From: Bacillota bacterium | GTDB taxonomy: Bacteria; Bacillota; Dethiobacteria; DTU022 | DNA length: 64,000 bases | Direction: 5' to 3' | NCBI GenBank assembly: GCA_046483445.1 | Contig: JAWODD010000041.1 | Coordinates: 42,303 to 106,302, forward strand | Shown here: piece by piece, positions 1-64,000 of the stretch | Layout of the letters: every line of letters begins with the position of its first letter | How positions within the stretch are numbered: position 1 is the first letter of the stretch | Notes under the pieces: model-generated | Seen by the model: the letters and a program-made list of their open reading frames with translations, nothing else | What the model was told of the DNA's origin: nothing | Database searches by the model: none | Translations under genes and position numbers: made by a program

Positions 1-326
1 TTGCTATTGATCAGGGAGGATGTATAGAAACATGTGACCAACCTACTACTCATAGTAATCCTGTTATTGAAAAATACGGAGTCCTTCATTACTCTGTGGC
101 AAATATACCCGGGGCTGTGCCTAGAACTTCGACATTAGCCCTTACTAATGTTACCTTATCGTATGGACTGGAAATTGCCGATAAAGGTTTAAATCAAGCG
201 ATCAAGGAAGATCAATCCCTTGCGAAAGGGCTCAATACTTATAAAGGCTATATAGTTAATGAAACAGTGGCTAATTCGTTAGGTTATGATTATACTCCAA
301 TTGATTCGTTTGAATTGAAAATATAA
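1..326 (+). CDS. ald: alanine dehydrogenase, C-terminal fragment (5' end lies outside the window)
   Basis: Frame 3 reads AIDQGGCIETCDQPTTHSNPVIEKYGVLHYSVANIPGAVPRTSTLALTNVTLSY..., matching the conserved Ald C-terminus (IDQGGC...PTTH...NMPGAVPRTST). Stop codon at 324-326. Confidence 0.8.
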   Translation, partial: AIDQGGCIETCDQPTTHSNPVIEKYGVLHYSVANIPGAVPRTSTLALTNVTLSYGLEIADKGLNQAIKEDQSLAKGLNTYKGYIVNETVANSLGYDYTPIDSFELKI

Positions 327-605
327 ATATACGTTTTATAAGACCTTTGCGCTAATAAGAAACTTTTAGTGAAAATTATTTTGCAAAAAAAGGGTTTTGA
401 CGCAAAATAGCGAATAGATTTTTTATTAACAAAATAGAAACCAGAAATCCCTTATTTATGATCACCTTGGAGATCAAAACAGCACGGGCTTAGAAATATT
501 TCAGGGTGCTATGTATTTTGATGAGGGAGGTGATGTTGAAGGTTAAAAACGTTAGAAAGAAAAACCAGGTGTTTATTAAAATTAAAAGGAAGGAGTTGTT
601 GTAAA

Positions 606-1985
606 TTGGTAGATGCTCTTTTAGCTTTTAATGACTGGCTTAACTCGATAGTGTGGGGTCCGCCTTTTATGATTCTCCTGGTTGGTACCGGTCTCTACCT
701 CACTATTCGCTTGGGGTTTTTCCAGTTTACCCACATTGGGCATGCCTGGAAACAAACTTTTGGCCGTTTTTTTGCCAAGACAAAAGAAGATGAAGGCGGG
801 GCGATCACCTCGTTTCAGGCGGTGTCCTCTGCCATGGCTGCTACTATCGGTGTGGGCAACATTGCCGGGGTTAGCACGGCCATTGCTCTTGGAGGACCGG
901 GTGCTGTATTTTGGATGTGGCTTACGGCCCTGGTCGGAATGGCCACCAAGTTTGGGGAAGCCAGCCTGGGGCTTAAATACCGGGAAATTGATCCGGAAAC
1001 CGGGGAAATATCCGGCGGGGTGATGTATTACATTGAGAAAGGGCTTGGCCCTAAATGGAAGCCGCTGGCTGTTGTTTACGGTTTACTGGCCGGAATCGCC
1101 GCGCTCGGTATTGGATGCATGGTGCAGGCTAACACCGCTGCTCACGCTTTTGAAACCGGTTTTGGGGTTCCGCCTTACATTTCCGGGATTGTTATTATGG
1201 TGCTGGTAGCCCTGGTTACCCTTGGCGGAATTAAACGAATTGCTATGACCGCTGAAAGAATTGTGCCCGCCATGGCTGTTATTTATATTATAGCTTCACT
1301 AATCATTATTATTATGAATATCCCTCAATTGGGCTGGGCATTCGGACAGATTTTCTATTACGCTTTTAACCCTGTTTCCGCCACCGGTGGCTTTGCCGGG
1401 GCCGGTGTGGCTGCCGCCGTTCGTTACGGGATTGCCCGGGGTATTTTTTCCAACGAAGCCGGGCTCGGAGCAGCTTCCATAGTTCACGCCCAGGCAAAAA
1501 ACGTTCCCACCCGCCAGGGAATGTGGGGAATCTGGGAAACATTCATTGATACTATTGTAGTTTGTACCATGACTTCCCTGGTGATTATTCTTACCGGGGC
1601 GATCACTACCGGGACAACCGGGGCTGAATTGGCATCGTCAGCTTTTACCAGGGGGTTGCCCGGTCCCGGGGGTTACCTGGTTTTGATTTCTCTGATTCTT
1701 TTCTCATATACGACGATGCTTACCTGGAATTTTTATGGTGAAAAAAGCTGGGAATATATTTTTGGCAGGGGGGTCGTGCTTCCGTACCGGTTATTATTCC
1801 TGGTCTTTTTATTTGTAGGAGCTATTGGCGGCCTGGTCCTGATCTGGGATATTGCTGATACCATGAACGGTTTGATGGCTGCTCCCAACTTAATCGCTTT
1901 ACTGGTTTTGGCTGGGGTTTTAGCCAAAGAGAAAAAAGATTACCTGGATGGATTAAAAGGGAAGATTAAACCGCCAGGCGAGTAG
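606..1985 (+). CDS. sodium:alanine (amino-acid) symporter, AGCS family
   Basis: 459 aa polytopic membrane protein. N-terminus LVDALLAFNDWLNSIVWGPPFMILLVGTGLYLTIRLGFFQF is typical of AgcS. TTG start with an AAGGAGG RBS 9 nt upstream. Sits between ald and alr. Confidence 0.85.
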   Translation: MVDALLAFNDWLNSIVWGPPFMILLVGTGLYLTIRLGFFQFTHIGHAWKQTFGRFFAKTKEDEGGAITSFQAVSSAMAATIGVGNIAGVSTAIALGGPGAVFWMWLTALVGMATKFGEASLGLKYREIDPETGEISGGVMYYIEKGLGPKWKPLAVVYGLLAGIAALGIGCMVQANTAAHAFETGFGVPPYISGIVIMVLVALVTLGGIKRIAMTAERIVPAMAVIYIIASLIIIIMNIPQLGWAFGQIFYYAFNPVSATGGFAGAGVAAAVRYGIARGIFSNEAGLGAASIVHAQAKNVPTRQGMWGIWETFIDTIVVCTMTSLVIILTGAITTGTTGAELASSAFTRGLPGPGGYLVLISLILFSYTTMLTWNFYGEKSWEYIFGRGVVLPYRLLFLVFLFVGAIGGLVLIWDIADTMNGLMAAPNLIALLVLAGVLAKEKKDYLDGLKGKIKPPGE

Positions 1986-2030
1986 AATGATTAACTAAAA
2001 ATAATGCTTTAGTTAATTTACCTGGTAATT

Positions 2031-2075
2031 AACCCCGGCCTGTCATATGATTCGATGGGCCGGGGTTTCATATTT
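2031..2075 (+). terminator. putative intrinsic terminator after the symporter gene
   Basis: Perfect 10-bp stem AACCCCGGCC / GGCCGGGGTT around a 17-nt loop, followed by the T-rich tract TCATATTTAT. Confidence 0.45.
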
Positions 2076-2211
2076 ATAACTCTGAAAAGTTGTCAAGAAA
2101 TGATCTAGGTTAACTTTAGCATGAAGAACCTTTTTAAAACAGGTTAGATCATGCAGGAAAAGGTGAAGATTTCTGGAACTCTGAAATATAGCTAACAAGA
2201 ATGATAAGGCG

Positions 2212-3348
2212 GTGCAATTGTTGACTACTCCTCTGCGGGCTACCCGGGCGGAAATTAATTTGGACAATTTAAAACATAATCTCTCTTCTTTCCGGGAGCA
2301 GATTGCCGCTAAAACAAAAATTATGGCTGTGGTAAAAGCCGACGGTTACGGTCACGGTGCAGTAGAAGTGTCAAAAGTAGCCCTTGAACATGGAGCGACC
2401 TGGCTGGGGGTGGCTTTTGTCGAAGAGGGGATTAAATTAAGGGAACACGGGTTTGAGGTTCCTCTCCTGGTGTTAAATTCTCCCTTTGCCAACCAGGTCG
2501 AATTATTTTTTAAGCACAACTTGATCCCCACTGTTTTTACTAAGGATATGGCCCGGTTGTTTTCCAAGCATGCGGTTGAAAGAAAGCAAAAAAAAGAGAT
2601 TCATCTAAAAGTGGATACCGGGATGGGCCGGGTTGGCGTGTTTCCTTACACGGCAGCTGAAGAATACTTGGAAAATGTAAGAAAACTGCCAAACCTGACA
2701 GTAGGCGGCATATACACTCATTTTGCTACTGCCGATGAAAAAGATAAAAGTTACGCTGAACTGCAACTGCAAAGATTTTTGGATCTAATAAACAGGTTGA
2801 AGAAAAAAGGAATTTGCCCCCCGCTTGTCCATGCCGCCAACAGCGCAGCCGCCCTGGAGATCCCAGAATCCTGGCTCGGGATGGTCCGCCTGGGTATCAG
2901 CATGTACGGCCATTATCCCTCAAAAGAAGTAGACAAAAAAATCATCGCTTTAAAACCTCTGATGAATCTAAAAAGCAGCATCTCTTTTTTAAAACTGGTG
3001 CCGGCGGGAACCTGCATCAGTTATGGATGCACCTGGGTAACAGAAAAAGAAACCCGGGTTGCGACAATCCCGCTGGGTTACGGGGACGGCTACAGCAGGC
3101 TGCTTTCCAATAAAGCTCATGTCCTGATCAGGGGAAAACGCCACCCGGTAATCGGCAGAGTTTGTATGGATCAATTTATGGTGGATGTAAGCGCTGATCC
3201 AAAGATAAAAGCTGGCGATGAAGTAATTTTATTTGGCGAGCAGGGCAATCAGCCAATTTCGGTGGAAGAAATTGCCGATTTGCTGGGCACCATAAACTAT
3301 GAAGTGCTTTGTGCTGTAGGTAAAAGAGTGCCAAGGGTTTATTTATAA
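2212..3348 (+). CDS. alr: alanine racemase
   Basis: MAVVKADGYGHGAVEV (PLP-lysine motif VVKAxAYGHG), N-terminal AEINLDNLKHN, and C-terminal RVCMDQFMVDV are all characteristic of Alr. 378 aa. Confidence 0.9.
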   Translation: MQLLTTPLRATRAEINLDNLKHNLSSFREQIAAKTKIMAVVKADGYGHGAVEVSKVALEHGATWLGVAFVEEGIKLREHGFEVPLLVLNSPFANQVELFFKHNLIPTVFTKDMARLFSKHAVERKQKKEIHLKVDTGMGRVGVFPYTAAEEYLENVRKLPNLTVGGIYTHFATADEKDKSYAELQLQRFLDLINRLKKKGICPPLVHAANSAAALEIPESWLGMVRLGISMYGHYPSKEVDKKIIALKPLMNLKSSISFLKLVPAGTCISYGCTWVTEKETRVATIPLGYGDGYSRLLSNKAHVLIRGKRHPVIGRVCMDQFMVDVSADPKIKAGDEVILFGEQGNQPISVEEIADLLGTINYEVLCAVGKRVPRVYL

Positions 3349-3531
3349 AGGAAGCCGGCTTTAGCTGTTAAACCGCATCGAGGATTGACTCTTCATGTTT
3401 CTCAGCCCAAAACGCTTGCTATCGATAAAATATTGTCGTAATATAGAAAAAGAAGAATATAATAAAGCTTGACTTCCTTTGGTCTTTTATATAAAAGCGG
3501 CTAATATTATTAGCAAAGGAGGAATTGTTAA

Positions 3532-3702
3532 ATGCCGGCTTATGAGTATATTTGTAAGGATTGTAAAAAGATAACAGAAGTTAGGACCAGTTTTGAGGAA
3601 AAGGAAAAGGGCATAAATGTGAAATGCGAACATTGCGGGAGTGATAATACGAGCCAGTATTTTGGAAACATGACAGTCACAGCAAACTTCCCCTTACATT
3701 AA
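3532..3702 (+). CDS. FmdB-family zinc-ribbon protein (56 aa); absent from the ORF track because it is shorter than 60 aa
   Basis: ATG at 3532 preceded by an AAAGGAGG RBS. Translation MPAYEYICKDCKKITEVRTSFEEKEKGINVKCEHCGSDNTSQYFGNMTVTANFPLH has the FmdB signature (YxYxC.xC...C.xCGS) with CxxC at both ends. Stop at 3700-3702. Confidence 0.6.
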   Translation: MPAYEYICKDCKKITEVRTSFEEKEKGINVKCEHCGSDNTSQYFGNMTVTANFPLH

Positions 3703-3724
3703 AGCTTCGGGCAGTGTTTAAAAA

Positions 3725-3757
3725 AGGACGCGGGTAAAAAGCGCCGGTCCTTTTTTT
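3725..3757 (+). terminator. putative intrinsic terminator
   Basis: Imperfect GC-rich hairpin AGGACGCGGG-TAAAAAG-CGCCGGTCCT followed by a run of 7 T. Confidence 0.4.
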
Positions 3758-3957
3758 ATGCCTTTTTAGCTAATATATTTTTTGGTATTTTAAATTTCCC
3801 TTCGGTATTGAAATATATTGTAATAATTGTCACCTGGATTTTTGTGCTATATTTTTTGTTTTGCTCTTGTCTGTTTAGGGGTGGGTATATATAATGAGCC
3901 TACATCTAAATAAAAACTGGTATCGGGTGTTTATTTATGCCGATTTAGTTAAATGAG

Positions 3958-4791
3958 GTGAAAAATATGCTGCAGGCATCAGGGTTGTTTAATCTTGAAG
4001 AAACCCCCTATAATGAACTTTTCGCAGGTACAGAATATGTTTGGGAAGCGCTGCCCCGGATAAAATCTTATCTAAAAGAGCACCTTAATTCCAATGTAGG
4101 TAAAGTGCGCCGGGGCGAAATGGTAATTAATAAAACTTTTGTTTTATATAAGGGCGAGACCCTTAGTTCAGGTTTTGCGATTGATACAAGCGGAAAAAAA
4201 CCCCTGGTGATTAAAGACGGTGTGACCATGGAAGGAGCCAGTATTATTTTCAGCGGGGCGATTTTAATGGATGATCAGATTCAAATCGGGGAAGGGACTG
4301 TTATTGAGCCAACAGCCCTAATTAAAGGGCCCACGATCATCGGAGATCGCACTGAAGTTCGACATGGAGCTTATATCCGTGGAGAAACCATGGTAGGTAA
4401 TGATTGCATAGTTGGACACACCACTGAAATCAAGTCCTCGGTTATGTTGGGCGGCAGTAAAGCCGGTCATTTTGCCTATATCGGAGACAGTATTCTTGGC
4501 AAAGTCAACCTGGGGGCGGGAACCAAGTTGGCCAATGTGAAAATGGGTGATACTCCGATTGTTTTAAGGGTTGCTGGAACTTTTTATGAAACCGGGCTGC
4601 GTAAGTTTGGCGCGGTAATTGCTGACGGTGTAGAAACCGGTTGCAATAGCGTAACTGCACCTGGCACGATTATAGGTAAAAATTCCTTACTTTACCCTGG
4701 AGGAACCGCAAGAGGATGTTACCCTTCAGAAACCGTGATTAAATTTAAGCCAAAACAGGAATTTATAGAAAGAAACCGGGAGGAGAGCTAA
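3958..4791 (+). CDS. hexapeptide-repeat (left-handed beta-helix) acyltransferase-like protein, similar to the C-terminal acetyltransferase domain of GlmU
   Basis: The stretch ...IKSSVMLGGSKAGHFAYIGDSILGKVNLGAGTKLANVKMGD...VIADGVETGCNSVTAPGTIIG resembles the GlmU C-terminus (HLSYVGDSEIGxxVNIGAGTITCNYDG...). No nucleotidyltransferase N-domain is present. 277 aa. Confidence 0.6.
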   Translation: MKNMLQASGLFNLEETPYNELFAGTEYVWEALPRIKSYLKEHLNSNVGKVRRGEMVINKTFVLYKGETLSSGFAIDTSGKKPLVIKDGVTMEGASIIFSGAILMDDQIQIGEGTVIEPTALIKGPTIIGDRTEVRHGAYIRGETMVGNDCIVGHTTEIKSSVMLGGSKAGHFAYIGDSILGKVNLGAGTKLANVKMGDTPIVLRVAGTFYETGLRKFGAVIADGVETGCNSVTAPGTIIGKNSLLYPGGTARGCYPSETVIKFKPKQEFIERNREES

Positions 4792-4795
4792 AGCG

Positions 4796-5698
4796 GTGAT
4801 GAATCGATTATACGGATTGCTTAAGGAAAACGGCCCCCTTACCGGGAAGGAACTGGTGGAAAAAAGCGGCCTGGAAGTGTTTGATGCCTGGAGGAACTGC
4901 TGTAAAGCAGAAGGGATAGTGACTCAAATTGTAGGGAATAGATACCTGCGGTTGGATCAGAAAGTTGCTGGTTATGCCCGCCTCTCGCCTTCTATTATGA
5001 GAGAGTTTTTAAATTATACTGTGGTGGGGCTCGATAAAGATATAGAAACTGTAGCAAAAGAAGCAGATAAACTTACCGATGAGATTACCGCTATTAGTAA
5101 AAAAAAGTTTGATTTAGCCAGGGACACTATTTACCGTTTACTTGAAGAACATCCGGGTAAAAATGCTGTAGTTGAGAAGACAGTTTTTATTATTGCTGGA
5201 GATGTGGTCTATAATATGGCCCACAAAGAACCGCGTCCTGAAGCCTCGACAGGTGAACTGGTTAAGGGTTCCGATTTGGATGTTATTGTGGTAAGCGGTA
5301 ATTTACCCAAACAGGAACTTAATAAACTGGATCAATTAATTTACAGGGAAAAATATAATTTATTGGTAAGCCCGGTATTAAAAGAAGAGCTTGATTATGT
5401 GGTTAAAGATGTAAATATCGTAAAAAGCCAGGTTCAGTTTAATGATTTTAAAGCTATGGTAGCTTCAAAAATACTTTACGAAGGAGTTTACCTTTACGGT
5501 AGTTATGATCTTTACTTGTTGATTAAAAAACTTGTGACTGATTATGGCGTTAACGAAAAGCTGAACTCACTGCAAGAAAAAGCCTGGGAAGACAGACTTG
5601 AAGCGGAGAGAACATTGTTGTCGGCTCCTGGTTCTGCCGGGGAAGAAGAATTAATGACCCTATTTTACACTACTGAAGAAAAAGAGGAAATTTTTTAA
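4796..5698 (+). CDS. hypothetical protein (winged-helix-like N-terminus; weak GSDLD motif)
   Basis: 300-aa ORF placed tightly between the LbH gene (4 nt gap) and nagB (19 nt gap). No confident family assignment by eye. Confidence 0.5.
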   Translation: MMNRLYGLLKENGPLTGKELVEKSGLEVFDAWRNCCKAEGIVTQIVGNRYLRLDQKVAGYARLSPSIMREFLNYTVVGLDKDIETVAKEADKLTDEITAISKKKFDLARDTIYRLLEEHPGKNAVVEKTVFIIAGDVVYNMAHKEPRPEASTGELVKGSDLDVIVVSGNLPKQELNKLDQLIYREKYNLLVSPVLKEELDYVVKDVNIVKSQVQFNDFKAMVASKILYEGVYLYGSYDLYLLIKKLVTDYGVNEKLNSLQEKAWEDRLEAERTLLSAPGSAGEEELMTLFYTTEEKEEIF

Positions 5699-5717
5699 AG
5701 GGTGGGGCAGGAAGCAG

Positions 5718-6455
5718 ATGAAGATTTCAATTGTAGAGGATTATGATCAATTGAGCGAAAAGGCGGCAGCCATTGTTGCCGGGCAGTTGCAGGCAAAGAA
5801 GGATTCAGTTTTAGGGTTGGCCACCGGTTCCACTCCTGAGGGAATGTATGCGAACCTGGTTAAAATGTACCGGGAAGGTCTTCTTGATTTTAGTTCAGTG
5901 ATTACTTTTAATCTTGATGAATATGTTGGACTGTCACCACAGCACCCTCAGAGTTACCAGGCTTATATGTACAGACTTTTTTTCGATCACGTTAATATTA
6001 AGCCGGAAAATATTTATATACCCTCTTTAAATGAAAATATGGATTCTGTTGTACAAGTATGCCGGGATTATGATCAAAAGATTTACCAGGCGGGAGGAAT
6101 TGACCTGCAAATCCTTGGAATAGGCGTAAACGGGCACATCGGTTTTAATGAATCCGGTTCCAGTTTGCCAAAGAATACCTATATGGTAGATTTAAGCCCT
6201 GAAACCATCGAGGCAAACAGCCGCTTTTTTGATTCTGCTGAAGAGGTTCCCCACAGGGCGGTGACAATGGGTTTGGGTCCTATAATGCACGCAAAACGGG
6301 TCCTACTCTTAGCCTCCGGAAGAGATAAAGCCGAGGCGGTCAAGGAATCATTTAGCGGGCATATAACTACTCAAGTTCCCGCCTCCCTGCTCCAACTGCA
6401 CCCTGCTGCTCTGGTGCTTGTAGATCATGAAGCCGCCTTTCTGCTCAACGAATAG
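5718..6455 (+). CDS. nagB: glucosamine-6-phosphate deaminase
   Basis: MKISIVEDYDQLSEKAAAIVAGQL...VLGLATGSTPEGMY...ITFNLDEYVGL...GIGVNGHIGFNE are classic NagB motifs. 245 aa. Confidence 0.85.
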   Translation: MKISIVEDYDQLSEKAAAIVAGQLQAKKDSVLGLATGSTPEGMYANLVKMYREGLLDFSSVITFNLDEYVGLSPQHPQSYQAYMYRLFFDHVNIKPENIYIPSLNENMDSVVQVCRDYDQKIYQAGGIDLQILGIGVNGHIGFNESGSSLPKNTYMVDLSPETIEANSRFFDSAEEVPHRAVTMGLGPIMHAKRVLLLASGRDKAEAVKESFSGHITTQVPASLLQLHPAALVLVDHEAAFLLNE

Positions 6456-6617
6456 TTATCCGGTTGCCATCATGATTTGCCAGGACGACTACTTTGTAGA
6501 TATCAATCCGACAACCAGCCGCCACAGCGCTATGAGGTTCAAATAGCTTTTCTCTGTAATCTGTGGACAAACAATGATATACTATAGTTAACAAGGCAGT
6601 ATTTTTGAGGTGAGCAG

Positions 6618-9600
6618 ATGGACGCCCAGTTTAAATCGGGAGCGCTGGAAGTTAATCTTGCCCAAACAAAGCATGAGCACAAAGAACTTCCCCAAAAACA
6701 TAGCTGGTTTGTTTCTCTGTCCTCTTCTTACTGGGGTATTAACAAAAGAACAGAAGAACTCTTTATTGAATACAACCACCCCCACCCAAATTATGACTAT
6801 ATTATAGAAAACCTGCACACGATCAGTCTAAACGACCTCTGGCTTTACAGCTCTCTTGAAGAATCGGAAGAAGCCCTTCTATTTCTCGTTTCTATCTTTA
6901 AAGATCTTTTCAATAAAGACCTTGCAGAACACCAGCGGGAGCAGCTTGTTAAAACCCTTTTTAAATTTACTGACAGACTGCTTAATGAAGGAAGTTACCC
7001 CCATAAAGTGATTTGGCGGGCCCTGGCTCTAATAGAAGAAGGCCTGGCACAAGATGAACATATTTACCTGCGCAATGCCGGTTATTTTAAAAAATACCTT
7101 TACCGGGCGGCAGCAGTCCCGGAATTTAATGAAGAAGTTTGCCGCCTGACCAAGGAGGTTTTGCGCAAAAGTTGTGCTTTTTGGGAAAGAACCACAAATG
7201 CTGAAGCCTGGTTTGAGAGTAAATCCGAATTATTTCAGCCTGTATATCGGGAGAAGATTAAGTTAATCGGAAAGGATTTCTTTGATCAACTGGCCGAGCG
7301 CATTGAAAACTCACACAGCTGGGAAGAAATCCAATCGAACCTTTTTTACAATGATATTGCCAACCATTTCCGCCACTTTAGCGAAGTATTTGAGTTTTCC
7401 GTAGAAAAAGTATATTACCTGGTATACGCCTTACATATTCCCGGTATGGCCCAATTGAAAAAACATCTCCTCTACGATCTTAACCGTCTGCTTAAAACCG
7501 CCCTTGCCGAACTTGATCACTCGCAAATTTATCACTTTGTTGATATGCTTTTTGATTTTTTCAGCGAACTCAAAGAACAGCAAACCGATACGGTCTTGGA
7601 CTGTATTTTTACCCTGGGAAAAGAGATTGTCAGCATTGATCATGAAAATATCACCGATCATTATATGCAAAAATTAATTGAGTTTGGTTTTGTTTACCCC
7701 GGAAAAGTTGAATTTAACAGTGAATGGGACACAAAAGTTAAAGAAAATCATGTTAAAAACATTCGTATATGGCTCGACCTGATCGAAACCTCCCCCTACA
7801 AATTTAAAAAGCTTTTATCTGCCCTGGTGGTTAATTTAAAACTGGGCGGTATATTTATTTCCGATACGGATCTTTTTCAGCGTGATGTAACCAGGCTCTT
7901 AAATGCTGATATTGCCCCGGTTTATAAACAGGTGAAACAGTTGGCCCGTTTCTTTCCGGTCTATTTTAACGAGATCGGAGCGGAAGGAAAACTGCGCGAA
8001 GTAAGCACCCTGATCGATGAAGTGGCTGGAAGGAAAGATAACGTAATCCACTTTGTTCGCAAGCAGATTCATGCCGAAAGTAATAATACCCACATTGAAC
8101 TGGTTAACCGGGTGGCTTATTACTGGCTCACCGGGGAACGCGCTCCCCTTGAAGAAATTCTTCCTCCAGATGTTTCTGCAACTATGGATGAAAACAACAG
8201 CCTTTTCAGCGGAGTTAATCAGTTAATAAAAGCTGCCTGCTCTCATTTTGCAGTTGACCATGCCGGGTTGCTACGGATTCCTGAAGATACAGTAGCAGCT
8301 TATCTGGAAACATCCTCCATAGCCCATGAGCGAGACAAAAAGCGTTTGCTCTACCTGATTCAGCTGAACCAGCTTTTGTTGGAAAAATATTCGTTTGAAA
8401 CTCGGGATGTTAAAGGCTTGCTTTTAAGCAGTCGTTTTTTTACCCGTGAAGAAATTGACAATTTTGCAGCGCTGCTGGAACAAAATCGCTACCACGAGGC
8501 GTTGGAGCAGCTATATTCATTTATGAGTGTGCTTAAAGAGGTGATTTTGAGTAAATCGGAAACCAAGGCCATTGAAACCATCTACTATAAGCGGCATATA
8601 GCCGCCGGCATTCCCTCTATGTACGGCCAGTATAAAGAACCAAAATTTGAAGCCCTTGGTTTGATGTACAGGCTGGAACAGGTGGCTTCCCGCCTGATGG
8701 AAAAAACTCTTGCAGAAATTGAACTGGAATATATCTCGACCAAAACCCTGCGCAATATATATGAAGTCCTGGTGCTCTTTAAAAAAGGATTGGAACTTGA
8801 TGGGATGGTAAACCAAAATTTTAACTCCACCCTGGAAATGTTTCGTTACAGCCTTACTTCAACCAGTGTGACTTTAAGTCAGCACATGAATATATTTCGG
8901 TTTATGTCCCAGCATATCAAAGAACTGATCAACGAATATTTTATCCGGGTTTATGATGAAACCATCAATGTAGTGATCCCCCAGATTTTTGATCATTCTC
9001 CGGAAACACTTGCCAGGGAATCGGAGAAATTTTACCGCGATATTCTTTCTTCTGCATTTTTAATCCAGGAACTGGATCAATTTATTACCAATGCTTTGAA
9101 TATGATCAACAATATGCTAGAAAATTATTCTGAAGAGCATATTAACAATATGATGAGTTTTAACCCGGAACTGGCTATCAGCCCACTCGATTGCGAAACT
9201 CTTAAAATGGATAACCAGGTATTTCTCGGGGCCAAAGCTTATTACCTGAAAAAGTTAATGGCTTACAGTTTGCCTGTACCGCCAGGTTTTGTGATTACTA
9301 CCGAAGTATACAGACACAAGGAGACAATTTTTAAGCACCCTTACATGAGCATGGAATTGCACAAAATGATTGCCCGCCAGGTTGAGGTGATAGAGAAAAA
9401 AACAGGCCTGAAATTTGGCAGCACCACTCGGCCCATGCTTTTATCAGTCCGTTCCGGGACGGCAATTTCTCTGCCCGGGGCGATGAGCACTTTTCTCAAT
9501 GTGGGCATGACCGAAGAAATTGCCCGTAGTTTGGATAAAAGTCCCGAAACTTCCTGGATGGGTTGGGATTCCTACCGCCGGTTTATCCAAAGCTGGGGGA

Positions 9601-10682
9601 TGGCATACGGGGTTGACCGGGACTGTTTTGATGAAGTAATGGTCAGAATCAAATCCAAATATGGTGTGGAAAGGAAATCAAGTTTCAGCGCAGAGCAGAT
9701 GAAGGAACTGGCCCTTGAGTATAAGAAAACTTTAAACGATCACGGTGTATTTATTGTCGAGGATCCTTTCGATCAATTAAAACAGGCAATTAATAATATC
9801 TTTAATTCATGGTCTTCAGAAAGAACTGTGGCTTACCGCAGGCATCTGCAGATTGCCGATGAATGGGGAACAGCGGTTTTAGTGCAAAAAATGGTTATGG
9901 GCAATCGGTCCAAGCGTTCGGGTTCCGGGGTTGTTTTTACCCATAATCCCAAGCTTAAAAAGCCGGGGATTAATTTATATGGCGACTTTACCCTTTGCAG
10001 CCAGGGAGAAGATATCGTAGCCGGCCTGGTTTACCCCCTGCCCATTTCGGAAAGCCAGCGCAGTGATGACTATCCCGAAAGCGAGATTTCACTGGAGTCG
10101 GCCTTTCCCAAAATTTATAACCGCCTGCGGGAAATAGCTACTGATTTAATTGAAAAGTACGGTTTTAACAACCAGGAAATAGAGTTTACTTTTGAATCAG
10201 AAAATCCAGAGGACCTATATATCTTGCAAGCCAGGGAACAAAACATTGTCCAGCAGGAAAAAGTAGCAGTTTTTAGCTTGCCCGATAAAGAAATGAACCC
10301 TGTTGGCCGGGGGATTGGAATAGGCGGTGGAGCCCTGAGCGGGGTAGTCAGCTTCGATATGGAAGATTTGCAGGAAAATAAACAGAAATATCCGGATAGG
10401 GCCCATATTTTGATCCGTCCCGATACTGTGCCGGATGATATTCAAATGATCTTTATGTGTGACGGCCTGGTAACCAGCAGAGGAGGAGTCACCTCCCACG
10501 CCGCTGTGGCGGCTGAAAAGTTGGGTAAAGTATGTATTGTCAATTGCAAGGAACTGGTTGTCGATGAAGTGCAGAAAAAATGTACCATCAATAATTCGCT
10601 TATAAACAAGGGTGATTTTCTTTCGATTGACGGCAAACTGGGAATCATTTATGCAGGCAGTTATCCGGTCCATTACCTTTAA
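6618..10682 (+). CDS. large (1354 aa) PEP-utilizing-enzyme-family protein: novel ~860-aa helical N-terminal region fused to the PPDK-like nucleotide-binding (ATP-grasp) and phospho-histidine swivel domains; no PEP/pyruvate-binding domain
   Basis: GAGGTGA RBS then ATG at 6618. Residues ~865-1354 align by eye with the genuine PpdK in this same window (52531..). Examples: [29 protein letters not shown] vs [53 protein letters not shown] vs [36 protein letters not shown]...[11 protein letters not shown]...GEDIVAGLV; and the swivel motif [24 protein letters not shown] vs LTSRGGMTSHAAVVARGMGKPCV. The protein ends about 45 aa after the catalytic-His motif. Confidence 0.8.
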   Translation: [1354 protein letters not shown]

Positions 10683-10725
10683 TCGGTATAAAAACTGAGA
10701 TAGATTATTAATTGAAGGAGGATTT

Positions 10726-11982
10726 GTGGTGAGCAGCTACCTGCAAAGCAAGAAAACTTTAGGAATCAACGGAGCCGGACGAATTGGCAAGTTAACTCTT
10801 TGGCATCACTTAAACGATGGGCATTTTGATTATTTTATAATCAACACCGGTCGGGGAGCAGGTAAAAAACTGGAAGATATAATTGATTACCTGGTAAAGG
10901 ATTCTACTTTTGGTTCCCTGGATCGCTTTATGTATGGGTATTCCGGAAAAACTTGTACTATAGAAATTACCGAGCGGGAAGCAAACTTATTTACAATAAA
11001 TGGTGTTCCGGTTAAAATTACCACTTATTCTCGGAATCCGCGGGAGATAAACTGGGCCAAAGAAGGAGTGCAGCTTGTAATTGAGTGCACCGGCAGTCAT
11101 GTCGATCCAGCGGCGCCGGCCGATCAGCCGAAGGGCAGTGTGCGAGGGCATCTTGAAGCCGGTGCTGAGAAAGTTATCGTCAGCGCCCCTTTTAAAGTGG
11201 CTGATGAAGCTAAAAAAATGCCTGCAGATAGCTGCATGTTTGTTTACGGGATTAATCATGATAAGTATGATCCTTCCACCCATCATATCTTGTCTGCGGC
11301 CAGCTGTACCACTACCGGGTTGTCGCATATGATAAAACCCCTGCTGGAAACCAGGGAAACGGCGAGTGTTATTACCGCCTCGATGTCTACAGTTCACGCC
11401 GCTACCAATAATCAAAAAATCTTGGATGCAGTGCCTAAAGCAGGGACTTCAGATTTGCGCAAAAATCGCTCTATCTTTAATAATATTATTCTTACCAGTA
11501 CCGGAGCTGCAAAAGCCCTGGAAGAAATTATGCCGGAAATTAAAGATATTGGCTTTATGGCCGACTCGGTAAGGATTCCCACCAATACCTCTTCACTAAT
11601 TATGCTTAATGTAACTTTTAAAACCGATCTCAATGCTTCCGGGGAACCCCTGGTTAACCGGGATCTGATCAATGAAATCTATAAAAAAGCCTCTGCCGGC
11701 GCTCAAAAAGGAATGGTGGTTTACAGCGAGAAGCAAAATGTTTCCACCGATCTGGCCGGCTTTCCAGCGGCAATAGTAATTGAGGGTGTAGAAACCCATT
11801 CCCGCACAGGGTTTATCAGGCTTAATGCTGAAATCATACAGGAACATGGTGTTGAAGCGCCTACCGATATTAATATTCCGGTTACCCATGCAAAAATATT
11901 TGGTTGGTATGACAATGAATTGGGCAGCTATGTTAATCTGCTTGGCAAACTGGCCGTCTATGTGGATAAAAACATGCCCTAA
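10726..11982 (+). CDS. divergent glyceraldehyde-3-phosphate dehydrogenase-family protein (418 aa, with insertions)
   Basis: GGAGG RBS then GTG. N-terminal Rossmann motif LGINGAGRIGKL (compare GINGFGRIGR). Catalytic motif SAASCTTTGLSHMIKPL (compare SNASCTTNCLAP). Also AEKVIVSAPFK (compare GAKKVIISAP). About 80 aa longer than a canonical GapA. Confidence 0.7.
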   Translation: MVSSYLQSKKTLGINGAGRIGKLTLWHHLNDGHFDYFIINTGRGAGKKLEDIIDYLVKDSTFGSLDRFMYGYSGKTCTIEITEREANLFTINGVPVKITTYSRNPREINWAKEGVQLVIECTGSHVDPAAPADQPKGSVRGHLEAGAEKVIVSAPFKVADEAKKMPADSCMFVYGINHDKYDPSTHHILSAASCTTTGLSHMIKPLLETRETASVITASMSTVHAATNNQKILDAVPKAGTSDLRKNRSIFNNIILTSTGAAKALEEIMPEIKDIGFMADSVRIPTNTSSLIMLNVTFKTDLNASGEPLVNRDLINEIYKKASAGAQKGMVVYSEKQNVSTDLAGFPAAIVIEGVETHSRTGFIRLNAEIIQEHGVEAPTDINIPVTHAKIFGWYDNELGSYVNLLGKLAVYVDKNMP

Positions 11983-12003
11983 TTTTAAAAGTGGAGGCAG
12001 AAA

Positions 12004-13134
12004 ATGGTAAATTCGGACGGCAAAGCAGTAGTCGCCCTCGAACAATGTTTGCGCTATCATCCCCAAACAGTGCGTAGTAGTTTAGAACAGCTTTTGGGAC
12101 ATTTCGGCGGAATAAATAGCCTGGTTAAACCCGGCCAAAAAGTTCTCCTTAAGCCGAACCTGCTTGCGGCTGCGCTACCGGTGGAAGCAGTGAGCACCCA
12201 TCCCGTGGTGATGAAAGCCATGGCTGAAATGATCTTAGAAGCAGGCGGCAGGGTCTATCTGGGAGACAGCCCCGGCAATGATTCCCAGGAAAAAGCTTTG
12301 CGAGTATGCGGGATGAAAGAGGTTATTGAAGAAACCGGGGCGGAAACGCTTTTTTTTAATGATACAACCAATGTGGAAGTTAACAATTTTAAAAAAAGAG
12401 ACATTCCGGTTGCCGCGGCCCTGAAGCAGGTTGATCTCATTTTCAACATGGGTAAGTTAAAAACGCATGCTTATACCGGAATGACCGGGGGCATTAAAAA
12501 TGTATTTGGCTGTGTGGTTGGGAGCAGAAAAGCCCGCTTCCATTTGGATTATCCTTTCCCTCTTGATTTTTCCAGGCTTTTAGTCGATGTCTACCTGGCT
12601 GTAAAACCTTCCTTTTCCATCTTGGACGCGGTTATTGCTATGGAAGGAACAGGGCCCAGGCGGGGCAGGCCGCGTCAGCTTGGCTTGCTGATGGCTTCGC
12701 CCAGTGCAGTGGGCTTAGACAGGGTGGCTGCGGCAATTACCGGTTTTTACCTTGAAGAGGTTCCTACTTTGGTAGCGGCTAAAGAATTAAATTTGACCGG
12801 ATCGGAGTTATCTTCAGTCCTGGTTAAAGGACTATCTCTGGAAAGAAGCAAGGTTTTAGATTTTGACAAAGGCCCTGCCGCCGGGGGGAGATTAAGTCGC
12901 CTGTTAGCGATGTTTCCGGTGGCCCGCATTCGGGACTTTTTTGCAGCAAGACGTCCCTATCCCAAAGTGAAACCTGCTCTTTGCAACGGCTGCGGGGTTT
13001 GCCGGGACAATTGTCCGGCCCAGGTAATTGAATTTAAGATGTCTATACCGGATATAGATTACCGGGGGTGTATTCGCTGTTACTGCTGCCAGGAATTTTG
13101 TGCGCAGGGGGCAATTGACCTTACAAATAAATAA
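12004..13134 (+). CDS. DUF362 domain protein with C-terminal 2x[4Fe-4S] ferredoxin-type domain
   Basis: Two CxxCxxCxxxCP-type motifs at the C-terminus (CNGCGVCRDNCP and CIRCYCCQEFC). The N-terminal 300 aa resemble the DUF362 family common in Clostridia. Confidence 0.7.
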   Translation: MVNSDGKAVVALEQCLRYHPQTVRSSLEQLLGHFGGINSLVKPGQKVLLKPNLLAAALPVEAVSTHPVVMKAMAEMILEAGGRVYLGDSPGNDSQEKALRVCGMKEVIEETGAETLFFNDTTNVEVNNFKKRDIPVAAALKQVDLIFNMGKLKTHAYTGMTGGIKNVFGCVVGSRKARFHLDYPFPLDFSRLLVDVYLAVKPSFSILDAVIAMEGTGPRRGRPRQLGLLMASPSAVGLDRVAAAITGFYLEEVPTLVAAKELNLTGSELSSVLVKGLSLERSKVLDFDKGPAAGGRLSRLLAMFPVARIRDFFAARRPYPKVKPALCNGCGVCRDNCPAQVIEFKMSIPDIDYRGCIRCYCCQEFCAQGAIDLTNK

Positions 13135-13275
13135 TTTATCTGCCCTTGCTTGCTTCCGGGAATATTTATAGCTCATTAACCCGGTAATATTCCATTGGTC
13201 TGGTTAAGATTTTATGATATAGTAAATCTAAATTGTTACAATAAGGTTTGCAGAGTTTGCCGGAGGTGTTGATGG

Positions 13276-14871
13276 TTGCAAGTTTTGGTCAGCGATGCAT
13301 TTTCTCCCGAGGGGTTGAAAGTGCTTGAAGAACATACGGAAGTTGTTTACAAGCCTGAAATCAATAAAGATGAATTAATAGGAGAAGTGGGATCTTATGA
13401 TGCCCTGGTAGTTCGCAGCCGGACCAAGGTTAATTCTGAAGTAATTGAAGCAGCTAAAAATTTAAAAGTGATCGGCAGGGCCGGAGTCGGTGTGGACAAT
13501 ATTGATGTGGATAAGGCTACTGAAAGGGGTATTATTGTGGTCAACGCTCCGCACGGCAATACCATCTCTGCCGCAGAGCACGCTATTGCTTTGCTTACTT
13601 CCCTGGCCAGGAACATTGCCCAGGCCGACTATTCCGTTAAGACAGGTCAGTGGAAGCGATCCAACTACACCGGCGTTGAGTTGAACCGCAAAACCCTTGG
13701 TGTAATCGGGGTGGGGCGCATTGGCAGTGAAGTAGCCCGGCGGGCCAGGGCCATGGGGATGAATATTATTGGCTACGACCCTTATATCACCACCGAGCAG
13801 GCTGAAAAAATAGGCATAGAAGTGGCTTCGTTTGAGGAGCTTTTAAAACAGACTGATTTTATTACTTTGCACCTGCCGCTTAACCAATCAACCTATCACC
13901 TGATCAGTGAAAAGGAAATAGAGTTGATGAAGCCGGGAATGCGCATTGTCAATTGTGCCCGGGGAGGACTGATTGATGAGGATGCATTGTGCAAAGCTCT
14001 TCAGGAAGGAAAAATAGAGGGTGCCGCGCTTGATGTTTTCGAACAGGAGCCGCCTGGTAGCTGCAAACTGCTGGAGTTGAACAATGTGATTTTAACGCCT
14101 CATCTTGGCGCGCTAACCCGGGAGGCGCAGTTAAATGTTGCCCGCCAGGTATCGGAGCAGGTGATCAGGGCTTTGCAGGGAGAACCAATCGTTTCAGCCG
14201 TAAATGTACCGGCGTTAATGCCGGAAACCAGGGCAGCCCTGGGGCCATTTTTACCCTTGATGCGAGTAATGGGCAGTTTCTACCTGCAGATGTTTGGCGG
14301 TTCTGTAGATGAAATTGAGATCACTTATAGCGGTGAAGTAGCCAAGATGCCGCTATCTCCATTAACTATTTCCTGTTTAATTGGATTTTTACAACATGTA
14401 GTCGGAGAAGAAGTTAACTGGGTTAATGCTTCCTATATCGCGAAAAACAGGGGTATTGAAGTCAGGGAAACTTCTACTACTGAAGTGAAAAATTACAGTA
14501 ATTTAATTACCCTAAAAGCCAAGTCGGGATTTGAAGAGCATCATATTTCAGGAACCCTGCTTAACAACGATATGCGCCTGGTCAGGGTTGATGATTACCG
14601 GATTGAGATTATTCCGGCCAGCTATATGTTAGTGACCACCCACCATGATCAACCCGGCGTAGTAGGTAAAATAGGGACGTTATTAGGCAATGAACATGTT
14701 AATATTGCCTCCATGCAGCTTGGAAGGCAAAGTGCCGGTGGAGAAGCAATGATGGTTTTACAGGTTGACGATGAAATGAGCAAGGATTCATTGAATAAAG
14801 TAAGAGAGCTTGATGTAATATCATCGGCCCGATTTGTAAGCTTGCCAGGAAATATTTTTTCTGAAGCATAA
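13276..14871 (+). CDS. serA: D-3-phosphoglycerate dehydrogenase (long form with C-terminal ACT domain)
   Basis: TTG start with a GGAGGTG RBS. MQVLVSDAFSPEGLKVLEE...GVIGVGRIGSEVARRA (NAD-binding GxGxxG)...catalytic HLGALT...; 531 aa, consistent with an ACT tail. Confidence 0.9.
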   Translation: MQVLVSDAFSPEGLKVLEEHTEVVYKPEINKDELIGEVGSYDALVVRSRTKVNSEVIEAAKNLKVIGRAGVGVDNIDVDKATERGIIVVNAPHGNTISAAEHAIALLTSLARNIAQADYSVKTGQWKRSNYTGVELNRKTLGVIGVGRIGSEVARRARAMGMNIIGYDPYITTEQAEKIGIEVASFEELLKQTDFITLHLPLNQSTYHLISEKEIELMKPGMRIVNCARGGLIDEDALCKALQEGKIEGAALDVFEQEPPGSCKLLELNNVILTPHLGALTREAQLNVARQVSEQVIRALQGEPIVSAVNVPALMPETRAALGPFLPLMRVMGSFYLQMFGGSVDEIEITYSGEVAKMPLSPLTISCLIGFLQHVVGEEVNWVNASYIAKNRGIEVRETSTTEVKNYSNLITLKAKSGFEEHHISGTLLNNDMRLVRVDDYRIEIIPASYMLVTTHHDQPGVVGKIGTLLGNEHVNIASMQLGRQSAGGEAMMVLQVDDEMSKDSLNKVRELDVISSARFVSLPGNIFSEA

Positions 14872-14896
14872 TCATTAAAAGAGATGAGGTGTAAAT

Positions 14897-15145
14897 ATGG
14901 TCAAGGTTTATGCATTAAGCACCTGTCCCTGGTGCAAAAAAGTTAAGAAATTGCTCGATGATCGCGGAATTAACTATGATGTAATCGATGTTGATTTAGC
15001 CCAGGGAGAAGAACAGAAAAAAGCTTTAAAAGAAGTAGAAGACTTAACCGGTAAAAGGTCTTTTCCGGTAACGGTAATTAATAACCAGGTGATCCAGGGT
15101 TTCAAACAGGAAGAAATTGCAGGGGCGCTCGATAGTGAAAAATAA
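14897..15145 (+). CDS. glutaredoxin-like protein (YruB/NrdH-like, CPWC active site)
   Basis: MVKVYALSTCPWCKKVKKLLDDRGINYDVIDVD shows a thioredoxin-fold CxxC motif. 82 aa. Starts 25 nt after the serA stop. Confidence 0.8.
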   Translation: MVKVYALSTCPWCKKVKKLLDDRGINYDVIDVDLAQGEEQKKALKEVEDLTGKRSFPVTVINNQVIQGFKQEEIAGALDSEK

Positions 15146-15509
15146 AATATACTGCGAGGTGTGCCAGAGTTCTTTCGTTTATAAGGGTGTAATTAGTCCC
15201 GGACAGGTAATTGTATGTACAATTTGCGGCGCCGAACTGGAGATTAAAGAAAGTGATCCGGAGATAAAAGCGGCGCGCCTGGAACAGGATCCGGAAACTG
15301 AAATTTCTCGGAGGGCTGAAAATTTTGCCCGGTTGCGCGGCTACACCTTCAATGAAGACAAAGAGCTTGTGCTGGAAGGCCTGGTGGAAAAACACAGATT
15401 GTTTGGTGATTTTTACTGTCCCTGCCGATTTGCGCATGTTCCGGAATACGTTTGTCCCTGCCTGGAAACCCGGATGAATGAGGTGCGCAAAACAGGGAAA
15501 TGTTATTGA
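15135..15509 (+). CDS. ferredoxin-thioredoxin reductase catalytic-subunit-like protein with N-terminal rubredoxin-like zinc ribbon (start may be the ATG at 15117)
   Basis: N-terminus CEVCQ...CTICG is a rubredoxin-like CxxC...CxxC. C-terminus ...FGDFYCPCRFAHVPEYVCPCLETRMNEVRKTGKC carries the CPC...CPC motifs of the FTR catalytic chain. Overlaps the end of the glutaredoxin-like gene. Confidence 0.65.
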   Translation: MKNKIYCEVCQSSFVYKGVISPGQVIVCTICGAELEIKESDPEIKAARLEQDPETEISRRAENFARLRGYTFNEDKELVLEGLVEKHRLFGDFYCPCRFAHVPEYVCPCLETRMNEVRKTGKCY

Positions 15510-15569
15510 AACCTTTTTCATCTAAAGGAGTGAGTTCACTCCTAAAATAGGCAGGAGAAAGACTAAAAT

Positions 15570-16508
15570 ATGAAGATAGATTTCGTGCGCGGTCATATGG
15601 GGGGCAACTTAATTGTCCTCGTTAAAGGAGAGCAAATACCCGGAGGCAGGGAACTGGAAACCGGGGTTAAACTGCTTAAACCTCACTACCTTTGCGCCCA
15701 TGAAATAGGGATTCTTTATCCGGCAGGCAGAGCTTCCGAACTGACAGTAAAAATAGCTGAACCGACTTCGGAGTGTTTTATCAGCGCCTGCGGCGGGTTC
15801 ACCCAGGTGCTCGGAGCAGCCCTGATTGAGACCGCGCTTGGCGATGATTTAGGGGTGGAGAAAAAAGAACCTTTAACAAAGGTGCTGTTGCACACCGAAG
15901 GTGGACAAGTGCCCCTGGAGATTGAAACCAAAGGCAATAAATCCCTGCGCATTAAAACCGATATGACCAGTTTTGTCCAGGAAAGTTATGAAAAGGGTAT
16001 CGGTAAGTTGAAGCATGAAAATTTGGAAGTTATGCAGGCTGGTAAATTTTTAGTGATCAATGCTGATCGTTTTAAGGAAGCTTACCCGTGGGCTGATTTT
16101 GAAAAATGGGATCAAAAAACCAGGCAAAAAGTCAATGATATCCAGGATCAGTTTATTGCTGAAACCGGTGAAGATGAGTATAATGTGGTTCTTTACGACT
16201 GGCATCCTGAATACGGGATGGATTTAAGGGTGGTTTATCCGCACTGTGTGAAAGCCGATTATTTTGAACCCTCCTGCGGCACAGGCACTGTAGCCTTAGG
16301 CCTTGCAGTCCTGGCCTGGGATGAATTGCCTGAAGAAACAAAAGAACGGGATACTGTAACTCTAAAATTTGAATGTGGCGGAAATATTGAACTGGGCGGC
16401 CCGGAGATTACGGAACTGGAAATGAAAGTTGAAAACGGGCGGGTTAAGGAAGCGGCCTTATCACACAGCAAGGTCGAAATTACAGCGGTTGGAGAAGCCT
16501 GGTTATAG
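15570..16508 (+). CDS. proline-racemase / DapF-fold two-cysteine isomerase family protein, specificity unknown
   Basis: C-terminal motif EPSCGTGTVALGLAV matches the proline-racemase family second catalytic Cys motif (SPCGTGTSAKLA). N-terminal KIDFVRGHMGGNLIV roughly matches IDSHTGGEPTRIV. The first-Cys region SACGGFTQVLGAA fits as well. 312 aa. Confidence 0.6.
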   Translation: MKIDFVRGHMGGNLIVLVKGEQIPGGRELETGVKLLKPHYLCAHEIGILYPAGRASELTVKIAEPTSECFISACGGFTQVLGAALIETALGDDLGVEKKEPLTKVLLHTEGGQVPLEIETKGNKSLRIKTDMTSFVQESYEKGIGKLKHENLEVMQAGKFLVINADRFKEAYPWADFEKWDQKTRQKVNDIQDQFIAETGEDEYNVVLYDWHPEYGMDLRVVYPHCVKADYFEPSCGTGTVALGLAVLAWDELPEETKERDTVTLKFECGGNIELGGPEITELEMKVENGRVKEAALSHSKVEITAVGEAWL

Positions 16509-16613
16509 GGTTCCCGGAAAGGGTCAGTTTAGCTATATTAAGCCAGGCAATTTTAATATCTCCAACTGCAACAAACTCCGCAGAGTGCACCGGTAGAGCC
16601 GGTTTTAATGCTG

Positions 16614-19052
16614 TTATTCTTCTTCCTGTTTATTAAGATCTTTATCTTCTTCGGAAGTCTTGCCAAAGTTTTTCATTCGCTGGGCATAGGAACGAAGCGC
16701 CTGCTCTACCTTGAAGTTAATGCTATCCTCTTCGAAAGTACCGTCTTCTTTTCTCCTGCCTGCCCTGGTTCCTGTTAAAAGTTCGATCCCTTCTACAACC
16801 GTATTTACGGCGTAAACGTAAAAATCTCCCCGGCGGACGGCTTCGACAACTTCTTCTTTCAGCATCAGGTTTGGTTCATTACTCCTGGGAATGATTACTC
16901 CCTGGTCTCCGGTTAAGCCGCGGGTTTTGCACAGTTCATAGAATCCTTCAATTTTTTCGTTTACTCCACCGATGGCCTGCACTTCTCCCCTTTGATTGAC
17001 GGAACCGGTTACAGCCAGGTTTTGTTTCAAGGGTACGTTTGCCAGGGAAGACAATAGAGTATACAATTCAGTGCTGGAGGCGCTGTCGCCTTCTATTTCG
17101 GAGTAACTTTGCTCAAAGACAAGCCTGGCTGACAGGGTTAAAGGCATTTCTTTAGCGTACATCGATGATAGATAACCGCTTAAGATCATCACCCCTTTGC
17201 TGTGCAGGCGGCCGCCCAGCTGTGCTTCCCTTTCTATGTCGATGATGCCTCCCCGGCCCATTCCCAGGCTGCAGGTGATCCTGGTCGGCTTTCCAAAAGA
17301 ATATTCTCCCAGCTGCATCACTGAAAGCCCATTTATTTGGCCAACCTTTGCTTCTTCGGTATCGATTAGCAGGAAATTTCGTTCCATTGATTCCTGAAGT
17401 TTTTCCTGGACCAGGTTTGAACGGTAAACTTTTGATTCAATCGCCTGGTTAATATGTTCATCACGCACATAATCTTCGGAATTGGAATGGGCATAAAAAC
17501 AGGCTTCTCTAACGATATCGGCTATCTCCGAAAAGCGGGTTGATAGTTTATTTTGATCTTCAGCCAGGCGCGAGCCATGCTCAACAATTTTGGCCATGGC
17601 GTTGTTATCCAGATTTATTAAGTTTTCCTTCTGACAAAAAGAGTTGGCGAAAGAACAATAGCTCTTTATGTTTTCTTCGTTGCGTTCCATGATAGTGTCA
17701 AAGTCTGCTTTTACTTTAAACAGTTCTCTAAAGTCCAAGTCCAGGTTGTACAGAAGGTGGTAAAAGATCGGAGTGCCGATGATTACAATCTTAACGTCAA
17801 GTTTGACCGGTTCCGGGCGAAGGGTTTTGGTAGCTACAAAACCAAGCTTTTCTCCCGGTTCTTCAATTTCCAACTCATTGCTTTTGATTACTCGCTTCAG
17901 GCTTTCCCAGGTGAAGGGGTTTCTAAGCAGCTCATCTATTTTTACGACAAAAAAACCGCCGTTGGCCTTGTGCAGGGAACCCCCGCGAATCATGGTGAAA
18001 TCGGTAACCAGCCCTCCAAACTGGGTTTCCTTTTCGATCCGGCCAAAGATATTGTTATAGGTAGGGTTTAGTTCCAGCACTACCGGGGCGCCCTTAAGAT
18101 CAGAGTTATCTACGATCACATTAACCTGGTATTTTTTAAACCTGGCTTCCTGGTCACCGGGAATAGGGAAGGGAAGAGGTTGCTGTTGTTGTTGCTGTTC
18201 CTGCTGCCTGAACATATTGATATTATCCAGCATGTCTTCCTGCATTTCTTGGAGGAAGTTGATCACCTTCGGGAACCCTTTGTATTTTTCTAACAAATCC
18301 TGGAAAAGGTGTTCCACGGCAAAGAGGGCTGCCTTGCGATCCAGTTCTTTTATTTCTTCAGCCAGCTTTTTATCAATATTTCTTGTTTCCCGGAGAGTGC
18401 TCTTAAGTTCTTCCTCGAGTTTTCGTTTTTTCTCAAAAATTTCTTCCCGCTCTTTATCCGACAAAGCGTTTAAATCCTGATCCTGCAGGGGCTTGCCGTC
18501 TTTCTGGGGCAACAGCACAAAACCGCTGGGAGTGCTTTGGATAATAAAACTACTTTCTGAAGCTTTCTGGTTAAGGTCATTAAACATTTTTTGTTTTTTT
18601 TCGTTATACTGGTTTGCCAGGTTTTCTCTTTGCGCAATGTAATCGTCGCTTTCAAAAGCGCGCGGAATCTCCTGGCGCGCGTTTTCCACCAGGCTTCCAA
18701 CATCTTTTTCCAGCACAGCTCCCTGGCCTGCCGGGAGCACCAGGTTGTGTGGTTGGTAGGGAGATTTAAAGTTATTAACGTAACATAGGTCAGAAGGAGT
18801 GGGAGCTTCTTTAGCGATTTGATCTACGTAGTTTTTTACCGCCGTTTCCTTTCCTGTGCCTGGCATACCGGCGGCATATATATTAAAGCCGGGACTTTTT
18901 ATGTTTAAGCCAAATTCCAGGGCGTGCAAAGCTCTATCTTGCCCCACTATGCTCTCGCTGTTTCCGTCTTTTTTAACCGGGCTCTCGATGGTGGTATCCT
19001 CCGGTTTGTATTCCAACCTTAACTTTTCTGCCGGGATTTTCATGCTTTCCAT
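16614..19052 (-). CDS. Lon-like protease, LonC-type (AAA-like domain with degenerate Walker A, plus S16 Ser-Lys proteolytic domain)
   Basis: AAGGAG RBS on the minus strand. GMPGTGKETAV is a P-loop in which the residue after Lys is Glu, not Ser/Thr. The C-terminus LAVTGSVNQRGEVQAIGGVNEKIEGF is a Lon S16 domain with a catalytic Ser...Lys dyad. 812 aa. An internal QQEQQQQQQ tract is present. Confidence 0.8.
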   Translation of the reverse strand: MESMKIPAEKLRLEYKPEDTTIESPVKKDGNSESIVGQDRALHALEFGLNIKSPGFNIYAAGMPGTGKETAVKNYVDQIAKEAPTPSDLCYVNNFKSPYQPHNLVLPAGQGAVLEKDVGSLVENARQEIPRAFESDDYIAQRENLANQYNEKKQKMFNDLNQKASESSFIIQSTPSGFVLLPQKDGKPLQDQDLNALSDKEREEIFEKKRKLEEELKSTLRETRNIDKKLAEEIKELDRKAALFAVEHLFQDLLEKYKGFPKVINFLQEMQEDMLDNINMFRQQEQQQQQQPLPFPIPGDQEARFKKYQVNVIVDNSDLKGAPVVLELNPTYNNIFGRIEKETQFGGLVTDFTMIRGGSLHKANGGFFVVKIDELLRNPFTWESLKRVIKSNELEIEEPGEKLGFVATKTLRPEPVKLDVKIVIIGTPIFYHLLYNLDLDFRELFKVKADFDTIMERNEENIKSYCSFANSFCQKENLINLDNNAMAKIVEHGSRLAEDQNKLSTRFSEIADIVREACFYAHSNSEDYVRDEHINQAIESKVYRSNLVQEKLQESMERNFLLIDTEEAKVGQINGLSVMQLGEYSFGKPTRITCSLGMGRGGIIDIEREAQLGGRLHSKGVMILSGYLSSMYAKEMPLTLSARLVFEQSYSEIEGDSASSTELYTLLSSLANVPLKQNLAVTGSVNQRGEVQAIGGVNEKIEGFYELCKTRGLTGDQGVIIPRSNEPNLMLKEEVVEAVRRGDFYVYAVNTVVEGIELLTGTRAGRRKEDGTFEEDSINFKVEQALRSYAQRMKNFGKTSEEDKDLNKQEEE
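18170..18205 (-). repeat. CAG/CAA trinucleotide tract encoding a poly-Gln linker inside the Lon-like gene
   Basis: + strand reads ...gaggttgctgttgttgttgctgttcctgctg...; the minus strand encodes QQEQQQQQQP. Confidence 0.5.
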
Positions 19053-19128
19053 TAAAAAAGTCTCCTTTTTTTAGAATAAATTAATGTTAGCAAATAATTT
19101 AACAAGCAATCAAATTTAATGCCCATGG

Positions 19129-20625
19129 TTAAAGCCGGTTCAAGTACTGCTTCAAATGCTCAGGCATTTGTTCAGGTTTGATCACCTGGTGATGCTTTAC
19201 CGGTTTTTTTTCCAGTTTTGCCAGGTTTACTGGAACCGGCATTCCGGTTTCCCGGTTTAAAATCTTGATCATATCAAATTCGCTTAGGTTATTTATCTTG
19301 TTTTTATCGAACAGGGCCTGCAGGGTGCTCCCGGCGAATTTATAGGGGCTGGCTGTGGATAAAAGGACCGAGGTAGTTGGGTCATTTTCCTTTTCCCGGT
19401 ATTTGTCCAGCACGTTTTTCCCAACCGCAGTATGCGGGTCGGTTAAATAGTGGTAATTCCGGTAAGTGTCAGCTATAGTCTGCAGGGTTTCATCATCTCC
19501 GGCATAATCCGACCAGAACAATTCCTGTATTTTTTTGTGAGTTTCCTGATCGATTGTGTAAGTGCCTGTTTCGGTTAGCTGGTCCATCCAATATGATATT
19601 TTTTCACCGTCGTGGTTGGTTAACTCGAATAGCAGGCGTTCAAGATTGCTCGATACCAGGATGTCCATGGAAGGAGAATGGCTCCTATAAAAAGGCCTGC
19701 GCTTGTCATAAGTGCCTGTGTTAATAAAATCAGTGAGGACATTATTGCGGTTGGCGGCACAAATCAACCGGTTAACCGGCAGGCCCAGGCATTTGGCATA
19801 ATAACCGGCCAGGATATTGCCAAAATTGCCGGTGGGAACAACAAAATTTACTTTATCTCCGGCTTTGAGAGCTTCCCGGTTGATCAGCTGGCGGCAAGCG
19901 AAAAAGTAATATACTATTTGAGGCAGCAGGCGCCCCCAGTTAATTGAATTGGCCGAGGATAATCGGTAGCCCGATTTCTGCAGCTTTAAAGAGAATTCCT
20001 GGTCATTAAAGATTTGTTTAACTGCGCTTTGCGTATCATCAAAATTACCTTCTACGGCGAATACTCCCACATTTGAGCCTTCCTGGGTGGTCATTTGCAA
20101 TCTTTGAATTTCACTGACTCCTCTTTCCGGGAAGTAGACAATGATTTTTATTCCGGGGACATCGCGAAACCCTTCCAGGGCTGATTTGCCGGTATCGCCG
20201 GAAGTAGCGGTTAAGATCACTATTTCTGAAGCTTCACTGGCGGTTTCAACTGCGGTTTTTAAAAGGTAAGGTAAAATCTGCAGGGCAATATCTTTGAAAG
20301 CATAGGTGGGACCGTGAAAGAGCTCCAGGACATCTAGTTGGCTGGAGAGTTTTTCCAGAGGAGTGATTGCCGGCTGGTCAAAAGTATCCTGAGTGTAAGC
20401 GGATTGAACCGCGTGTTCTATTTCCAGCCGGCTGTAATCTTTCAGGAAAGGTTCAAAAATGGCCGTGGTTGTTTCCCGGTAATCACTGGCAGACAAATTT
20501 TCTACTTTAATGGACTGGAGCGGTTCAGCAGGGACGAATAGCCCTCCGTCAGGCGCTAACCCCTTGATGATTGCTTCTTTGGCGGTGGTGGGCCCTGTTT
20601 GACCCCTGGTGCTGTAATAACGCAT
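19129..20625 (-). CDS. thrC: threonine synthase (long form)
   Basis: MRYYSTRGQTGPTTAKEAIIKGLAPDGGLFVP is the classic ThrC N-terminus. 498 aa. AAGGGG RBS. Confidence 0.9.
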   Translation of the reverse strand: MRYYSTRGQTGPTTAKEAIIKGLAPDGGLFVPAEPLQSIKVENLSASDYRETTTAIFEPFLKDYSRLEIEHAVQSAYTQDTFDQPAITPLEKLSSQLDVLELFHGPTYAFKDIALQILPYLLKTAVETASEASEIVILTATSGDTGKSALEGFRDVPGIKIIVYFPERGVSEIQRLQMTTQEGSNVGVFAVEGNFDDTQSAVKQIFNDQEFSLKLQKSGYRLSSANSINWGRLLPQIVYYFFACRQLINREALKAGDKVNFVVPTGNFGNILAGYYAKCLGLPVNRLICAANRNNVLTDFINTGTYDKRRPFYRSHSPSMDILVSSNLERLLFELTNHDGEKISYWMDQLTETGTYTIDQETHKKIQELFWSDYAGDDETLQTIADTYRNYHYLTDPHTAVGKNVLDKYREKENDPTTSVLLSTASPYKFAGSTLQALFDKNKINNLSEFDMIKILNRETGMPVPVNLAKLEKKPVKHHQVIKPEQMPEHLKQYLNRL

Positions 20626-20746
20626 TTAATCTGCCCCTTTTGATATTATTTCTTGGTGCATTATAAAAATTCGCCATTAATGGGGGAAATTCCTTTATGG
20701 TGTTTAAAGCTTGTCCTTTTGCTCCTGGATTTCTTGGCCTCCGGCC

Positions 20747-20781
20747 CGGTGCCCTTGACAAAAGTAAGTTAAAAGTATATT
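20747..20781 (+). promoter_or_regulatory. putative sigma-A promoter for the iPGM-like gene
   Basis: TTGACA, then the 17-nt spacer AAAGTAAGTTAAAAGTA, then TATTTT. Confidence 0.4.
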
Positions 20782-20851
20782 TTCATGGCACAGCTTGCAG
20801 TTCCTGCAAAATTTTGCCTCTGCCAACCTGGTAAAGGAGCGTGATTAACAC

Positions 20852-22066
20852 TTGAAGTACATAGTAATTGTCGGAGACGGGATGGCTGATTACCCTATGG
20901 AGCAGTTGGGTAACAAGACAGCTTTGCAGTATGCTCAAACTCCTTCGTTTGACCGGATTGCCGCTGAAGGTGAAGTTGGATTGGTCAAAACAATTCCGGG
21001 TGATCTGCCTCCGGGAAGTGATACGGCTAATCTTTCGGTAATTGGTTATGACCCGCTGCAGTACTATACCGGGCGTTCTCCTTTTGAAGCGATTAGCCTG
21101 GGAGTGGAATTGGAACCCACCGATGTTTCTTTTCGCTGCAATTTGGTTACTCTTTCAGAGGATGAACCTTACCGGAGTAAAATGATGAGCGACTACTGTG
21201 CCGGTGAAATATCAACCGAGGAAGCTGGTGAACTTATAGCTGCAGTAAATGAAAAGCTTGCAACAGAGAAAATTGAATTTCACAGCGGTTTTAACTACCG
21301 GCATCTTATGGTTTGGCATGGCGCCCCTGATCATTGGGAGCTAACCCCGCCCCATGATATTAGCGGACAGGCAATCAGCAGTTACCTTCCCGCAGGGGAG
21401 GAAAGCGACAAATTAAGGTTAATGATGGAGGAAAGTTACAGGATTCTTGCCGACCACCCGGTAAACCGTAAAAGAATTGACAAAGGGCTAAACCCGGCCA
21501 ATTCCATCTGGATCTGGGGCAACGGCAAGAAACCGCTTTTGCCCGCTTTTAAGGAAAAATACGGTTTGAACGGGTCGGTAATTTCGGCTGTTGATCTGGT
21601 TAAGGGGATCGGCTTATTTGCCGGTCTCGATTTGATTAAAGTAGAGGGGGCTACTGGCAACCTGGATACCAATTACAGGGGAAAGGCTGAAGCGGCGATT
21701 AAAGCGCTTCAGGGCGATCAGGATTTTATTTACCTGCACGTTGAAGCTCCCGATGAATGTTCCCACCGCTTTGAAACGGAAAATAAGCTCAAAGCAATTG
21801 AATTAATCGATCAAGAAGTGGTAAAAACAATCACTGATTATTTGGAAAAAAGCGGTTTTGACTATAATATACTAATGATTACCGATCATTACACCCCGCT
21901 TTCGCTGGGAACTCATACCAGGGAACCGGTCCCTTTTGCCATTTATCGCAGCAGCGGCCCTAATAAGGTCCAGGAACTAAAATTTGATGAAGCCAGCGCT
22001 TCCGGCACCGGTTTATTTATAGAGGAAGGTTACCGGTTAATGGACCGCTTTATAAAACAGGCATGA
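20852..22066 (+). CDS. cofactor-independent phosphoglycerate mutase family (archaeal ApgM-type); probably the 'proposed homoserine kinase' subgroup found beside thrC
   Basis: MKYIVIVGDGMADYPMEQLGNKTALQYAQTPSFDRIA...GSDTANLSVIGYDP is typical of the COG3635 / ApgM family. TTG start with an AAGGAG RBS. Divergently adjacent to thrC. Confidence 0.75.
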   Translation: MKYIVIVGDGMADYPMEQLGNKTALQYAQTPSFDRIAAEGEVGLVKTIPGDLPPGSDTANLSVIGYDPLQYYTGRSPFEAISLGVELEPTDVSFRCNLVTLSEDEPYRSKMMSDYCAGEISTEEAGELIAAVNEKLATEKIEFHSGFNYRHLMVWHGAPDHWELTPPHDISGQAISSYLPAGEESDKLRLMMEESYRILADHPVNRKRIDKGLNPANSIWIWGNGKKPLLPAFKEKYGLNGSVISAVDLVKGIGLFAGLDLIKVEGATGNLDTNYRGKAEAAIKALQGDQDFIYLHVEAPDECSHRFETENKLKAIELIDQEVVKTITDYLEKSGFDYNILMITDHYTPLSLGTHTREPVPFAIYRSSGPNKVQELKFDEASASGTGLFIEEGYRLMDRFIKQA

Positions 22067-23265
22067 TCAAAACGGATCGCGGGAAAATACTAACTTTTAA
22101 CTTCATGGCTCTCTTCGGGGCGGTATTTTTCCTTTTCTTTGCCCTGGATTTTTATATCCCTGTTCTGCCTTTTTATGTGATCGAGGTTGGGGGAAGAGAA
22201 ACCGCAGTGGGGATGCTGATGGGGCTATTCACTTTTTGTTCGGTTGTTCTGCGGCCCTTCCAGGGGCGCACTCTCAACCGGCGCGGCCGTAAAAGGCTTT
22301 TGATTATGGGCATTGGCCTTTATGCCGCTGGTGGCATGGGTTTGCTGTTTTTACCGCCCTTACCGTTGGTTTTTATCTTCCGCGCCGTTCAGGGTTTTGG
22401 TTGGGGAGCTTTTTTGCTGGCCTATAATACCCTCACTCTTGATTTGGCCCCCGAGGGTAGAAAGGGGGAAGCGCTTGGCTTAATGGGGATGGCCCCGCCG
22501 CTTTCCCTGGCTACCGGGCCGCTTATTGGTGAACAATTAAGGCTTGGCACCGATGGCAACTACCTGCTGCTATTTTTAGTAGCCTCAGTTGCCGCCCTGT
22601 TTGCCCTTTTCAGCGGTTCTCTGGTTAAAGAGTCTTCATTCAATGAACAACAAGGAAGCGCAATAAAAGGAAGCGAGACGACAGGGGTAAAAGCGCCGCT
22701 TTATTCCCGGAAAGTGCTTTTACCTTCTTTGATTATTTTTTTCATGACCTTTAACCTGGGCAGCATCCTTACCTTCCTGCCCCTTTTAGGAGAAGTCCGG
22801 GATATCCAGGCTGTGGGATACTTTTTCACTATATTTGCTCTAACTGCAGTGTTTTCCCGTCCGGCAGCGGGCCGGCTTTCCGACTATTTGGGCAGGCCTA
22901 AAGTTTTTTTACCCGCCCTGGTCATTGCTTCTACAGCTTTGGCGATGATTGCCTTATCTTATTCTTCGCAGCTCCTGCTGCTCAGCGCTTTTATCCTGGG
23001 GCTGGGGTTTGGCGCCGGGCACTCCTCGGTGCTGGCCATGGCGGCTGACCGGATGTCACTTGTGGAACGGGGTGTGGGGATGGCCACATTTACCGCCACT
23101 TTTGATCTGGGTATTGTAGCCGGTTCAAGCACCCTGGGGATTCTTTTAAACTGGTTTGACTTTAAAGCGGTATTTTTTCTTTGTGCCCTGGTAATGTTTG
23201 CCCCGGTTTTTATTTATATTTTCAGGTACCGGGTAAAAAACAGCTTTATTCGGTTAAAAACCTGA
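22063..23265 (+). CDS. MFS transporter
   Basis: 400 aa, about 12 predicted TM helices. The GRTLNRRGRKRLL loop between TM2 and TM3 is the MFS signature. ATGA overlap with the upstream gene. Confidence 0.75.
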   Translation: MIKTDRGKILTFNFMALFGAVFFLFFALDFYIPVLPFYVIEVGGRETAVGMLMGLFTFCSVVLRPFQGRTLNRRGRKRLLIMGIGLYAAGGMGLLFLPPLPLVFIFRAVQGFGWGAFLLAYNTLTLDLAPEGRKGEALGLMGMAPPLSLATGPLIGEQLRLGTDGNYLLLFLVASVAALFALFSGSLVKESSFNEQQGSAIKGSETTGVKAPLYSRKVLLPSLIIFFMTFNLGSILTFLPLLGEVRDIQAVGYFFTIFALTAVFSRPAAGRLSDYLGRPKVFLPALVIASTALAMIALSYSSQLLLLSAFILGLGFGAGHSSVLAMAADRMSLVERGVGMATFTATFDLGIVAGSSTLGILLNWFDFKAVFFLCALVMFAPVFIYIFRYRVKNSFIRLKT

Positions 23266-23333
23266 GTATTTTTATATCAGCAAACTTAATCAGCTTTTTA
23301 AAATGCTGGTTGATTAATGTGGGAGGGACAAAA

Positions 23334-25250
23334 ATGGCAGAAACTATGACCTGCAAAATCTTAAGTAAGCACCTGGTGGAAGGGCAGCTGAAGAAAGGCT
23401 CGGAAATTGGTATTCGCATCGACCAGACCTTGACCCAGGATGCCACCGGGACCATGGCCTACTTACAGCTGGAAGCATTGGGAATCGATCAAGTAAAAAC
23501 CGATCTGTCGGTTAGCTACGTGGACCACAACACTTTGCAGAACAGTTTTGAAAATGCCGATGACCACCGTTTCCTGCAGTCGACGGCGGCTAAGTTCGGA
23601 GTCTGGTTTTCCCGTCCCGGCAACGGAATTTGTCACCAGGTGCATCTGGAGCGGTTTGGAGTTCCCGGAAAAACCCTGCTAGGTTCGGACAGCCACACCC
23701 CGACTGCCGGCGGCCTGGGCATGCTGGGCATTGGCGCCGGTGGCCTTGATGTGGCTGTAGCCATGGCCGGCGGGCCATTTTACTTGACGGTACCGGAAGT
23801 GTTAAAAGTTAATTTAAACGGCAGCCTGCCTCCCTGGACCGGGGCCAAGGATATTATCCTGGAACTGCTTCGCCGGCTTTCAGTTAAAGGCGGGGTGGGA
23901 AAAGTAGTTGAATACGGCGGTCCGGGAGTGGAAAAACTATCCGTTCATGAAAGGGCTACCATAAGCAACATGGGTGCCGAACTGGGAGCCACTACTTCGC
24001 TTTTCCCCAGCGATGCTGTTACCCGCAGGTTCCTGGAAGGACAGAACAGGGCAGATCAGTTTGTGCCGCTGGAAGCAGATCCCGGTGCTGAATACGAGCA
24101 TGAAATTACCATCAATTTGGACAACCTCGAGCCTTTGGCGGCAATGCCGCACAGCCCTGACGCGGTAAAACCGGTAAAAGAGATCGGCCCGCTTAAAGTC
24201 GACCAGGTGGCGGTGGGCAGCTGCACCAATGGTTCCTACTACGACCTGCGCCTGGTAGCGGAAGTGCTTAAAGGTAAAGTGATTCATCCCGGGCTCAGCC
24301 TGGTGGTTGCTCCCGGTTCCCGGCAGGTCTCCATGGCTTTGGCCAAGGAAAGCACAATTGAAAGCCTGCTGGCTTCGGGAGCGAGGATTCTTGAATCGGC
24401 CTGCGGTCCCTGCATCGGCATGGGGCAGGCCCCTCCTTCAGGGGGAGTTTCCGTGCGTACCTTTAACCGGAACTTTGCCGGGCGCAGTGGGACCGCCGAT
24501 GCCGGGGTTTATCTGACCGGTCCGGCTGCAGCAGCGGCCGCCGCCCTTACTGGAGAATTGACCGATCCCCGCGAACTGGGCAATTATCCGCAGTTGCCTG
24601 AAACTTACCTGCCGGTGGTGGATGACCGCATGCTGTTAGAACCGCCTGAGGATGGAAGCAAAGTGGAAATAATAAGGGGTCCCAATATAAAACCCCTGCC
24701 TCTTAATGAAGCTTTGCCTGAAAAGCTGGAACTGAAGGTTTTACTGACGGTGGAAGATAATATAACTACCGATCATATTTTGCCAGGCGGCTCGAAGGTA
24801 CTGCCGCTCAGATCGAATATTGAAGCTATAAGTGAATATGTATTTGCCTCCCTGGACCCGGACTTTCCGGCAAAAGCTAAGGAATATGGCAGGGGGCTGG
24901 TTATAGGGGGCGAAAATTACGGCCAGGGATCGAGCCGTGAACATGCGGCCCTGGCACCCATGCACCTGGGAGTCAAAGTGGTTTTGGCCAAATCTTTTGC
25001 CCGGATCCACCACGCTAACCTGGTTAATTTCGGCATATTGCCCCTTACTTTTGCCGATCCCGCCGACTATGAACAGGTTTCACCCGGGGATGTACTGATC
25101 CTGGAAGATTTGCATCAGCAGTTAAACAACCGGGAGATAATTGTGCAAAACAGGCAAAGCGGTCAAAAGATTAAAGCCCTGCACCACCTTTCGCCGCGCC
25201 AGGTTGAGGTGGTCAAAGCCGGAGGACTGCTTAACTACACCCGTCGCTAG
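23334..25250 (+). CDS. aconitase-family hydratase (fused large + swivel domains, ~638 aa; short clostridial aconitate hydratase type)
   Basis: GGGAGGG RBS then ATG at 23334 (the ORF-track 5' extension was rejected). Fe-S ligand motifs ...VGSCTNGS... and ...SACGPCIGMGQ.... LeuD-like swivel domain ...GENYGQGSSREHAALAP.... Confidence 0.8.
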   Translation: MAETMTCKILSKHLVEGQLKKGSEIGIRIDQTLTQDATGTMAYLQLEALGIDQVKTDLSVSYVDHNTLQNSFENADDHRFLQSTAAKFGVWFSRPGNGICHQVHLERFGVPGKTLLGSDSHTPTAGGLGMLGIGAGGLDVAVAMAGGPFYLTVPEVLKVNLNGSLPPWTGAKDIILELLRRLSVKGGVGKVVEYGGPGVEKLSVHERATISNMGAELGATTSLFPSDAVTRRFLEGQNRADQFVPLEADPGAEYEHEITINLDNLEPLAAMPHSPDAVKPVKEIGPLKVDQVAVGSCTNGSYYDLRLVAEVLKGKVIHPGLSLVVAPGSRQVSMALAKESTIESLLASGARILESACGPCIGMGQAPPSGGVSVRTFNRNFAGRSGTADAGVYLTGPAAAAAAALTGELTDPRELGNYPQLPETYLPVVDDRMLLEPPEDGSKVEIIRGPNIKPLPLNEALPEKLELKVLLTVEDNITTDHILPGGSKVLPLRSNIEAISEYVFASLDPDFPAKAKEYGRGLVIGGENYGQGSSREHAALAPMHLGVKVVLAKSFARIHHANLVNFGILPLTFADPADYEQVSPGDVLILEDLHQQLNNREIIVQNRQSGQKIKALHHLSPRQVEVVKAGGLLNYTRR

Positions 25251-25632
25251 AGTTATAGGCGGCCGCGATTGCGCAGGCAAAAGGGGCTTCGTGGGTTAAC
25301 GATATGGTTACAGCTGTAATCTTGCGTTCTTCGGCCAGTTTTGCGGCGATGCCTGAAAGCTTTACTTCGGGCTGTTTTCCTGCGGGGGCGAAAATTTCAA
25401 CCTCGCGCATGGCGGCCGGGCCGATCCCGCAGCCGATTGCCTTTAAAACAGCTTCCTTGGCTGCAAAACGGGCAGCCAGGGAAGCCATTGGGGCTCCTTT
25501 TTCCTGGAACTGCGCCTTTTCCCGCTCTGTAAACAGCCTGCTTAGAAAACGTTCGGGAAATTTACCATACACTTTTTTAATCCTATTAACGGCTACAAGG
25601 TCAACTCCGACCCCAAGAAGCATTAAATTCAC
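25231..25632 (-). CDS. acpS: holo-[acyl-carrier-protein] synthase
   Basis: MLLGVGVDLVAVNRI...FAAKEAVLKAIG... are the typical AcpS motifs. 133 aa. The 3' end overlaps the aconitase gene stop by 20 nt (convergent). Confidence 0.85.
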   Translation of the reverse strand: MNLMLLGVGVDLVAVNRIKKVYGKFPERFLSRLFTEREKAQFQEKGAPMASLAARFAAKEAVLKAIGCGIGPAAMREVEIFAPAGKQPEVKLSGIAAKLAEERKITAVTISLTHEAPFACAIAAAYNSSDGCS

Positions 25633-25990
25633 CCCCGGAAACTTATTATAGCATGGTAATTTGCCAATTACATCACTGCTGGCAATACCACAAGGTCTTT
25701 TTTTTTGTATCTCTACACCTTTGGTTGGCAGTAGATCTACATTCCCTATTGAGTGGGGATTTTAATAAAGTTTATAATTCCAGGTGAATTCACATGTCGA
25801 GAACTCTATTAGCGTATTTTGGCTCGTTAAACCGGCAAACAAAAAGGCAACGATAACAGCTTTAATCTAAAGCAATGCTTTCGCTATATTACTTGTTTTA
25901 ATCAGGCATCTTTGGCTGCCGGGTGGTCTTGACAGGTACCGGTTAACGTGCATGATATAATATCGTAAGCAATAAAATTTATGTATAAGG

Positions 25991-27097
25991 TTGAATCCAG
26001 TGATGAAAAAATCAGCAGAGCAATTTGTGGAAACAGTTAAAAAATATAAAGCGATAGCCATTTATGTGCCCGGGTCGCCGGATCCGGATGCGATTGCTTC
26101 AGCTTATGCCATAAAATTGATCTTGAAGCACCTTTCTATTAATGCGGATATTTTTGCTGAAAGAAAGTTGTCGCTTTCGCAAAACCAGGCTTTTCTCGAG
26201 AGGTTAAAAATCCCGGTTGTATTTGATAAAAATATCAATTTAAAAAAGTACCAGGCCTACATCGTCCCTGATTTTCAGAACAACCGGGTGGAGTATATTG
26301 GGGAAAAGATACCATGCGCCGTTCACATAGATCATCATGAGAAGTCAAATGGTAACGTAAAAGCGGATTATTCTCTTATCAATACTGATGCGGGTTCAAC
26401 CAGTACCCTGGTAGCACTCATTATGAAAAACATGGATATCACTTTTAGCGAAGAAGAAATGAGAGCTGTGGCTACTGCCCTGACCTTTGGTATTCAAACC
26501 GATACTGACCGCTATAACAATATTACCTTCTTGGACCTTGAAGCGTTAATATTTTTGTCAAAGTTTACAGATTCCAGCATTTTGGAAGGGATAAGCAGTA
26601 CACCACTGCCCCCTGAAACCTTTCAGTATTACAAAATGGCAAAAGAAAATGAGGTTATATACAGCGATTGGGCTTTTTACGGAATTGGGTATATTGATGC
26701 CGAAAACAGGGATTCAATTGCTTTAGCTGCTGACATGATCCTTGAAAAAAGTGCTTATAATACGGTCGCTGTTTTTGCTATAATTGAAAATCAGCAAAAA
26801 GGCGAAATGTATCTTGATGTTTCGTTCAGGTCAAAAAGAAGAGCTCTTGACCTGAACCGGATTATCAAAAAAATTACTCCCAATGGAGGCGGCAGGAGTT
26901 ATAAAGGTGCCTACCAAATTGATTTGGATTATTTTTTGAATGCCCCGGACAAGCAACTCCTCTGGAAGGTCGTCGAAGCTACTACCTTAGAAACCCTGCG
27001 GCGCAGCAGGGATAATCTGCATGAAAAAAGAATTAGAAAAGTATATGATGATTTAAGGCGCAGAATGCTAACTTTTTTTGATAAGGAAAGTAAGTGA
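25991..27097 (+). CDS. DHH-family phosphoesterase (NrnA-like)
   Basis: Contains ...AVHIDHHEKS... (DHH motif) and a DHHA1-like C-terminus. Start could instead be the ATG at 26003 (MKKSAEQF). Confidence 0.8.
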   Translation: MNPVMKKSAEQFVETVKKYKAIAIYVPGSPDPDAIASAYAIKLILKHLSINADIFAERKLSLSQNQAFLERLKIPVVFDKNINLKKYQAYIVPDFQNNRVEYIGEKIPCAVHIDHHEKSNGNVKADYSLINTDAGSTSTLVALIMKNMDITFSEEEMRAVATALTFGIQTDTDRYNNITFLDLEALIFLSKFTDSSILEGISSTPLPPETFQYYKMAKENEVIYSDWAFYGIGYIDAENRDSIALAADMILEKSAYNTVAVFAIIENQQKGEMYLDVSFRSKRRALDLNRIIKKITPNGGGRSYKGAYQIDLDYFLNAPDKQLLWKVVEATTLETLRRSRDNLHEKRIRKVYDDLRRRMLTFFDKESK

Positions 27098-27269
27098 AGC
27101 TAAAAGAGATTGAAGAGCGATCTTATAGTTTTTATAATTGGCGGATAACTATTGACCAGTTTCATTTTTGAGTTTTGATTATTTTTATTGCTTTTTGCAG
27201 GTTTCTGTGTTAATATTTAGACGATAATTTGCCCTCAACATTAGGGTTATTTTAGGAGGTAATTTGTTA

Positions 27270-27467
27270 ATGCAAGGTAAGGTAAAATGGTTTAACTCTG
27301 AAAAGGGGTATGGCTTCATCGAGGTTGATGAAGGCAAGGATGTTTTTGTTCATTACTCGGAAATTCAGGAAGAAGGATTTAGAACCCTGGAAGAGGGCCA
27401 AGTTGTAGAATTTGAGAGTGTTGAAGGAAACCGCGGACCGCAGGCGGCAAATGTGGTGAAGGTGTAA
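27270..27467 (+). CDS. cold-shock protein, CspA family
   Basis: [33 protein letters not shown] shows the RNP1 and RNP2 motifs. AGGAGG RBS 10 nt upstream of the ATG at 27270. Confidence 0.9.
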
Positions 27468-27511
27468 CAGGGGTTTACACTGGATCAATATAAATTAAGG
27501 GTGACTTCACA

Positions 27512-27535
27512 ACCGGCAAAGGTGCCGGTTTTTTA
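27512..27535 (+). terminator. intrinsic terminator after csp
   Basis: ACCGGCA-AAGG-TGCCGGT hairpin followed by TTTTTT. Confidence 0.6.
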
Positions 27536-27662
27536 TTGTGTGTCCCCGGTATGGGCATTAGCCAGGTGGTGAAAGTGTGTTGTAGTCCTGGAGTAACTAC
27601 CAGCCGGGGGCAAGGAGTTCGCTGCGAGGCGGAACCTGGAGGAGTCTAAACAAACTTCCTTT

Positions 27663-27691
27663 CTGTTGTTCTTTGGGCAACAGTTTTTTTT
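27663..27691 (+). terminator. second intrinsic-terminator-like hairpin, ending an ~150-nt structured non-coding segment
   Basis: CTGTTG-ttctttggg-CAACAG hairpin followed by a run of 8 T. Confidence 0.5.
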
Positions 27692-27819
27692 GGGGATATA
27701 ATTTGTGAATAAGAAAATTGAGTTTAACCATTGACACTTATAGGTGCAGGTGTTATGCTTTTGCCTGGCAGATATCCGAGTTGTTTGGTCGGGATTAAAA
27801 AGGAGACGTTGTCACCAAG

Positions 27820-28248
27820 ATGAAACTTTCGGCTAAAGTGGAATACGGGGTAAGGGCGATGGCTATTCTAGCCTTGTATTATGAAACCGGGCCATTGCCC
27901 CTGCGTGAAATTGCCGAACAAGAAAAGATCTCACTTAAATTTTTAGAACAAATAGTCCCTGCCCTGAGGAGGTCCGGATTAGTTTCCAGTGTGCGGGGCT
28001 CACAGGGAGGGTATAAATTATCCCGGCCCCCTGAAGAGATTAAAGTAGGAGATATTGTGCGTTCTGTTGAAGGACCGATAACTCCGGTAGACTGTCTGGC
28101 AGAAGACCGGGATGATTCTTGCTGCCATCACAAAGACGGCTGTCTGACCAGGCAGGTTTGGGAAAAATTACGGGATAAGATTAATGATGTTTTAGATGAG
28201 GTTACCCTTAACGAATTGATTGCTTTAAAGCCGACCCAAACTTTATAA
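27820..28248 (+). CDS. iscR: Rrf2-family transcriptional regulator (IscR-like)
   Basis: MKLSAKVEYGVRAMAILA...SLKFLEQIV...LVSSVRGSQGGYKL is an Rrf2 HTH. The Cys cluster (CC.HKDGC) suits a Fe-S ligand set. It precedes iscS and iscU. Confidence 0.85.
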   Translation: MKLSAKVEYGVRAMAILALYYETGPLPLREIAEQEKISLKFLEQIVPALRRSGLVSSVRGSQGGYKLSRPPEEIKVGDIVRSVEGPITPVDCLAEDRDDSCCHHKDGCLTRQVWEKLRDKINDVLDEVTLNELIALKPTQTL

Positions 28249-28264
28249 CTGCGGGGAGGAATTT

Positions 28265-29434
28265 ATGATGGCAAATCGGCTAGTATATATGGATCACGGG
28301 GCCACCACCCCTCTGAGGGAAGAAGCTCTTGAGGCGATGATGCCTTTTTTGAAAGAACAATATGGCAATCCATCCAGCCTCCATGCGCCGGGCAGGAGTG
28401 TTCGCAATGCAGTGGAAGAAGCAAGGGAGAAAACAGCCCGGGCCCTGGGAGCAGAGCCTGAAGAAATTTATTTCACTTCCGGGGGAACAGAAGCTAACAA
28501 TATTGCCCTGCGGGGGGCGGCAAAAAAACATTCCGGCGGTGGACATATCATAACTTCAGGAATTGAGCATCATGCTGTCCTTGATGTTTGCAAAGACCTT
28601 GAGCAAGAAGGCTATGAAGTTACCTTTCTGCCTGTCGACCGCTACGGCCGGATTGAACCCGGAGCAGTCAAAGAAGCAATAAAAGAAAATACATTTATGA
28701 TTTCGATTATGGCTGCCAACAATGAAATTGGAACTACCCAGCCAATTCAGAAAATAGGGGAGTTGGCTAAAGAAAAAGGGGTTTTATTTCACACCGATGC
28801 AGTGCAGGTAGTGGGACAGCTCCCGGTGAATTTAGGAGAATTGAATGCTGATTTTCTTACCCTGTCGGCGCATAAGTTCAATGGGCCCAAAGGTATCGGT
28901 GCTTTATACATGCGTAAAGGAACAAAGATTGATCCTTTATACCATGGAGGAGGCCAGGAAAGAAAGCTTAGACCCGGGACTGAAAATGTGCCCGGAATAA
29001 TCGGCCTTGGCCGGGCCCTGGAGTTGTCAACAGAAGAAATACCTGATAAGAAAAAGCACCTGGGATCACTGCGAGACCGATTGATTAACGGGTTGCTGGA
29101 TATCGGCGACGTTATATTAAATGGTCATCCTGTAGAACGCCTGCCTGGCAATGTGAATGTTAGTTTTCATTATATTGAAGGGGAGTCGGTATTGCTTAGC
29201 CTGGATATGGAAGGAATTGCCGCATCCAGCGGTTCGGCATGTTCTTCTGGTTCTCTTGAACCATCGCATGTTCTTTCGGCCATTGGGCTGGATCAATCTG
29301 TGGCTCATGGTTCGATACGCTTTAGCTTGGGCAGAGGGAACACTGAAGAGGATATCGATATGGTCCTGGAAAAAGCGCCTCCGATAGTGGAGCGGCTGAG
29401 AAGGATGTCTCCAACCTATCAGCAATCACAATAA
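28265..29434 (+). CDS. iscS: cysteine desulfurase (NifS/IscS)
   Basis: VYMDHGATTP...SGGTEANN...SAHKFNGPKGIGALY (PLP-binding Lys)...SSGSACSS (catalytic Cys loop). Confidence 0.9.
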   Translation: MMANRLVYMDHGATTPLREEALEAMMPFLKEQYGNPSSLHAPGRSVRNAVEEAREKTARALGAEPEEIYFTSGGTEANNIALRGAAKKHSGGGHIITSGIEHHAVLDVCKDLEQEGYEVTFLPVDRYGRIEPGAVKEAIKENTFMISIMAANNEIGTTQPIQKIGELAKEKGVLFHTDAVQVVGQLPVNLGELNADFLTLSAHKFNGPKGIGALYMRKGTKIDPLYHGGGQERKLRPGTENVPGIIGLGRALELSTEEIPDKKKHLGSLRDRLINGLLDIGDVILNGHPVERLPGNVNVSFHYIEGESVLLSLDMEGIAASSGSACSSGSLEPSHVLSAIGLDQSVAHGSIRFSLGRGNTEEDIDMVLEKAPPIVERLRRMSPTYQQSQ

Positions 29435-29469
29435 TCTTTACAGCGATAGTTTAGAGAGGAGTACGATTT

Positions 29470-29844
29470 ATGTACAATGACATAATCGTGGATCATTTTA
29501 ATAACCCCCGCAATGTTGGAGAGCTGCCGGATGCGGATGCTGTTGGGGAAGCCGGCAGTTTTAAGTGCGGCGATACCATGAAATTATATCTAAAGGTAAA
29601 AGACGGCTGTATAGATGATATTAAATTCCAGACTTTTGGTTGTGCAGCAGCTATTGCCAGCAGCAGTATGCTTACTGAAATGGTTAAAGGCAAAACTTTA
29701 GATGAAGCGCTGCAGGTAACCAACGAAGATGTCGCCAATGAGCTTGGAGGGCTTCCCCCCTTAAAAATGCACTGCTCAAACCTGGCTGCAGATGCCCTGC
29801 ACAATGCAATTACTGTATACCGTGAAAGGCACCAGGCCGGTTAA
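29470..29844 (+). CDS. iscU: Fe-S cluster scaffold protein NifU/IscU
   Basis: MYNDIIVDHFNNPRNVGEL...GSFKCGDTMKL...FQTFGCAAAIASSS...MHCSNLAADAL carries the three conserved Cys. Confidence 0.9.
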   Translation: MYNDIIVDHFNNPRNVGELPDADAVGEAGSFKCGDTMKLYLKVKDGCIDDIKFQTFGCAAAIASSSMLTEMVKGKTLDEALQVTNEDVANELGGLPPLKMHCSNLAADALHNAITVYRERHQAG

Positions 29845-29887
29845 GCATTGCAGGTAAAAAAAGTTGGCTCAGGCTGGTTCTGTTAAC

Positions 29888-29921
29888 TTGACAAACCTCG
29901 TTGGAGAATGTTATTTTCTTA
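29888..29921 (+). promoter_or_regulatory. putative sigma-A promoter of the hrcA operon
   Basis: TTGACA at 29888-29893, a 17-nt spacer, then a TATTTT-like -10 immediately upstream of CIRCE. Confidence 0.4.
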
Positions 29922-29927
29922 TTAGCT

Positions 29928-29954
29928 TTAGCACTCTAAAGGAAAGAGTGCTAA
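29928..29954 (+). promoter_or_regulatory. CIRCE operator (HrcA binding site)
   Basis: Perfect consensus inverted repeat TTAGCACTC-TAAAGGAAA-GAGTGCTAA, 14 nt upstream of the hrcA start. Confidence 0.9.
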
Positions 29955-29967
29955 AGAGTAGAACGGG

Positions 29968-31014
29968 GTGAGCAGCATGACTACAATACTTGGGGAAAGA
30001 AAAGAGGAAATTCTTCGAGCTGTAGTGGCTAATTATATTAAAACGGCTGAACCAGTTGGTTCGCGGACAGTTGCAAGAGCATACCCGGTAGGATTAAGTT
30101 CGGCGACAATCCGCAATGAAATGGCCGATTTAGAAGAAATGGGTTATCTGGTGCAACCGCATACTTCTGCTGGAAGGGTCCCTACCCAGCTTGGTTATCG
30201 TTATTATGTCGATAATTTGCTGGAAAATGAGCAAATCAGCGCAGATAGCGAACTTGATATCAGCGGTTCTTTGAGCCCAGAAAAAATGCGGGAAATAGAG
30301 CAGATTATCACCAATTCAACTAAAGTTTTATCGCAGGCAACGAACCAAACTTCACTGATTATGGGACCGCAGTTTAAGAAAAGTGCTTTCCACCAGATTC
30401 GCATTCTGCCTCTTGATGAGAAGCGCGGCCTGGTGGTATTAATTACTGATACAGGTTTTATCAAAAACAAGGTGATTAATCTGCAGCAGCAATTGAGTCA
30501 AACTGAACTGCATCAGGTTGTTTCCTATCTGAACCAAAAACTTTATGGCCTGACAATAGACCAGGTAACCACCTCGCTAATTAACGAGTTGAAGCGGGAT
30601 CTTTTCCGCCGCCTGGAAATTTTGGAACAGGCATTTATTTTGCTCGAAGAAAGCTTAAAAGAAGAAAAGCAAATCAGGGTTTTTTTAGGCGGCACTACTA
30701 ATATTCTTAACCAACCGGAGTTTAGAGATGTTAACAAAATCCGCCGGATGTTGAATCTGTTTGAGCAGGAGCCGCTTTTATTTAAAATACTGGAAGATAA
30801 CTCCAGCGAAGATAATATTGTAGTAAAAATCGGCGCGGAAAATGAGTTTGAAGATATTAAAGAGTGTACTTTGATTACAGGAACATACCGGATACATGAT
30901 AAAACTCTTGGTACAGTTGGAGTTCTCGGGCCGACCAGGATGGATTACGGCCGGGTGATCAACGTAATGCGGTATCTTCTCGATCATTTAAACCGGAGCC
31001 TTAGCAGTTCTTAA
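29968..31014 (+). CDS. hrcA: heat-inducible transcription repressor HrcA
   Basis: ILRAVVANYIKTAEPVGSRTVA...SSATIRNEMADLEEMGYL.QPHTSAGRVPT is the canonical HrcA N-terminus. 348 aa. Confidence 0.9.
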   Translation: MSSMTTILGERKEEILRAVVANYIKTAEPVGSRTVARAYPVGLSSATIRNEMADLEEMGYLVQPHTSAGRVPTQLGYRYYVDNLLENEQISADSELDISGSLSPEKMREIEQIITNSTKVLSQATNQTSLIMGPQFKKSAFHQIRILPLDEKRGLVVLITDTGFIKNKVINLQQQLSQTELHQVVSYLNQKLYGLTIDQVTTSLINELKRDLFRRLEILEQAFILLEESLKEEKQIRVFLGGTTNILNQPEFRDVNKIRRMLNLFEQEPLLFKILEDNSSEDNIVVKIGAENEFEDIKECTLITGTYRIHDKTLGTVGVLGPTRMDYGRVINVMRYLLDHLNRSLSSS

Positions 31015-31122
31015 ACCCGGGCAAACTTTTTTCCTTCCTTCCGGGATATGTAACCGGCTTGAGAATTTTCGCGGTTTTTAATCATATAAGAGAATTTTTA
31101 AATGAAGCAGGTGGAATACTTT

Positions 31123-31794
31123 ATGAGCGGTAAAGACAAAAAGAAAAACCAGGAAGAAATGCACGAAGAACAAAAAAAACAGGAAGCAACGGAGCAGGTT
31201 GACGAATCAGAAGAAGGTAAAGAAGATTTTACCCAGGTCCAGGTTGAAGATGAAGAGAAAGATGAAGTTTTGGAGACGGGGCCTGCGGAAATTGTAGATG
31301 AAGAACCAGAGCATGCTTCGGAAGAAGTGGCGGCAGACGAAAGCGAACAGGAAAACTGGCAACAGGAAAAAGAGGAACTGTTGGACCGGATCAAACGCAA
31401 GCAGGCTGAAATGGATAACCTGCGGCGAATTAGTAAAAAAGAACAAACCGAGGCAAGAGAGTATGCCCTGTATGATTTTTTAGTTAGACTACTTCCGGTT
31501 TTGGATAACCTTGAGCGAGGGTTGGAAACAGCCCGAGCCGATGAAGAGGTGCCCGACTCATATGTAGACGGGTTGGAGATGATTTATAAGCAGCTCTATC
31601 AAGTTCTGGAGCAAGAAGGAGTCTGCGTTGTTGAAGCAGAAGGCGCTCCATTTGATCCTCACTGTCATCATGCAGTGATGGAAGTGGAAAGTGAAGACGA
31701 GCAACCGGGGAATGTAGTTGAAGTTTTACAGAAAGGTTACTGGCATCGGGATCGGATTCTTCGCCCAGCTATGGTGAAGGTCTGCCGAGAATAG
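31123..31794 (+). CDS. grpE: nucleotide exchange factor GrpE (alternative upstream start at 31102)
   Basis: Acidic N-terminus, then ...LRRISKKEQTEAREYALYDFLVRLLPVLDNLERGL...FDPHCHHAVM.... AGGTGGA RBS before the ATG at 31123. Confidence 0.85.
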   Translation: MSGKDKKKNQEEMHEEQKKQEATEQVDESEEGKEDFTQVQVEDEEKDEVLETGPAEIVDEEPEHASEEVAADESEQENWQQEKEELLDRIKRKQAEMDNLRRISKKEQTEAREYALYDFLVRLLPVLDNLERGLETARADEEVPDSYVDGLEMIYKQLYQVLEQEGVCVVEAEGAPFDPHCHHAVMEVESEDEQPGNVVEVLQKGYWHRDRILRPAMVKVCRE

Positions 31795-31833
31795 ATTAAC
31801 TTTGCAAACTTTATAATTTAGGAGGAAGTAAAA

Positions 31834-33711
31834 ATGGGAAAAGTATTAGGAATTGACTTAGGGACAACCAACTCAGCAGTTGCAGCGCTGATCGGCAGTG
31901 AACCTGAAATTATTGCCAACGCCGAGGGTAGCAGGGTCACTCCCTCAGTGGTTGCATTTTCGAAAGACGGTCAGAGATTAGTAGGCCAGGTGGCTAAACG
32001 CCAGGCAGTTACTAACCCTGAAAGAACCATTCTTTCTATTAAGCGGGAAATGGGTACGGATCATAAGGTAAACATTGATGATAAAGAGTATACCCCCCAG
32101 GAAATCTCGGCAATGGTTTTGCAAAAACTTAAAGCAGATGCGGAAAGCTACCTGGGCGAGCAGGTAACCCAGGCTGTAATTACGGTTCCGGCATATTTCA
32201 CTGACAGCCAGCGTCAGGCAACCAAGGATGCCGGCACCATTGCCGGAATGGAAGTTTTGCGTATTATAAATGAGCCGACTGCTGCAGCCCTCGCTTACGG
32301 ACTTGACAAGCAGGGTGAAGATCAGAAAATCCTGGTTTTTGACCTTGGCGGCGGGACTTTTGACGTTTCCTTGCTTGAACTTGGCGATGATATCGTAGAA
32401 GTTAAGGCCAGCAGCGGGAATAACCGCCTGGGCGGCGATGATTTTGATCAAAGACTGGTCGATCATATCGCCGATGAATTTAAAAAAGATCAGGGTATCG
32501 ATCTCCGGCAAGATCGTATGGCTTTACAGAGATTGATAGAAGCGGCAGAAAAAGCCAAGGTAGAACTGTCTTCAGTGCCTTCCACTGACATTAACCTACC
32601 TTTTGTTACGGCAACCCAGGAAGGGCCCCGGCACCTTAACATGACAGTTACCAGGGCAAAATTTGAGGAATTAACCGGCGACCTGGTGGAAAAAACTATG
32701 GGACCAACCAGGCAGGCGCTTTCCGATGCCGGGTTAACTGCGGATGATATCGACAAAATTATCCTGGTGGGCGGAGCGACCAGAATTCCTGCTGTTCAGG
32801 AAGGAATTCGCGAACTTCTCGGTAAAGAACCGCACAAAGGAGTTAACCCTGATGAAGTAGTGGCCATGGGCGCTGCTTACCAGGCGGGAGTGCTTGGCGG
32901 GGAAGCGAAAGATGTGCTACTGCTTGATGTTACCCCGCTTTCACTGGGGATAGAAACTCTTGGCGGGGTTTTTACCAGGATTATAGAGCGCAATACTACG
33001 ATCCCAACTGAGAAAAAACAGATCTTTTCTACTGCCGCCGACAACCAAACCAGCGTGGATATCCATGTTTTGCAGGGCGAAAGAGCCATGGCGGCCGACA
33101 ATAAAACTCTGGGGCGGTTTATGCTTGATGGTATTCCACCGGCTCCGCGCGGTGTGCCCCAAATTGAAGTTGCCTTTAATATAGATGCCAACGGCATAGT
33201 CAATGTTTCAGCTAAAGATCTGGCTACCAATAAAGAACAGAAAATTACGATTACCGCTTCCAGTGGCCTTGATCAAGGACAGATCGATGAAATGGTTAAT
33301 GAAGCGGAAAATTTCGCTGAGGAAGACCGCAAGCGCAAGGAGTTAGCTGAAGCACGCAATCAGGCTGATTCCCTGGCGCATAGTGCAGAAAAAACCTTGA
33401 ATGATTTGGGCGATAAAGTTGAACCGGAAAAAGCGGAAGAAGTTAGAAATGCTGCTGCTGAACTCCGTGAGGCGGCCCAGGGTGAAGATCTGGACCGGAT
33501 CAAGGAAGCTACCGATAAAATGAATAATTACATGCATGAGCTTTCTTCCAAACTATATGAGCAGCAACAGGCAGAGGCGCAACAGACAGCAGAAGCGGGT
33601 AGTGGGGCTCAGGATGCAGGAGAAAATCCTGCTGATGATGAAAATGTAGTTGATGCCGATTTTGATGTGCAGGATGATCAAGAAAAAGAGGAGAAAGATA
33701 AAGAAAGTTAA
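31834..33711 (+). CDS. dnaK: molecular chaperone DnaK (Hsp70)
   Basis: [17 protein letters not shown]...[10 protein letters not shown]...; 625 aa. GGAGGAAG RBS. Confidence 0.95.
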
Positions 33712-33779
33712 ACGAGGAATTATCAGTAGTGAAAGGGAAATTTTTAAGAATAATTGAGTTAAAAGGGTGATGTTTGGAT

Positions 33780-34934
33780 ATGAGTAAACGTGATTATTAT
33801 GAAGTTTTGGGGTTAGAGCGCAATGCGTCCAGTGAGGAGATTAAAAAAGCATACCGCCGCTTAGCCAAGCAGTACCATCCTGATTTTAATAAAGATGATC
33901 CTGATACAGAGGAAAAATTCAAGGAGATTAAGGAAGCTTATGATGTATTAGGCGATTCCCAAAAACGGGAACATTACGACAGATTTGGGCATCGGGAAGG
34001 ATCTGGCAGTGGTGCCGGAGGTTTTAATGGTTTCGGGGGAGCAGGTTTTGGCACCACCGGTTTTGGCGGTATTGATGAGATATTTGAGCAGTTTTTTGGC
34101 GGAATGGGCGGAATGGGCGGCCGCCGGCGGTCTCCAGGCCCTGAACAGGGGACCCATTTGCGCTATGATCTGGAAATCACCCTGGAAGAAGCTTTCCATG
34201 GTGGGGATAAAGTAGTAACCATTCCCCGAACTGAAAACTGTCCCGATTGCAAGGGCAAGAAGACCAAATCCGGCCTGGATGGAGATACCTGTTCTTCCTG
34301 CGGAGGCAGCGGTCAGCAGCAATATTCCAGAAGCACTCCTTTTGGCCGGTTTATCAGTATGGAAGTCTGCCGTAATTGCCGCGGAGAAGGGGTAGTGATC
34401 AATGATCCCTGCCCGACCTGTAATGCCCAGGGTAGAGTGGTTCAGGAGAGAAAGATAGAGATCAAGATTCCACCCGGAGTTGAAGATGGTTCCAGACTGC
34501 GGGTCAGTGGAGGCGGTGAAGCCGGTATGCGTGGCGGCCCCTCCGGAGACCTTTATGTAGTTTTCAGAATTCGCCCCCATAAGTTATTCCAGAGAAAGGG
34601 CAGCGACCTGTGGCTGGAAGAAACTATAAGTATCAGCCAGGCAACGCTGGGTGTGGAAAAAGAAGTGCCGACTATGGAAGGATCAGCTACCCTGGGGATA
34701 CCCGAAGGAACCCAACATGGAGAAACCTTCCGTCTTAAAGGATACGGCATGCCCCATCTGCGCGGTTCGGGCAGAGGAGATTTACGGGTTAAGGTAAAGG
34801 TAAGCGTCCCCAAACGGCTGACTGCCCGGCAAAAAGAATTGTTGGAAGAATTTGCTCAGCTAAGCGGTGAAAAGGTCGGTCTGGAAAACAGGGGTTTCTT
34901 TGATCGAATGAAAGACGCTTTTGGCGGTGGATAA
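33780..34934 (+). CDS. dnaJ: molecular chaperone DnaJ
   Basis: J-domain [10 protein letters not shown]...YHPD; G/F-rich region; four CxxCxG zinc-finger repeats ([32 protein letters not shown]). Confidence 0.9.
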
Positions 34935-34958
34935 TGATAGCCCGGCTGGGAGGCTTTT

Positions 34959-35717
34959 ATGCCTTACTTTTACTTGGAAGAAGAGCGGTTGCTCACCGGT
35001 GGTGAAGTAAACCTGACTGATCAAGATACTAATCATGCTTACCGGGTCTTGCGCTTAAAACCGGGTGATCAGGCCGCTGTTTCCGATGGCCGGGGAACGG
35101 CAAAACAGGGTGTAATTACAGCTTCTCAGCCGGGAAATGTACGGGTTTACCTGCAATATGACCTGCCGGCTGCAGAATCGCCCCTGGAACTTACGCTTGT
35201 TCAGTCCCTGGCCAAAGGTGAAAAAATGGAGCAGGTTATCAGGCAAACGGTGGAATTGGGCGTTAAAAAGATCATCCCTCTCGCTTCCGGCAGAAGCATC
35301 CCCCGCTTTAACCATCGGAAAGAAGAAAAAAAAATTTACCGCTGGCACAGTATTATTCGCTCCGCAGCTGCGCAGTGCCGCCGGGCTTTCCTTCCTATCC
35401 TCGAACCTGTTCACGATTTAGAATCTATCCTGCCTTTAATTGCTGGGTCGAAAACCCTGGTTCCTTTTGAAAAAGAAGCCGACACCTCCCTGCCGGAAGT
35501 ATTGAAAAAACCGTGCCCGGAAGATAACGCGGTTTTACTGTTGATCGGTCCCGAAGGTGGATTCAATAGTAAAGAGGTAAAAACGATCGTATCTGCGGGA
35601 GGAATAACCGTTCATTTGGGGCCAAGAATTCTACGTACCGAGACTGCCGCTGTTGCCGCTGTAGCTATGCTTCAGGCTGCCTGGGGTGACTTTTCAGCAA
35701 AAGGAGCGCACCATTGA
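34959..35717 (+). CDS. rsmE: 16S rRNA (uracil1498-N3)-methyltransferase
   Basis: 252 aa. ...LLLIGPEGGF... motif. Follows dnaJ as B. subtilis yqeU does, but prmA is absent between them. Confidence 0.85.
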   Translation: MPYFYLEEERLLTGGEVNLTDQDTNHAYRVLRLKPGDQAAVSDGRGTAKQGVITASQPGNVRVYLQYDLPAAESPLELTLVQSLAKGEKMEQVIRQTVELGVKKIIPLASGRSIPRFNHRKEEKKIYRWHSIIRSAAAQCRRAFLPILEPVHDLESILPLIAGSKTLVPFEKEADTSLPEVLKKPCPEDNAVLLLIGPEGGFNSKEVKTIVSAGGITVHLGPRILRTETAAVAAVAMLQAAWGDFSAKGAHH

Positions 35718-37036
35718 CGAAGAAAGCCGCCTTTTATACGCTTGGTTGTAAAGTTAATTATTGTGAAACTGAAGCGATGCAGGTTCTTTTTGAACGGGCC
35801 GGTTACCGGATCACTGAATTTGACGACCGGGCCGATGTTTATGTGATTAACACCTGTACCGTTACCGGCAGGAGCGATCATAAGTCAAGAAAAGCGATCC
35901 GCAGGGCCCGCCGCCGTTCGCCTGAGGCAGTTGTAGTGGTCACCGGTTGTTATGCCCAGGGGGCGCCGGAAAAAATAAAGCAGATGGACCAGGCGGATTT
36001 GATTATTGGCACTCATAACCGGGAGAATCTTCCTGCACTGGTTGAATCTTTAGAACGTGGTTCTTCGCTGGATTTGGTTTGTGAGCATCAGGCCGGCAGC
36101 GGTTTTGAGATGCTGCCCCCGGTGCGCAAGCAAAAAGGGCGCACTCGCGGGTTCCTCAAGGTGCAGGAAGGTTGTGACCAAAATTGTAGTTATTGTGTAA
36201 TTCCCCGGGTAAGAGGACCATTGCGCAGCCTGCCGCTGGAGGAAGTATACAACCGGGCAAAGGCACTGGTCGACTCCGGTTGCCGGGAGATTGTGTTGAC
36301 CGGAATACACCTGGGGTTTTATGGGGTCGACCTTGACGGGTTTACCCTGACTGATCTTCTTAAAAAGCTGGAAGATATTCCCTCCCTGCTTCGCTTGCGC
36401 CTCAGTTCCCTGGAACCTTCCGATATCACTCCGGAATTTGTGGACCAGATCAGCAGTTCCAATATTATCTGTCCGCATATACATTTGCCTTTACAGAGTG
36501 GTGATAGCGAAATTTTACGGTTGATGAACCGGCCTTACGAGGCTATCGAATATTTATACCTGGCCAAGTGGCTTAAACAGGAAATTCCCGGGCTTTCCTT
36601 AAGCACCGATGTGGTGGTGGGTTTTCCCGGAGAAACAGAGCGACACCACCGCCGCAGCTTGAAATTGGTTGAAGAGATTGGTTTCAGCAGGCTGCACGTG
36701 TTTAAATTTTCTCCCCGTCCCGGAACTGCTGCAGCTGAATTTAAAGAACAAATTGCCAATGAGATAAAAAACAGGCGCAGTAAGGAAATGATTAAGCTGG
36801 GTGAAAAAATGGCTTCAGACTATCGTCGCAGGTTTATCGGTTCGGTCCAGCCCGTTTTGGTGGAGAAGATTGTACCTTACTCTTATGGTGAAGGCTTTAC
36901 TCCCCATTACCTGCGGGTAAGAATTTCTAGCGGAATAAAAGGCCTGCATTGGCGGGGTAAATTGATCAATGCCCGCCTGGAAGAGGAAGACGGTTCCTAT
37001 CTCAGGGCCGTCCGTATGCGAAAAGTAAAATCATGA
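35714..37036 (+). CDS. mtaB: tRNA t6A37 methylthiotransferase (MiaB-like radical-SAM)
   Basis: N-terminal MTTase domain (AAFYTLGCKVNYCETE). Radical-SAM motif CDQNCSYCVIP. C-terminal TRAM domain. ATGA overlap with rsmE. Confidence 0.85.
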   Translation: MTKKAAFYTLGCKVNYCETEAMQVLFERAGYRITEFDDRADVYVINTCTVTGRSDHKSRKAIRRARRRSPEAVVVVTGCYAQGAPEKIKQMDQADLIIGTHNRENLPALVESLERGSSLDLVCEHQAGSGFEMLPPVRKQKGRTRGFLKVQEGCDQNCSYCVIPRVRGPLRSLPLEEVYNRAKALVDSGCREIVLTGIHLGFYGVDLDGFTLTDLLKKLEDIPSLLRLRLSSLEPSDITPEFVDQISSSNIICPHIHLPLQSGDSEILRLMNRPYEAIEYLYLAKWLKQEIPGLSLSTDVVVGFPGETERHHRRSLKLVEEIGFSRLHVFKFSPRPGTAAAEFKEQIANEIKNRRSKEMIKLGEKMASDYRRRFIGSVQPVLVEKIVPYSYGEGFTPHYLRVRISSGIKGLHWRGKLINARLEEEDGSYLRAVRMRKVKS

Positions 37037-37046
37037 TATTTTAGTA

Positions 37047-37787
37047 TTAATCTGTTTCTGCAAGATTTTCAACAAGCAGGGCCAGGTCTTTTAAACTGCC
37101 CCGGTAGTCATAAACGGGGTCTTTTTGTGTGCGATCCAGGATATAACCTTCTACCAAAAAGGTGTCCATCCCGACTTCAGCAGCACTTAGATCTTCTAAA
37201 GTATCATTGCCGGCCATCAGGCATTCACTGGGAGGACAATTGATCAGCCGGGATATTTCCCGGTAGTATTCCTGGTTTGGTTTGCAAAAGTGCATGTTTT
37301 CCATAGTGGTCACCAGCTGGAAGTTTTCTACGGGTAGACCGCTCCATGATAAACGCTCACAGGTGGCAGCGGCCGGGAAGATAGGATTGGTGGCCAGCAC
37401 CAGGATTAATTTTTTCTCCCGGGCCGCATCGATCACTTCCCGGGTGTATGGTAGTTGCTGCCCCCACCCGCTTAATTGCGGAAAGACATTTTGATAAAAA
37501 TTGTCTACAACCGGTTTGATATTTTCATAAGCCTGTCCGGTTAAGCGGCAAAACTCTTCGTAAAAAGCAGTTTCATTAGTTTTTGCCGGGTCCTGATTTT
37601 GAATCATGGCATTTGTGGCTTCAAACAGGTGCCGGGCAAATTCATTTCTATCAATGCAGCCATCGAATTCCCTGGAAAGGACTTCGATATAAGCGGGGAT
37701 GAATTTTTCCAGATCAAGCCCCAAAAGGGTTCCGTCCAGATCGAGCAGCAGAGCCCGGTATTTTTGCTTTTTATGGGGATCGCTCAT
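37047..37787 (-). CDS. HAD-superfamily hydrolase
   Basis: LLLDLDGTLL is the HAD motif I (DxDGT). 246 aa. Confidence 0.7.
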   Translation of the reverse strand: MSDPHKKQKYRALLLDLDGTLLGLDLEKFIPAYIEVLSREFDGCIDRNEFARHLFEATNAMIQNQDPAKTNETAFYEEFCRLTGQAYENIKPVVDNFYQNVFPQLSGWGQQLPYTREVIDAAREKKLILVLATNPIFPAAATCERLSWSGLPVENFQLVTTMENMHFCKPNQEYYREISRLINCPPSECLMAGNDTLEDLSAAEVGMDTFLVEGYILDRTQKDPVYDYRGSLKDLALLVENLAETD

Positions 37788-38164
37788 GTTTGCTGTTCAC
37801 CATCATCTTCAGTTAGTCCCATTAATTCTGAATCATATATTTCACTGGTGGCATCGCTGATTATTTTTTGGATATCCTGCAGGAGCATGGCCATTTTATA
37901 TTCAGCCTGTAAATATCTTTTAGCGGTTAAGTTCATATTGACTACCTCAAGCAATTTTTGCAATTTTTCTTCCTGATCTTTTGAAACTTCAACACCGGAC
38001 AACTTTTGTTTTTCAAGTTCAAACTGTTTGTTGCGAAAATCCATAACCATTTGTTTTGCCGGCTGATCAGCCTTTAAAGCTTCCGTAGCATCTTTCATTT
38101 CCTTGAATTCTGCCGATTCCCTTAAAGCTTTGGCCAGGTTGTGAGCGGCGTTATAGGGATTCAT
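37784..38164 (-). CDS. YheA/YmcA/YlbF-family (UPF0342) protein
   Basis: MNPYNAAHNLAKALRESAEFKEMKDA... parallels B. subtilis YheA (MNIYDLAHNLEKALKESEEFKNLK). 126 aa helical protein. 4-nt overlap with the HAD gene downstream. Confidence 0.7.
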   Translation of the reverse strand: MNPYNAAHNLAKALRESAEFKEMKDATEALKADQPAKQMVMDFRNKQFELEKQKLSGVEVSKDQEEKLQKLLEVVNMNLTAKRYLQAEYKMAMLLQDIQKIISDATSEIYDSELMGLTEDDGEQQT

Positions 38165-38410
38165 TGTGCTAACACTCCTTTTAATAAATTTGGTACAGGC
38201 GCATTAATTTCCTGTCATTTTCCTGTCAGCCCCGGCTATTGCTTTAACTTAAGTTCCAGGTGCAGCAGGGCTGAAGCATAAAGAGAAATAGTTTCTCACT
38301 GTTTTAATTATAGCTGATTGAATTATATGTGTAAAAACTTTATGCAAAAAAAGGTAATAAGTTCTTTTTAGAGAAGTATATCTAACATACTCAGTTCATC
38401 TGCGTTTAAC

Positions 38411-38439
38411 TTCTCAATATATATGAGCTGTGTTATAAT
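38411..38439 (+). promoter_or_regulatory. putative sigma-A promoter (extended -10) for the HIT-rpsU-yqeY unit
   Basis: TTCTCA, a 17-nt spacer ending in TGT, then TATAAT at 38434-38439, 20 nt upstream of the RBS AGGAGG. Confidence 0.45.
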
Positions 38440-38459
38440 ACCGCTCAGGAGGAATAAAA

Positions 38460-38822
38460 ATGCCTGATGATTGCATTTTTTGCAAAATCATAAACCGGGA
38501 GCTGGATGCGGATATAGTTTATGAAGATGAACATGCCGTGGCTTTTAAAGATATTAACCCGGCAGCTCCTGTCCATATTCTGGTGGTTCCGCGCAAGCAT
38601 ATTCCTACTTTACTGGACCTGGAAAAGGAAGATGAAGGCCTGATCGGCCACCTGCATTCTGTGGCTAATGCAGTAGCCAGGGCTTTCAATGTGGATAAAA
38701 AAGGTTTCCGGGTAGTGATCAACTGCGGCGCGGACGCAGGGCAGATCGTTTTCCACCTCCACCTCCATCTCCTGGGAGGAAGACCTTTTTTGCAAACCAT
38801 GGCCAAGGGGAGAGGGGTATAA
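38460..38822 (+). CDS. HIT-family (histidine triad) nucleotide hydrolase
   Basis: CIFCKII...HILVVPRKHI...HLHLHLLGG is the HxHxHxx triad. 120 aa. Confidence 0.85.
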   Translation: MPDDCIFCKIINRELDADIVYEDEHAVAFKDINPAAPVHILVVPRKHIPTLLDLEKEDEGLIGHLHSVANAVARAFNVDKKGFRVVINCGADAGQIVFHLHLHLLGGRPFLQTMAKGRGV

Positions 38823-38875
38823 ATGCATTACAGTAAGTTTCCCTGGCAATGGTTGAAGGAGAGGGGGGAAGAGTT

Positions 38876-39049
38876 GTGGCAGAAGTAAAAATCGGCAAGA
38901 ATGAAACCTTGGATAAGGCCTTGAAAAGGTTCAAGAAGCAATGCGCCCGTACGGGTGTGATCTCTGAAGCGCGGAAGCGTGAGCATTACGAAAAACCCAG
39001 CGAGCGCCGTAAGAAAAAAGCCGACGCCGCCAGAAAAAGACGCCGCTAG
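38876..39049 (+). CDS. rpsU: 30S ribosomal protein S21
   Basis: (M)[47 protein letters not shown] closely parallels the S21 consensus. GTG start with a GGAGGGG RBS. The upstream part of the track ORF (from 38849) was rejected. Confidence 0.85.
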
Positions 39050-39082
39050 GCCTATATATTAATGGGAGGGGAAATCCTGTCT

Positions 39083-39535
39083 ATGGCTGAAAAAGGCTTG
39101 ACAGACAAGTTATATGAAGACCAGAAACTGGCATCGAAAGCCAAAGATCGCTTTCGGCTTTCAGTAATCCGCATGCTGCGTGCTGAATTGCAAAATAGTG
39201 CCATAGAGAAAAGGGCGCCTTTGGAAGCAGATGAAGAACTGGCCATATTAAGCCGTGAAGTGAAAAAAAGGCAGGAGTCCCTTGGAGATTATAAGCGAGC
39301 GGGCCGGCAGGATCTGGTGGATGATTTGCACAAGGAGATTGAAATTCTGCAGGAATACCTTCCCGAACAGCTTTCTGAAGAGGAACTGGAAAAAATGGTT
39401 GAAGAAGCAATAGCTGCAACCGGAGCGGGATCAAAAAAAGCAATGGGGAAGGTTATGGGTTTAATCATGCCCAAGGTTAAAGGTAAAGCCGACGGGAATA
39501 CGGTCCGTCGAATAGTGGAAGATAAACTGGAATAA
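39083..39535 (+). CDS. yqeY: GatB/YqeY-domain protein
   Basis: ...DLVDDLHKEIEILQEYLPEQLSEEELEKMVEEAIAATGAGSKKAMGKVMGLIMPKVKGKADGNTVRRIV is the typical YqeY C-terminus. rpsU-yqeY adjacency as in Bacillus. Confidence 0.8.
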   Translation: MAEKGLTDKLYEDQKLASKAKDRFRLSVIRMLRAELQNSAIEKRAPLEADEELAILSREVKKRQESLGDYKRAGRQDLVDDLHKEIEILQEYLPEQLSEEELEKMVEEAIAATGAGSKKAMGKVMGLIMPKVKGKADGNTVRRIVEDKLE

Positions 39536-39549
39536 ACTGTAGTAAATAA

Positions 39550-39575
39550 CAGCCCGGCTGGCTAAAGCCGGGCTG
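39550..39575. other. perfect 10-bp hairpin without a U-tract, at the end of the rpsU-yqeY unit
   Basis: CAGCCCGGCT-ggctaa-AGCCGGGCTG. Possible factor-dependent terminator or RNA stabiliser. Confidence 0.35.
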
Positions 39576-39840
39576 CTATCTAAAGAGAGGCCGATTGTGG
39601 TAAGACTGTTACGGGCTCTTTTATAGACAACCTGCCTGCTTGTCGGGCTGGTTATTTTTCTACCCGGGGTTTTTTGAGGTAAGCGGCAATCAGCCGGGAA
39701 CCTCAAAGTGATGGATTATTGCCAGCTGAGAGCTGCCTTTATTTTTCATGAACTACTGGAACCGCCTTTGGCTGTCCGCAGAAAGCGAAAAAAAAGGGGT
39801 TTACCGGTAGTGGCAATAAAGGAAAAGAAGGTGTTTTACT

Positions 39841-40737
39841 ATGCCGGAAGACCGGCCCTGGCGCGGATTTAAAACCGTTAAAACCGCTGAAAGTGATCTA
39901 TTAATAATGGGCATCCCTTTTGATGGAGCGGTAAGCAGTGCCCGCGGCGCCGCTGAAGCGCCGTCCCGCCTGCGCAGGCTTTCAGTGAACACTCCCCCTG
40001 TTTCTGAAGAAGGCCTGGATTTGCGCAGACTTGTAATCAGTGATCGAGGCGACGCAACCCTTAATCCTGAAGAAGGCAATTATTTTAATAAAGTTGCCGC
40101 AGAAGCCCTGGGATTGTTCAAAACTGGCAAATTCAGCCTATTTCTTGGCGGGGATCATTCTGTGACCATCCCGCTGGGCAAAGCCTTTACCGATTGTTAT
40201 AAACCAAAGCAGGTGGGAATGATTCACCTGGATGCGCATTGTGATTTGATGGATTCATATCAAGGCAATCGCTGGTCACATGCTTGTCCTCAAAGGCGTT
40301 TCCTCGAACATGACAATGTTTTTTCAAATAACCTGGCCCTGGTCGGTATCCGAAACTATGAAGTTGAAGAGATAGAATTTTTACGAAAAAATCCTTCTAT
40401 TACGGTAATTAACTCCCGGCAATTTTATCTAAGGCCTCACCAGGATATTCAGCACCAGGTAATTAAGGCAATGCAGGGTTTAGATGCGGTTTACCTGTCA
40501 TTAGATATTGATGTCCTGGACCCGGCCTATGCTCCCGGAACCGGGGTCCCTGAAGCCGGGGGACTTACCACCAGGGAAGTTATTGAATTTGTTCGTGGAA
40601 TAATGCTTAATTTACCGGTTAAAGCAATGGATCTTGTTGAAGTGGCCCCTCCGCTGGATCATTCTGACATAACCTCCTGGTCTGCCATTAGAATTGTCTA
40701 CGAAACATTTGCTGCTCTGGCTCTATCTCAAGAATAA
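39841..40737 (+). CDS. ureohydrolase (arginase/agmatinase family), likely agmatinase
   Basis: ...LFLGGDHSVTIPL...IHLDAHCDL...SLDIDVLDPA... are the Mn-binding motifs. 298 aa. Confidence 0.75.
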   Translation: MPEDRPWRGFKTVKTAESDLLIMGIPFDGAVSSARGAAEAPSRLRRLSVNTPPVSEEGLDLRRLVISDRGDATLNPEEGNYFNKVAAEALGLFKTGKFSLFLGGDHSVTIPLGKAFTDCYKPKQVGMIHLDAHCDLMDSYQGNRWSHACPQRRFLEHDNVFSNNLALVGIRNYEVEEIEFLRKNPSITVINSRQFYLRPHQDIQHQVIKAMQGLDAVYLSLDIDVLDPAYAPGTGVPEAGGLTTREVIEFVRGIMLNLPVKAMDLVEVAPPLDHSDITSWSAIRIVYETFAALALSQE

Positions 40738-40905
40738 ATACTGTTTAATAATTATACTTTCAAGCTATCGTAGTATGGATTCAAATGATAAAATATAGTA
40801 GAATCTTGTGCAGACTTTTAAAAGATTACTTTTCGGCGAATTTGATAAAGTTTTCAAGTCAATTAGGGCAAAATTAATCTTAACGATGAGAAGGGAGACT
40901 GGTTC

Positions 40906-41910
40906 TTGGTAGAAAGTGTAGCAAACCGCACTGTAATGCTTGAAAGCGGTGAAGAGGCAGTTCAACTGTTGGGGAAACAGGACCGGCATTTTAGTATGGT
41001 TGAAGATAAGTTTAATGTCCACTTGATTCCAAAAGGCCATGAACTGATCATTGAAGGACCGCCCGAGGAAGTGGAAGAACTCTACAAGATGTTTCAAGAA
41101 CTGCTGGTCCACATAAGAAAGGGGCATTTATTGACCAGCCGGGAATTTGAATATGCTTTGAAATTGACTGCCCAGGGGGATGTAGGGTCAATTCGTTCTT
41201 TATTCAGTGATTTGGTCCTGGTTACCCCCCGGGGCAAACAAATACGCCCGAAAACAATAGGCCAAAAACAGTACCTGGAAGCAATCCGTAAATGTGACCT
41301 GGTACTGTCAATTGGGCCTGCCGGGACGGGGAAAACATACCTTGCCCTGGCAATGGCTGTTGATGCTCTTAAAAGTAAACAGGTCCAGCGATTGATTTTA
41401 ACCAGGCCGGCAGTGGAAGCGGGAGAACACCTTGGCTTCCTTCCGGGGGATTTCCAGGAGAAAGTAGATCCGTACTTGCGTCCCATTTACGATGGGCTTT
41501 ATGATTTATTAGGTGTTGATGTCTTCCAGAAGTACAAGGAAAAAGGAATTATTGAGATAGCGCCCTTAGCCTATATGCGTGGTAGAACTCTCGATGATGC
41601 TTTTGTGATCCTTGATGAAGGACAGAATGCCACCTCGGAACAAATGAAAATGCTGCTAACCCGTCTTGGTTTTGGTTCAAAAGCTGTAGTTACCGGAGAT
41701 ATTACCCAGGTTGATTTACCCAGGGGACGTTATTCCGGGTTAGAAGAAGCTGCCCGCATATTAACCGGTATTGAAGGCATAGCCCGGGTTGATCTTAGCG
41801 AAAAGGATGTTGTCAGGCATCCGTTGGTCCAGAATATTATTAAAGCTTATGAAAAACACGAGGCTATGCAGGAAAGGGATCGGGATGAAGAAGAAAACAA
41901 CAATCGGTAA
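40906..41910 (+). CDS. phoH: PhoH-family ATPase (PhoH/YbeZ) with N-terminal KH-like region
   Basis: LVLSIGPAGTGKTYLALAMA (Walker A)...ILDEGQN... TTG start with an AAGGGAG RBS. Confidence 0.85.
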   Translation: MVESVANRTVMLESGEEAVQLLGKQDRHFSMVEDKFNVHLIPKGHELIIEGPPEEVEELYKMFQELLVHIRKGHLLTSREFEYALKLTAQGDVGSIRSLFSDLVLVTPRGKQIRPKTIGQKQYLEAIRKCDLVLSIGPAGTGKTYLALAMAVDALKSKQVQRLILTRPAVEAGEHLGFLPGDFQEKVDPYLRPIYDGLYDLLGVDVFQKYKEKGIIEIAPLAYMRGRTLDDAFVILDEGQNATSEQMKMLLTRLGFGSKAVVTGDITQVDLPRGRYSGLEEAARILTGIEGIARVDLSEKDVVRHPLVQNIIKAYEKHEAMQERDRDEEENNNR

Positions 41911-44122
41911 AATATTTGACCGTTCTATTTCCTTTAAAGAGAATACACGCCTGCAAAAGATTGTTTTGGTAGCCGGCTTGTTTTTTGCTATCTATCTTTT
42001 GCTGGTTTTTGTTAGCATGCCGGCGCGTTTGGATATTACGGTTGGCCGGCCCAGCCCGGATACTATATTTGCTCACCGGGATGAAGTTGATACTTATGCC
42101 ACAGAGCAGCTGCGGGATGAGGCAGCAGAAGACGTATCTGAAGTATATGATTATGATCCCCAGGTTTTGGAAAACGCTCTGGATGAAGTTAGTGAGTTTT
42201 TTGACGAAGTGATTGCCATCAATGAAAAAGGGATGGAAGTTGATGTGGAAGAGGTGTTGGATGAAGAAGTAAATGAAGAAGTAGATGAACTGGACGAAGA
42301 AGCAATAGATGAAGAAATCGAAGAAAATATGGATGAAGAAAAAGAGCAACTATTAGAGGAAAAGATAAGGGAAAAGAGGTTGGAAGAAATTCAGGAACTT
42401 TTACCTGGTGATCTTCCTGAAGAAACAGTAGCTTCGCTTATAACTGATAAAGAAAGTTTAAGAGATTTGCAGGGTGAAATCAATAATTCTTTAAGAGAAG
42501 TCTTTGAAGATGGGATTAAAGAAGGTGAAATGGAACTGGCCCGCAATCAATTGGAGCAAAAGATTGCGCTTTATCCTGTCAGTTCTCATCATAAAACCAT
42601 AGCCGAAGTTTTAGTGGATCCCCTGGTTGAACAGAATGAGTTTTTAAATGAAGAGGCAATCACGGAAAAACGAGAGCTGGCTCGCGAAGAAGTTGAACCG
42701 GAAATTATCCTGCGCAACACCCTTATTGTCAGTGAAGGAGAGCCGGTCAGCGAACACCAGTACTCACAGCTGGAGGACCTGGGCTTAATCAGGGGTCAGC
42801 AAGCTGATTACTCCGCTCACCTGGGCTTATTTCTGCTCCTGGTCATTTTATTTATTCTGATTGGCATCTACCTGTCGATATTTGTCAGAGACGTTTATAA
42901 CAGTCCCAGGCTGCTGTTGTTAACAGGATTAATTTTTCTGATCACCTTAATTTTTTGTGTGGCGGCCAACTATTTTTCCGGTTACTTAATTCCGGTAGCG
43001 ATTGGGGTAATCTTGATCACCGTAATGTTTGGCTATAAGCTGTCCCTGATCATAAACATTGCTTTAGCTGTTATGGTGGGCTTAATCACCGGGGGCGATT
43101 ATTCGTTTATCCTTGTGGCCCTGGCAGGCGGGTTGGTTTCCATATATGCTGTTACCAGGCTGAGCCAGCGCAGCGACTTGGCCCGGGCCGGTTTTTACGT
43201 AGCCGTTACCAATGTTGTGATTATTATGGCCACCTATTTATTTTTTGGTAATGTGAGTTTAGAGTACGATTCCCTGATTAACTTTAGTTACAGTATGAGT
43301 GCCGGTATCGGAAACGGTATTTTTGCTTCTGTGGTTGCTATTGGTTTACTGCCTTTCCTGGAAAATTTTTTTGGAGTTACCACAGCAATTACTCTGCTGG
43401 AACTTTCCAACCCCAACCATCCCCTGCTGCGGGAGATGTTGATGAAGGCGCCGGGGACCTATTACCACAGCATGATGGTATCAAATTTAGCCGAAGCTGC
43501 TGCCGACGTAGTAAAGGCCGACTCTTTGTTAACCAGGGTGGGGGCTTATTATCACGATATTGGCAAGTTAAAGCGCCCTTACTTTTTCTCGGAGAATCAA
43601 CTTTCGAATGAAAACCCGCACGCAAAAATATCTCCTAATTTAAGTGCTTTGATAATCGGGGCTCATCCCAAAGATGGCTTTCAAATTGGCAAAAAACATC
43701 GTTTGCCGGAATCCATACTGGAAATTGCTGTTCAGCATCATGGCACCAGCATGATTTCCTTTTTCTATCAGAAAGCACTGGAAAATAACTCCAGGGATAA
43801 TATTTCTGCCGATAAATTCCGTTATGAAGGCCCTAAACCGCAAACCAAAGAAGCGGCAATAATTATGCTTGCTGATGCTGTAGAAGCAGGGGTCCGCTCT
43901 ATTTCCAAGCCGACAAGCAACCGGGTTGAAACTATGGTTCGCCGTATGATCAAAGAGAAACTTGAAGACGGTCAGCTTGATCAATCTGATTTAACTTTGA
44001 AGGAATTGGACCAGATTGCCGAAGCGTTTATCTATATTATGGCCGGAATATATCATCAGCGCATTGAATACCCGGAAAAAGCTCTTAAAGCAGAACTGGA
44101 AAGGAACTCTGGAGCTAAATGA
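41885..44122 (+). CDS. pgpH: 7TM-receptor with intracellular HD hydrolase (PgpH/YqfF-type c-di-AMP phosphodiesterase family)
   Basis: ATG at 41885 (MKKKTTIGKIF...) with an AGGAAAGGGA RBS; the track ORF start at 41789 was rejected. N-terminal TM helix, acidic extracytoplasmic region, 7 TM helices, then the HD domain (YYHDIGK...HHGTS). Conserved phoH-pgpH-ybeY-dgkA order. Confidence 0.8.
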   Translation: MKKKTTIGKIFDRSISFKENTRLQKIVLVAGLFFAIYLLLVFVSMPARLDITVGRPSPDTIFAHRDEVDTYATEQLRDEAAEDVSEVYDYDPQVLENALDEVSEFFDEVIAINEKGMEVDVEEVLDEEVNEEVDELDEEAIDEEIEENMDEEKEQLLEEKIREKRLEEIQELLPGDLPEETVASLITDKESLRDLQGEINNSLREVFEDGIKEGEMELARNQLEQKIALYPVSSHHKTIAEVLVDPLVEQNEFLNEEAITEKRELAREEVEPEIILRNTLIVSEGEPVSEHQYSQLEDLGLIRGQQADYSAHLGLFLLLVILFILIGIYLSIFVRDVYNSPRLLLLTGLIFLITLIFCVAANYFSGYLIPVAIGVILITVMFGYKLSLIINIALAVMVGLITGGDYSFILVALAGGLVSIYAVTRLSQRSDLARAGFYVAVTNVVIIMATYLFFGNVSLEYDSLINFSYSMSAGIGNGIFASVVAIGLLPFLENFFGVTTAITLLELSNPNHPLLREMLMKAPGTYYHSMMVSNLAEAAADVVKADSLLTRVGAYYHDIGKLKRPYFFSENQLSNENPHAKISPNLSALIIGAHPKDGFQIGKKHRLPESILEIAVQHHGTSMISFFYQKALENNSRDNISADKFRYEGPKPQTKEAAIIMLADAVEAGVRSISKPTSNRVETMVRRMIKEKLEDGQLDQSDLTLKELDQIAEAFIYIMAGIYHQRIEYPEKALKAELERNSGAK

Positions 44123-44589
44123 GCACGACAGTTACCGTATTAATTGAGGGTTTTTATTTCTCTGAAGGCTTTAAGTGCAGCCTGGCAGAAACGGTTGATC
44201 ATGTTTTGAAGGAATATGATTTAAGCGGCGGAGAAGTTTCTTTGGTTTTAACCGGTGATCAGGATCTCCATAACCTTAATAAAGAGTTCAGGGGCATAGA
44301 TGCGCCAACAGATGTCCTCTCTTTTTGTTATCTCGACCCCGGCGAGGAATATCCTGAAGCAGGTGTAGAGTTCCCCGTGGGAGATGTTTATATTTCGCTG
44401 GAACGAGCCCTGGAGCAGGCCAAGCAGGCCGGAGATACACTGGAACAAGAATTGTTGTGGCTGGTAATCCATGGAGTGCTTCACCTGCTTGGGTATGATC
44501 ATGATACGGAGGAAAACGGCGGGGAGATGAGATCTAGAGAACAAGCAATAATCAATAAATTTGTTCATATCCTTCCTGGAGAAGATTAA
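44119..44589 (+). CDS. ybeY: rRNA maturation endoribonuclease YbeY
   Basis: HGVLHLLGYDHDTEE is the zinc-binding H3xH5xH motif. ATGA overlap with pgpH. Confidence 0.9.
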   Translation: MSTTVTVLIEGFYFSEGFKCSLAETVDHVLKEYDLSGGEVSLVLTGDQDLHNLNKEFRGIDAPTDVLSFCYLDPGEEYPEAGVEFPVGDVYISLERALEQAKQAGDTLEQELLWLVIHGVLHLLGYDHDTEENGGEMRSREQAIINKFVHILPGED

Positions 44590-44982
44590 ATGCGCAGGGT
44601 AATTACCAGTTTTAAGTATGCCGGCCGTGGGCTTTGGTATTGTTTTGCCACTCAAAAAAACATGATTGTGCATGCCTTGATCGGAGCCCTGGTTTTAATT
44701 GCTGCATGGGGGTTACAGGTTTCAGCAGTCGGTTTTTTATTTTTATTAACCGCTATTTTTTCAGTACTCGTTGCAGAAACTTTTAATACAGCCCTGGAAA
44801 AGGCAATAGATCTTTTTACCCAGGAGCGAAGCAGTTTTGCGCAGGGTGCCAAAGATATTGCTGCCGGAGCCGTTTTGTTGACTGCGGTATTTGCCGTTTT
44901 AGTAGGATTAATTGTTTTAGGTCCGCCCTTGTGGAAATTAATTAAAGCTTCTTTTCTTTTTTGCTGGATTATTCCGGTTTGA
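44590..44982 (+). CDS. dgkA: diacylglycerol kinase / undecaprenol kinase family protein
   Basis: 130-aa three-TM protein. ...KNMIVHALIGALVLI...ETFNTALE... is DgkA-like. Starts immediately after the ybeY stop. Confidence 0.85.
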   Translation: MRRVITSFKYAGRGLWYCFATQKNMIVHALIGALVLIAAWGLQVSAVGFLFLLTAIFSVLVAETFNTALEKAIDLFTQERSSFAQGAKDIAAGAVLLTAVFAVLVGLIVLGPPLWKLIKASFLFCWIIPV

Positions 44983-45187
44983 TGTAAACTTAATTTAATT
45001 CTTCCAGTTACCTTAACACTTTAGTAAAGGGTATAATAGCATTGTGAAAGCTACTAAAAATAAACTGGACCCAAAGCGGATTTAAAAATTGCCTGGTTAC
45101 ACTGCTGAAGGATAAACTAGTCTAGGTTACCTTTAATCGAGTTTAAAATATTTACGGTGGTTAATCCGTTGGATTTAAAAGGGGTGG

Positions 45188-46078
45188 ATGATGCATCGAT
45201 CCGGGTTTGTAGCTATAATCGGAAGGCCAAACGTGGGAAAATCAACACTTCTTAATGCTTTGATCGGCGAAAAAGTGGCGATTGTTACTGAACGCCCCCA
45301 GACTACCAGGAATCAAATAAGGGCAGTTTTGACCAGGGATGACGCCCAAATAATTTTTATCGACACCCCGGGTTTGCACAAGCCTAAACACAAACTGGGC
45401 TCGGTGATGGTTCAAAAGGCTCGCAATACCATCAAAGAAGTTGACCTGATCTTTTTTATGGTAGAAGCGCATCGACCACCCGGTTATGGCGATAAGCAAA
45501 TTGCCGAGCTTTTACAAGCAACCAGAGCACCTCTCTATTTATTGTTGAATAAATCCGATTTAGGGTTGCCGGATGAATTGCATACCTACAAGGAGTTATA
45601 TGAAAAAATGGGGACTTTTAAGGAGGTTTTTGCTCTTTCAGCACTACAGGAAACCAACTTAAATTCCTTAATTAATGCAACTGTGAAAGAACTACCGGAA
45701 GGGCCCCAATTTTATCCTCCGGGAATGATTACCGATCAACCTGAACAATTTATTGTTTCAGAAATTATCAGGGAAAAAATTATTCCGCTTACCAGGCAGG
45801 AAATTCCTTTTTCAATAGCGGTTGTTGTGGAAGAGCTTAATTTTCGGAAGGATAGGGAACTGATTGATATCCGGGCCGACATCCTGGTGGAACGTAAATC
45901 ACAAGCAGGCATTGTGATCGGCAAAAACGGAAGTATGCTTAAAGAAATTGGCATTATGGCCAGGCAAGAATTGGAAGCTATTTTTGGAGAACAGGTATAC
46001 CTTAATTTGCACGTTAAAGTAAAAAAAGACTGGCGTAGCGATGATCGGGAATTGTCTCGCCTGGGTTATACGGATTAG
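45188..46078 (+). CDS. era: GTPase Era
   Basis: GFVAIIGRPNVGKSTLLN (G1)...DTPG (G3)...NKSD (G4), plus a C-terminal KH domain. 296 aa. Confidence 0.9.
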   Translation: MMHRSGFVAIIGRPNVGKSTLLNALIGEKVAIVTERPQTTRNQIRAVLTRDDAQIIFIDTPGLHKPKHKLGSVMVQKARNTIKEVDLIFFMVEAHRPPGYGDKQIAELLQATRAPLYLLLNKSDLGLPDELHTYKELYEKMGTFKEVFALSALQETNLNSLINATVKELPEGPQFYPPGMITDQPEQFIVSEIIREKIIPLTRQEIPFSIAVVVEELNFRKDRELIDIRADILVERKSQAGIVIGKNGSMLKEIGIMARQELEAIFGEQVYLNLHVKVKKDWRSDDRELSRLGYTD

Positions 46079-46099
46079 GTTGGGGGAGAATTAGTAATT

Positions 46100-46843
46100 A
46101 TGCAGAGAAATTTTAAAGCTGAAGGCCTCGTTTTAAAAACCCGGCCTCTTGGGGAAGCTGACAAACTGATCACCTTGCTCACCTGGGAAATGGGCAAATT
46201 TGAAGCAGTTGCCAGAGGTGCTCGAAAAACCAAAAGTCGCCTTGCCGGCGGGGTAGATTTGTTTACGCGGGGGCGCTATATTTTTCACCAGGGCCGGACC
46301 TGGCCGATTATTACTGGGCAGGAAACATTGGAACATTTTATCCGTTTTCGTGAAGATCCGGATCTCTATCCTTACGGGCTTTTTTTGGTGGAACTGGCAG
46401 ATCGTCTCATCGTCGGGGAAGAACCCTGTGCCGCTATATGTGATTTATTGCTTGAGGGATGGCGTCAACTGGGCGATAGCAAGAACCGTCTTTTACTTTG
46501 TAAAGCATTTGAATTGAAATTGGCTCACCATGCGGGTTACAGTCCCTGTTTGCACCAATGTTCAATATGCGGTGTAAAAGATTTTATACCGGGAAAAGAT
46601 TTGGCTTTCAGTCCCGGCGAGGGAGGCCTTTTATGCAGCCACTGCCTTAAGGGAGAAACAATCAAGCTAGATTTCGGGACAGCAGCTTTAGCTCAAAGGT
46701 TGCTTAAAGCCCCCCTGGACCAAGTGTGTATGATCCGTCCTACAGCCCAACAAAATCAGGAGCTGGAACGGATCCTAAGTTCTTTTTTGGCTTACCACCT
46801 TGATCTTGAGCGTCTTAAATCAAGGAGTCTTTTAATAGAATAA
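46100..46843 (+). CDS. recO: DNA repair protein RecO
   Basis: MQRNFKAEGLVLKTRPLGEADKLITLLT is the OB-fold N-terminus. Zinc-finger Cys pairs CLHQCSICG...CSHC. Follows era as in Bacillus. Confidence 0.85.
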   Translation: MQRNFKAEGLVLKTRPLGEADKLITLLTWEMGKFEAVARGARKTKSRLAGGVDLFTRGRYIFHQGRTWPIITGQETLEHFIRFREDPDLYPYGLFLVELADRLIVGEEPCAAICDLLLEGWRQLGDSKNRLLLCKAFELKLAHHAGYSPCLHQCSICGVKDFIPGKDLAFSPGEGGLLCSHCLKGETIKLDFGTAALAQRLLKAPLDQVCMIRPTAQQNQELERILSSFLAYHLDLERLKSRSLLIE

Positions 46844-46897
46844 GGATAAGAAAGTTTGAGCGACTGTGCTTACATTTGCTATAAGAAAGGATTTACA

Positions 46898-47638
46898 ATG
46901 AATAAATTATCTTTGGCGGCGGATTTACATGTACACACGATTGCCAGCGGCCATGCCTACAGCACTGTATCCGAGCTTGCCAGGGAAGCATCGGCTAAAG
47001 GGTTAAAAGCTTTTGCTATAGCCGACCACGGTCCGGCTATGCCCGGAGGACCGCACCGCTACTATTTTGGGAATTTTAGGGTTTTGCCGCAAACCATAGA
47101 GGGAGTTAAAATTATCCGCGGTGTGGAGCTAAATATTTTAAATGAAGCGGGGGAGGTGGATTTGCCCACCCGTTACCTTGCTATGCTTGATCTCGCCTGG
47201 GCTGGCCTTCACGCTTTATGCTTTGATGGTTCAGGAGAAGAAAATTATACCAGAGCAGCGCTTAATGCCTTAAAAAACCCTTATGTGGATGGCCTGGTTC
47301 ACCCTGGTAATCCGGATTTTCCTTTGGATGCGGAAGCAGTCGTGATTCAGGCCAAGGAATACAACAAAGCCCTTGAAATTAACAACAGCTCTTTCCACGT
47401 TCGTCAAGGCAGCCTTGATCCCTGCAGGCAGTTTGCTTCTCTTGCAGTAAAACATGATCTTATGATAGCAGTTAACAGTGATGCCCACTTTGCTGCTGAT
47501 ATCGGGAGGAATGAAAAGGCTTCGGAAGTGCTTGCTGAAGCGAAACTGCCGGAAAGGTTGATTATAAATAGTACTATGGAAAAAATTGAATTGTTTATAC
47601 AGGCCAGAATGAACAGGATTGAAGGTTTAAAAGAGTAG
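46898..47638 (+). CDS. PHP-domain metal-dependent phosphoesterase
   Basis: ...AADLHVHTIASGHAYSTVSEL...AIADHGPAM... is the PHP motif I/II His cluster. The ORF-track start at 46856 was trimmed to the ATG at 46898. Confidence 0.7.
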   Translation: MNKLSLAADLHVHTIASGHAYSTVSELAREASAKGLKAFAIADHGPAMPGGPHRYYFGNFRVLPQTIEGVKIIRGVELNILNEAGEVDLPTRYLAMLDLAWAGLHALCFDGSGEENYTRAALNALKNPYVDGLVHPGNPDFPLDAEAVVIQAKEYNKALEINNSSFHVRQGSLDPCRQFASLAVKHDLMIAVNSDAHFAADIGRNEKASEVLAEAKLPERLIINSTMEKIELFIQARMNRIEGLKE

Positions 47639-47673
47639 CTGACTTGAATATTATAAAAAATGGAGGGATAGCA

Positions 47674-48141
47674 GTGAATATAGGCATTATAGTGTATTCG
47701 CAAAGCGGCAATACTGATTTCGTAGCCGGAATGCTTCAAGAAAAGCTCGTTCAATTAGGACATGAAGCAGCGATCGAAAAAATTGCCATTGATGGTAAAA
47801 TTCCTGCCGAAGCCGGAAAATTTACCATTACTAAAGCTCCTTTAGTTGATCAGTATGATTTTGTAATAATAGGATCGCCGGTGCAGGCTTTCTCCCTCAA
47901 TCCGGCAATGGCTGCTTATCTAGAGAATTTGTCCGGGTTGCAGGGGAAAGACGTTGCTTTATATGTGACTAAAAAATTGCCGATTAGCTGGGCGGGAGGA
48001 ACCCAGGCTTTAAAAAAGATGAGAAAATTGTGCGAAGCCAAGGGAGCTTCGGTTAAAGCGGCGGAGATGGTTTATTGGACTGAAGGCAAGCGTGACCAGA
48101 TGATTGCTCAAGTGGTTGAGACTATTAGCGGCCTTGTTTAG
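47674..48141 (+). CDS. flavodoxin-family protein
   Basis: (V)NIGIIVYSQSGNTDFVAGML is the FMN phosphate-binding loop T/SxxGNT. GTG start with a GGAGGG RBS. About 155 aa. Confidence 0.65.
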   Translation: MNIGIIVYSQSGNTDFVAGMLQEKLVQLGHEAAIEKIAIDGKIPAEAGKFTITKAPLVDQYDFVIIGSPVQAFSLNPAMAAYLENLSGLQGKDVALYVTKKLPISWAGGTQALKKMRKLCEAKGASVKAAEMVYWTEGKRDQMIAQVVETISGLV

Positions 48142-48271
48142 TTTAATTAGCTTGCTATAATGTAATCTTGCACTTTTATGCTGTGTTGAAACAAAACACT
48201 TATAATAAAGGCTTATATTTCTGTGTTTTACCGAGATCTTACTGTAAATTTTAATATACGAATGCGGACCC

Positions 48272-48300
48272 TTGACAATGGCGGGGGCAGTTGTTAGTAT
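48272..48300 (+). promoter_or_regulatory. sigma-A promoter of the glyQS T-box leader
   Basis: TTGACA at 48272-48277, the 17-nt spacer ATGGCGGGGGCAGTTGT, then TAGTAT at 48295-48300. Confidence 0.5.
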
Positions 48301-48306
48301 CTTACT

Positions 48307-48541
48307 AATCAAATAGCGTAAAAAGCAATGAAGGAAAGAAGTAGCCGGATTAATTTCCTTTTATCCAGGCAGTGAGTCGGGGATAGTGAAAGCCCGGCGG
48401 GCAGTTCGGTGAATGGCGTTCCTGAGCTTTAAAAAAGAATCAAGCGGGCTCCAGATTTTGGCTTTTGGAGTCAAGTAGGGTGGAACCGCGGGAACACCTC
48501 TCGTCCCTATGGTTATGATAACCAGGGGAGGGAGGTTTTTT
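48307..48541 (+). promoter_or_regulatory. T-box riboswitch leader (glycine-specific, glyQS)
   Basis: Conserved T-box sequence AGTAGGGTGGAACCGCGGGA at ~48474-48493. Candidate GGC specifier region (..AAAGCCCGGCGGGCAG..). Terminator-like GC hairpin followed by the T-run GGAGGTTTTTT at ~48530-48541. glyQ lies immediately downstream. Confidence 0.7.
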
Positions 48542-48616
48542 GATCTTATATCAGTTAAAGGGCTAAAATTATTTATTTACCAAGTAAAATTGTCTAAATG
48601 CAAAGGAGGAATCGCC

Positions 48617-49498
48617 TTGGATTTACAAACACTGATGATGAAATTTCAAGAATACTGGGACTCCAGGGGATGCTTGATCTGGCAGCCTTATGATGTTGAA
48701 AAGGGCGCGGGCACAATGAATCCGGCTACCTTTTTAAAATCATTGGGTCCGGAGCCATGGTCGGTAGGCTATGTTGAGCCTTCAAGACGACCGGCGGACG
48801 GGCGTTACGGTGAAAACCCAAACCGGCTTTACCAGCACCTGCAGTACCAGGTTATTATTAAACCGACCCCGCCTGATATTCAGGATCAATATCTTGACAG
48901 TCTGGCTTATCTTGGACTCGATCCGCTTGAACATGATATCCGTTTTGTGGAAGATAACTGGGAAGCTCCAACCCTCGGAGCCTGGGGATTGGGTTGGGAA
49001 GTCTGGCTTGATGGAATGGAGATCACCCAGTTCACTTATTTCCAGCAGGTAGGGGGCTATGATGTTGAAAAAGTCCCGGTAGAGTTGACCTACGGCCTTG
49101 AAAGAATTGCCATGTATTTGCAGGATCGGGATAATGTATTTGATTTGATTTGGACCGGTAATATTACCTACGGTGAAGTTTATAAGCGGGTTGAATGGGA
49201 ACAGTCCAGCTACAGCTTTGATTATGCGGACCTTGATTTGCTTTTTAACCTGTTTAATTTATACGAAAAGGAAGCAAAAAGGCTTTTGGAGCTCAATTTG
49301 GTTTATCCCGCTTATGATTATATTTTAAAGTGTTCCCATACTTTCAACAATCTTGATGCCAGGGGAGCGATCAGTGTTACTGAAAGGGCCGCCTACATCG
49401 GCCGGGTTCGGACCCTGGCCCGGCTTTGTGCCGATTGTTACCTTAAACAGAGGGAAGCAGCCGGTTATCCTTTAATGGCTGGAGGTGGAGTAAAATGA
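48617..49498 (+). CDS. glyQ: glycine--tRNA ligase alpha subunit
   Basis: TTG start with an [49 protein letters not shown] matches GlyQ (LQDYWARQGCTIVQP...). Confidence 0.9.
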
Positions 49499-51573
49499 AA
49501 AACAGCAATGATCTATTGATGGAAATAGGATGTGAGGAAATTCCATCACGATTCTTGCCCGGGGCTATGGAACAGTTAAAAAACGGAGCTTTATCCCTTT
49601 TGGCGGAATACAGGTGCAAACATGGAGAAATTTCAACCTATGCCACTCCCAGGCGGTTGGTAGTTTTGGTCAAAGAACTGGCATCGATGCAGGAGGATCT
49701 GGTGGAGCGGGTAAAAGGGCCGCCGGTAAACCGGGCTTACGACGAACAAGGTCAGCCAACCAGGGCCCTGCATGGTTTTATTCAATCCCAGGGAGTTTCC
49801 ATGGAGCAAATAGAAGAAGAAACCATAAAAGACGCCCGCTATATTTTTGCCCGCAAGGAGATACCCGGTCAGCCGGCGGAAAATATACTGCCGGAACTGC
49901 TTCCGCAGCTTATCCGCAAAATCAGTTTTCCGCGTCCAATGTACTGGCAGAGTAAAGAAGTGCGCTTTGCCCGGCCGATTCGCTGGCTACTTGCTCTTTA
50001 TAACAGCAAGGAACTGCCGTTTGAATTTGCCAGAGTTACTGCAGGCAGGTATACTTACGGTCACCGGTTTTTAGCTTCCGGGCCGTTTGAAGTTAAAGAC
50101 GTGGATCATTATTTCCATTGTCTTGAAGAAAGCTATATCATACTGGATCAGGATCGCCGGAAAAATATGATCCGGGAACAACTCGAACAGAAAGCGGCAG
50201 AAATTGGCGGGAAGGCCCTTGTAGAAGAAGAACTTCTTGAAGAAGTCACTTACCTGGTTGAATACCCGGTAGCTATTGATGGCTCGTTCGATCAAGCTTA
50301 CCTGGATTTGCCCCAGGAAGTACCCATAACTACTATGCAAAACCACCAGCGATATTTTCCCATTGTGGAAAAAGAAAGTGGACGCTTAATGCCTTATTTT
50401 ATCGGGATCAGTAATAACAAATTTAATCCTAATATAAGAAAGGGATATGCCAAAGTGCTGCAGGCCCGTTTGGCTGACGGACAGTTTTTCTTTAATGAAG
50501 ACCGAAAAAAATCGCTTGAAGAATATGTGGGAGAGTTGAAAAATGTGGTTTTCCTGGAATCCCTGGGGACCCTTGATCAAAAACGAGCCCGGTTGGTTGA
50601 ACTTACCTGTAAATTAAGTGATAACCTGACTTTACCGGCAGAAAAAATTGAAAAAGCAAAAAGGATTGCGCATTTGTGCAAGGCCGATCTTGTTACCGGA
50701 ATGGTCAATGAATTTACAGAACTGCAGGGGGTAATGGGGCGAGAATACGCCAGGCTTAGCGGTGAAGACCCGGAGGTTGCCAACGGTATTTATGAACATT
50801 ACCTGCCCCGTTATTACGGGGATTACTTGCCTTCAAAAATTGAGACTGCCCTGGTATCCCTGGTCGATCGCATTGATACCCTGGCCGGTTGTTTCGCTAT
50901 CGGGATCCAACCAACCGGTTCACAGGATCCATATGGATTGCGCCGCCAAGCCCAGGGAGCTATTAGCATTCTTCTTGGTCTTGAGATTAATCTTTCTTTA
51001 GAAGAGTATCTCGACAGGGCCCTGGACACGATTACTTCTGAAGTTCCCCTGGAAAATGAAGAGCGTGAAAAAGTTAAGACAAACCTGTGGGAATTCATGA
51101 TTCAGCGCATCCGCTTTATACTTCAGGAAAAAGGGACTGGCCATGATTTGGTCGAAGCGGTGCTGGCTGTGCCTTTTAATACTGTTGGAGAACTGTTTAA
51201 CCGGGTAAATGTATTAAGCGAATATTTAAAGGGACCGCTTCTAGATGATGTAATTATTGCTTATAACCGGGTGGCTAATCTTGCCGCTAAAGCGCCGGGT
51301 GGTGATATTGATCAAAATCTACTTACCGAACCGGCGGAAAAAGATCTTTTCAGTAAATACCAGGTGGTCAGTGATGAAATCGAAGCTCTAACCGATCCCG
51401 TCAAAATGCTGGAAAAGGTGCAAACTTTAAAAGAACCGGTAGATGATTTCTTCGATGATGTCATGGTCATGGTTGATGATGACAAAATTCGTGAAAACAG
51501 ATTAAACATGCTGCTATTAATCAAGAAATTGTTTAACAGGTTGGCTGATTTTTCTAAACTGCAGACTCCTTAA
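49495..51573 (+). CDS. glyS: glycine--tRNA ligase beta subunit
   Basis: 692 aa. [21 protein letters not shown] is the GlyS N-terminus. ATGA overlap with glyQ. Confidence 0.9.
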
Positions 51574-51709
51574 ATATAGTTTTCCGGCAGGAAGAAACCG
51601 GATCTTTATCGTATACTTTATTTACATTATAGATTTAGTGGACAAGAATCCGGATTGTCCTGCTGAGAAGAATTTTAGATTATTGTTATTATCAGAGAGG
51701 AGTTTGCTG

Positions 51710-52534
51710 ATGGAGGGACCTATTGAAAAACCGGTTATTTACCTGGTTTCTGATTCAATCGGCGATACAGCAGAATTTGTGGTCAAAGCTGTGGCCAGTC
51801 AGTTTGATTCCGGTCAGGTGGAAATGCGGCGGGTGCCATTTGTGGAAGAAGAGTCGCAAATCAGGGCTGTTTTTGAAGAAGCATCGGGGAAAAATGCCAT
51901 CATAGCTTATACCCTGGTAGTTCCCGAACTGCGCCAGGCAATGGCGGAAGAGGCAATAAGACATTCAGTGCTGACTGCCGATATTCTTGGTTCACTAATG
52001 GGTGCTTTTACGAGGGCTACCCATAAGGAACCTCGCCTTGAGCCCGGAAGAGTCAGGCAACTTGATGAAGCCTATTTCCGCCGGATGGCAGCAATTGAAT
52101 TTGCAGTTAAGCATGATGATGGAAAAGATCCGCGCGGTATAATGAAGGCTGATGTTGTCCTGGTTGGTATTTCCAGGACTTCGAAAACTCCCTTAAGTAT
52201 GTACCTGGCTCATCAGGGCATTATGACGGCTAATTTGCCGCTCGTTCCCGAGGTGGAACCTCCGGAAGAGCTGTTTTGGATTCCGCCGCAAAGAATAATC
52301 GGCCTGGTCATCGATCCTAAACAGCTTCAGCAGATCAGGCGGGAGCGCTTGAAAAGTCTGGGGCTTGATGAAAATGCCGATTATGTCAATGTGGAAAGAA
52401 TCGAAGAGGAGTTGACCTACGCTCGCCGGATAATGAAAAAACTTGGCTGCACTGTTTTTGAAGTTTCTGATAAGGCTGTTGAAGAGGTGGCCAACAGGAT
52501 TATTCAGGTAATTAAAGGAGGAGAAAAAATTTGA
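51710..52534 (+). CDS. pyruvate, phosphate dikinase regulatory protein (PDRP; bifunctional kinase/pyrophosphorylase, DUF299)
   Basis: MEGPIEKPVIYLVSDSIGDTAEFV...VLVGISRTSKTPLSMYLA (P-loop). The ORF-track 5' extension from 51638 was rejected. The stop overlaps the ppdK start. Confidence 0.85.
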   Translation: MEGPIEKPVIYLVSDSIGDTAEFVVKAVASQFDSGQVEMRRVPFVEEESQIRAVFEEASGKNAIIAYTLVVPELRQAMAEEAIRHSVLTADILGSLMGAFTRATHKEPRLEPGRVRQLDEAYFRRMAAIEFAVKHDDGKDPRGIMKADVVLVGISRTSKTPLSMYLAHQGIMTANLPLVPEVEPPEELFWIPPQRIIGLVIDPKQLQQIRRERLKSLGLDENADYVNVERIEEELTYARRIMKKLGCTVFEVSDKAVEEVANRIIQVIKGGEKI

Positions 52535-55191
52535 TGAATGGCCAACATGTCTATCCATTTGAGGAAGGTAACAAATCGATGAAGGATTTGCTCGGCGGCA
52601 AGGGGGCTAACCTGGCGGAAATGGCAAGCATTGGTTTGCCGGTGCCCCCGGGATTTACGGTTACCACCGAAGCCTGCAACCGTTATTTAAATCTGGGAGA
52701 AGAATTATGGCCGGAGTTAAAATCAGAAATCCTTGATAACCTGAATGCGCTGGAAGAAAAAACCGGGCGCAGCTTTGGGGGTAATCCGCCGCTCTTACTG
52801 TCAGTGCGCTCCGGCGCTGTTGTTTCCATGCCGGGAATGATGGATACCATTTTAAATCTTGGCCTGAACCATGAAACCTGTGAACAGCTTGCTTTAGAAA
52901 CCGGTAGTCGTCATTTTGCTCTTGATTGTTATCGCCGTTTTATTCAAATGTTTGGGGATGTTGTTTTAAAGATTGGTCATCATAATTTTGAAAATATATT
53001 GACTGAAGCAAGGAATGAAAAAAAGGTGGCTACCGATGCGGAGCTTGATGTGCCGGCATTGGAGCAGATTATCGAAGATTTTTTGGCAGTAGTCAAAAAA
53101 GAAGTGGGCCGGGATTTTCCCCTCGATGCTGAAGAACAGCTATTTATGGCCGTTGAGGCTGTATTTAATTCATGGAATACTGATCGGGCTGTGGTATATC
53201 GCCAGGCGAACCGCATTCCCGATGATCTGGGCACTGCGGTTAATGTCCAGGCCATGGTTTTTGGCAACCTGGGAGGAGACAGCGGCACCGGGGTTGCATT
53301 TACGCGGAACCCTTCTACCGGCGAGCCAAAAATTTATGGGGAATATTTGCTTAATGCCCAGGGGGAAGATGTCGTAGCAGGAATCAGGACTCCCCGCCCC
53401 CTGGAAGGGTTGGAAAATGATCTACCTGAAGTCTACAAGCAATTTCTAGATACCTGTCGCACCCTGGAAAAACATTACCTGGATATGCAGGATGTAGAGT
53501 TTACTATAGAAAGAAAAAAATTGTACATGTTGCAAACCCGAACCGGTAAAAGAACTGCCAATGCAGCCCTGCGCATAGCTGTCGATATGGTTAATGAAGG
53601 AGTGATTGATAAAACTGAAGCATTGCAGCGGATAGAACCTGCCCAACTGGAACAGCTGCTGCACTGGCGTATTGATCCCGAAGCAAAAATGAATTATATC
53701 GCCAAAGGGCTGCCTGCATCACCGGGGGCTGCATCTGGGAAAGTTGTATTTGAAGCCGATAAGGCCCAGGAAATGGCTCAGAAAGGAGAGCAGGTGCTTT
53801 TAGTCCGCCCGGAGACTACTCCTGATGATATCCATGGTATTATTGCTGCCCGGGGAGTGCTTACCAGTCGGGGCGGCATGACCAGTCATGCTGCAGTTGT
53901 TGCCCGCGGAATGGGCAAACCTTGTGTCTGCGGTTGCGATGAATTAAGAATAGATCTCAATAAGGGGCTCTTTTATGTTGATAACTCTGAATATACAGAA
54001 GGGGAGACGCTTTCAATTGACGGCACCACCGGCCAGGTTATCCTGGGCGAAGCTCCCCTGATCGAGCCGCAGTTTACCGAGCAGTTCTATGAGCTATTAA
54101 GTTGGGCCGATGATGTGCGCCGCTTAAAGGTGCGGGCCAATGCAGACAATCCTGAAGATGCACAGCGAGCTATTGATTTGGGAGCCCAGGGGATCGGTCT
54201 TTGCCGGACAGAGCACATGTTTATGGCTGCCGATAGAGTTCCGGTAGTCCAAAAAATGATTCTTTCTATGGATCCGGATAAAAGGAAAGCGGCTTTGGAA
54301 GAACTACTGCCGATGCAGCAGCAAGATTTTAAAGGGATTTTAAAAGCAATGTCAGGATACCCGGTGACCATTCGTCTGCTGGATCCTCCTTTGCATGAAT
54401 TTCTTCCCGATCGGGAAGAACTGCTCTTAGAGGTTGACCGGTTGCAAAGGGAAAGCAGTGATTCAGAAAAGCTAAAATCTAAAGAAGAAATGCTGCAAAA
54501 AGTGCAGATGCTTTCTGAATATAATCCAATGCTGGGACACAGAGGTTGCCGTTTGGGATTGGTCTATCCTGAAATATACAGGATGCAGGTGCGAGCAATT
54601 TTTCTTGCCGCTTTTGAGTTGCTGGATGAAGGAATGGCCCCGGAACAACTTTTACCGGAAGTAATGATCCCGCTTGTCGGTCACCGGGAAGAAATGGACC
54701 GGATGAAGCAGCTTGTTGAAGAAACGATTGAGAAATTATTCGAAGAAAAAGGTAGGAAGCTGCCTTATCTTGTCGGAACCATGATCGAGTTGCCCCGGGC
54801 CTGCCTGATTGCCGATCAACTGGCTCAATCCGCTTCCTTTTTCTCATTTGGCACCAATGATTTAACTCAGACTACCCTGGGCTACAGCAGGGATGATGCC
54901 GAAGCCAAGTTTTTGCCATTCTATATCCAGCAAAAAATTATAAAGATGAACCCCTTTGCTGAAATCGACCGAGAAGGGGTTGGTCAGCTGGTAAAACTGG
55001 CTATAGAAAAGGGAAGGGAAACCAGGCCGGACTTAAAAATAGGCATATGTGGCGAACATGGCGGCGATCCTAAATCAATCGGCTTTTTCCATGAAGTCAG
55101 TCTGGATTATGTGAGTTGTTCCCCCTACCGGATACCCATCGCGCGTCTCTCGGCGGCAAGGTCAGTGCTTGCCGGGGAAAATACAGATTGA
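52531..55191 (+). CDS. ppdK: pyruvate, phosphate dikinase
   Basis: VYPFEEGNKSMKDLLGGKGANLAEMASIGLPVPPGFTVTTEAC...; catalytic His in LTSRGGMTSHAAVVARGMGKPCV; PEP-binding C-terminus ...GICGEHGGDP.... 886 aa. Confidence 0.95.
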   Translation: MMNGQHVYPFEEGNKSMKDLLGGKGANLAEMASIGLPVPPGFTVTTEACNRYLNLGEELWPELKSEILDNLNALEEKTGRSFGGNPPLLLSVRSGAVVSMPGMMDTILNLGLNHETCEQLALETGSRHFALDCYRRFIQMFGDVVLKIGHHNFENILTEARNEKKVATDAELDVPALEQIIEDFLAVVKKEVGRDFPLDAEEQLFMAVEAVFNSWNTDRAVVYRQANRIPDDLGTAVNVQAMVFGNLGGDSGTGVAFTRNPSTGEPKIYGEYLLNAQGEDVVAGIRTPRPLEGLENDLPEVYKQFLDTCRTLEKHYLDMQDVEFTIERKKLYMLQTRTGKRTANAALRIAVDMVNEGVIDKTEALQRIEPAQLEQLLHWRIDPEAKMNYIAKGLPASPGAASGKVVFEADKAQEMAQKGEQVLLVRPETTPDDIHGIIAARGVLTSRGGMTSHAAVVARGMGKPCVCGCDELRIDLNKGLFYVDNSEYTEGETLSIDGTTGQVILGEAPLIEPQFTEQFYELLSWADDVRRLKVRANADNPEDAQRAIDLGAQGIGLCRTEHMFMAADRVPVVQKMILSMDPDKRKAALEELLPMQQQDFKGILKAMSGYPVTIRLLDPPLHEFLPDREELLLEVDRLQRESSDSEKLKSKEEMLQKVQMLSEYNPMLGHRGCRLGLVYPEIYRMQVRAIFLAAFELLDEGMAPEQLLPEVMIPLVGHREEMDRMKQLVEETIEKLFEEKGRKLPYLVGTMIELPRACLIADQLAQSASFFSFGTNDLTQTTLGYSRDDAEAKFLPFYIQQKIIKMNPFAEIDREGVGQLVKLAIEKGRETRPDLKIGICGEHGGDPKSIGFFHEVSLDYVSCSPYRIPIARLSAARSVLAGENTD

Positions 55192-55291
55192 AAATATCCC
55201 GATATTTAATGTAACTACTGGATTTTAACAGGAGAATATTGATTTATGACGAATACTAGGTAAGTTAAAATAGTGGCAAGGAGTGATCTAA

Positions 55292-57385
55292 TTGACTCAG
55301 CATGGTAACCAGGATTTAGCATTGGAAAATATTCATCCGCCCTGTCAATCGGCCTGTCCGCTGCACCAGGGTGTCCGTGATTATTTGCTGGCCATTGCCA
55401 CCGGGGATTTTGATCGGTCGCTGGCGATAATCAAGGAAACAAACCCGCTGCCATTTGTTTGCGGGACTATTTGCGCGCACCATTGCGAAGATGAATGCAG
55501 GCGTAATGATGTAGACAAGCCCCCTTCAATTCGCGGGTTAAAGCGTTTTGCTATTGAATATGGCAACGCCAAAGCAGCTCCGCCTAAAGATGATTATAGG
55601 ATCAGCGGCAAAGTAGCTGTAATCGGTGCCGGTCCCTCCGGGCTTACTGCGGCTTATGATTTGGTCCGGATGGGAGCCGATGTGACTGTTTTTGACAGTG
55701 ACCAAAAAGCCGGTGGAGCGGTTCGCCATTACATCCCCCTTTACCGCCTGCCTGATGAAGCGGTTGATCAAGACATAGTCGAAATTGAAGACCAGGGGGT
55801 TAAAATTGAATATGGCGTAGAGTTGGGCAAGGACATTACTATAGAACAGCTGAAAAAAGACGGCTATCAGTCGATTCTTTTGGCTATGGGTTTACCGGTA
55901 AGCCGCGGCCTGAATTTGCCCGGGGTTGAAGGCGAGGGTATTCTATACGCCCTACCATTTTTGAAGCAGGTGAAACGGGAGGGCTTTAAATTTGAAGGCA
56001 ATCCCACCGTTATCGTTATTGGTGGGGGTAACGTGGCTATGGATGTTTCCCGCTCGGCGCTGCGAGCGGGGGCCGGCAAGGTAAGGCTGGCCTGTCTTGA
56101 ATGTGATGAAGAGATGCCTGCATTCAGCTGGGAAATAGACGAAGCCCGGGAAGAGGGAGTGGAAATGAACCCTTCCTGGGGCCCGGATTCAATTGTCAGG
56201 GAAAATGGTAAAATTAAAGGCCTCCAGCTGGTTGAATGCACCTGTGTTTTTGATGATCAGGGCCGTTTCAATCCTGATTTTAACAAGGATAATAAAAATA
56301 TGCTTGAAGGAGACATTGTTATTTTTGCAATCGGCCAGGGTGGAGATCCCGAACCAGTCCGTGGCGAAATAGATCTTGATGATCGCGGCCGGCCGATTTT
56401 AAACCGCCGGACAATGCAGACCAGCCAGCCTGGTGTTTTTGGCTGCGGTGAGATGTTTACCGGGCCCGGGACGGCAGTGGAATCCATGGGGAACGGCCGG
56501 TTAGCGGCTAAGGCAATCGCTTGCTACCTGGAAGGAATTCCCTTTGACAGCCAAACTCTCGAAGAAACACCGGAGCTTGAGAAACTTGATGAGAAAGTAG
56601 CTGGAGAAATAGATCAGGTGGAACGCAATCCGATCCCGATGATGTCACCTGAAGAAAGGGTCCGTCACTTTAAGCAGGCAGAATATGGTTACGATCCTGA
56701 GACTGCAATCTGTGAAGCTCGTCGCTGTCTAACCTGCGCTGCCGGGGCTCAGCGGATCGACGAGTTGTGTGTCAATTGTCTGACCTGCGTGCGGGTCTGT
56801 CCCTATGATGTGCCTGTTATTAACGAGGAAGGTACTGTGACTATCCGTAATGAACAGTGCCAGGCCTGCGGATTGTGTATGGGTATTTGCCCTGTTTATG
56901 CGATCAAATTCCGCTCTTCATATGTTGAAGAAGCTGCCCAGGCAATTGAACCTGCCGTGCAGAAGCTTGCTGCCAAAAAAAACGGGGAACCGGCTATGCT
57001 GGCAATAACCTGTGCTTATGGAGCATTTGCTTTGCCGGAATTTCTCCAAAAAGAACATAAAAATACCGCATTAGTTCGCTACCCCTGTGTCGGCAAGGTT
57101 GATTCGCTGCACATACTCAAGGCTATTGAACATGGTGCTGATGGTGTTGTAGTTGTTGGGTGCAGTGAAAGCGATAAATTTAACTGTCAGTATAAAGAAA
57201 TTGGCCAGTGGACGGAAAAACGAGTTGGCCGCGCCGGTGAGCTGCTTGAAGCCATTGGATTGGAGCGTGAACGCGTCAGTTATAGCGAACTGCCCGGAGA
57301 AGAAATTGATAAGTTTGATCAGGTGATTGAAGAAGCTGTTAAAAATCTTAAAGAAGGCGGTTCTAAAGAAAAAGAAGAAGAGTAA
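55292..57385 (+). CDS. GltD-family FAD/NAD(P)-dependent oxidoreductase with C-terminal 2x[4Fe-4S] and MvhD-like domains
   Basis: N-terminus CQSACPLHQGVRDYL...NPLPFVCGTICAHHCEDECRR is the GltD/SudA-type Fe-S helical domain. VAVIGAGPSGLTAAYDL is an FAD Rossmann fold. CVNCLTCVRVCPYD and CQACGLCMGICP form a 2x[4Fe-4S] ferredoxin domain. CVGKVDSLHILKAIEHGADGVVVVGC is MvhD-like. Confidence 0.7.
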   Translation: MTQHGNQDLALENIHPPCQSACPLHQGVRDYLLAIATGDFDRSLAIIKETNPLPFVCGTICAHHCEDECRRNDVDKPPSIRGLKRFAIEYGNAKAAPPKDDYRISGKVAVIGAGPSGLTAAYDLVRMGADVTVFDSDQKAGGAVRHYIPLYRLPDEAVDQDIVEIEDQGVKIEYGVELGKDITIEQLKKDGYQSILLAMGLPVSRGLNLPGVEGEGILYALPFLKQVKREGFKFEGNPTVIVIGGGNVAMDVSRSALRAGAGKVRLACLECDEEMPAFSWEIDEAREEGVEMNPSWGPDSIVRENGKIKGLQLVECTCVFDDQGRFNPDFNKDNKNMLEGDIVIFAIGQGGDPEPVRGEIDLDDRGRPILNRRTMQTSQPGVFGCGEMFTGPGTAVESMGNGRLAAKAIACYLEGIPFDSQTLEETPELEKLDEKVAGEIDQVERNPIPMMSPEERVRHFKQAEYGYDPETAICEARRCLTCAAGAQRIDELCVNCLTCVRVCPYDVPVINEEGTVTIRNEQCQACGLCMGICPVYAIKFRSSYVEEAAQAIEPAVQKLAAKKNGEPAMLAITCAYGAFALPEFLQKEHKNTALVRYPCVGKVDSLHILKAIEHGADGVVVVGCSESDKFNCQYKEIGQWTEKRVGRAGELLEAIGLERERVSYSELPGEEIDKFDQVIEEAVKNLKEGGSKEKEEE

Positions 57386-57416
57386 GCTGCCGGCAATTAA
57401 TGTAAAGGTAAATTCA

Positions 57417-57460
57417 AGGCCCCGGTCAATACAATATTTACCGGGGCCTGGTATTTATTT
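57417..57460 (+). terminator. intrinsic terminator
   Basis: Perfect 10-bp stem AGGCCCCGGT / ACCGGGGCCT (13-nt loop) followed by GGTATTTATTT. Confidence 0.5.
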
Positions 57461-57706
57461 AATGTTTCTAACTCAGGAAGGAATGTCCAAAGTTACGTCG
57501 AATCATTACAAACCGAAGTGAAGCAGAAGCGATTTAAAATTTAATTATAAAGTGGAACCAAAACAGGAAAAAGTAGTCTCTATCTGGGAAACAAAGAACA
57601 GGCAAACTAAAAAGCCCAGGCGATAGAATATACCTCGTCTCTGTTAACCGGGATGGGGTTTTTGTTATAAAATTGAAAGTTGTTGCTTTAGAGGGTGTTA
57701 TTGGTT

Positions 57707-59554
57707 ATGCATAAAGGTATACCTGAAAATATTATTGAGGAAATAAGGCAGCGCACCGATCTGGTAGATCTGGTGAGCGAGTATCTTAAGCTTGAAAGGA
57801 GAGGCAAAAATATGGTCGGCCTTTGTCCTTTCCACAGTGAAAAAACCCCTTCTTTTACAGTTTCGCCTGAAAAGCAGCTTTTCCATTGCTTTGGCTGCGG
57901 CGCTTCCGGTAATGCCTTTAGCTTTATCATGCAAATGGACAATTTAAATTTTCCGGAAGCGGCCCGGATACTGGCCAGTCGGTGCGGTGTAAAAATACCT
58001 GAAGCTAATCGCTCGGAGCAAAAAAAAGAGGATTTTAAAGAGAAAATATATCGCACCAATATGCTGGCAACCCGGTTTTATGCTTACTGCCTTAAAAATA
58101 CCGAACCTGGAAAACAAGCGCTGGAATATTTACAAAAAAGAGGAATTGCACAACAGACCATAGAAAAGTTTAGGTTAGGGTATGCTCCTTCTGACTGGCA
58201 GGGGTTTTTAAAGTTTGCTCAAAAAAAAGGAGCTGACCCGGAATCACTGGTCAAAGCCGGTTTGGTATCGCCGGGCCAAAAAAAGGGATATTATGATCGG
58301 TTTCGGAACAGGATTATGTTTCCTATCTTTGACATTAGCGGAAAAGTTTCCGGCTTTGGAGGAAGGCTGCTATCCGAAAGTGAAAAAAGCGGGCCCAAGT
58401 ACCTTAATTCACCGGAAACGCTGGTATTTGATAAGGGTTCAACTTTGTACGGTTTAAACCTGGCCCGGGAAACAATCCGGCGTGAAAAAAAGGCAATAGT
58501 AATGGAAGGGTATACAGATGTTATTGCCGCATATCAAGCAGGTATAAAAAATGTCGTTGCTTCTTTGGGTACGGCCTTGACCAAAGCTCAGGCCCGTCAG
58601 CTGCGCTTTCAGGCTGAAACGGTGGTAACAGCTTATGATTCAGATATCGCCGGAGAAGCCGCAACCTGGCGAGGCCTGGCTATACTGCAGTCAACTGGAT
58701 GCTTGGTGCAAGTAGCCGCTCTGCCGGAAGGTAGCGACCCGGACAGCTACATCAAGGAATATGGAGCGGATTCCTTTTTGCAGCTGGTGGATAAGGCGAC
58801 ACCCTTAATGGAATACCGCCTGACACAATTAAAAAAAAGGTATGATCTTTCTACGGATAAAGACCGGGTAGAATATACAGATGAGCTGATGTCTATTTTG
58901 CTTTCAGCGGTCAACCATATTGAACAAAATTACTATCTAAAAAAAGCGGCGGAGGAATTGGCAATAGATGAAGAAGCCCTGCGCAGTGAACTAAAAAAAC
59001 GGCAGAAATGGAGTAACCGCTATAAAGAAGAGGGGAAAAAAGATACGCCGCAGGAAAAAAATGGGCAACAGCAAAAGAGCAGGATCAGCCCTGCAGAAAA
59101 AATATTAATATCTTTGATGCTTCAAAGCAAGGAAATAGCGGAAAAAGGTCGAAATGTTTTAAAACTGAATTATTTAACTGATTCGCGGGTGAAGGAAATT
59201 GTAGAAAAGATCTGGGAATACCTTGATAATGATGATACAGCGACAGTTGATAAGCTATTAAACTATTTTGATGACCCGCAAATTAATAATTTGATTACTG
59301 AGGCGGTAACTGATCCTTCCTTGCAGGATTTGCCCCCTCAAACCGCGAAACGTATGGCAGAAGATTGTATAAATCAACTATACAAAAATTGGGCGAAAAA
59401 ACAGCAAAGAGAACTGCAGAAAAAATTAAAAGAACTGGAAATGCAAGGAGAAGAAGACAAGATAGAAGAATTGTTGCGAAAACACCAGGATCTGTTAAAT
59501 ATAAAAGATGACAGCCCTTACCGGTTAGGAAAAGGAGGGGATTTCAATGGCTAG
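57707..59554 (+). CDS. dnaG: DNA primase
   Basis: Zinc ribbon [30 protein letters not shown]; Toprim motif ...[10 protein letters not shown].... ATG at 57707 after a GAGGG RBS. Confidence 0.9.
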
Positions 59555-60659
59555 AGATCTGGAAAAAACAATTTCCCTGGAAGATGCTCAGCAGGAGCTA
59601 ATTGAGCGCGGTAAAAACAAGGGTTCAATAAGTTATAAAGAAATTATTGCAACCCTTCAACCATATGAACTTTCTGTGGATGCGCTGGATAACTTTTATG
59701 ACAGGCTGGCTCAGCAAGGGATCGATATAACTGATGATACAACTGCTGATGTAGCAAAACCTTCTAAAGATGAAAGTGAAGATGATGAAGCAGAGGAGGA
59801 TAGCGACCCATTGTCGGTTCCGGAAGGAATAACAGTTAACGATCCGGTTCGGATGTACTTAAAAGAGATCGGCAAAATTTCTTTGCTTACTTCCCAAGAA
59901 GAAATCGAATTGGCCAAAAGAATTGAGCAGGATGATGAAGAGGCCAAACGCCGCCTGGCTGAAGCCAACTTACGTTTAGTGGTAAGCATTGCGAAAAAAT
60001 ATGTCGGGCGAGGTATGCTTTTCTTGGATCTGATCCAGGAGGGCAATATGGGTTTAATTAAAGCTGTGGAAAAGTTTGATTATCGTAAAGGTTATAAGTT
60101 CAGTACTTATGCTACCTGGTGGATTAGACAGGCTATCACCAGGGCAATTGCCGATCAAGCCAGGACCATAAGGATACCTGTTCATATGGTTGAAACGATT
60201 AATAAGCTGATACGAGTTTCCAGGCAGCTTGTCCAGGATTTGGGCAGGGAACCTTTACCTGAAGAAATTGCCCAGGAAATGAATATCAGCGAAGAACGGG
60301 TTAGAGAGATTTTGAAGATAGCCCAGGAGCCCGTATCTTTGGAAACACCGATTGGCGAAGAAGATGACAGCCATTTGGGCGATTTTATTGAAGATCATGA
60401 AGCTCAGGCACCTGCTGATGCCGCTGCTTTTGAACTGCTGAAAGAACAGCTGGAAGATGTGCTCGATACTCTTTCCTCCCGGGAAGAAAAAGTGCTTCGT
60501 TTACGTTTTGGACTTGACGACGGTCGCTCTCGGACATTAGAAGAAGTGGGACAGTACTTTGGTGTAACCCGGGAAAGAATACGCCAGATTGAAGCCAAAG
60601 CGCTTCGCAAACTACGCCATCCTATGCGCAGTAAACGGTTGCGTGATTATCTCGAATAA
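59547..60659 (+). CDS. sigA: RNA polymerase principal sigma factor (sigma-70/SigA)
   Basis: Region 2.4 [27 protein letters not shown]; region 4 [29 protein letters not shown]. Overlaps the dnaG end as in the Bacillus dnaG-sigA arrangement. Confidence 0.9.
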
Positions 60660-60698
60660 AATAAAAAGGACGACTCGAAAAATTGTTAAAGTAACTCT

Positions 60699-60726
60699 TG
60701 ACGAGATTGCAGGTATTCAGTATAAT
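60699..60726 (+). promoter_or_regulatory. sigma-A promoter for tRNA-Asn
   Basis: TTGACG, a 17-nt spacer, then TATAAT at 60721-60726. Confidence 0.5.
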
Positions 60727-60744
60727 ACTACTTGCCGATAAGGT

Positions 60745-60819
60745 TCCTCAGTAGCTCAACGGCAGAGCGACCGGCTGTTAACCGGTAGGTTGCAGGTTCG
60801 AATCCTGCCTGGGGAGCCA
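60745..60819 (+). tRNA. tRNA-Asn (anticodon GTT)
   Basis: Cloverleaf traced by hand: acceptor stem TCCTCAG/CTGGGGA (one G-U pair), anticodon loop CTGTTAA, T-loop GGTTCGAATCC, discriminator G plus encoded CCA. Confidence 0.85.
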
Positions 60820-60834
60820 ATTTTATGTCCTTAT

Positions 60835-61515
60835 CTAACCTGTTTGTTTTTCCTTCCTCCATTCGCAGCGGTCTTGTTTTGAACAAAAATCGCAGGGAAT
60901 CATACTGGAATCCAAGTTTTTGCCCCGGGGTATTACAAAAGTGGCTGATTTTCTGGGAATTATCATACAGCTTTCGGTAAGGCGAAGATTTATTTTTTCA
61001 GCGGGCAGAAGGGAAAACACCTCTCTTTGTTGTTCAATCGGCCATCCTTCCTGACCGGGTTGGGCCCGCATGCCCAGATCTAAACCCTGTTCGCAGGCTT
61101 CAGCGCTGATTACACCTTCAATGGCCTGTGATACTTTTCGAAGGGCGGCGATACCGGCACCGTCTAAAGCTACAGCTTTTACAGGGTTTTCTTTCATTAA
61201 TTCATTAACCCTGTTTTCCAGCTCGGGTCCAATGGAGTACATGGCGATATTTAAAGATTCAGCGCCGGCCATAGCTTTGGCCACCAGGGGGCCTTCAAAA
61301 TAGCCCCCTTCGAAAGAAATTTTTTGGTGTTCAAAAGCGGATACTTTTACCACCGTATACAGAGCCACCGGATTTACCAGGGAGTAAGCTTCCTCGATTA
61401 TCGCTTCTGCATCGTTGAAAAGGCGCTTTGAAGCGCGGTTGGGATCAATCCCCTGACCTTTTAGCACATCTTCCGCATTGAGGGTGATATCAAGGTTATC
61501 AATTAGTTTATACAT
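60835..61515 (-). CDS. putative methionine-synthase B12 activation-domain-like protein (Met_synt_B12-like), ~226 aa
   Basis: True start is the ATG at 61513-61515 (MYKLIDNLDITLNAEDVLKGQGIDP...) with a GGAGG RBS 8 nt upstream. The ORF-track N-terminal extension runs antisense through two tRNA genes and is spurious. N-terminal pattern resembles stand-alone clostridial MetH activation-domain proteins. Cys-rich C-terminus (CDFCSKQDRC). Confidence 0.45.
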   Translation of the reverse strand: MYKLIDNLDITLNAEDVLKGQGIDPNRASKRLFNDAEAIIEEAYSLVNPVALYTVVKVSAFEHQKISFEGGYFEGPLVAKAMAGAESLNIAMYSIGPELENRVNELMKENPVKAVALDGAGIAALRKVSQAIEGVISAEACEQGLDLGMRAQPGQEGWPIEQQREVFSLLPAEKINLRLTESCMIIPRKSATFVIPRGKNLDSSMIPCDFCSKQDRCEWRKEKQTG

Positions 61516-61640
61516 GGGTTTAACCTCCAGTAATATAAAGCGATCTTTTATTATTTTATCCTTTAATACAGTTCTTGACAACATTCTTAAGGGTGTGTTA
61601 AACTCATAGAGCCATGAGGGAGGCAAGAGTTTTGCGAAGC

Positions 61641-61716
61641 GGGCCCATAGCTCAGCTGGAAGAGCTACCGGCTCATAACCGGTTGGTCCCAGGTTCGAGT
61701 CCTGGTGGGCCCACCA
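61641..61716 (+). tRNA. tRNA-Met (anticodon CAT), elongator-type; the Ile2 lysidine tRNA cannot be excluded
   Basis: Acceptor stem GGGCCCA/TGGGCCC, anticodon loop CTCATAA, T-loop GGTTCGAGTCC, CCA encoded. 1-72 is a G-C pair, so not an initiator tRNA. Confidence 0.8.
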
Positions 61717-61722
61717 TAACAT

Positions 61723-61798
61723 GGCCCCTTCGTCTAATAGGTTAGGACACCAGCCTTTCAAGCTGGCAACAGGGGTTCGAATCCCCTAGGGGTCACCA
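61723..61798 (+). tRNA. tRNA-Glu (anticodon TTC)
   Basis: GGCCCCTTCGTCTAA...anticodon loop CTTTCAA...GGGGTTCGAATCCCCTAGGGGTCACCA is near-identical in form to the bacterial tRNA-Glu consensus. Confidence 0.8.
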
Positions 61799-61812
61799 TT
61801 ATTCCAATAATT

Positions 61813-61855
61813 AGGCAGATAGCCCCCAAACGGCATCTGCCTAAAATTATATCTT
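61813..61855 (+). terminator. putative terminator after the tRNA-Met/Glu pair
   Basis: 8-bp stem AGGCAGAT / ATCTGCCT (14-nt loop) followed by an A/T-rich tail. Confidence 0.35.
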
Positions 61856-61963
61856 TCGGCCCCGGATAGAAATTTTTTCTTCCCGGGTTTTTATTATCAG
61901 GGTCAGGTCTAAAACACTCGAGACATTCCTAAAAAATTTTAAGACTTAGAGGGCGTTTTTTTC

Positions 61964-61999
61964 CTTGACTTCCGCTAAAAAAACTATTAAAATTAGGAA
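61964..61999 (+). promoter_or_regulatory. sigma-A promoter for tRNA-Val
   Basis: TTGACT at 61964-61969, the 17-nt spacer TCCGCTAAAAAAACTAT, then TAAAAT. Confidence 0.45.
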
Positions 62000-62012
62000 G
62001 CGCAAGGAAATA

Positions 62013-62088
62013 GGGGCGAATAGCTCAGCGGGAGAGCACCTGCCTTACAAGCAGGGGGTCGTAGGTTCAAAACCTACTTCGCCCACCA
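62013..62088 (+). tRNA. tRNA-Val (anticodon TAC)
   Basis: Acceptor stem GGGCGAA/TTCGCCC, anticodon loop CTTACAA, CCA encoded. The track ORF 61965-62159 over it is spurious. Confidence 0.8.
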
Positions 62089-62340
62089 TTAATCCAGAAA
62101 TGGCGGAGAAGCTAAATCTCCGCCATAATTTTATTTTAAAGGGATTAATCAAATACTAAAGATTTGACCAATAATTTTACATTCGGTAAAATAAAGCTTA
62201 AGAATTCAAGTCAAAAGTAAAGTATTATTTGCGGTCCTGGTTTGCTTTATAAATATATGCTCTCTCAAATCAGGAGCTAAAAGTGAGTTATAAAGGTATA
62301 GAACGCACATTATAAAAATTTGAGTAAAGCGAGGGATACC

Positions 62341-62919
62341 ATGGATACGAAAGCACCTACCCGGGAAGAAGCGATGGCACTTTTAAAGAAGCATAACCAA
62401 AACGATGCTTTGATCAAACATGCTCTGGCTGTGGAAGCGGTAATGGGCCATTTTGCCGAAAAGTTTGGGGAAGATGTTGAAAAATGGCGGGTTATTGGCC
62501 TGGTTCACGACCTGGACTATGAAAAGTATCCGGAAGAACACTGCCATAAAACAAAGGAAATGCTGGAGGAAGAAGGTTACCCAGAAGATTATATCAGGGC
62601 GGTGCAAAGCCATGGCTGGAAAATTTGCACCGAGGTTGAACCGGTGGAACCGATGGAAAAAGTTCTTTATGGCATAGATGAATTGACCGGTTTAATTGTT
62701 GCCACTGTATTGATGCGGCCCAGCAAGAGTATTATGGATCTCACCGCCAAATCGGTTAAGAAAAAATGGAAACAAAAAGGTTTTGCTGCCGGGGTGGACC
62801 GCGGCATCATCGAAGAAGGAGCGAACCTTCTGGGGATGGAAGTAAGTGAGTTGATTGAAGAAACCATCAAAGGAATGCAAACCGCTGCAGATGAACTTGA
62901 GCTCAGGGGCGATCTTTAA
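62341..62919 (+). CDS. HD-domain phosphohydrolase
   Basis: ...ALIKHALAVEAVMGHFAEKFG...WRVIGLVHDLDYEKYPEEH... (H...HD motif). ATG at 62341. Confidence 0.7.
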   Translation: MDTKAPTREEAMALLKKHNQNDALIKHALAVEAVMGHFAEKFGEDVEKWRVIGLVHDLDYEKYPEEHCHKTKEMLEEEGYPEDYIRAVQSHGWKICTEVEPVEPMEKVLYGIDELTGLIVATVLMRPSKSIMDLTAKSVKKKWKQKGFAAGVDRGIIEEGANLLGMEVSELIEETIKGMQTAADELELRGDL

Positions 62920-62994
62920 ATACAGCTGCCTGCCCTGCTTTAAGAGGTTTGCTTATAATTTGTTTTTTAATGGCAATGAGTTCGGGTAATCTAT

Positions 62995-63648
62995 TCAGCA
63001 GTATTTGTTCCAGGTAAAAAGCGCTTTTAAGCATTCTTTGTACATTTGCAGGCGGGAAAGCAGGCCCCTTGCAAATCCAAACTTGGCTTCTTTCATATGA
63101 TGAGTTAATTTTTTTAGATAGGGATATGATACTGCATAGTTTTTGGATGCGGCGTATTTGCTTATGAAAACCTCAACACCAAACCTGCACCAGGAAAGAT
63201 TAGGCAGGCTGTTTATAAAGCTGCCTCTAAGTCCCCGTTGCCCGTTTAAAATATCAAAATAACGATGGGCAAGGTCAGTCAGGGTTCCACCTCCGCGGAA
63301 AACACCGACAGTCATCGCGAGGTTATCATTATTTTGTAAGGGAGTTAATAATTCGTCTAAATGACCGTGGTGAAAATTGATCAGATCGGCATCGATAAAA
63401 ATCCAGTAGTCTGTATTTCCTACATGGTCGATCCCTGCCTGGAGGGCTGCTCCTTTCCCCCGGTTAATTCCAAGTTCAATAAGTTCCACAGGATATTTTC
63501 TTGAAACCTCAGCAGTGCCATCAGTAGAACCATCGTCTATCACAACCACTCTTTTTGGCCCAACATAAGTACAGATAACTTCTAAAACCGGGCCTATGCG
63601 GGGCGCTTCGTTATAGGCCGGGACAAGAATAGTAAGGTTGTTTTGCAA
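62995..63648 (-). CDS. family-2 glycosyltransferase
   Basis: LTILVPAYNEAPRIGPVLE...VVVIDDGSTDGT...IFIDADL shows the GT-A DxD fold. 217 aa. Confidence 0.75.
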   Translation of the reverse strand: MQNNLTILVPAYNEAPRIGPVLEVICTYVGPKRVVVIDDGSTDGTAEVSRKYPVELIELGINRGKGAALQAGIDHVGNTDYWIFIDADLINFHHGHLDELLTPLQNNDNLAMTVGVFRGGGTLTDLAHRYFDILNGQRGLRGSFINSLPNLSWCRFGVEVFISKYAASKNYAVSYPYLKKLTHHMKEAKFGFARGLLSRLQMYKECLKALFTWNKYC

Positions 63649-63765
63649 TAGGGTCCTCCTTCGATAACTTTTATACTCAATTATTCTATTTGTTCCTTAA
63701 AAACCCTTGTTAAGGAAAAGATCCTTATGATTGGTCGTGTTATAATCAGACTTGAAATCTATTAA

Positions 63766-64000
<235 letters not shown>

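Follow-up and report, generated by a model that had tools for sequence, protein, structure and literature searches.

Background

To our knowledge, lower glycolysis and gluconeogenesis are regarded as essentially fully catalogued, and the bypasses that we know of around glyceraldehyde-3-phosphate dehydrogenase (GAPDH) and phosphoglycerate kinase (PGK), namely GAPN and GAPOR, are without exception glycolytic routes that do not phosphorylate. Here we describe a locus from a Bacillota bacterium (contig JAWODD010000041.1, positions 42,303 to 106,302; this stretch of 64,000 nt is the window) in which a gene for a long-form member of the GAPDH family follows a gene for a dikinase derived from pyruvate phosphate dikinase (PPDK). 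The described systems closest to these two proteins are outlined below.

For the dehydrogenase, the first of these is type I GAPDH, represented by GapA of B. stearothermophilus and T. thermophilus (1gd1, 1vc2), with which it shares the Gp_dh_N and Gp_dh_C domains, Cys149 and His176, the Ps and Pi anion sites and the WYDNE motif. It differs from GapA in being ~85 aa longer, in having x-Gly-Arg in place of Asp32, in its SCTTT motif and Lys13, and in a longer S-loop. It also has no adjoining pgk or tpi in the loci surveyed, where it almost always follows the dikinase. The second is GapB of B. subtilis, which carries Ala at position 32. Like GapB, the long form lacks Asp32 and can be found as a second isoform beside a canonical NAD-type enzyme (locus L086 and others), but GapB is ~340 aa long, is a clear type I member and is not known to be coupled to a dikinase. 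The idea of paired NAD+ and NADP+ GAPDHs appears in a passage of PMC6543838 that cites Fillinger et al. 2000.

The dikinase shares with PPDK (C. symbiosum, 1kbl) the ATP-grasp and phosphohistidine swivel domains and all key residues; unlike PPDK, it lacks the TIM-barrel (PF02896) and carries an 860-aa helical N-terminal domain. A PPDK reduced to its nucleotide-binding and His domains has been described in M. tuberculosis as VadK (Rv1127c), a protein of ~50 kDa (m/z 50498) which autophosphorylates its catalytic His and pulls down enzymes encoded nearby, and for which modulation by binding has been proposed (PMC13400623). VadK differs from our dikinase in having no large N-terminal domain, in being actinobacterial and in its connection with the methylcitrate cycle instead of GAPDH.

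PGK, which uses the same organic substrates as the reaction proposed below, would be a functional analogue only, having no sequence or fold relationship with the dikinase. It interconverts ATP and ADP by direct transfer, whereas for the dikinase we infer, throughout, an ATP/AMP (+Pi/PPi) exchange through a phosphohistidine. Finally, in succinyl-CoA synthetase (SCS) and ATP-citrate lyase an ATP-grasp domain charges a mobile phosphohistidine, from which an acyl phosphate is then formed on a carboxylate. These enzymes differ from the dikinase in their acceptor-site folds and in that the acyl phosphate is captured by CoA and not reduced; homology extends only to the ATP-grasp superfamily.

Results and discussion

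The long-form dehydrogenase gene and its family

Features of the locus are collected in Table 1. A preliminary description, made from the sequence alone, had reported the reading frame of the dehydrogenase, its GINGAGRIGK and SCTTT motifs and an excess of ~80 aa over GapA, all of which we see as well, the two motifs lying at aa 13-22 and aa 193-197. The frame comprises 418 codons when counted from the GTG at 10726. The identical database protein (P0001) has 417 aa and the AGGAGG stands 7 nt before the second GTG, at 10729, so that this second codon is probably the start. The frame is a real gene and no chance ORF, since public data contain upwards of 100 clusters of 65-100% identity, with a length of 417 aa in nearly every case, and relatives are encoded in 545 of 600 scanned stretches from species-representative genomes.

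Table 1. Features of the dikinase-dehydrogenase locus (window coordinates)
Feature	Position	Strand	Basis or remark
PPDK-derived dikinase, 1354 aa	6618..10682	+	Pfam PPDK_N and PEP-utilizers only
Dikinase N-terminal alpha-solenoid-like domain	6618..9200	+	Invariant hairpin and S-D-T-D-L-F motifs
Intergenic spacer, 43 nt, with RBS AGGAGG at 10716-10721	10683..10725	+	Sequence; terminator scan
Long-form GAPDH-family dehydrogenase	10726..11982	+	Pfam domains, invariant residues, TIGR01534 score
DUF362 + 4Fe-4S dicluster protein	12004..13134	+	Pfam DUF362, 174 bits; outside the conserved module

The 84-87 extra residues relative to GapA of B. stearothermophilus and E. coli are spread along the alignment as at least 10 insertions, the biggest of ~24 aa (at ~aa 358-388) and ~15 aa (~aa 66-82). 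The segment DPAAPADQP, singled out earlier as a long insert, amounts to merely ~9 residues relative to GapA, and the replacement of FGRIG by AGRIG is no family feature, because the position is occupied by L, I, A, M or V across 82 family members. AF2 modelled the catalytic domain poorly (pLDDT values of 57 and of < 50) because the alignment was restricted to sequences of at least 65% identity, and the model was rejected.

Pfam recognizes both halves of the protein (Gp_dh_N, 51.8 bits; Gp_dh_C, 85.4 bits). Against TIGR01534, the equivalog model for type I GAPDH, it scores 303.6 bits, under the cutoff of 367.2, and long-form members of four further phyla reach 296-312 bits. Identity to type I enzymes is ~31-33%, and the protein falls in a clade apart from the canonical ones. 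As judged from sequence, then, it is a member of a separate long-form GAPDH radiation, in agreement with the earlier view that it is not a canonical housekeeping GapA. Scores for erythrose-4-phosphate dehydrogenase (Epd) are far from the cutoffs (TIGR01532, 122.2 vs 530.55 bits; NF010058, 108.8 vs 539), as is that for ArsJ-associated GAPDH (NF033735, 168 vs 450 bits), and no ArsJ-like recurrent neighbour was found in 166 loci. Membership of an anti-phage defence system was also considered and rejected, as the PADLOC defence-protein models gave zero matches for either the dehydrogenase or the dikinase.

Active site and cofactor residues

Cys149 and His176 are invariant in 82 of 82 long-form family members, as are Ser148, Thr150, Thr151, Thr179, Gln182, Arg194, Arg197, Thr208, Gly209, Arg231, Asn313, Glu314 and Tyr317; the WYDNE motif is likewise invariant. 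Both anion sites are thereby conserved, that for the C3 phosphate (Ps: Thr179, Arg231 and position 195) and that for inorganic phosphate (Pi: Ser148, Thr150, Thr208 and Gly209), with variation only at position 195, where 62 members have Lys and 20 have Arg. The protein is best explained as a putatively competent phosphorylating enzyme with an intact catalytic apparatus. There are also departures from type I: Asn152 of the SCTTN motif is invariantly Thr, Arg13 is replaced by Lys, the S-loop has a 4-residue insertion and Pro188 is variable.

Asp32, which specifies NAD through the adenosine ribose, is gone. Position 32 is A, V, T, I or L and is followed by an invariant Gly-Arg; the canonical gap neighbours of the dikinase retain the Asp. 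Since Asp32 is missing, the cofactor is possibly NADP(H). We also considered whether this loss is an adaptation to the dikinase and rejected the idea: the N-x-G-R motif is common to the whole long-form radiation, including stand-alone and apparently housekeeping members, and therefore says nothing specific about dikinase coupling.

Conserved linkage of the two genes

The preliminary description had tied the dehydrogenase to the PPDK paralog upstream, and comparison across genomes bears this out. Among 77 informative loci found via the dehydrogenase, 73 have a dikinase of ~1360 aa directly upstream; in the reciprocal sample, collected via the dikinase, the long GAPDH lies downstream in 51 of 69 loci. 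The pair spans at least 8 phyla, among them Bacillota, Bacteroidota, Desulfobacterota, Cloacimonadota and Elusimicrobia, is still recognizable at 50% identity (P0122/L087) and occurs in several hundred or more species-level genomes. Its carriers belong to strictly anaerobic phyla and comprise syntrophs, sulfate reducers, digester and sediment Bacteroidota, and Cloacimonadota. They include Fusibacter paucivorans DSM 12116, Alkalibacter mobilis, Sinanaerobacter chloroacetimidivorans, Petroclostridium sp. X23 and strain NaphS2, and the pair is also found in the complete genomes CP069393.1, CP124862.1, OW818645.1, OY782829.1 and OY781100.1. Homologous loci show a median distance of 36 nt between the two genes, and in several of them stop and start codons overlap. 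A partner is missing nearby in 4 dehydrogenase loci and ~10 dikinase loci.

Canonical enzymes are also drawn into this linkage. Some GAPDH gene, long or canonical, is linked to the dikinase in ~57 of 74 loci. In 7 loci the order is canonical gap, dikinase, long GAPDH, with spacings of -25 to +31 nt, and 10 further loci have only a canonical, Asp32-containing gap, placed divergently upstream of the dikinase. The upstream canonical gene of L086 passes the type I model (375.8 bits, cutoff 367.2), and the long form stands beside a bona fide type I GAPDH in nine loci other than that of the window (L086, L064, L141, L142, L146, L149, L154, L159 and L161).

Clustering of ORFs in 86 + 80 loci revealed no third conserved gene. 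In the window, the spacings of 43 nt from the dikinase stop and 21 nt to the DUF362/4Fe-4S frame are as previously noted, and serA lies downstream and nagB upstream of the pair. A role of the DUF362 protein as a partner did not hold up: it lies downstream in 10 of 86 loci, all from the Syntrophomonadaceae-like clade to which the window belongs, is absent at L004 and L005 and in all other phyla sampled, and is thus rejected as a third component in favour of a lineage-specific neighbour. Other neighbours considered as components (ABC transporter, LepA, sigma factor, dynamin-like GTPase and similar) are rarer and all lineage-specific. An apparent dikinase-GAPDH fusion, P0202, proved to be an adjacent pair merged by a frameshift. 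As the scan of the spacer gave no convincing terminator, the two genes are probably co-transcribed. Rfam models found no RNA element or riboswitch upstream of the pair, the tRNAs and T-box of the window lying elsewhere.

It could be argued that the long form is an ordinary housekeeping or gluconeogenic isoform of the GapB kind, brought next to the dikinase by co-regulation of central carbon genes and without mechanistic coupling. Stand-alone long-form relatives do occur amid housekeeping genes (P0124, which adjoins ychF and gltX, and P0138), the loss of Asp32 recalls the NADP-preferring gluconeogenic GapB of B. subtilis, and the presence of serA and nagB in the window would fit. We nevertheless consider this explanation very improbable, because the adjacency is held across phyla while every other neighbour changes, the spacing is operon-like with overlapping codons, the dikinase architecture is constant among the matches listed (see below), and linkage to a GAPDH extends to the ~57 of 74 loci; taken together, these exceed what loose co-regulation would give. 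Rather, since the long GAPDH almost always sits behind the dikinase in anaerobes of many phyla, the two probably make up a step in central sugar metabolism that has gone undescribed. A full-text search of the literature found no description of such a pair; two P. thermosuccinogenes proteins considered as family members, CDQ83_04880 and CDQ83_03625, were discarded on a mismatch of their primer-deduced termini.

Sister lineages and the likely substrate

Other lineages of the long-form radiation are connected with PGK. The relatives P0127 and P0133 are encoded directly downstream of pgk, and in P0131 a GAPDH-like domain and a PGK domain are fused. In the 64-kb window and in 86 related loci, tblastn with E. 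coli queries found no pgk or tpi, and in the window no canonical gap-pgk-tpi locus either. That PGK occupies, in the sister lineages, the position equivalent to that of the dikinase suggests that the latter is a metabolic replacement and not a regulator.

These relationships bear on the earlier suggestion that the enzyme acts on a substrate other than glyceraldehyde 3-phosphate (G3P) and 1,3-bisphosphoglycerate (1,3-BPG). On such a reading, the dikinase would make an acyl phosphate from some other carboxylic acid, and the long form would reduce it to, or form it by oxidation of, the corresponding phospho-aldehyde, the two acting as a carboxylate reductase in the manner of Asp kinase/ASADH or ArgB/ArgC. 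The score below the type I equivalog cutoff, the remodelled S-loop with its variable Pro188, the invariant N152T exchange and the ~85 extra residues would be in keeping with this, and tight coupling to a phosphotransferase fits a kinase-plus-reductase logic. Still, the E4PDH and ArsJ-type models score far under the type I model, and the surroundings show no further conserved pathway genes. G3P/1,3-BPG chemistry is favoured because the phosphate-binding residues for both anions are invariant, because relatives with the same class motifs are linked or fused to PGK, and because the dikinase also pairs with ordinary GAPDHs that pass or approach the type I model. A different substrate thus seems to us improbable.

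Domain organization of the dikinase

Three domains make up the dikinase. Residues 1-~860 form an all-alpha N-terminal domain, residues ~865-1209 an ATP-grasp nucleotide-binding domain of the PPDK type, and residues ~1262-1342 a C-terminal swivel domain with the phosphohistidine motif GGVTSHAAV; the protein ends right after this last domain, and Pfam finds no PEP/pyruvate TIM-barrel (PF02896). The window also encodes, at 52531-55191, a true PPDK that has all of the nucleotide-binding, phosphohistidine and PF02896 domains. The PPDK model TIGR01828 aligns over profile positions 13-337 of 865 with 363.6 bits, below its cutoff of 843.45, and the closest PDB match is C. symbiosum PPDK, 1kbl (254 bits, residues 17-337 and 390-508). 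Equivalents of PPDK residues K22, R92, R135, Q240, E279/D280, E323, Q335, R337 and T-S-H455 are kept in 73 of 73 dikinases, as is the GGVTSHAAV motif with the catalytic His. This half of the protein thus appears, from its residues, to be catalytically complete and PPDK-like.

The N-terminal domain resembles helical-repeat scaffolds only and constitutes a novel all-alpha domain. At E <= 0.001, a profile of it matched 1521 protein clusters (90% identity); the dikinase architecture was found in 120 of 120 among the matches listed. Two stretches are invariant: a beta-hairpin at aa 652-673 with the motif E-x-I-Y-Y-K-R-H-I-A-x-G-I-P-S-M-Y-G-Q-Y, and S-D-T-D-L-F at aa 415-420. In all, ~30 polar or charged residues are invariant, among them D416, D418, E456, R460, H485, E487, N489, N490, K658, R659 and H660, and they are equally conserved beside either type of GAPDH, long or canonical, and where neither is a neighbour. 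Because of these residues, and their indifference to the type of GAPDH adjoining, the domain looks like an active site.

The same domain is also what invites a regulatory reading, in which the dikinase would be a histidine autokinase like VadK. It would bind GAPDH-type enzymes through the helical domain, signal the levels of ATP, AMP, PPi and Pi by its state of phosphorylation, and switch or phosphorylate the long, or the neighbouring canonical, GAPDH; the window gene would then code for an ordinary dehydrogenase isoform that acts on G3P/1,3-BPG under dedicated control. The dikinase does contain the same two catalytic domains as VadK, it scores 280.8 bits on the 534-position PPDK model NF004531/PRK05878, its extra domain resembles scaffolds that are typically protein-binding, and the association with two types of GAPDH fits a partner at the protein level. 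However, tested as a protein of the VadK type it falls outside, since it combines the two domains with an extra one of 860 aa, reaching 1354 aa in all, and its NF004531 score lies below the cutoff of 456, its catalytic half being nearer to true PPDK (363.6 bits on TIGR01828). Moreover, dozens of invariant charged residues (DxD, KRH), identical whatever the GAPDH neighbour, suit a catalytic site better than an interface that would have to fit two GAPDH types of ~30% identity, and the PGK of the sister lineages again suggests metabolic replacement. We therefore regard a regulatory role as unlikely, although it is the main rival of the reading that we favour.

A proposed role in place of PGK

The residues of the dehydrogenase active site, the domains and catalytic residues of the dikinase and the conserved linkage are observations; from here on we infer the substrate of the dikinase as well as the cofactor, the direction and any physical complex. 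Our favoured reading, offered tentatively and with less than even confidence, is that the dikinase may be an analogue of PGK that interconverts 3-phosphoglycerate (3-PG) and 1,3-BPG with ATP/AMP (+Pi/PPi) and works together with the long GAPDH, which would be its obligate partner in a two-gene module. The ATP-grasp domain would charge the swivelling His in the manner of PPDK (ATP + Pi + His <-> AMP + PPi + His~P), and the phosphoryl group of His~P would then be exchanged with the 3-PG carboxylate, at a site in the conserved N-terminal domain or at GAPDH itself. Transfer from a phosphohistidine to an acyl phosphate has its precedent in SCS and ATP-citrate lyase. The net dikinase step would be 3-PG <-> 1,3-BPG, and the long GAPDH would then interconvert 1,3-BPG and G3P. 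The role of PGK would in this way be filled with AMP/PPi stoichiometry, giving either a strong gluconeogenic pull or, in the glycolytic direction, a PPi-linked gain of ATP.

A more specific version is possible, and we put it forward with considerable reserve: an AMP/PPi-linked phosphohistidine replacement of PGK (3-PG + ATP + Pi <-> 1,3-BPG + AMP + PPi) whose His domain would deliver the phosphate to 3-PG within the active site of GAPDH or beside it. Energy-limited anaerobes would thereby gain an irreversible gluconeogenic 3-PG reductase or a PPi-conserving glycolytic step, and the reaction would be one previously unknown in central carbon metabolism. The textbook standard free energies are ~-49 kJ/mol (hydrolysis of 1,3-BPG) and ~+46 kJ/mol (AMP + PPi -> ATP). 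From these values, 1,3-BPG + AMP + PPi -> 3-PG + ATP + Pi would come to roughly -4 kJ/mol and would therefore be about as reversible as the PPDK reaction.

Several points speak against a PGK analogue. An 860-residue helical solenoid would be odd as the site for a three-carbon acid, as such folds more often bind macromolecules. VadK, which has the same two domains, is reported to be a regulatory autokinase that binds metabolic enzymes and is not one itself (PMC13400623). Lastly, there are the 4 dehydrogenase and ~10 dikinase loci that lack a nearby partner.

Conclusions

The module described here joins a GAPDH to a PPDK-like phosphohistidine machine without a pyruvate site. Both genes are at present mis- or under-annotated, as "pyruvate phosphate dikinase" and "type I GAPDH". 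If the dikinase is instead VadK-like, a regulatory principle just described in mycobacteria would extend to the control of GAPDH in many phyla. If it acts on 3-PG/1,3-BPG, it would represent a new enzyme activity, which would change the ATP/PPi bookkeeping and the metabolic models of many uncultured anaerobes and would bear on how PPi-dependent glycolysis is balanced.

Family identity and active site of the long GAPDH

Judged from its sequence, the long GAPDH falls within the GAPDH superfamily as a divergent representative and belongs to an unnamed long-form class. Both GAPDH domains were matched by Pfam (Gp_dh_N, 51.8 bits; Gp_dh_C, 85.4 bits), and the closest solved structure is that of T. 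thermophilus GAPDH (1vc2; E 5e-39). The protein scored 303.6 bits against the type I GAPDH equivalog model (cutoff 367.2), 122 against the E4PDH model (cutoff 530) and 168 against the ArsJ-type GAPDH model (cutoff 450); two of the type I features tested, an equivalog score over the cutoff and Asp32, are lacking. The preliminary description had placed the ORF exactly, and its GINGAGRIGK and SCTTT motifs are both found in the protein; the extra length over GapA, given there as about 80 aa, was measured as 84-87 aa. The "long insert" it invoked, however, comprises only about 9 residues, and the extra length is spread over at least 10 insertions, of which the two largest measure about 24 aa (around aa 358-388) and about 15 aa (around aa 66-82). 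The identical database entry, P0001, has 417 aa, which agrees with translation starting from the second GTG (10729), 7 nt past AGGAGG.

When 82 family members were aligned to B. stearothermophilus GapA, Cys149, His176, Ser148, Thr150/151, Thr179, Gln182, Arg194, Arg197, Thr208, Gly209, Arg231, Asn313, Glu314 and Tyr317 were invariant (GapA numbering), and position 195 was Lys or Arg. Thus the dyad that forms the thioester is intact, as are the two anion sites, one for the substrate phosphate and one for inorganic phosphate, and from this catalytic inventory the protein is predicted to be a phosphorylating GAPDH. In place of the NAD+-specifying Asp32 of GapA the family has a residue that is small or hydrophobic, and an invariant Gly-Arg comes next; further changes are SCTTN to SCTTT, Arg13 to Lys and an S-loop longer by 4 residues. 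The missing Asp32 recalls the NADP-preferring GapB of the B. subtilis type, although its loss is a feature of the class.

Conservation of the dikinase-long GAPDH pair

At 58% identity or more, the family was found in Syntrophomonadaceae (closest to the window, 92%), Anaerovoracaceae, Fusibacter, Alkalibacter, Sinanaerobacter, Petroclostridium, Lentimicrobium and other Bacteroidales, Desulfobacteraceae (including strain NaphS2), Cloacimonadota, Elusimicrobia, Calditrichaceae, Sumerlaeota and Dehalococcoidia. From the GAPDH side we sampled 80 species-representative genome loci, plus 6 via exact-protein look-up. Of the 77 loci with sufficient upstream DNA, 73 have a homolog of the PPDK-derived dikinase as the immediate upstream gene in the same orientation (median spacing 36 nt, several pairs overlapping). 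Clustering of all neighbouring ORFs at these loci revealed no other recurrent neighbour family; the DUF362 gene, whose placement had been thought meaningful, occurs at only 10 loci, every one from the window's clade. In a reciprocal sample, meant as unbiased, of 80 metagenome loci collected via the dikinase N-terminal domain, the long GAPDH is directly downstream in 51 of 69 informative loci. The suspected tie to the neighbouring PPDK paralog is borne out by both samples, and the genetic coupling is shown to be tight and phylum-independent. Mere co-regulation of the two genes is a very improbable explanation, operon-tight adjacency over at least 8 phyla being hard to reconcile with it.

Within the sequence stretch retrieved, 40 of 74 full-length dikinase genes were accompanied by a long GAPDH only, 7 stood in the order canonical gap, dikinase, long GAPDH (spacings -25 to +31 nt), 10 had only a canonical gap, divergently upstream and retaining Asp32 and SCTTN, and 17 had no GAPDH gene. 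The upstream gene of one locus, L086, scored 375.8 bits, over the type I cutoff, and long forms from four phyla scored 296-312. These configurations and scores tie the dikinase to GAPDH function as such. At least 9 loci carry the long form alongside a canonical GAPDH; there it is not the sole, GapA-like enzyme that the preliminary description had named as its contrary case.

One Desulfobacteraceae MAG (BH30, JAERTK01) has two pairs on different contigs (L069, L080). Two Lentimicrobium loci (L042, 5213-9425; L044, 666-4621) have a long GAPDH gene without an upstream dikinase, preceded by a xanthine-dehydrogenase-like molybdoenzyme (Fer2 and MoCoBD) and an amidohydrolase; the usual pair arrangement is seen in other Lentimicrobium genomes.

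Long-form relatives and their links to PGK

In an exhaustive homology search of 1.84 billion representatives, the hits formed a compact family; below it came other long-form proteins of 375-450 aa, sharing 36-50% identity, and canonical GAPDHs appeared only at ~125 bits. A rough neighbour-joining tree, which carries no support values, places the window family within this long-form radiation and separate from canonical type I; together with the score under the type I cutoff, this upholds the earlier distinction from glycolytic GapA. The motifs N-x-G-R, SCTTT and R-K-x-R recur throughout the radiation and are therefore class features. Pairing is kept down to 50% identity, where P0122 is preceded by a dikinase C-terminus. 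Among other relatives, pgk is directly upstream of P0127 and P0133 (three contigs), P0131 is a giant fusion of GAPDH-like domains with a PGK domain, and P0124, P0129, P0134, P0136 and P0138 occur by themselves, surrounded by housekeeping genes. The adjacency and fusion to pgk link the long-form class to 1,3-BPG chemistry, and the dikinase of the window's family occupies the position held by PGK in these relatives. The proposal that the long GAPDH acts on a phospho-aldehyde other than G3P is weakened by these links, by the conserved anion sites and by the association of the dikinase with canonical GAPDHs also, and we consider it quite unlikely.

In P0131 (2089 aa) four GAPDH-like domains flank the PGK domain; P0176 (1455 aa) has two, with HEAT-like repeats by eye. 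Both have signal-peptide-like N-termini and the class motifs NGAGRI and SAASCTTNA. The pgk genes ahead of long-form relatives (L088, 587-1912; L090, 90-1415; L091, 66-1391) encode 441 aa, the typical PGK length being ~395 aa, and the L088 product, the only copy compared, has only ~26% identity to E. coli PGK (tblastn). Such features suggest that one lineage has a divergent pgk-gap pair.

Other genes in the window

Features of the window
Feature	Position	Strand	Remarks
Genes before dikinase	3958-6455	+	hexapeptide (GlmU-like) acyltransferase; 300-aa protein (no family match); NagB (glucosamine-6-P deaminase)
PPDK-like ORF (dikinase)	6618-10682	+	1354 aa; stop 43 nt before long GAPDH gene
Long GAPDH	10726-11982	+	418 codons counted from GTG
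DUF362/4Fe-4S ORF	12004-13134	+	begins 21 nt past long GAPDH gene end
Glutaredoxin-like gene overlapping 130-aa ORF	14897-15509	+	arrangement kept in locus L001
312-aa ORF	15570-16508		next after 130-aa ORF; no family match
LonB/LonC-like protease homolog	16614-19052	-	812 aa; AAA_32, LonB LID, LonC helical, Lon_C domains
Threonine synthase and divergent cofactor-independent phosphoglycerate-mutase-family gene	19129-22066	- (threonine synthase)	mutase-family gene 20852-22066
T-box leader	48319-48511	+	97.1 bits, cutoff 93; directly ahead of glyQ/glyS (48509-51573)
298-aa ORF	51638-52534		overlaps start of PPDK
Three-domain PPDK	52531-55191	+	886 aa; PPDK_N, PEP-utilizers, PEP-utilizers_C

The genes before the dikinase are co-conserved with it only inside the window's clade (L001, L008, L010, L013-L015). 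In the 130-aa ORF, a LysW-type zinc ribbon is joined to a ferredoxin-thioredoxin-reductase catalytic-chain domain; the Lon-like gene follows the cluster, on the other strand. The mutase-family gene may, instead of a glycolytic mutase, encode the alternative homoserine kinase. The window's PPDK gene is 3' of glyQS and 5' of an HdrA/MvhD-like gene and dnaG; the 298-aa ORF might encode a PPDK regulatory protein.

A possible role for the pair

A full-text literature search found no description of the pairing, and database entries at present carry generic names ("PEP/pyruvate-binding domain-containing protein", "ppdk2", "GAPDH NAD-binding domain-containing protein"). Two seemingly relevant P. thermosuccinogenes proteins are not members of this family. 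Without a PEP/pyruvate domain, the dikinase falls outside the definition of PPDK. We tentatively favour it as a PGK analogue, phosphorylating the 3-PG carboxylate as partner of the long GAPDH. Its domains make it able in principle to run the ATP/AMP/PPi/Pi partial reaction and to carry a phosphohistidine, and the phosphohistidine would exchange phosphate with the 3-PG carboxylate. Transfer from phosphohistidine to acyl phosphate is established in succinyl-CoA synthetase and ATP-citrate lyase. With AMP + PPi, standard free energies put the proposed reaction at roughly -4 kJ/mol, which would make its reversibility similar to that of PPDK. Cofactor, direction and any physical complex of the pair are points that we infer.

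The main rival, which we regard as rather unlikely, is that the dikinase is a VadK-like regulator of the neighbouring GAPDH. Its precedent is the recently described VadK of M. tuberculosis, a PPDK cut to the same two domains, which phosphorylates itself and has been proposed to control, by binding, metabolic enzymes encoded nearby (PMC13400623); the helical solenoid of the dikinase would also fit protein binding. By size, extra domain and model score, the dikinase nevertheless falls outside the definition of VadK.

If the dikinase is a PGK analogue, the gluconeogenic pull in the G3P-ward direction would be far stronger than with PGK, which would suit the module's hosts, anaerobes that degrade fatty acids, amino acids and aromatics. 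It is possible, though less likely than not, that the module hides a new central-metabolic reaction.

Follow-up and report, generated by a model that had tools for sequence, protein, structure and literature searches.

The window analysed here, a 64-kb stretch of DNA, contains a string of four genes that lie on the same strand and are separated by short gaps. The string starts with serA, followed by a gene for a glutaredoxin (Grx)-like protein, a gene for a protein with the catalytic domain of ferredoxin-thioredoxin reductase (FTR) and a gene for a 312-aa protein with a predicted racemase fold. The features of the region are as follows:

6618-13134, + strand: block of three genes that often travels with serA (Pfam, NCBIfam)
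6618-10682, + strand: PPDK-like gene, 1354 aa (Pfam/NCBIfam)
10726-11982, + strand: atypical GAPDH-like gene (Pfam/NCBIfam)
12004-13134, + strand: DUF362/4Fe-4S gene (Pfam/NCBIfam)
13214-13242, + strand: promoter-like site ATGATA-17-TACAAT with TG extension (consensus scan, 9 of 12 matches)
13276-14871, + strand: serA, D-3-phosphoglycerate dehydrogenase, 531 aa, TTG start (TIGR01327 and Pfam)
14897-15145, + strand: gene for the Grx-like protein, 82 aa, active site CPWC (PF00462, 1.7e-16)
15135-15533, + strand: FTR-like gene, zinc ribbon and FTR catalytic domain, predicted selenoprotein of 132 aa, GTG start (PF02943, orthologues)
15507-15509, + strand: in-frame TGA, most likely read as selenocysteine (Sec, U125), conserved in 29 of 29 loci
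15526-15543, + strand: candidate bacterial SECIS hairpin (RNAfold, covariation)
15570-16508, + strand: gene for the 312-aa protein, predicted DapF/proline-racemase fold (structure prediction, fold search)
16589-16603, + strand: small hairpin ACCGGU-AGA-GCCGGU, then UUUUAAU (sequence, RNAfold)

The serA product is the long form of the enzyme, with intervening and ACT domains (Pfam 2-Hacid_dh, 2-Hacid_dh_C, PGDH_inter and ACT), and scores 690.9 bits against the PGDH model TIGR01327 (cut-off 454). The Grx-like protein is a member of the general glutaredoxin family (60.6 bits against PF00462, cut-off 22.9). In the first-pass annotation it was described as a YruB-type glutaredoxin with a CPWC site; the site is present, but the score against the YruB model TIGR02196, which is still the top-scoring model, is 67.8 bits and below the cut-off of 88.55. 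The FTR-like gene starts at GTG 15135, where its orthologues carry ATG, and its product begins with a 4-Cys CxxC...CxxC zinc ribbon (C7, C10, C28 and C31). This domain had been taken for a fused rubredoxin but is not recognisable as one, and is nearest to LysW (24.7 bits, under the Pfam cut-off of 27). The motifs C95-P-C97, C107-P-C109 and C123-Y-U125 follow, and with this CPC...CPC...C-x-C pattern and its Pfam score the protein falls within the FTR/FDR family.

The 25-nt gap between serA and the Grx-like gene and the overlap of the Grx-like and FTR-like genes, 11 nt given the GTG start, agree with the initial description, whereas the gap to the 312-aa gene, first given as 60 nt, is 36 nt because the FTR-like frame continues past the TGA to a second stop at 15531-15533. 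A consensus scan gave about as many terminator-like matches inside the four-gene string as shuffled sequences would give. The promoter-like site lies in the 141-nt gap 5' of serA and may mark where the transcription unit begins, a consensus match being in itself no evidence of function; the region holds 20 such sites, which is not far above the 13.4 ± 3.4 in shuffled sequences. At the other end, the small hairpin located where the 312-aa and LonC-like genes converge had been described as a bidirectional terminator. The hairpin exists, with six pairs including one G-U, but its UUUUAAU tail is on the + strand only, shuffles of its region fold as well as the region itself (z = +0.76) and it is absent from the output of the terminator scan, leaving it a weak terminator candidate.

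The in-frame TGA of the FTR-like gene

In public databases the FTR-like protein is annotated as a truncated protein of 124 aa, and all 120 homologues among the matches listed are called at 124-132 aa, ending at the TGA. The earlier annotation likewise took this codon for the stop and missed the selenoprotein. The comparative evidence suggests that the TGA is most likely a selenocysteine codon. Beyond it the frame reads C-Y-[TGA]-N-L-F-H-L-K-E before the second stop, and the TGA stands where the FTR C-H/Y-C motif has its last Cys; judged from the alignment offset, this is residue 87 of chain 1dj7_A. The PF02943 match (cut-off 22) is ended by the TGA at profile position 81 with 30.5 bits, while read-through extends it to position 87 and adds 10.7 bits, giving 41.2 bits. 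Homologues of the same architecture with Cys at this site, P0241 (..CRCGLF..), P0243 (..CYCGLY..) and P0247 (..CSCRLF..), end in C-x-C-x-L-F/Y, and in PDB entries 7pwe and 4tpu a C-Y-C is aligned to C-Y-U.

The codon is TGA in all 29 orthologous loci and never TAA or TAG; the true stop of the gene is TGA in 28 of them and TAA in one. The peptide N-L-F-H-L-K-E that follows is conserved, with the His and the Leu at +5 present in 29 of 29 loci, while the Leu residues at +2 and +5 are each encoded by six different codons. Across the codons after the TGA there are 62 synonymous and 26 non-synonymous differences, and the seven codons 3' of it are under amino-acid constraint.

Bacterial SECIS elements are stem-loops located a short way 3' of the UGA with a G in the apical loop, as in published bSECIS models. 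The candidate hairpin begins 17 nt after the UGA and includes the true stop codon; its core helix pairs 15527-15532 with 15537-15542 around the apical loop AGUU, and the loop is AGUU or AGUUU among orthologues. Over 25 orthologues, 99.3% of the alignment cells in the helix are paired, compared with 51-64% in slid controls, and three of the six pairs show compensatory changes; since the 5' arm shares nucleotides with the final codons and the stop, part of this conservation comes from coding. L094 and L088, which are more distant, have hairpins of their own at the same place. Taken alone, the hairpin of the window shows only a modest gain in stability over shuffles (z = -1.85), and no Rfam family matches it.

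Were the TGA an ordinary stop, the product would be a truncated 124-aa FTR-like protein or the gene a decaying pseudogene, and the hairpin would be a terminator or attenuator. The uniform database calls fit this, as does the result that none of selA, selB, selD and a tRNA-Sec gene lies within the 64-kb window. Such a product would retain just the first residue of the redox-active pair and would be without the conserved L-F, and no U tract follows the hairpin; together with the strict use of TGA, the constraint on the codons beyond it and the Cys homologues that read through the same position, this makes the ordinary-stop explanation extremely unlikely. An in-frame UGA at a critical site, conserved coding downstream, Cys-containing homologues and a SECIS-type stem-loop are all found here, and hence the gene most likely encodes a 132-aa selenoprotein. 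Databases contain a clade of at least 185 such proteins, listed at a truncated length of 124 aa under the name 'FTR catalytic domain-containing proteins'; very probably these are selenoproteins of 132 aa.

The Grx-like/FTR-like pair and known reductases

FTR homologues with selenocysteine are recognised as a selenoprotein family, with CxU as its motif (PMC2398784; PMC13188914). Their catalytic-subunit homologues were described from the GOS metagenome (Zhang & Gladyshev 2008), and NCBIfam model NF041072 covers an 'FtrB family double-selenoprotein'. Like these proteins, the FTR-like protein matches PF02943, has a redox-active C-x-C Cys replaced by a predicted UGA-encoded Sec (CxU) and is followed by a candidate bacterial SECIS. 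In contrast to them, it carries the N-terminal zinc ribbon, comes from an anaerobic Syntrophomonadaceae-type Bacillota host and not from marine plankton, and its gene never occurs without a paired Grx-like gene. It also lies outside NF041072 (22 bits, cut-off 160), whose members have two Sec residues, whereas there is a single in-frame TGA here, in the last motif only, and the first CPC keeps its Cys. The reannotation would thus restore the active-site residue and add a zinc-ribbon subfamily from Bacillota to a Sec-FTR family previously known from marine metagenome reads. With Sec at the cluster-interacting position only, the protein could serve as a natural probe of the FTR mechanism.

The best matches among solved structures are the FDR of Methanosarcina acetivorans (4tpu) and 7pwe, 'ferredoxin-thioredoxin reductase subunit B', both marginally significant (E = 5.9e-5 and 4.5e-7, respectively). 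As is the case here, these are single-subunit FTR-like proteins without the variable subunit of plants and cyanobacteria, and they share the motif series CPC...CPC...CYC and an extra metal-binding Cys domain. They differ in having Cys where the FTR-like protein has the predicted Sec. In addition, the match to the FTR domain in 4tpu covers residues 7-87 of a 173-residue chain, and the extra domain of 4tpu is therefore C-terminal, in contrast to the N-terminal zinc ribbon of the protein described here. We found no description of a partner Grx for either enzyme. The plant/cyanobacterial catalytic subunit (1dj7, 7bzk) has the same three Cys pairs, U125 aligning with the second Cys of its CHC, but the motif is CYU here and the motif spacing differs. 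No gene for an FTR variable subunit adjoins the FTR-like gene, which sets it apart from the classical heterodimeric FTRs. Those enzymes use thioredoxin, whereas the Grx-like protein is the presumed substrate here.

The Grx-like gene is located directly 5' of the FTR-like gene, with the 11-nt overlap, in 29 of 29 loci, and it keeps this place in four loci (L088, L091, L092 and L094) in which neither serA nor the 312-aa gene is present. This is the only invariant linkage of the string. The pair named in the first-pass annotation is therefore genuine and tightly coupled, but our literature searches found no documentation of the established 'clostridial YruB/FTR-like ferredoxin-dependent disulfide reductase system' to which it had been assigned. 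If the TGA is a Sec codon, the functional unit is a glutaredoxin together with a selenoprotein reductase, and we propose that the FTR-like enzyme has the Grx-like protein as its disulfide substrate or partner. Such a pair, invariant in Sec and Cys forms and in unrelated contexts, suggests a specific physiological substrate of the single-subunit FTR-like/FDR enzymes, a poorly understood group in anaerobes.

Based on analogy with FTR and FDR, the following mechanism can be envisaged. UGA 15507-15509 would be decoded as Sec with the aid of the SECIS hairpin 17 nt 3' of it. Electrons from reduced ferredoxin would enter a [4Fe-4S] cluster with C95, C107, C109 and C123 as its ligands, and the cluster would reduce an active-site selenenylsulfide between C97 and U125. 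Next, the C97/U125 pair would reduce the CPWC disulfide in its translationally coupled partner, the Grx-like protein, which could hand the reducing equivalents on to further targets.

serA and the racemase-fold gene as neighbours of the pair

The 312-aa protein has no match to Pfam, including PF05544, or NCBIfam at E <= 0.01, and a precomputed PF05544 match is present in some of its homologues only; a profile of its family matches proline racemases in the PDB with E = 1.7e-4. It contains the motifs ISACGG and EPSCGTGT and an N-terminal GHMGGN. Its fold was assigned solely by structure prediction and fold search, which point to a DapF-type fold with a Cys/Cys pair at helix N-termini. Cys74 (SACGG) and Cys236 (EPSCGTG) are of the catalytic type and invariant in the family, bearing out the PLP-independent two-Cys racemase/epimerase fold originally suggested. 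Identity to every solved member of the DapF-fold racemases (proline racemase, 4-Hyp epimerase, the histidine racemases HisR/CntK and DapF) is at most 19%, and because the protein is about equally distant from all subfamilies, no substrate can be transferred from them. By its predicted structure, the protein belongs to an undescribed two-Cys family with a DapF/proline-racemase fold, for which there is no Pfam or NCBIfam model, and its most likely activity is the racemisation or epimerisation of an amino acid.

The order serA, Grx-like, FTR-like and 312-aa gene recurs in about 26 species-level loci from related Syntrophomonadaceae-type MAGs. The synteny, which could have been confined to this genome, thus extends to relatives together with the operon-like packing, and the string is no chance juxtaposition. 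Median gaps across loci are about 23 nt between serA and the Grx-like gene and 56 nt between the FTR-like and 312-aa genes, the latter reaching 125-262 nt in several loci. The maintenance of these gaps across about 26 genomes could come from common descent within one family.

The linkage of the pair to serA and the racemase-fold gene hence holds within the clade, but each of its junctions is broken in some relatives. The Grx-like, FTR-like and 312-aa genes occur together without serA in L041 and L017, and the 312-aa gene occurs without the pair in L027, in L037-L045 and L048, where it follows a NagB-like gene, and in all of about 50 loci of distant homologues. We favour a reading, to which we assign a probability of about 0.75, in which the core of the packed four-gene string is a two-gene ferredoxin-dependent disulfide-reductase module with a SECIS-aided selenoprotein, and serA and the 312-aa gene are neighbours of it in this clade only. 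These two genes are lineage-specific neighbours of the module and are probably co-transcribed with it only in the Syntrophomonadaceae-type clade.

It has also been suggested that the four genes act as one unit, with a ferredoxin/FTR/Grx relay that reduces or switches the Cys residues of the racemase-fold enzyme and with this enzyme acting on serine itself or on an intermediate of the serine (SerA) pathway. The retention of the string with its short median gaps speaks for this, as do the two loci that keep the three-gene arrangement even without serA, and two-Cys epimerases can be oxidatively inactivated (PDB 5h2g is titled 'oxidized DapF'). However, the broken junctions, the separate occurrence of the pair and of the 312-aa gene, and the longer gaps between the FTR-like and 312-aa genes, which leave room for separate promoters, argue against it. 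The serine-pathway substrate fares no better, as the distant homologues adjoin no serine-pathway or redox genes; outside the clade they are found next to genes for DDAH/ADI-type proteins, ornithine carbamoyltransferase, permeases and saccharopine-dehydrogenase-like proteins. We consider the one-unit explanation rather unlikely. Redox control of the two catalytic Cys residues by the Grx/FTR pair is possible, although nothing here supports it. A selenium-dependent, ferredoxin-driven thiol switch, in which a dedicated Grx-like carrier informs the Cys/Cys pair of the new racemase, and perhaps serine synthesis, of the redox state of the cell's ferredoxin, is decidedly a long shot. In such a switch Sec would be at the cluster-proximal site of the FTR-type centre, and catalysis would go via a Se-Fe bonded [4Fe-4S] intermediate and a selenenylsulfide; if true, it would tie D-amino-acid or amino-acid metabolism to the energetic state of a syntroph.

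Another explanation of the neighbourhood, to which we give slightly less than even odds, is that the genes are adjacent for no functional reason. The stretch from the NagB-like gene to thrC would be a rearrangement-prone slot in which the serA block, the Grx/FTR pair and the racemase-fold gene were placed independently, the last of these serving Arg/Cit/Orn-type or other amino-acid metabolism that has nothing to do with the redox pair. The anchors, a NagB-like gene on the left and thrC, apgM-like and aconitase genes on the right, are conserved, and the content between them varies: NagB-312aa; NagB-Grx-FTR-312aa; NagB-[PPDK-GAPDH-DUF362]-serA-Grx-FTR-312aa; or Grx-FTR-LysM. In 12 loci, spread over three phyla, a homologue of the 312-aa gene has a DDAH-like gene beside it, which ties the family otherwise to guanidino/ureido amino-acid (Arg/Cit/Orn-type) metabolism and gives a weak hint on the substrate. 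On the other hand, short same-strand gaps across about 26 species-level genomes exceed what is expected for unrelated genes, and they could still mark a functional link within the clade. The PPDK-GAPDH-DUF362 block is kept 5' of serA in many loci; in L085 it is parted from serA by two opposite-strand open reading frames.

Evidence for selenocysteine in the FTR-like gene

The window carries the following genes around the ferredoxin-thioredoxin-reductase (FTR)-like gene.

Gene order in the window (coordinates, strand, feature)
6618-10682, +, PPDK-like gene
10726-11982, +, GAPDH-like gene
12004-13134, +, DUF362/4Fe-4S gene
13276-14871, +, serA, separated by a 141-nt gap from the DUF362 gene upstream
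14897-15145, +, glutaredoxin-like (Grx-like) gene, CPWC
15135-15533, +, FTR-like gene, GTG start aligned with the ATG of its orthologues
15570-16508, +, gene for the 312-aa racemase-fold protein
16614-19052, -, LonC-like protease gene, convergent with the 312-aa gene
19129-20625, -, thrC, beyond the LonC-like gene

The four genes from serA to the 312-aa gene are contiguous, with 25 nt between serA and the Grx-like gene and an overlap between the Grx-like and FTR-like genes, as described in the first-pass annotation. The serA product is a genuine phosphoglycerate dehydrogenase of the long form (TIGR01327, 690.9 bits against a cut-off of 454). The earlier observation is in part confirmed and its interpretation in part supported; the end assigned to the FTR-like gene, TGA 15507-15509, has to be revised: the frame continues to a second TGA, and the true gap to the 312-aa gene is 36 nt and taken up by the candidate SECIS.

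The FTR-like gene is very probably a mis-annotated selenoprotein gene of the Sec-FTR kind. Across TGA 15507-15509 the frame reads ...G-K-C-Y-[TGA]-N-L-F-H-L-K-E-[TGA], giving a 132-aa product with zinc-ribbon cysteines C7, C10, C28 and C31 and the redox motifs C95-P-C97, C107-P-C109 and C123-Y-U125, U125 being the proposed selenocysteine (Sec). The Pfam FTR model is matched up to position 81 of its 106, precisely where the TGA falls, and replacing this codon with Cys lengthens the match and raises the score from 30.5 to 41.2 bits. G-K-C-Y-U-N-L-F aligns with G-x-C-Y-C-x-L-Y/F of the closest solved relatives, 7pwe and 4tpu (the Methanosarcina ferredoxin:disulfide reductase, FDR), and by alignment offset U125 corresponds to residue 87 of the Synechocystis FTR chain 1dj7_A. 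An exhaustive HMMER search also recovered Cys-containing homologues of the same zinc-ribbon and FTR architecture, ending in ...C-R-C-G-L-F, ...C-Y-C-G-L-Y and ...C-S-C-R-L-F. In the window and 28 orthologous loci of GTDB species genomes, this codon is TGA throughout (29/29), and the true stop eight codons later is TGA in 28 and TAA in one. Within the intervening seven codons, Asn is conserved in 28/29 loci and both His and Leu(+5) in 29/29, the latter encoded by six different codons; this residue conservation, together with mostly synonymous codon differences (62 versus 26 non-synonymous), argues for amino-acid constraint on the tail. A hairpin starts 17 nt past the UGA, its core helix pairing 15527-15532 with 15537-15542 around an AGUU loop. 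Among 25 orthologues it is paired in 99.3% of cells, compared with 51-64% in slid controls, and compensatory double changes are seen at three of the six pairs. Two more distant Sec-type loci, L088 and L094, have different hairpins in the same place. With the conserved TGA, the constrained tail, the hairpin and the Cys homologues, every kind of sequence evidence by which bacterial selenoproteins are recognized is found here. No selA, selB, selD or tRNA-Sec gene lies within the 64-kb window, and an Rfam scan of 13000-16800 for T-box, riboswitch or SECIS models yielded one sub-threshold chance match only.

In 2008, the GOS metagenome yielded Sec-containing homologues of the FTR catalytic subunit, including one read with Sec at both redox-active Cys positions (PMC2398784), and the selenoproteome reviews of 2022 and 2026 include them as 'Ferredoxin-thioredoxin reductase, CxU', NCBIfam NF041072 ('FtrB family double-selenoprotein'). 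In contrast to that family, the window protein carries one Sec only and, N-terminally, a zinc ribbon, for which LysW is the best-scoring model, below the Pfam cut-off, and it reaches only 22 bits against the NF041072 cut-off of 160, which together mark a separate subfamily. The window selenoprotein appears to belong to a known kind, Sec-FTR, but to be new in its architecture and phylogenetic position. All 120 homologues listed from a database of 5.8 billion proteins are annotated as proteins of 124-132 aa that stop at the TGA, the named ones among them as 'ferredoxin-thioredoxin reductase catalytic domain-containing protein'; judged by sequence, the clade's FTR-like proteins are very probably mis-annotated systematically in public databases. 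The main value of studying this locus is a correction, in which a selenoprotein is restored and tied to its Grx-like partner, beside an undescribed racemase-fold family; the FTR-like/Grx-like result is useful and testable for selenoprotein or redox specialists, if not startling. The distant Sec-type gene of L094 (2156-2550, …G-H-C-Y-[TGA]-Q-L-F-F…) lacks the full four-Cys ribbon at its N-terminus and comes with a Grx gene of its own on the upstream side, another hairpin on the downstream side and a rubrerythrin gene convergent with it, indicating that Sec forms are present in more than one lineage of the FTR-like family.

Conservation of the Grx/FTR pair and its surroundings

Synteny was assessed by tblastn of the window proteins against 80 loci encoding relatives of the 312-aa protein. 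The order serA, Grx, FTR, 312aa recurs in about 26 of them, all from Syntrophomonadaceae-type or unclassified Bacillota MAGs and many from soda-lake sediments, with identities to the window of 70-90% for serA and 55-82% for the 312-aa protein; conservation of the arrangement in related genomes, a check proposed in the first-pass annotation, is thus borne out.

Junctions within the four-gene string
Grx/FTR, 11-nt overlap, 29/29 loci
serA to Grx, median ~23 nt (9-114), 26 loci
FTR to 312aa, median 56 nt (25-262), 29 loci

Every junction other than Grx/FTR is broken in some locus. For instance, serA is missing from L041 (NagB-Grx-FTR-312aa) and L017 (Grx-FTR-312aa), the 312-aa gene of L027, L037-L045 and L048 lacks Grx/FTR and has a DDAH-like and/or NagB-like gene upstream, and in L088 Grx-FTR is followed by a LysM gene, with both serA and the 312-aa gene absent. 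Outside the clade, two loci of the Cys form (L091, L092) and one of the Sec form (L094) likewise have a Grx gene immediately 5' of the FTR-like gene, amid otherwise unrelated genes. Since Grx and FTR are never split, the conserved functional unit is probably the Grx-like and FTR-like pair, and the linkages of serA and the racemase-fold gene to it appear to be lineage-specific. The spacing makes it plausible that all four are co-transcribed, and a consensus scan found no internal signals above chance within the string.

The NagB-like gene on the left and the thrC, apgM-like and aconitase genes on the right appear to be conserved anchors around a slot of variable content. The NagB-like gene (5718-6455, +) is 51% identical to the neighbour of the 312-aa gene in L037, and a NagB-like gene lies immediately 5' of the 312-aa homologue in more distant Syntrophomonadaceae MAGs (L037-L045, L048); hence the 9-kb PPDK-to-FTR block looks inserted there in the window's clade. 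On the right, thrC (-) forms a divergent pair with a phosphoglycerate-mutase-family gene of the archaeal, cofactor-independent type (PhosphMutase/Metalloenzyme, 20852-22066), beyond which lie MFS and aconitase genes, and this whole arrangement (from 19129-22066 on) is conserved clade-wide. Only the closest relatives, L005 and L019, share the LonC-like gene (AAA_32, LonB_AAA-LID, LonC_helical and Lon_C domains) at its position between the 312-aa gene and thrC; its place is taken in most other MAGs by an ECF-type sigma factor, a 157-aa ORF and a DUF8173 gene.

The PPDK-like, GAPDH-like and DUF362 genes move as a block upstream of serA, separated from it in L085 by two small opposite-strand ORFs, and the first two are adjacent in many related MAGs. 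Family models cover the 1354-aa PPDK-like protein only at residues ~865-1349, with the ATP-grasp (PPDK_N) and phospho-histidine swivel domains; there is no PEP/pyruvate-binding domain, and the ~860 N-terminal residues match no family. The GAPDH-like protein is atypically long (418 aa) and scores 303.6 bits with TIGR01534, under the cut-off of 367.2, and the DUF362 protein ends in a 2x[4Fe-4S] domain.

A proposed route of electrons to the Grx-like protein

The analysis shows the anatomy of the genes, the signals of Sec recoding, the Cys homologues, the conservation of the Grx/FTR pair and the 312-aa fold; the mechanism proposed here is modelled on established FTR/FDR chemistry (for FDR, see PMC7278568). 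Reduced ferredoxin would pass single electrons in turn to a [4Fe-4S] cluster liganded by C95, C107, C109 and C123. The neighbouring C97-U125 selenenylsulfide would then be cleaved, with U125 next to the cluster and C97 exposed for thiol exchange, and the Grx-like protein, which is translationally coupled, would in turn have its CPWC disulfide reduced. Zn or Fe may be the metal of the zinc ribbon, which could take part in docking or electron entry. The roles given to individual Cys residues are those of the Synechocystis FTR structures, mapped by the 1dj7_A alignment offset; literature searches returned nothing on Cys57/Cys87 numbering or the FTR mechanism, nor on PDB 7PWE, YruB or FTR-like/rubredoxin/glutaredoxin systems.

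A family of racemase-fold proteins with two invariant cysteines

The 312-aa protein has no Pfam or NCBIfam match and belongs to a small family, with 133 protein-database matches and 133 confirmed stretches in GTDB genomes. Its racemase fold, proposed in the first-pass annotation, is seen in a confident AlphaFold2 model (pLDDT 95.8), in which C74 and C236 each lie at a helix N-terminus. Both are invariant in a 75-sequence alignment, as are M10-G-G-N13, C74-G-G, T78-Q-V, H225, E233, C236-G-T-G and H299, among other columns. In alignments of the family profile, C74 falls on the MCGH-motif Cys of 6r76, a proline-racemase-family protein, and C236 on the Cys that is conserved within SC-x-SG of the Fusobacterium histidine racemase. 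The protein was also considered as a candidate for the genome's own DapF, an enzyme that the family profile matches at E = 0.44 only. The Cys pair, the fold and these alignments point to a new family of two-thiol racemase/epimerase-type enzymes, whose substrate does not appear to be inferable from homology.

A role in the serine pathway had been suggested, but the context outside the clade points away from serine or redox functions. In L001-L004, homologues lie with an arginine deiminase/OTC/carbamate kinase/permease cluster and a PAS_6/HTH_22 regulator, and DDAH/amidinotransferase-like genes are found nearby in 12 loci from Bacillota, Bipolaricaulota and Synergistota; further neighbours include saccharopine-dehydrogenase-like, Asp/Glu-racemase-like, GntR and peptide-permease genes. 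Our best guess from gene context, and a tentative one, is that the family serves Arg/Cit/Orn-type amino-acid metabolism. The C74/C236 pair is a legitimate candidate target of the Grx-like protein, and an 'oxidized DapF' structure (PDB 5h2g) exists for a related epimerase, but the comparative data lend no specific support to the earlier suggestion that Grx/FTR could control this pair.

The 12 loci with a DDAH/amidinotransferase-like neighbour are L027, L037-L040, L043-L045, L055, L056, L061 and L075, and in L075 the DDAH-like gene is flanked by two paralogues of the 312-aa gene. The window itself has no such gene: a 300-aa ORF (4796-5698, +), flanked by the NagB-like gene and one for a hexapeptide-repeat transferase, was considered as a DDAH-like neighbour and rejected, having no similarity to the DDAH-like genes and no Pfam match (E <= 0.001). 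Further upstream (606-3348, +), a sodium:alanine symporter gene is followed by a gene for a PLP-dependent alanine racemase, which is unrelated to the 312-aa protein.
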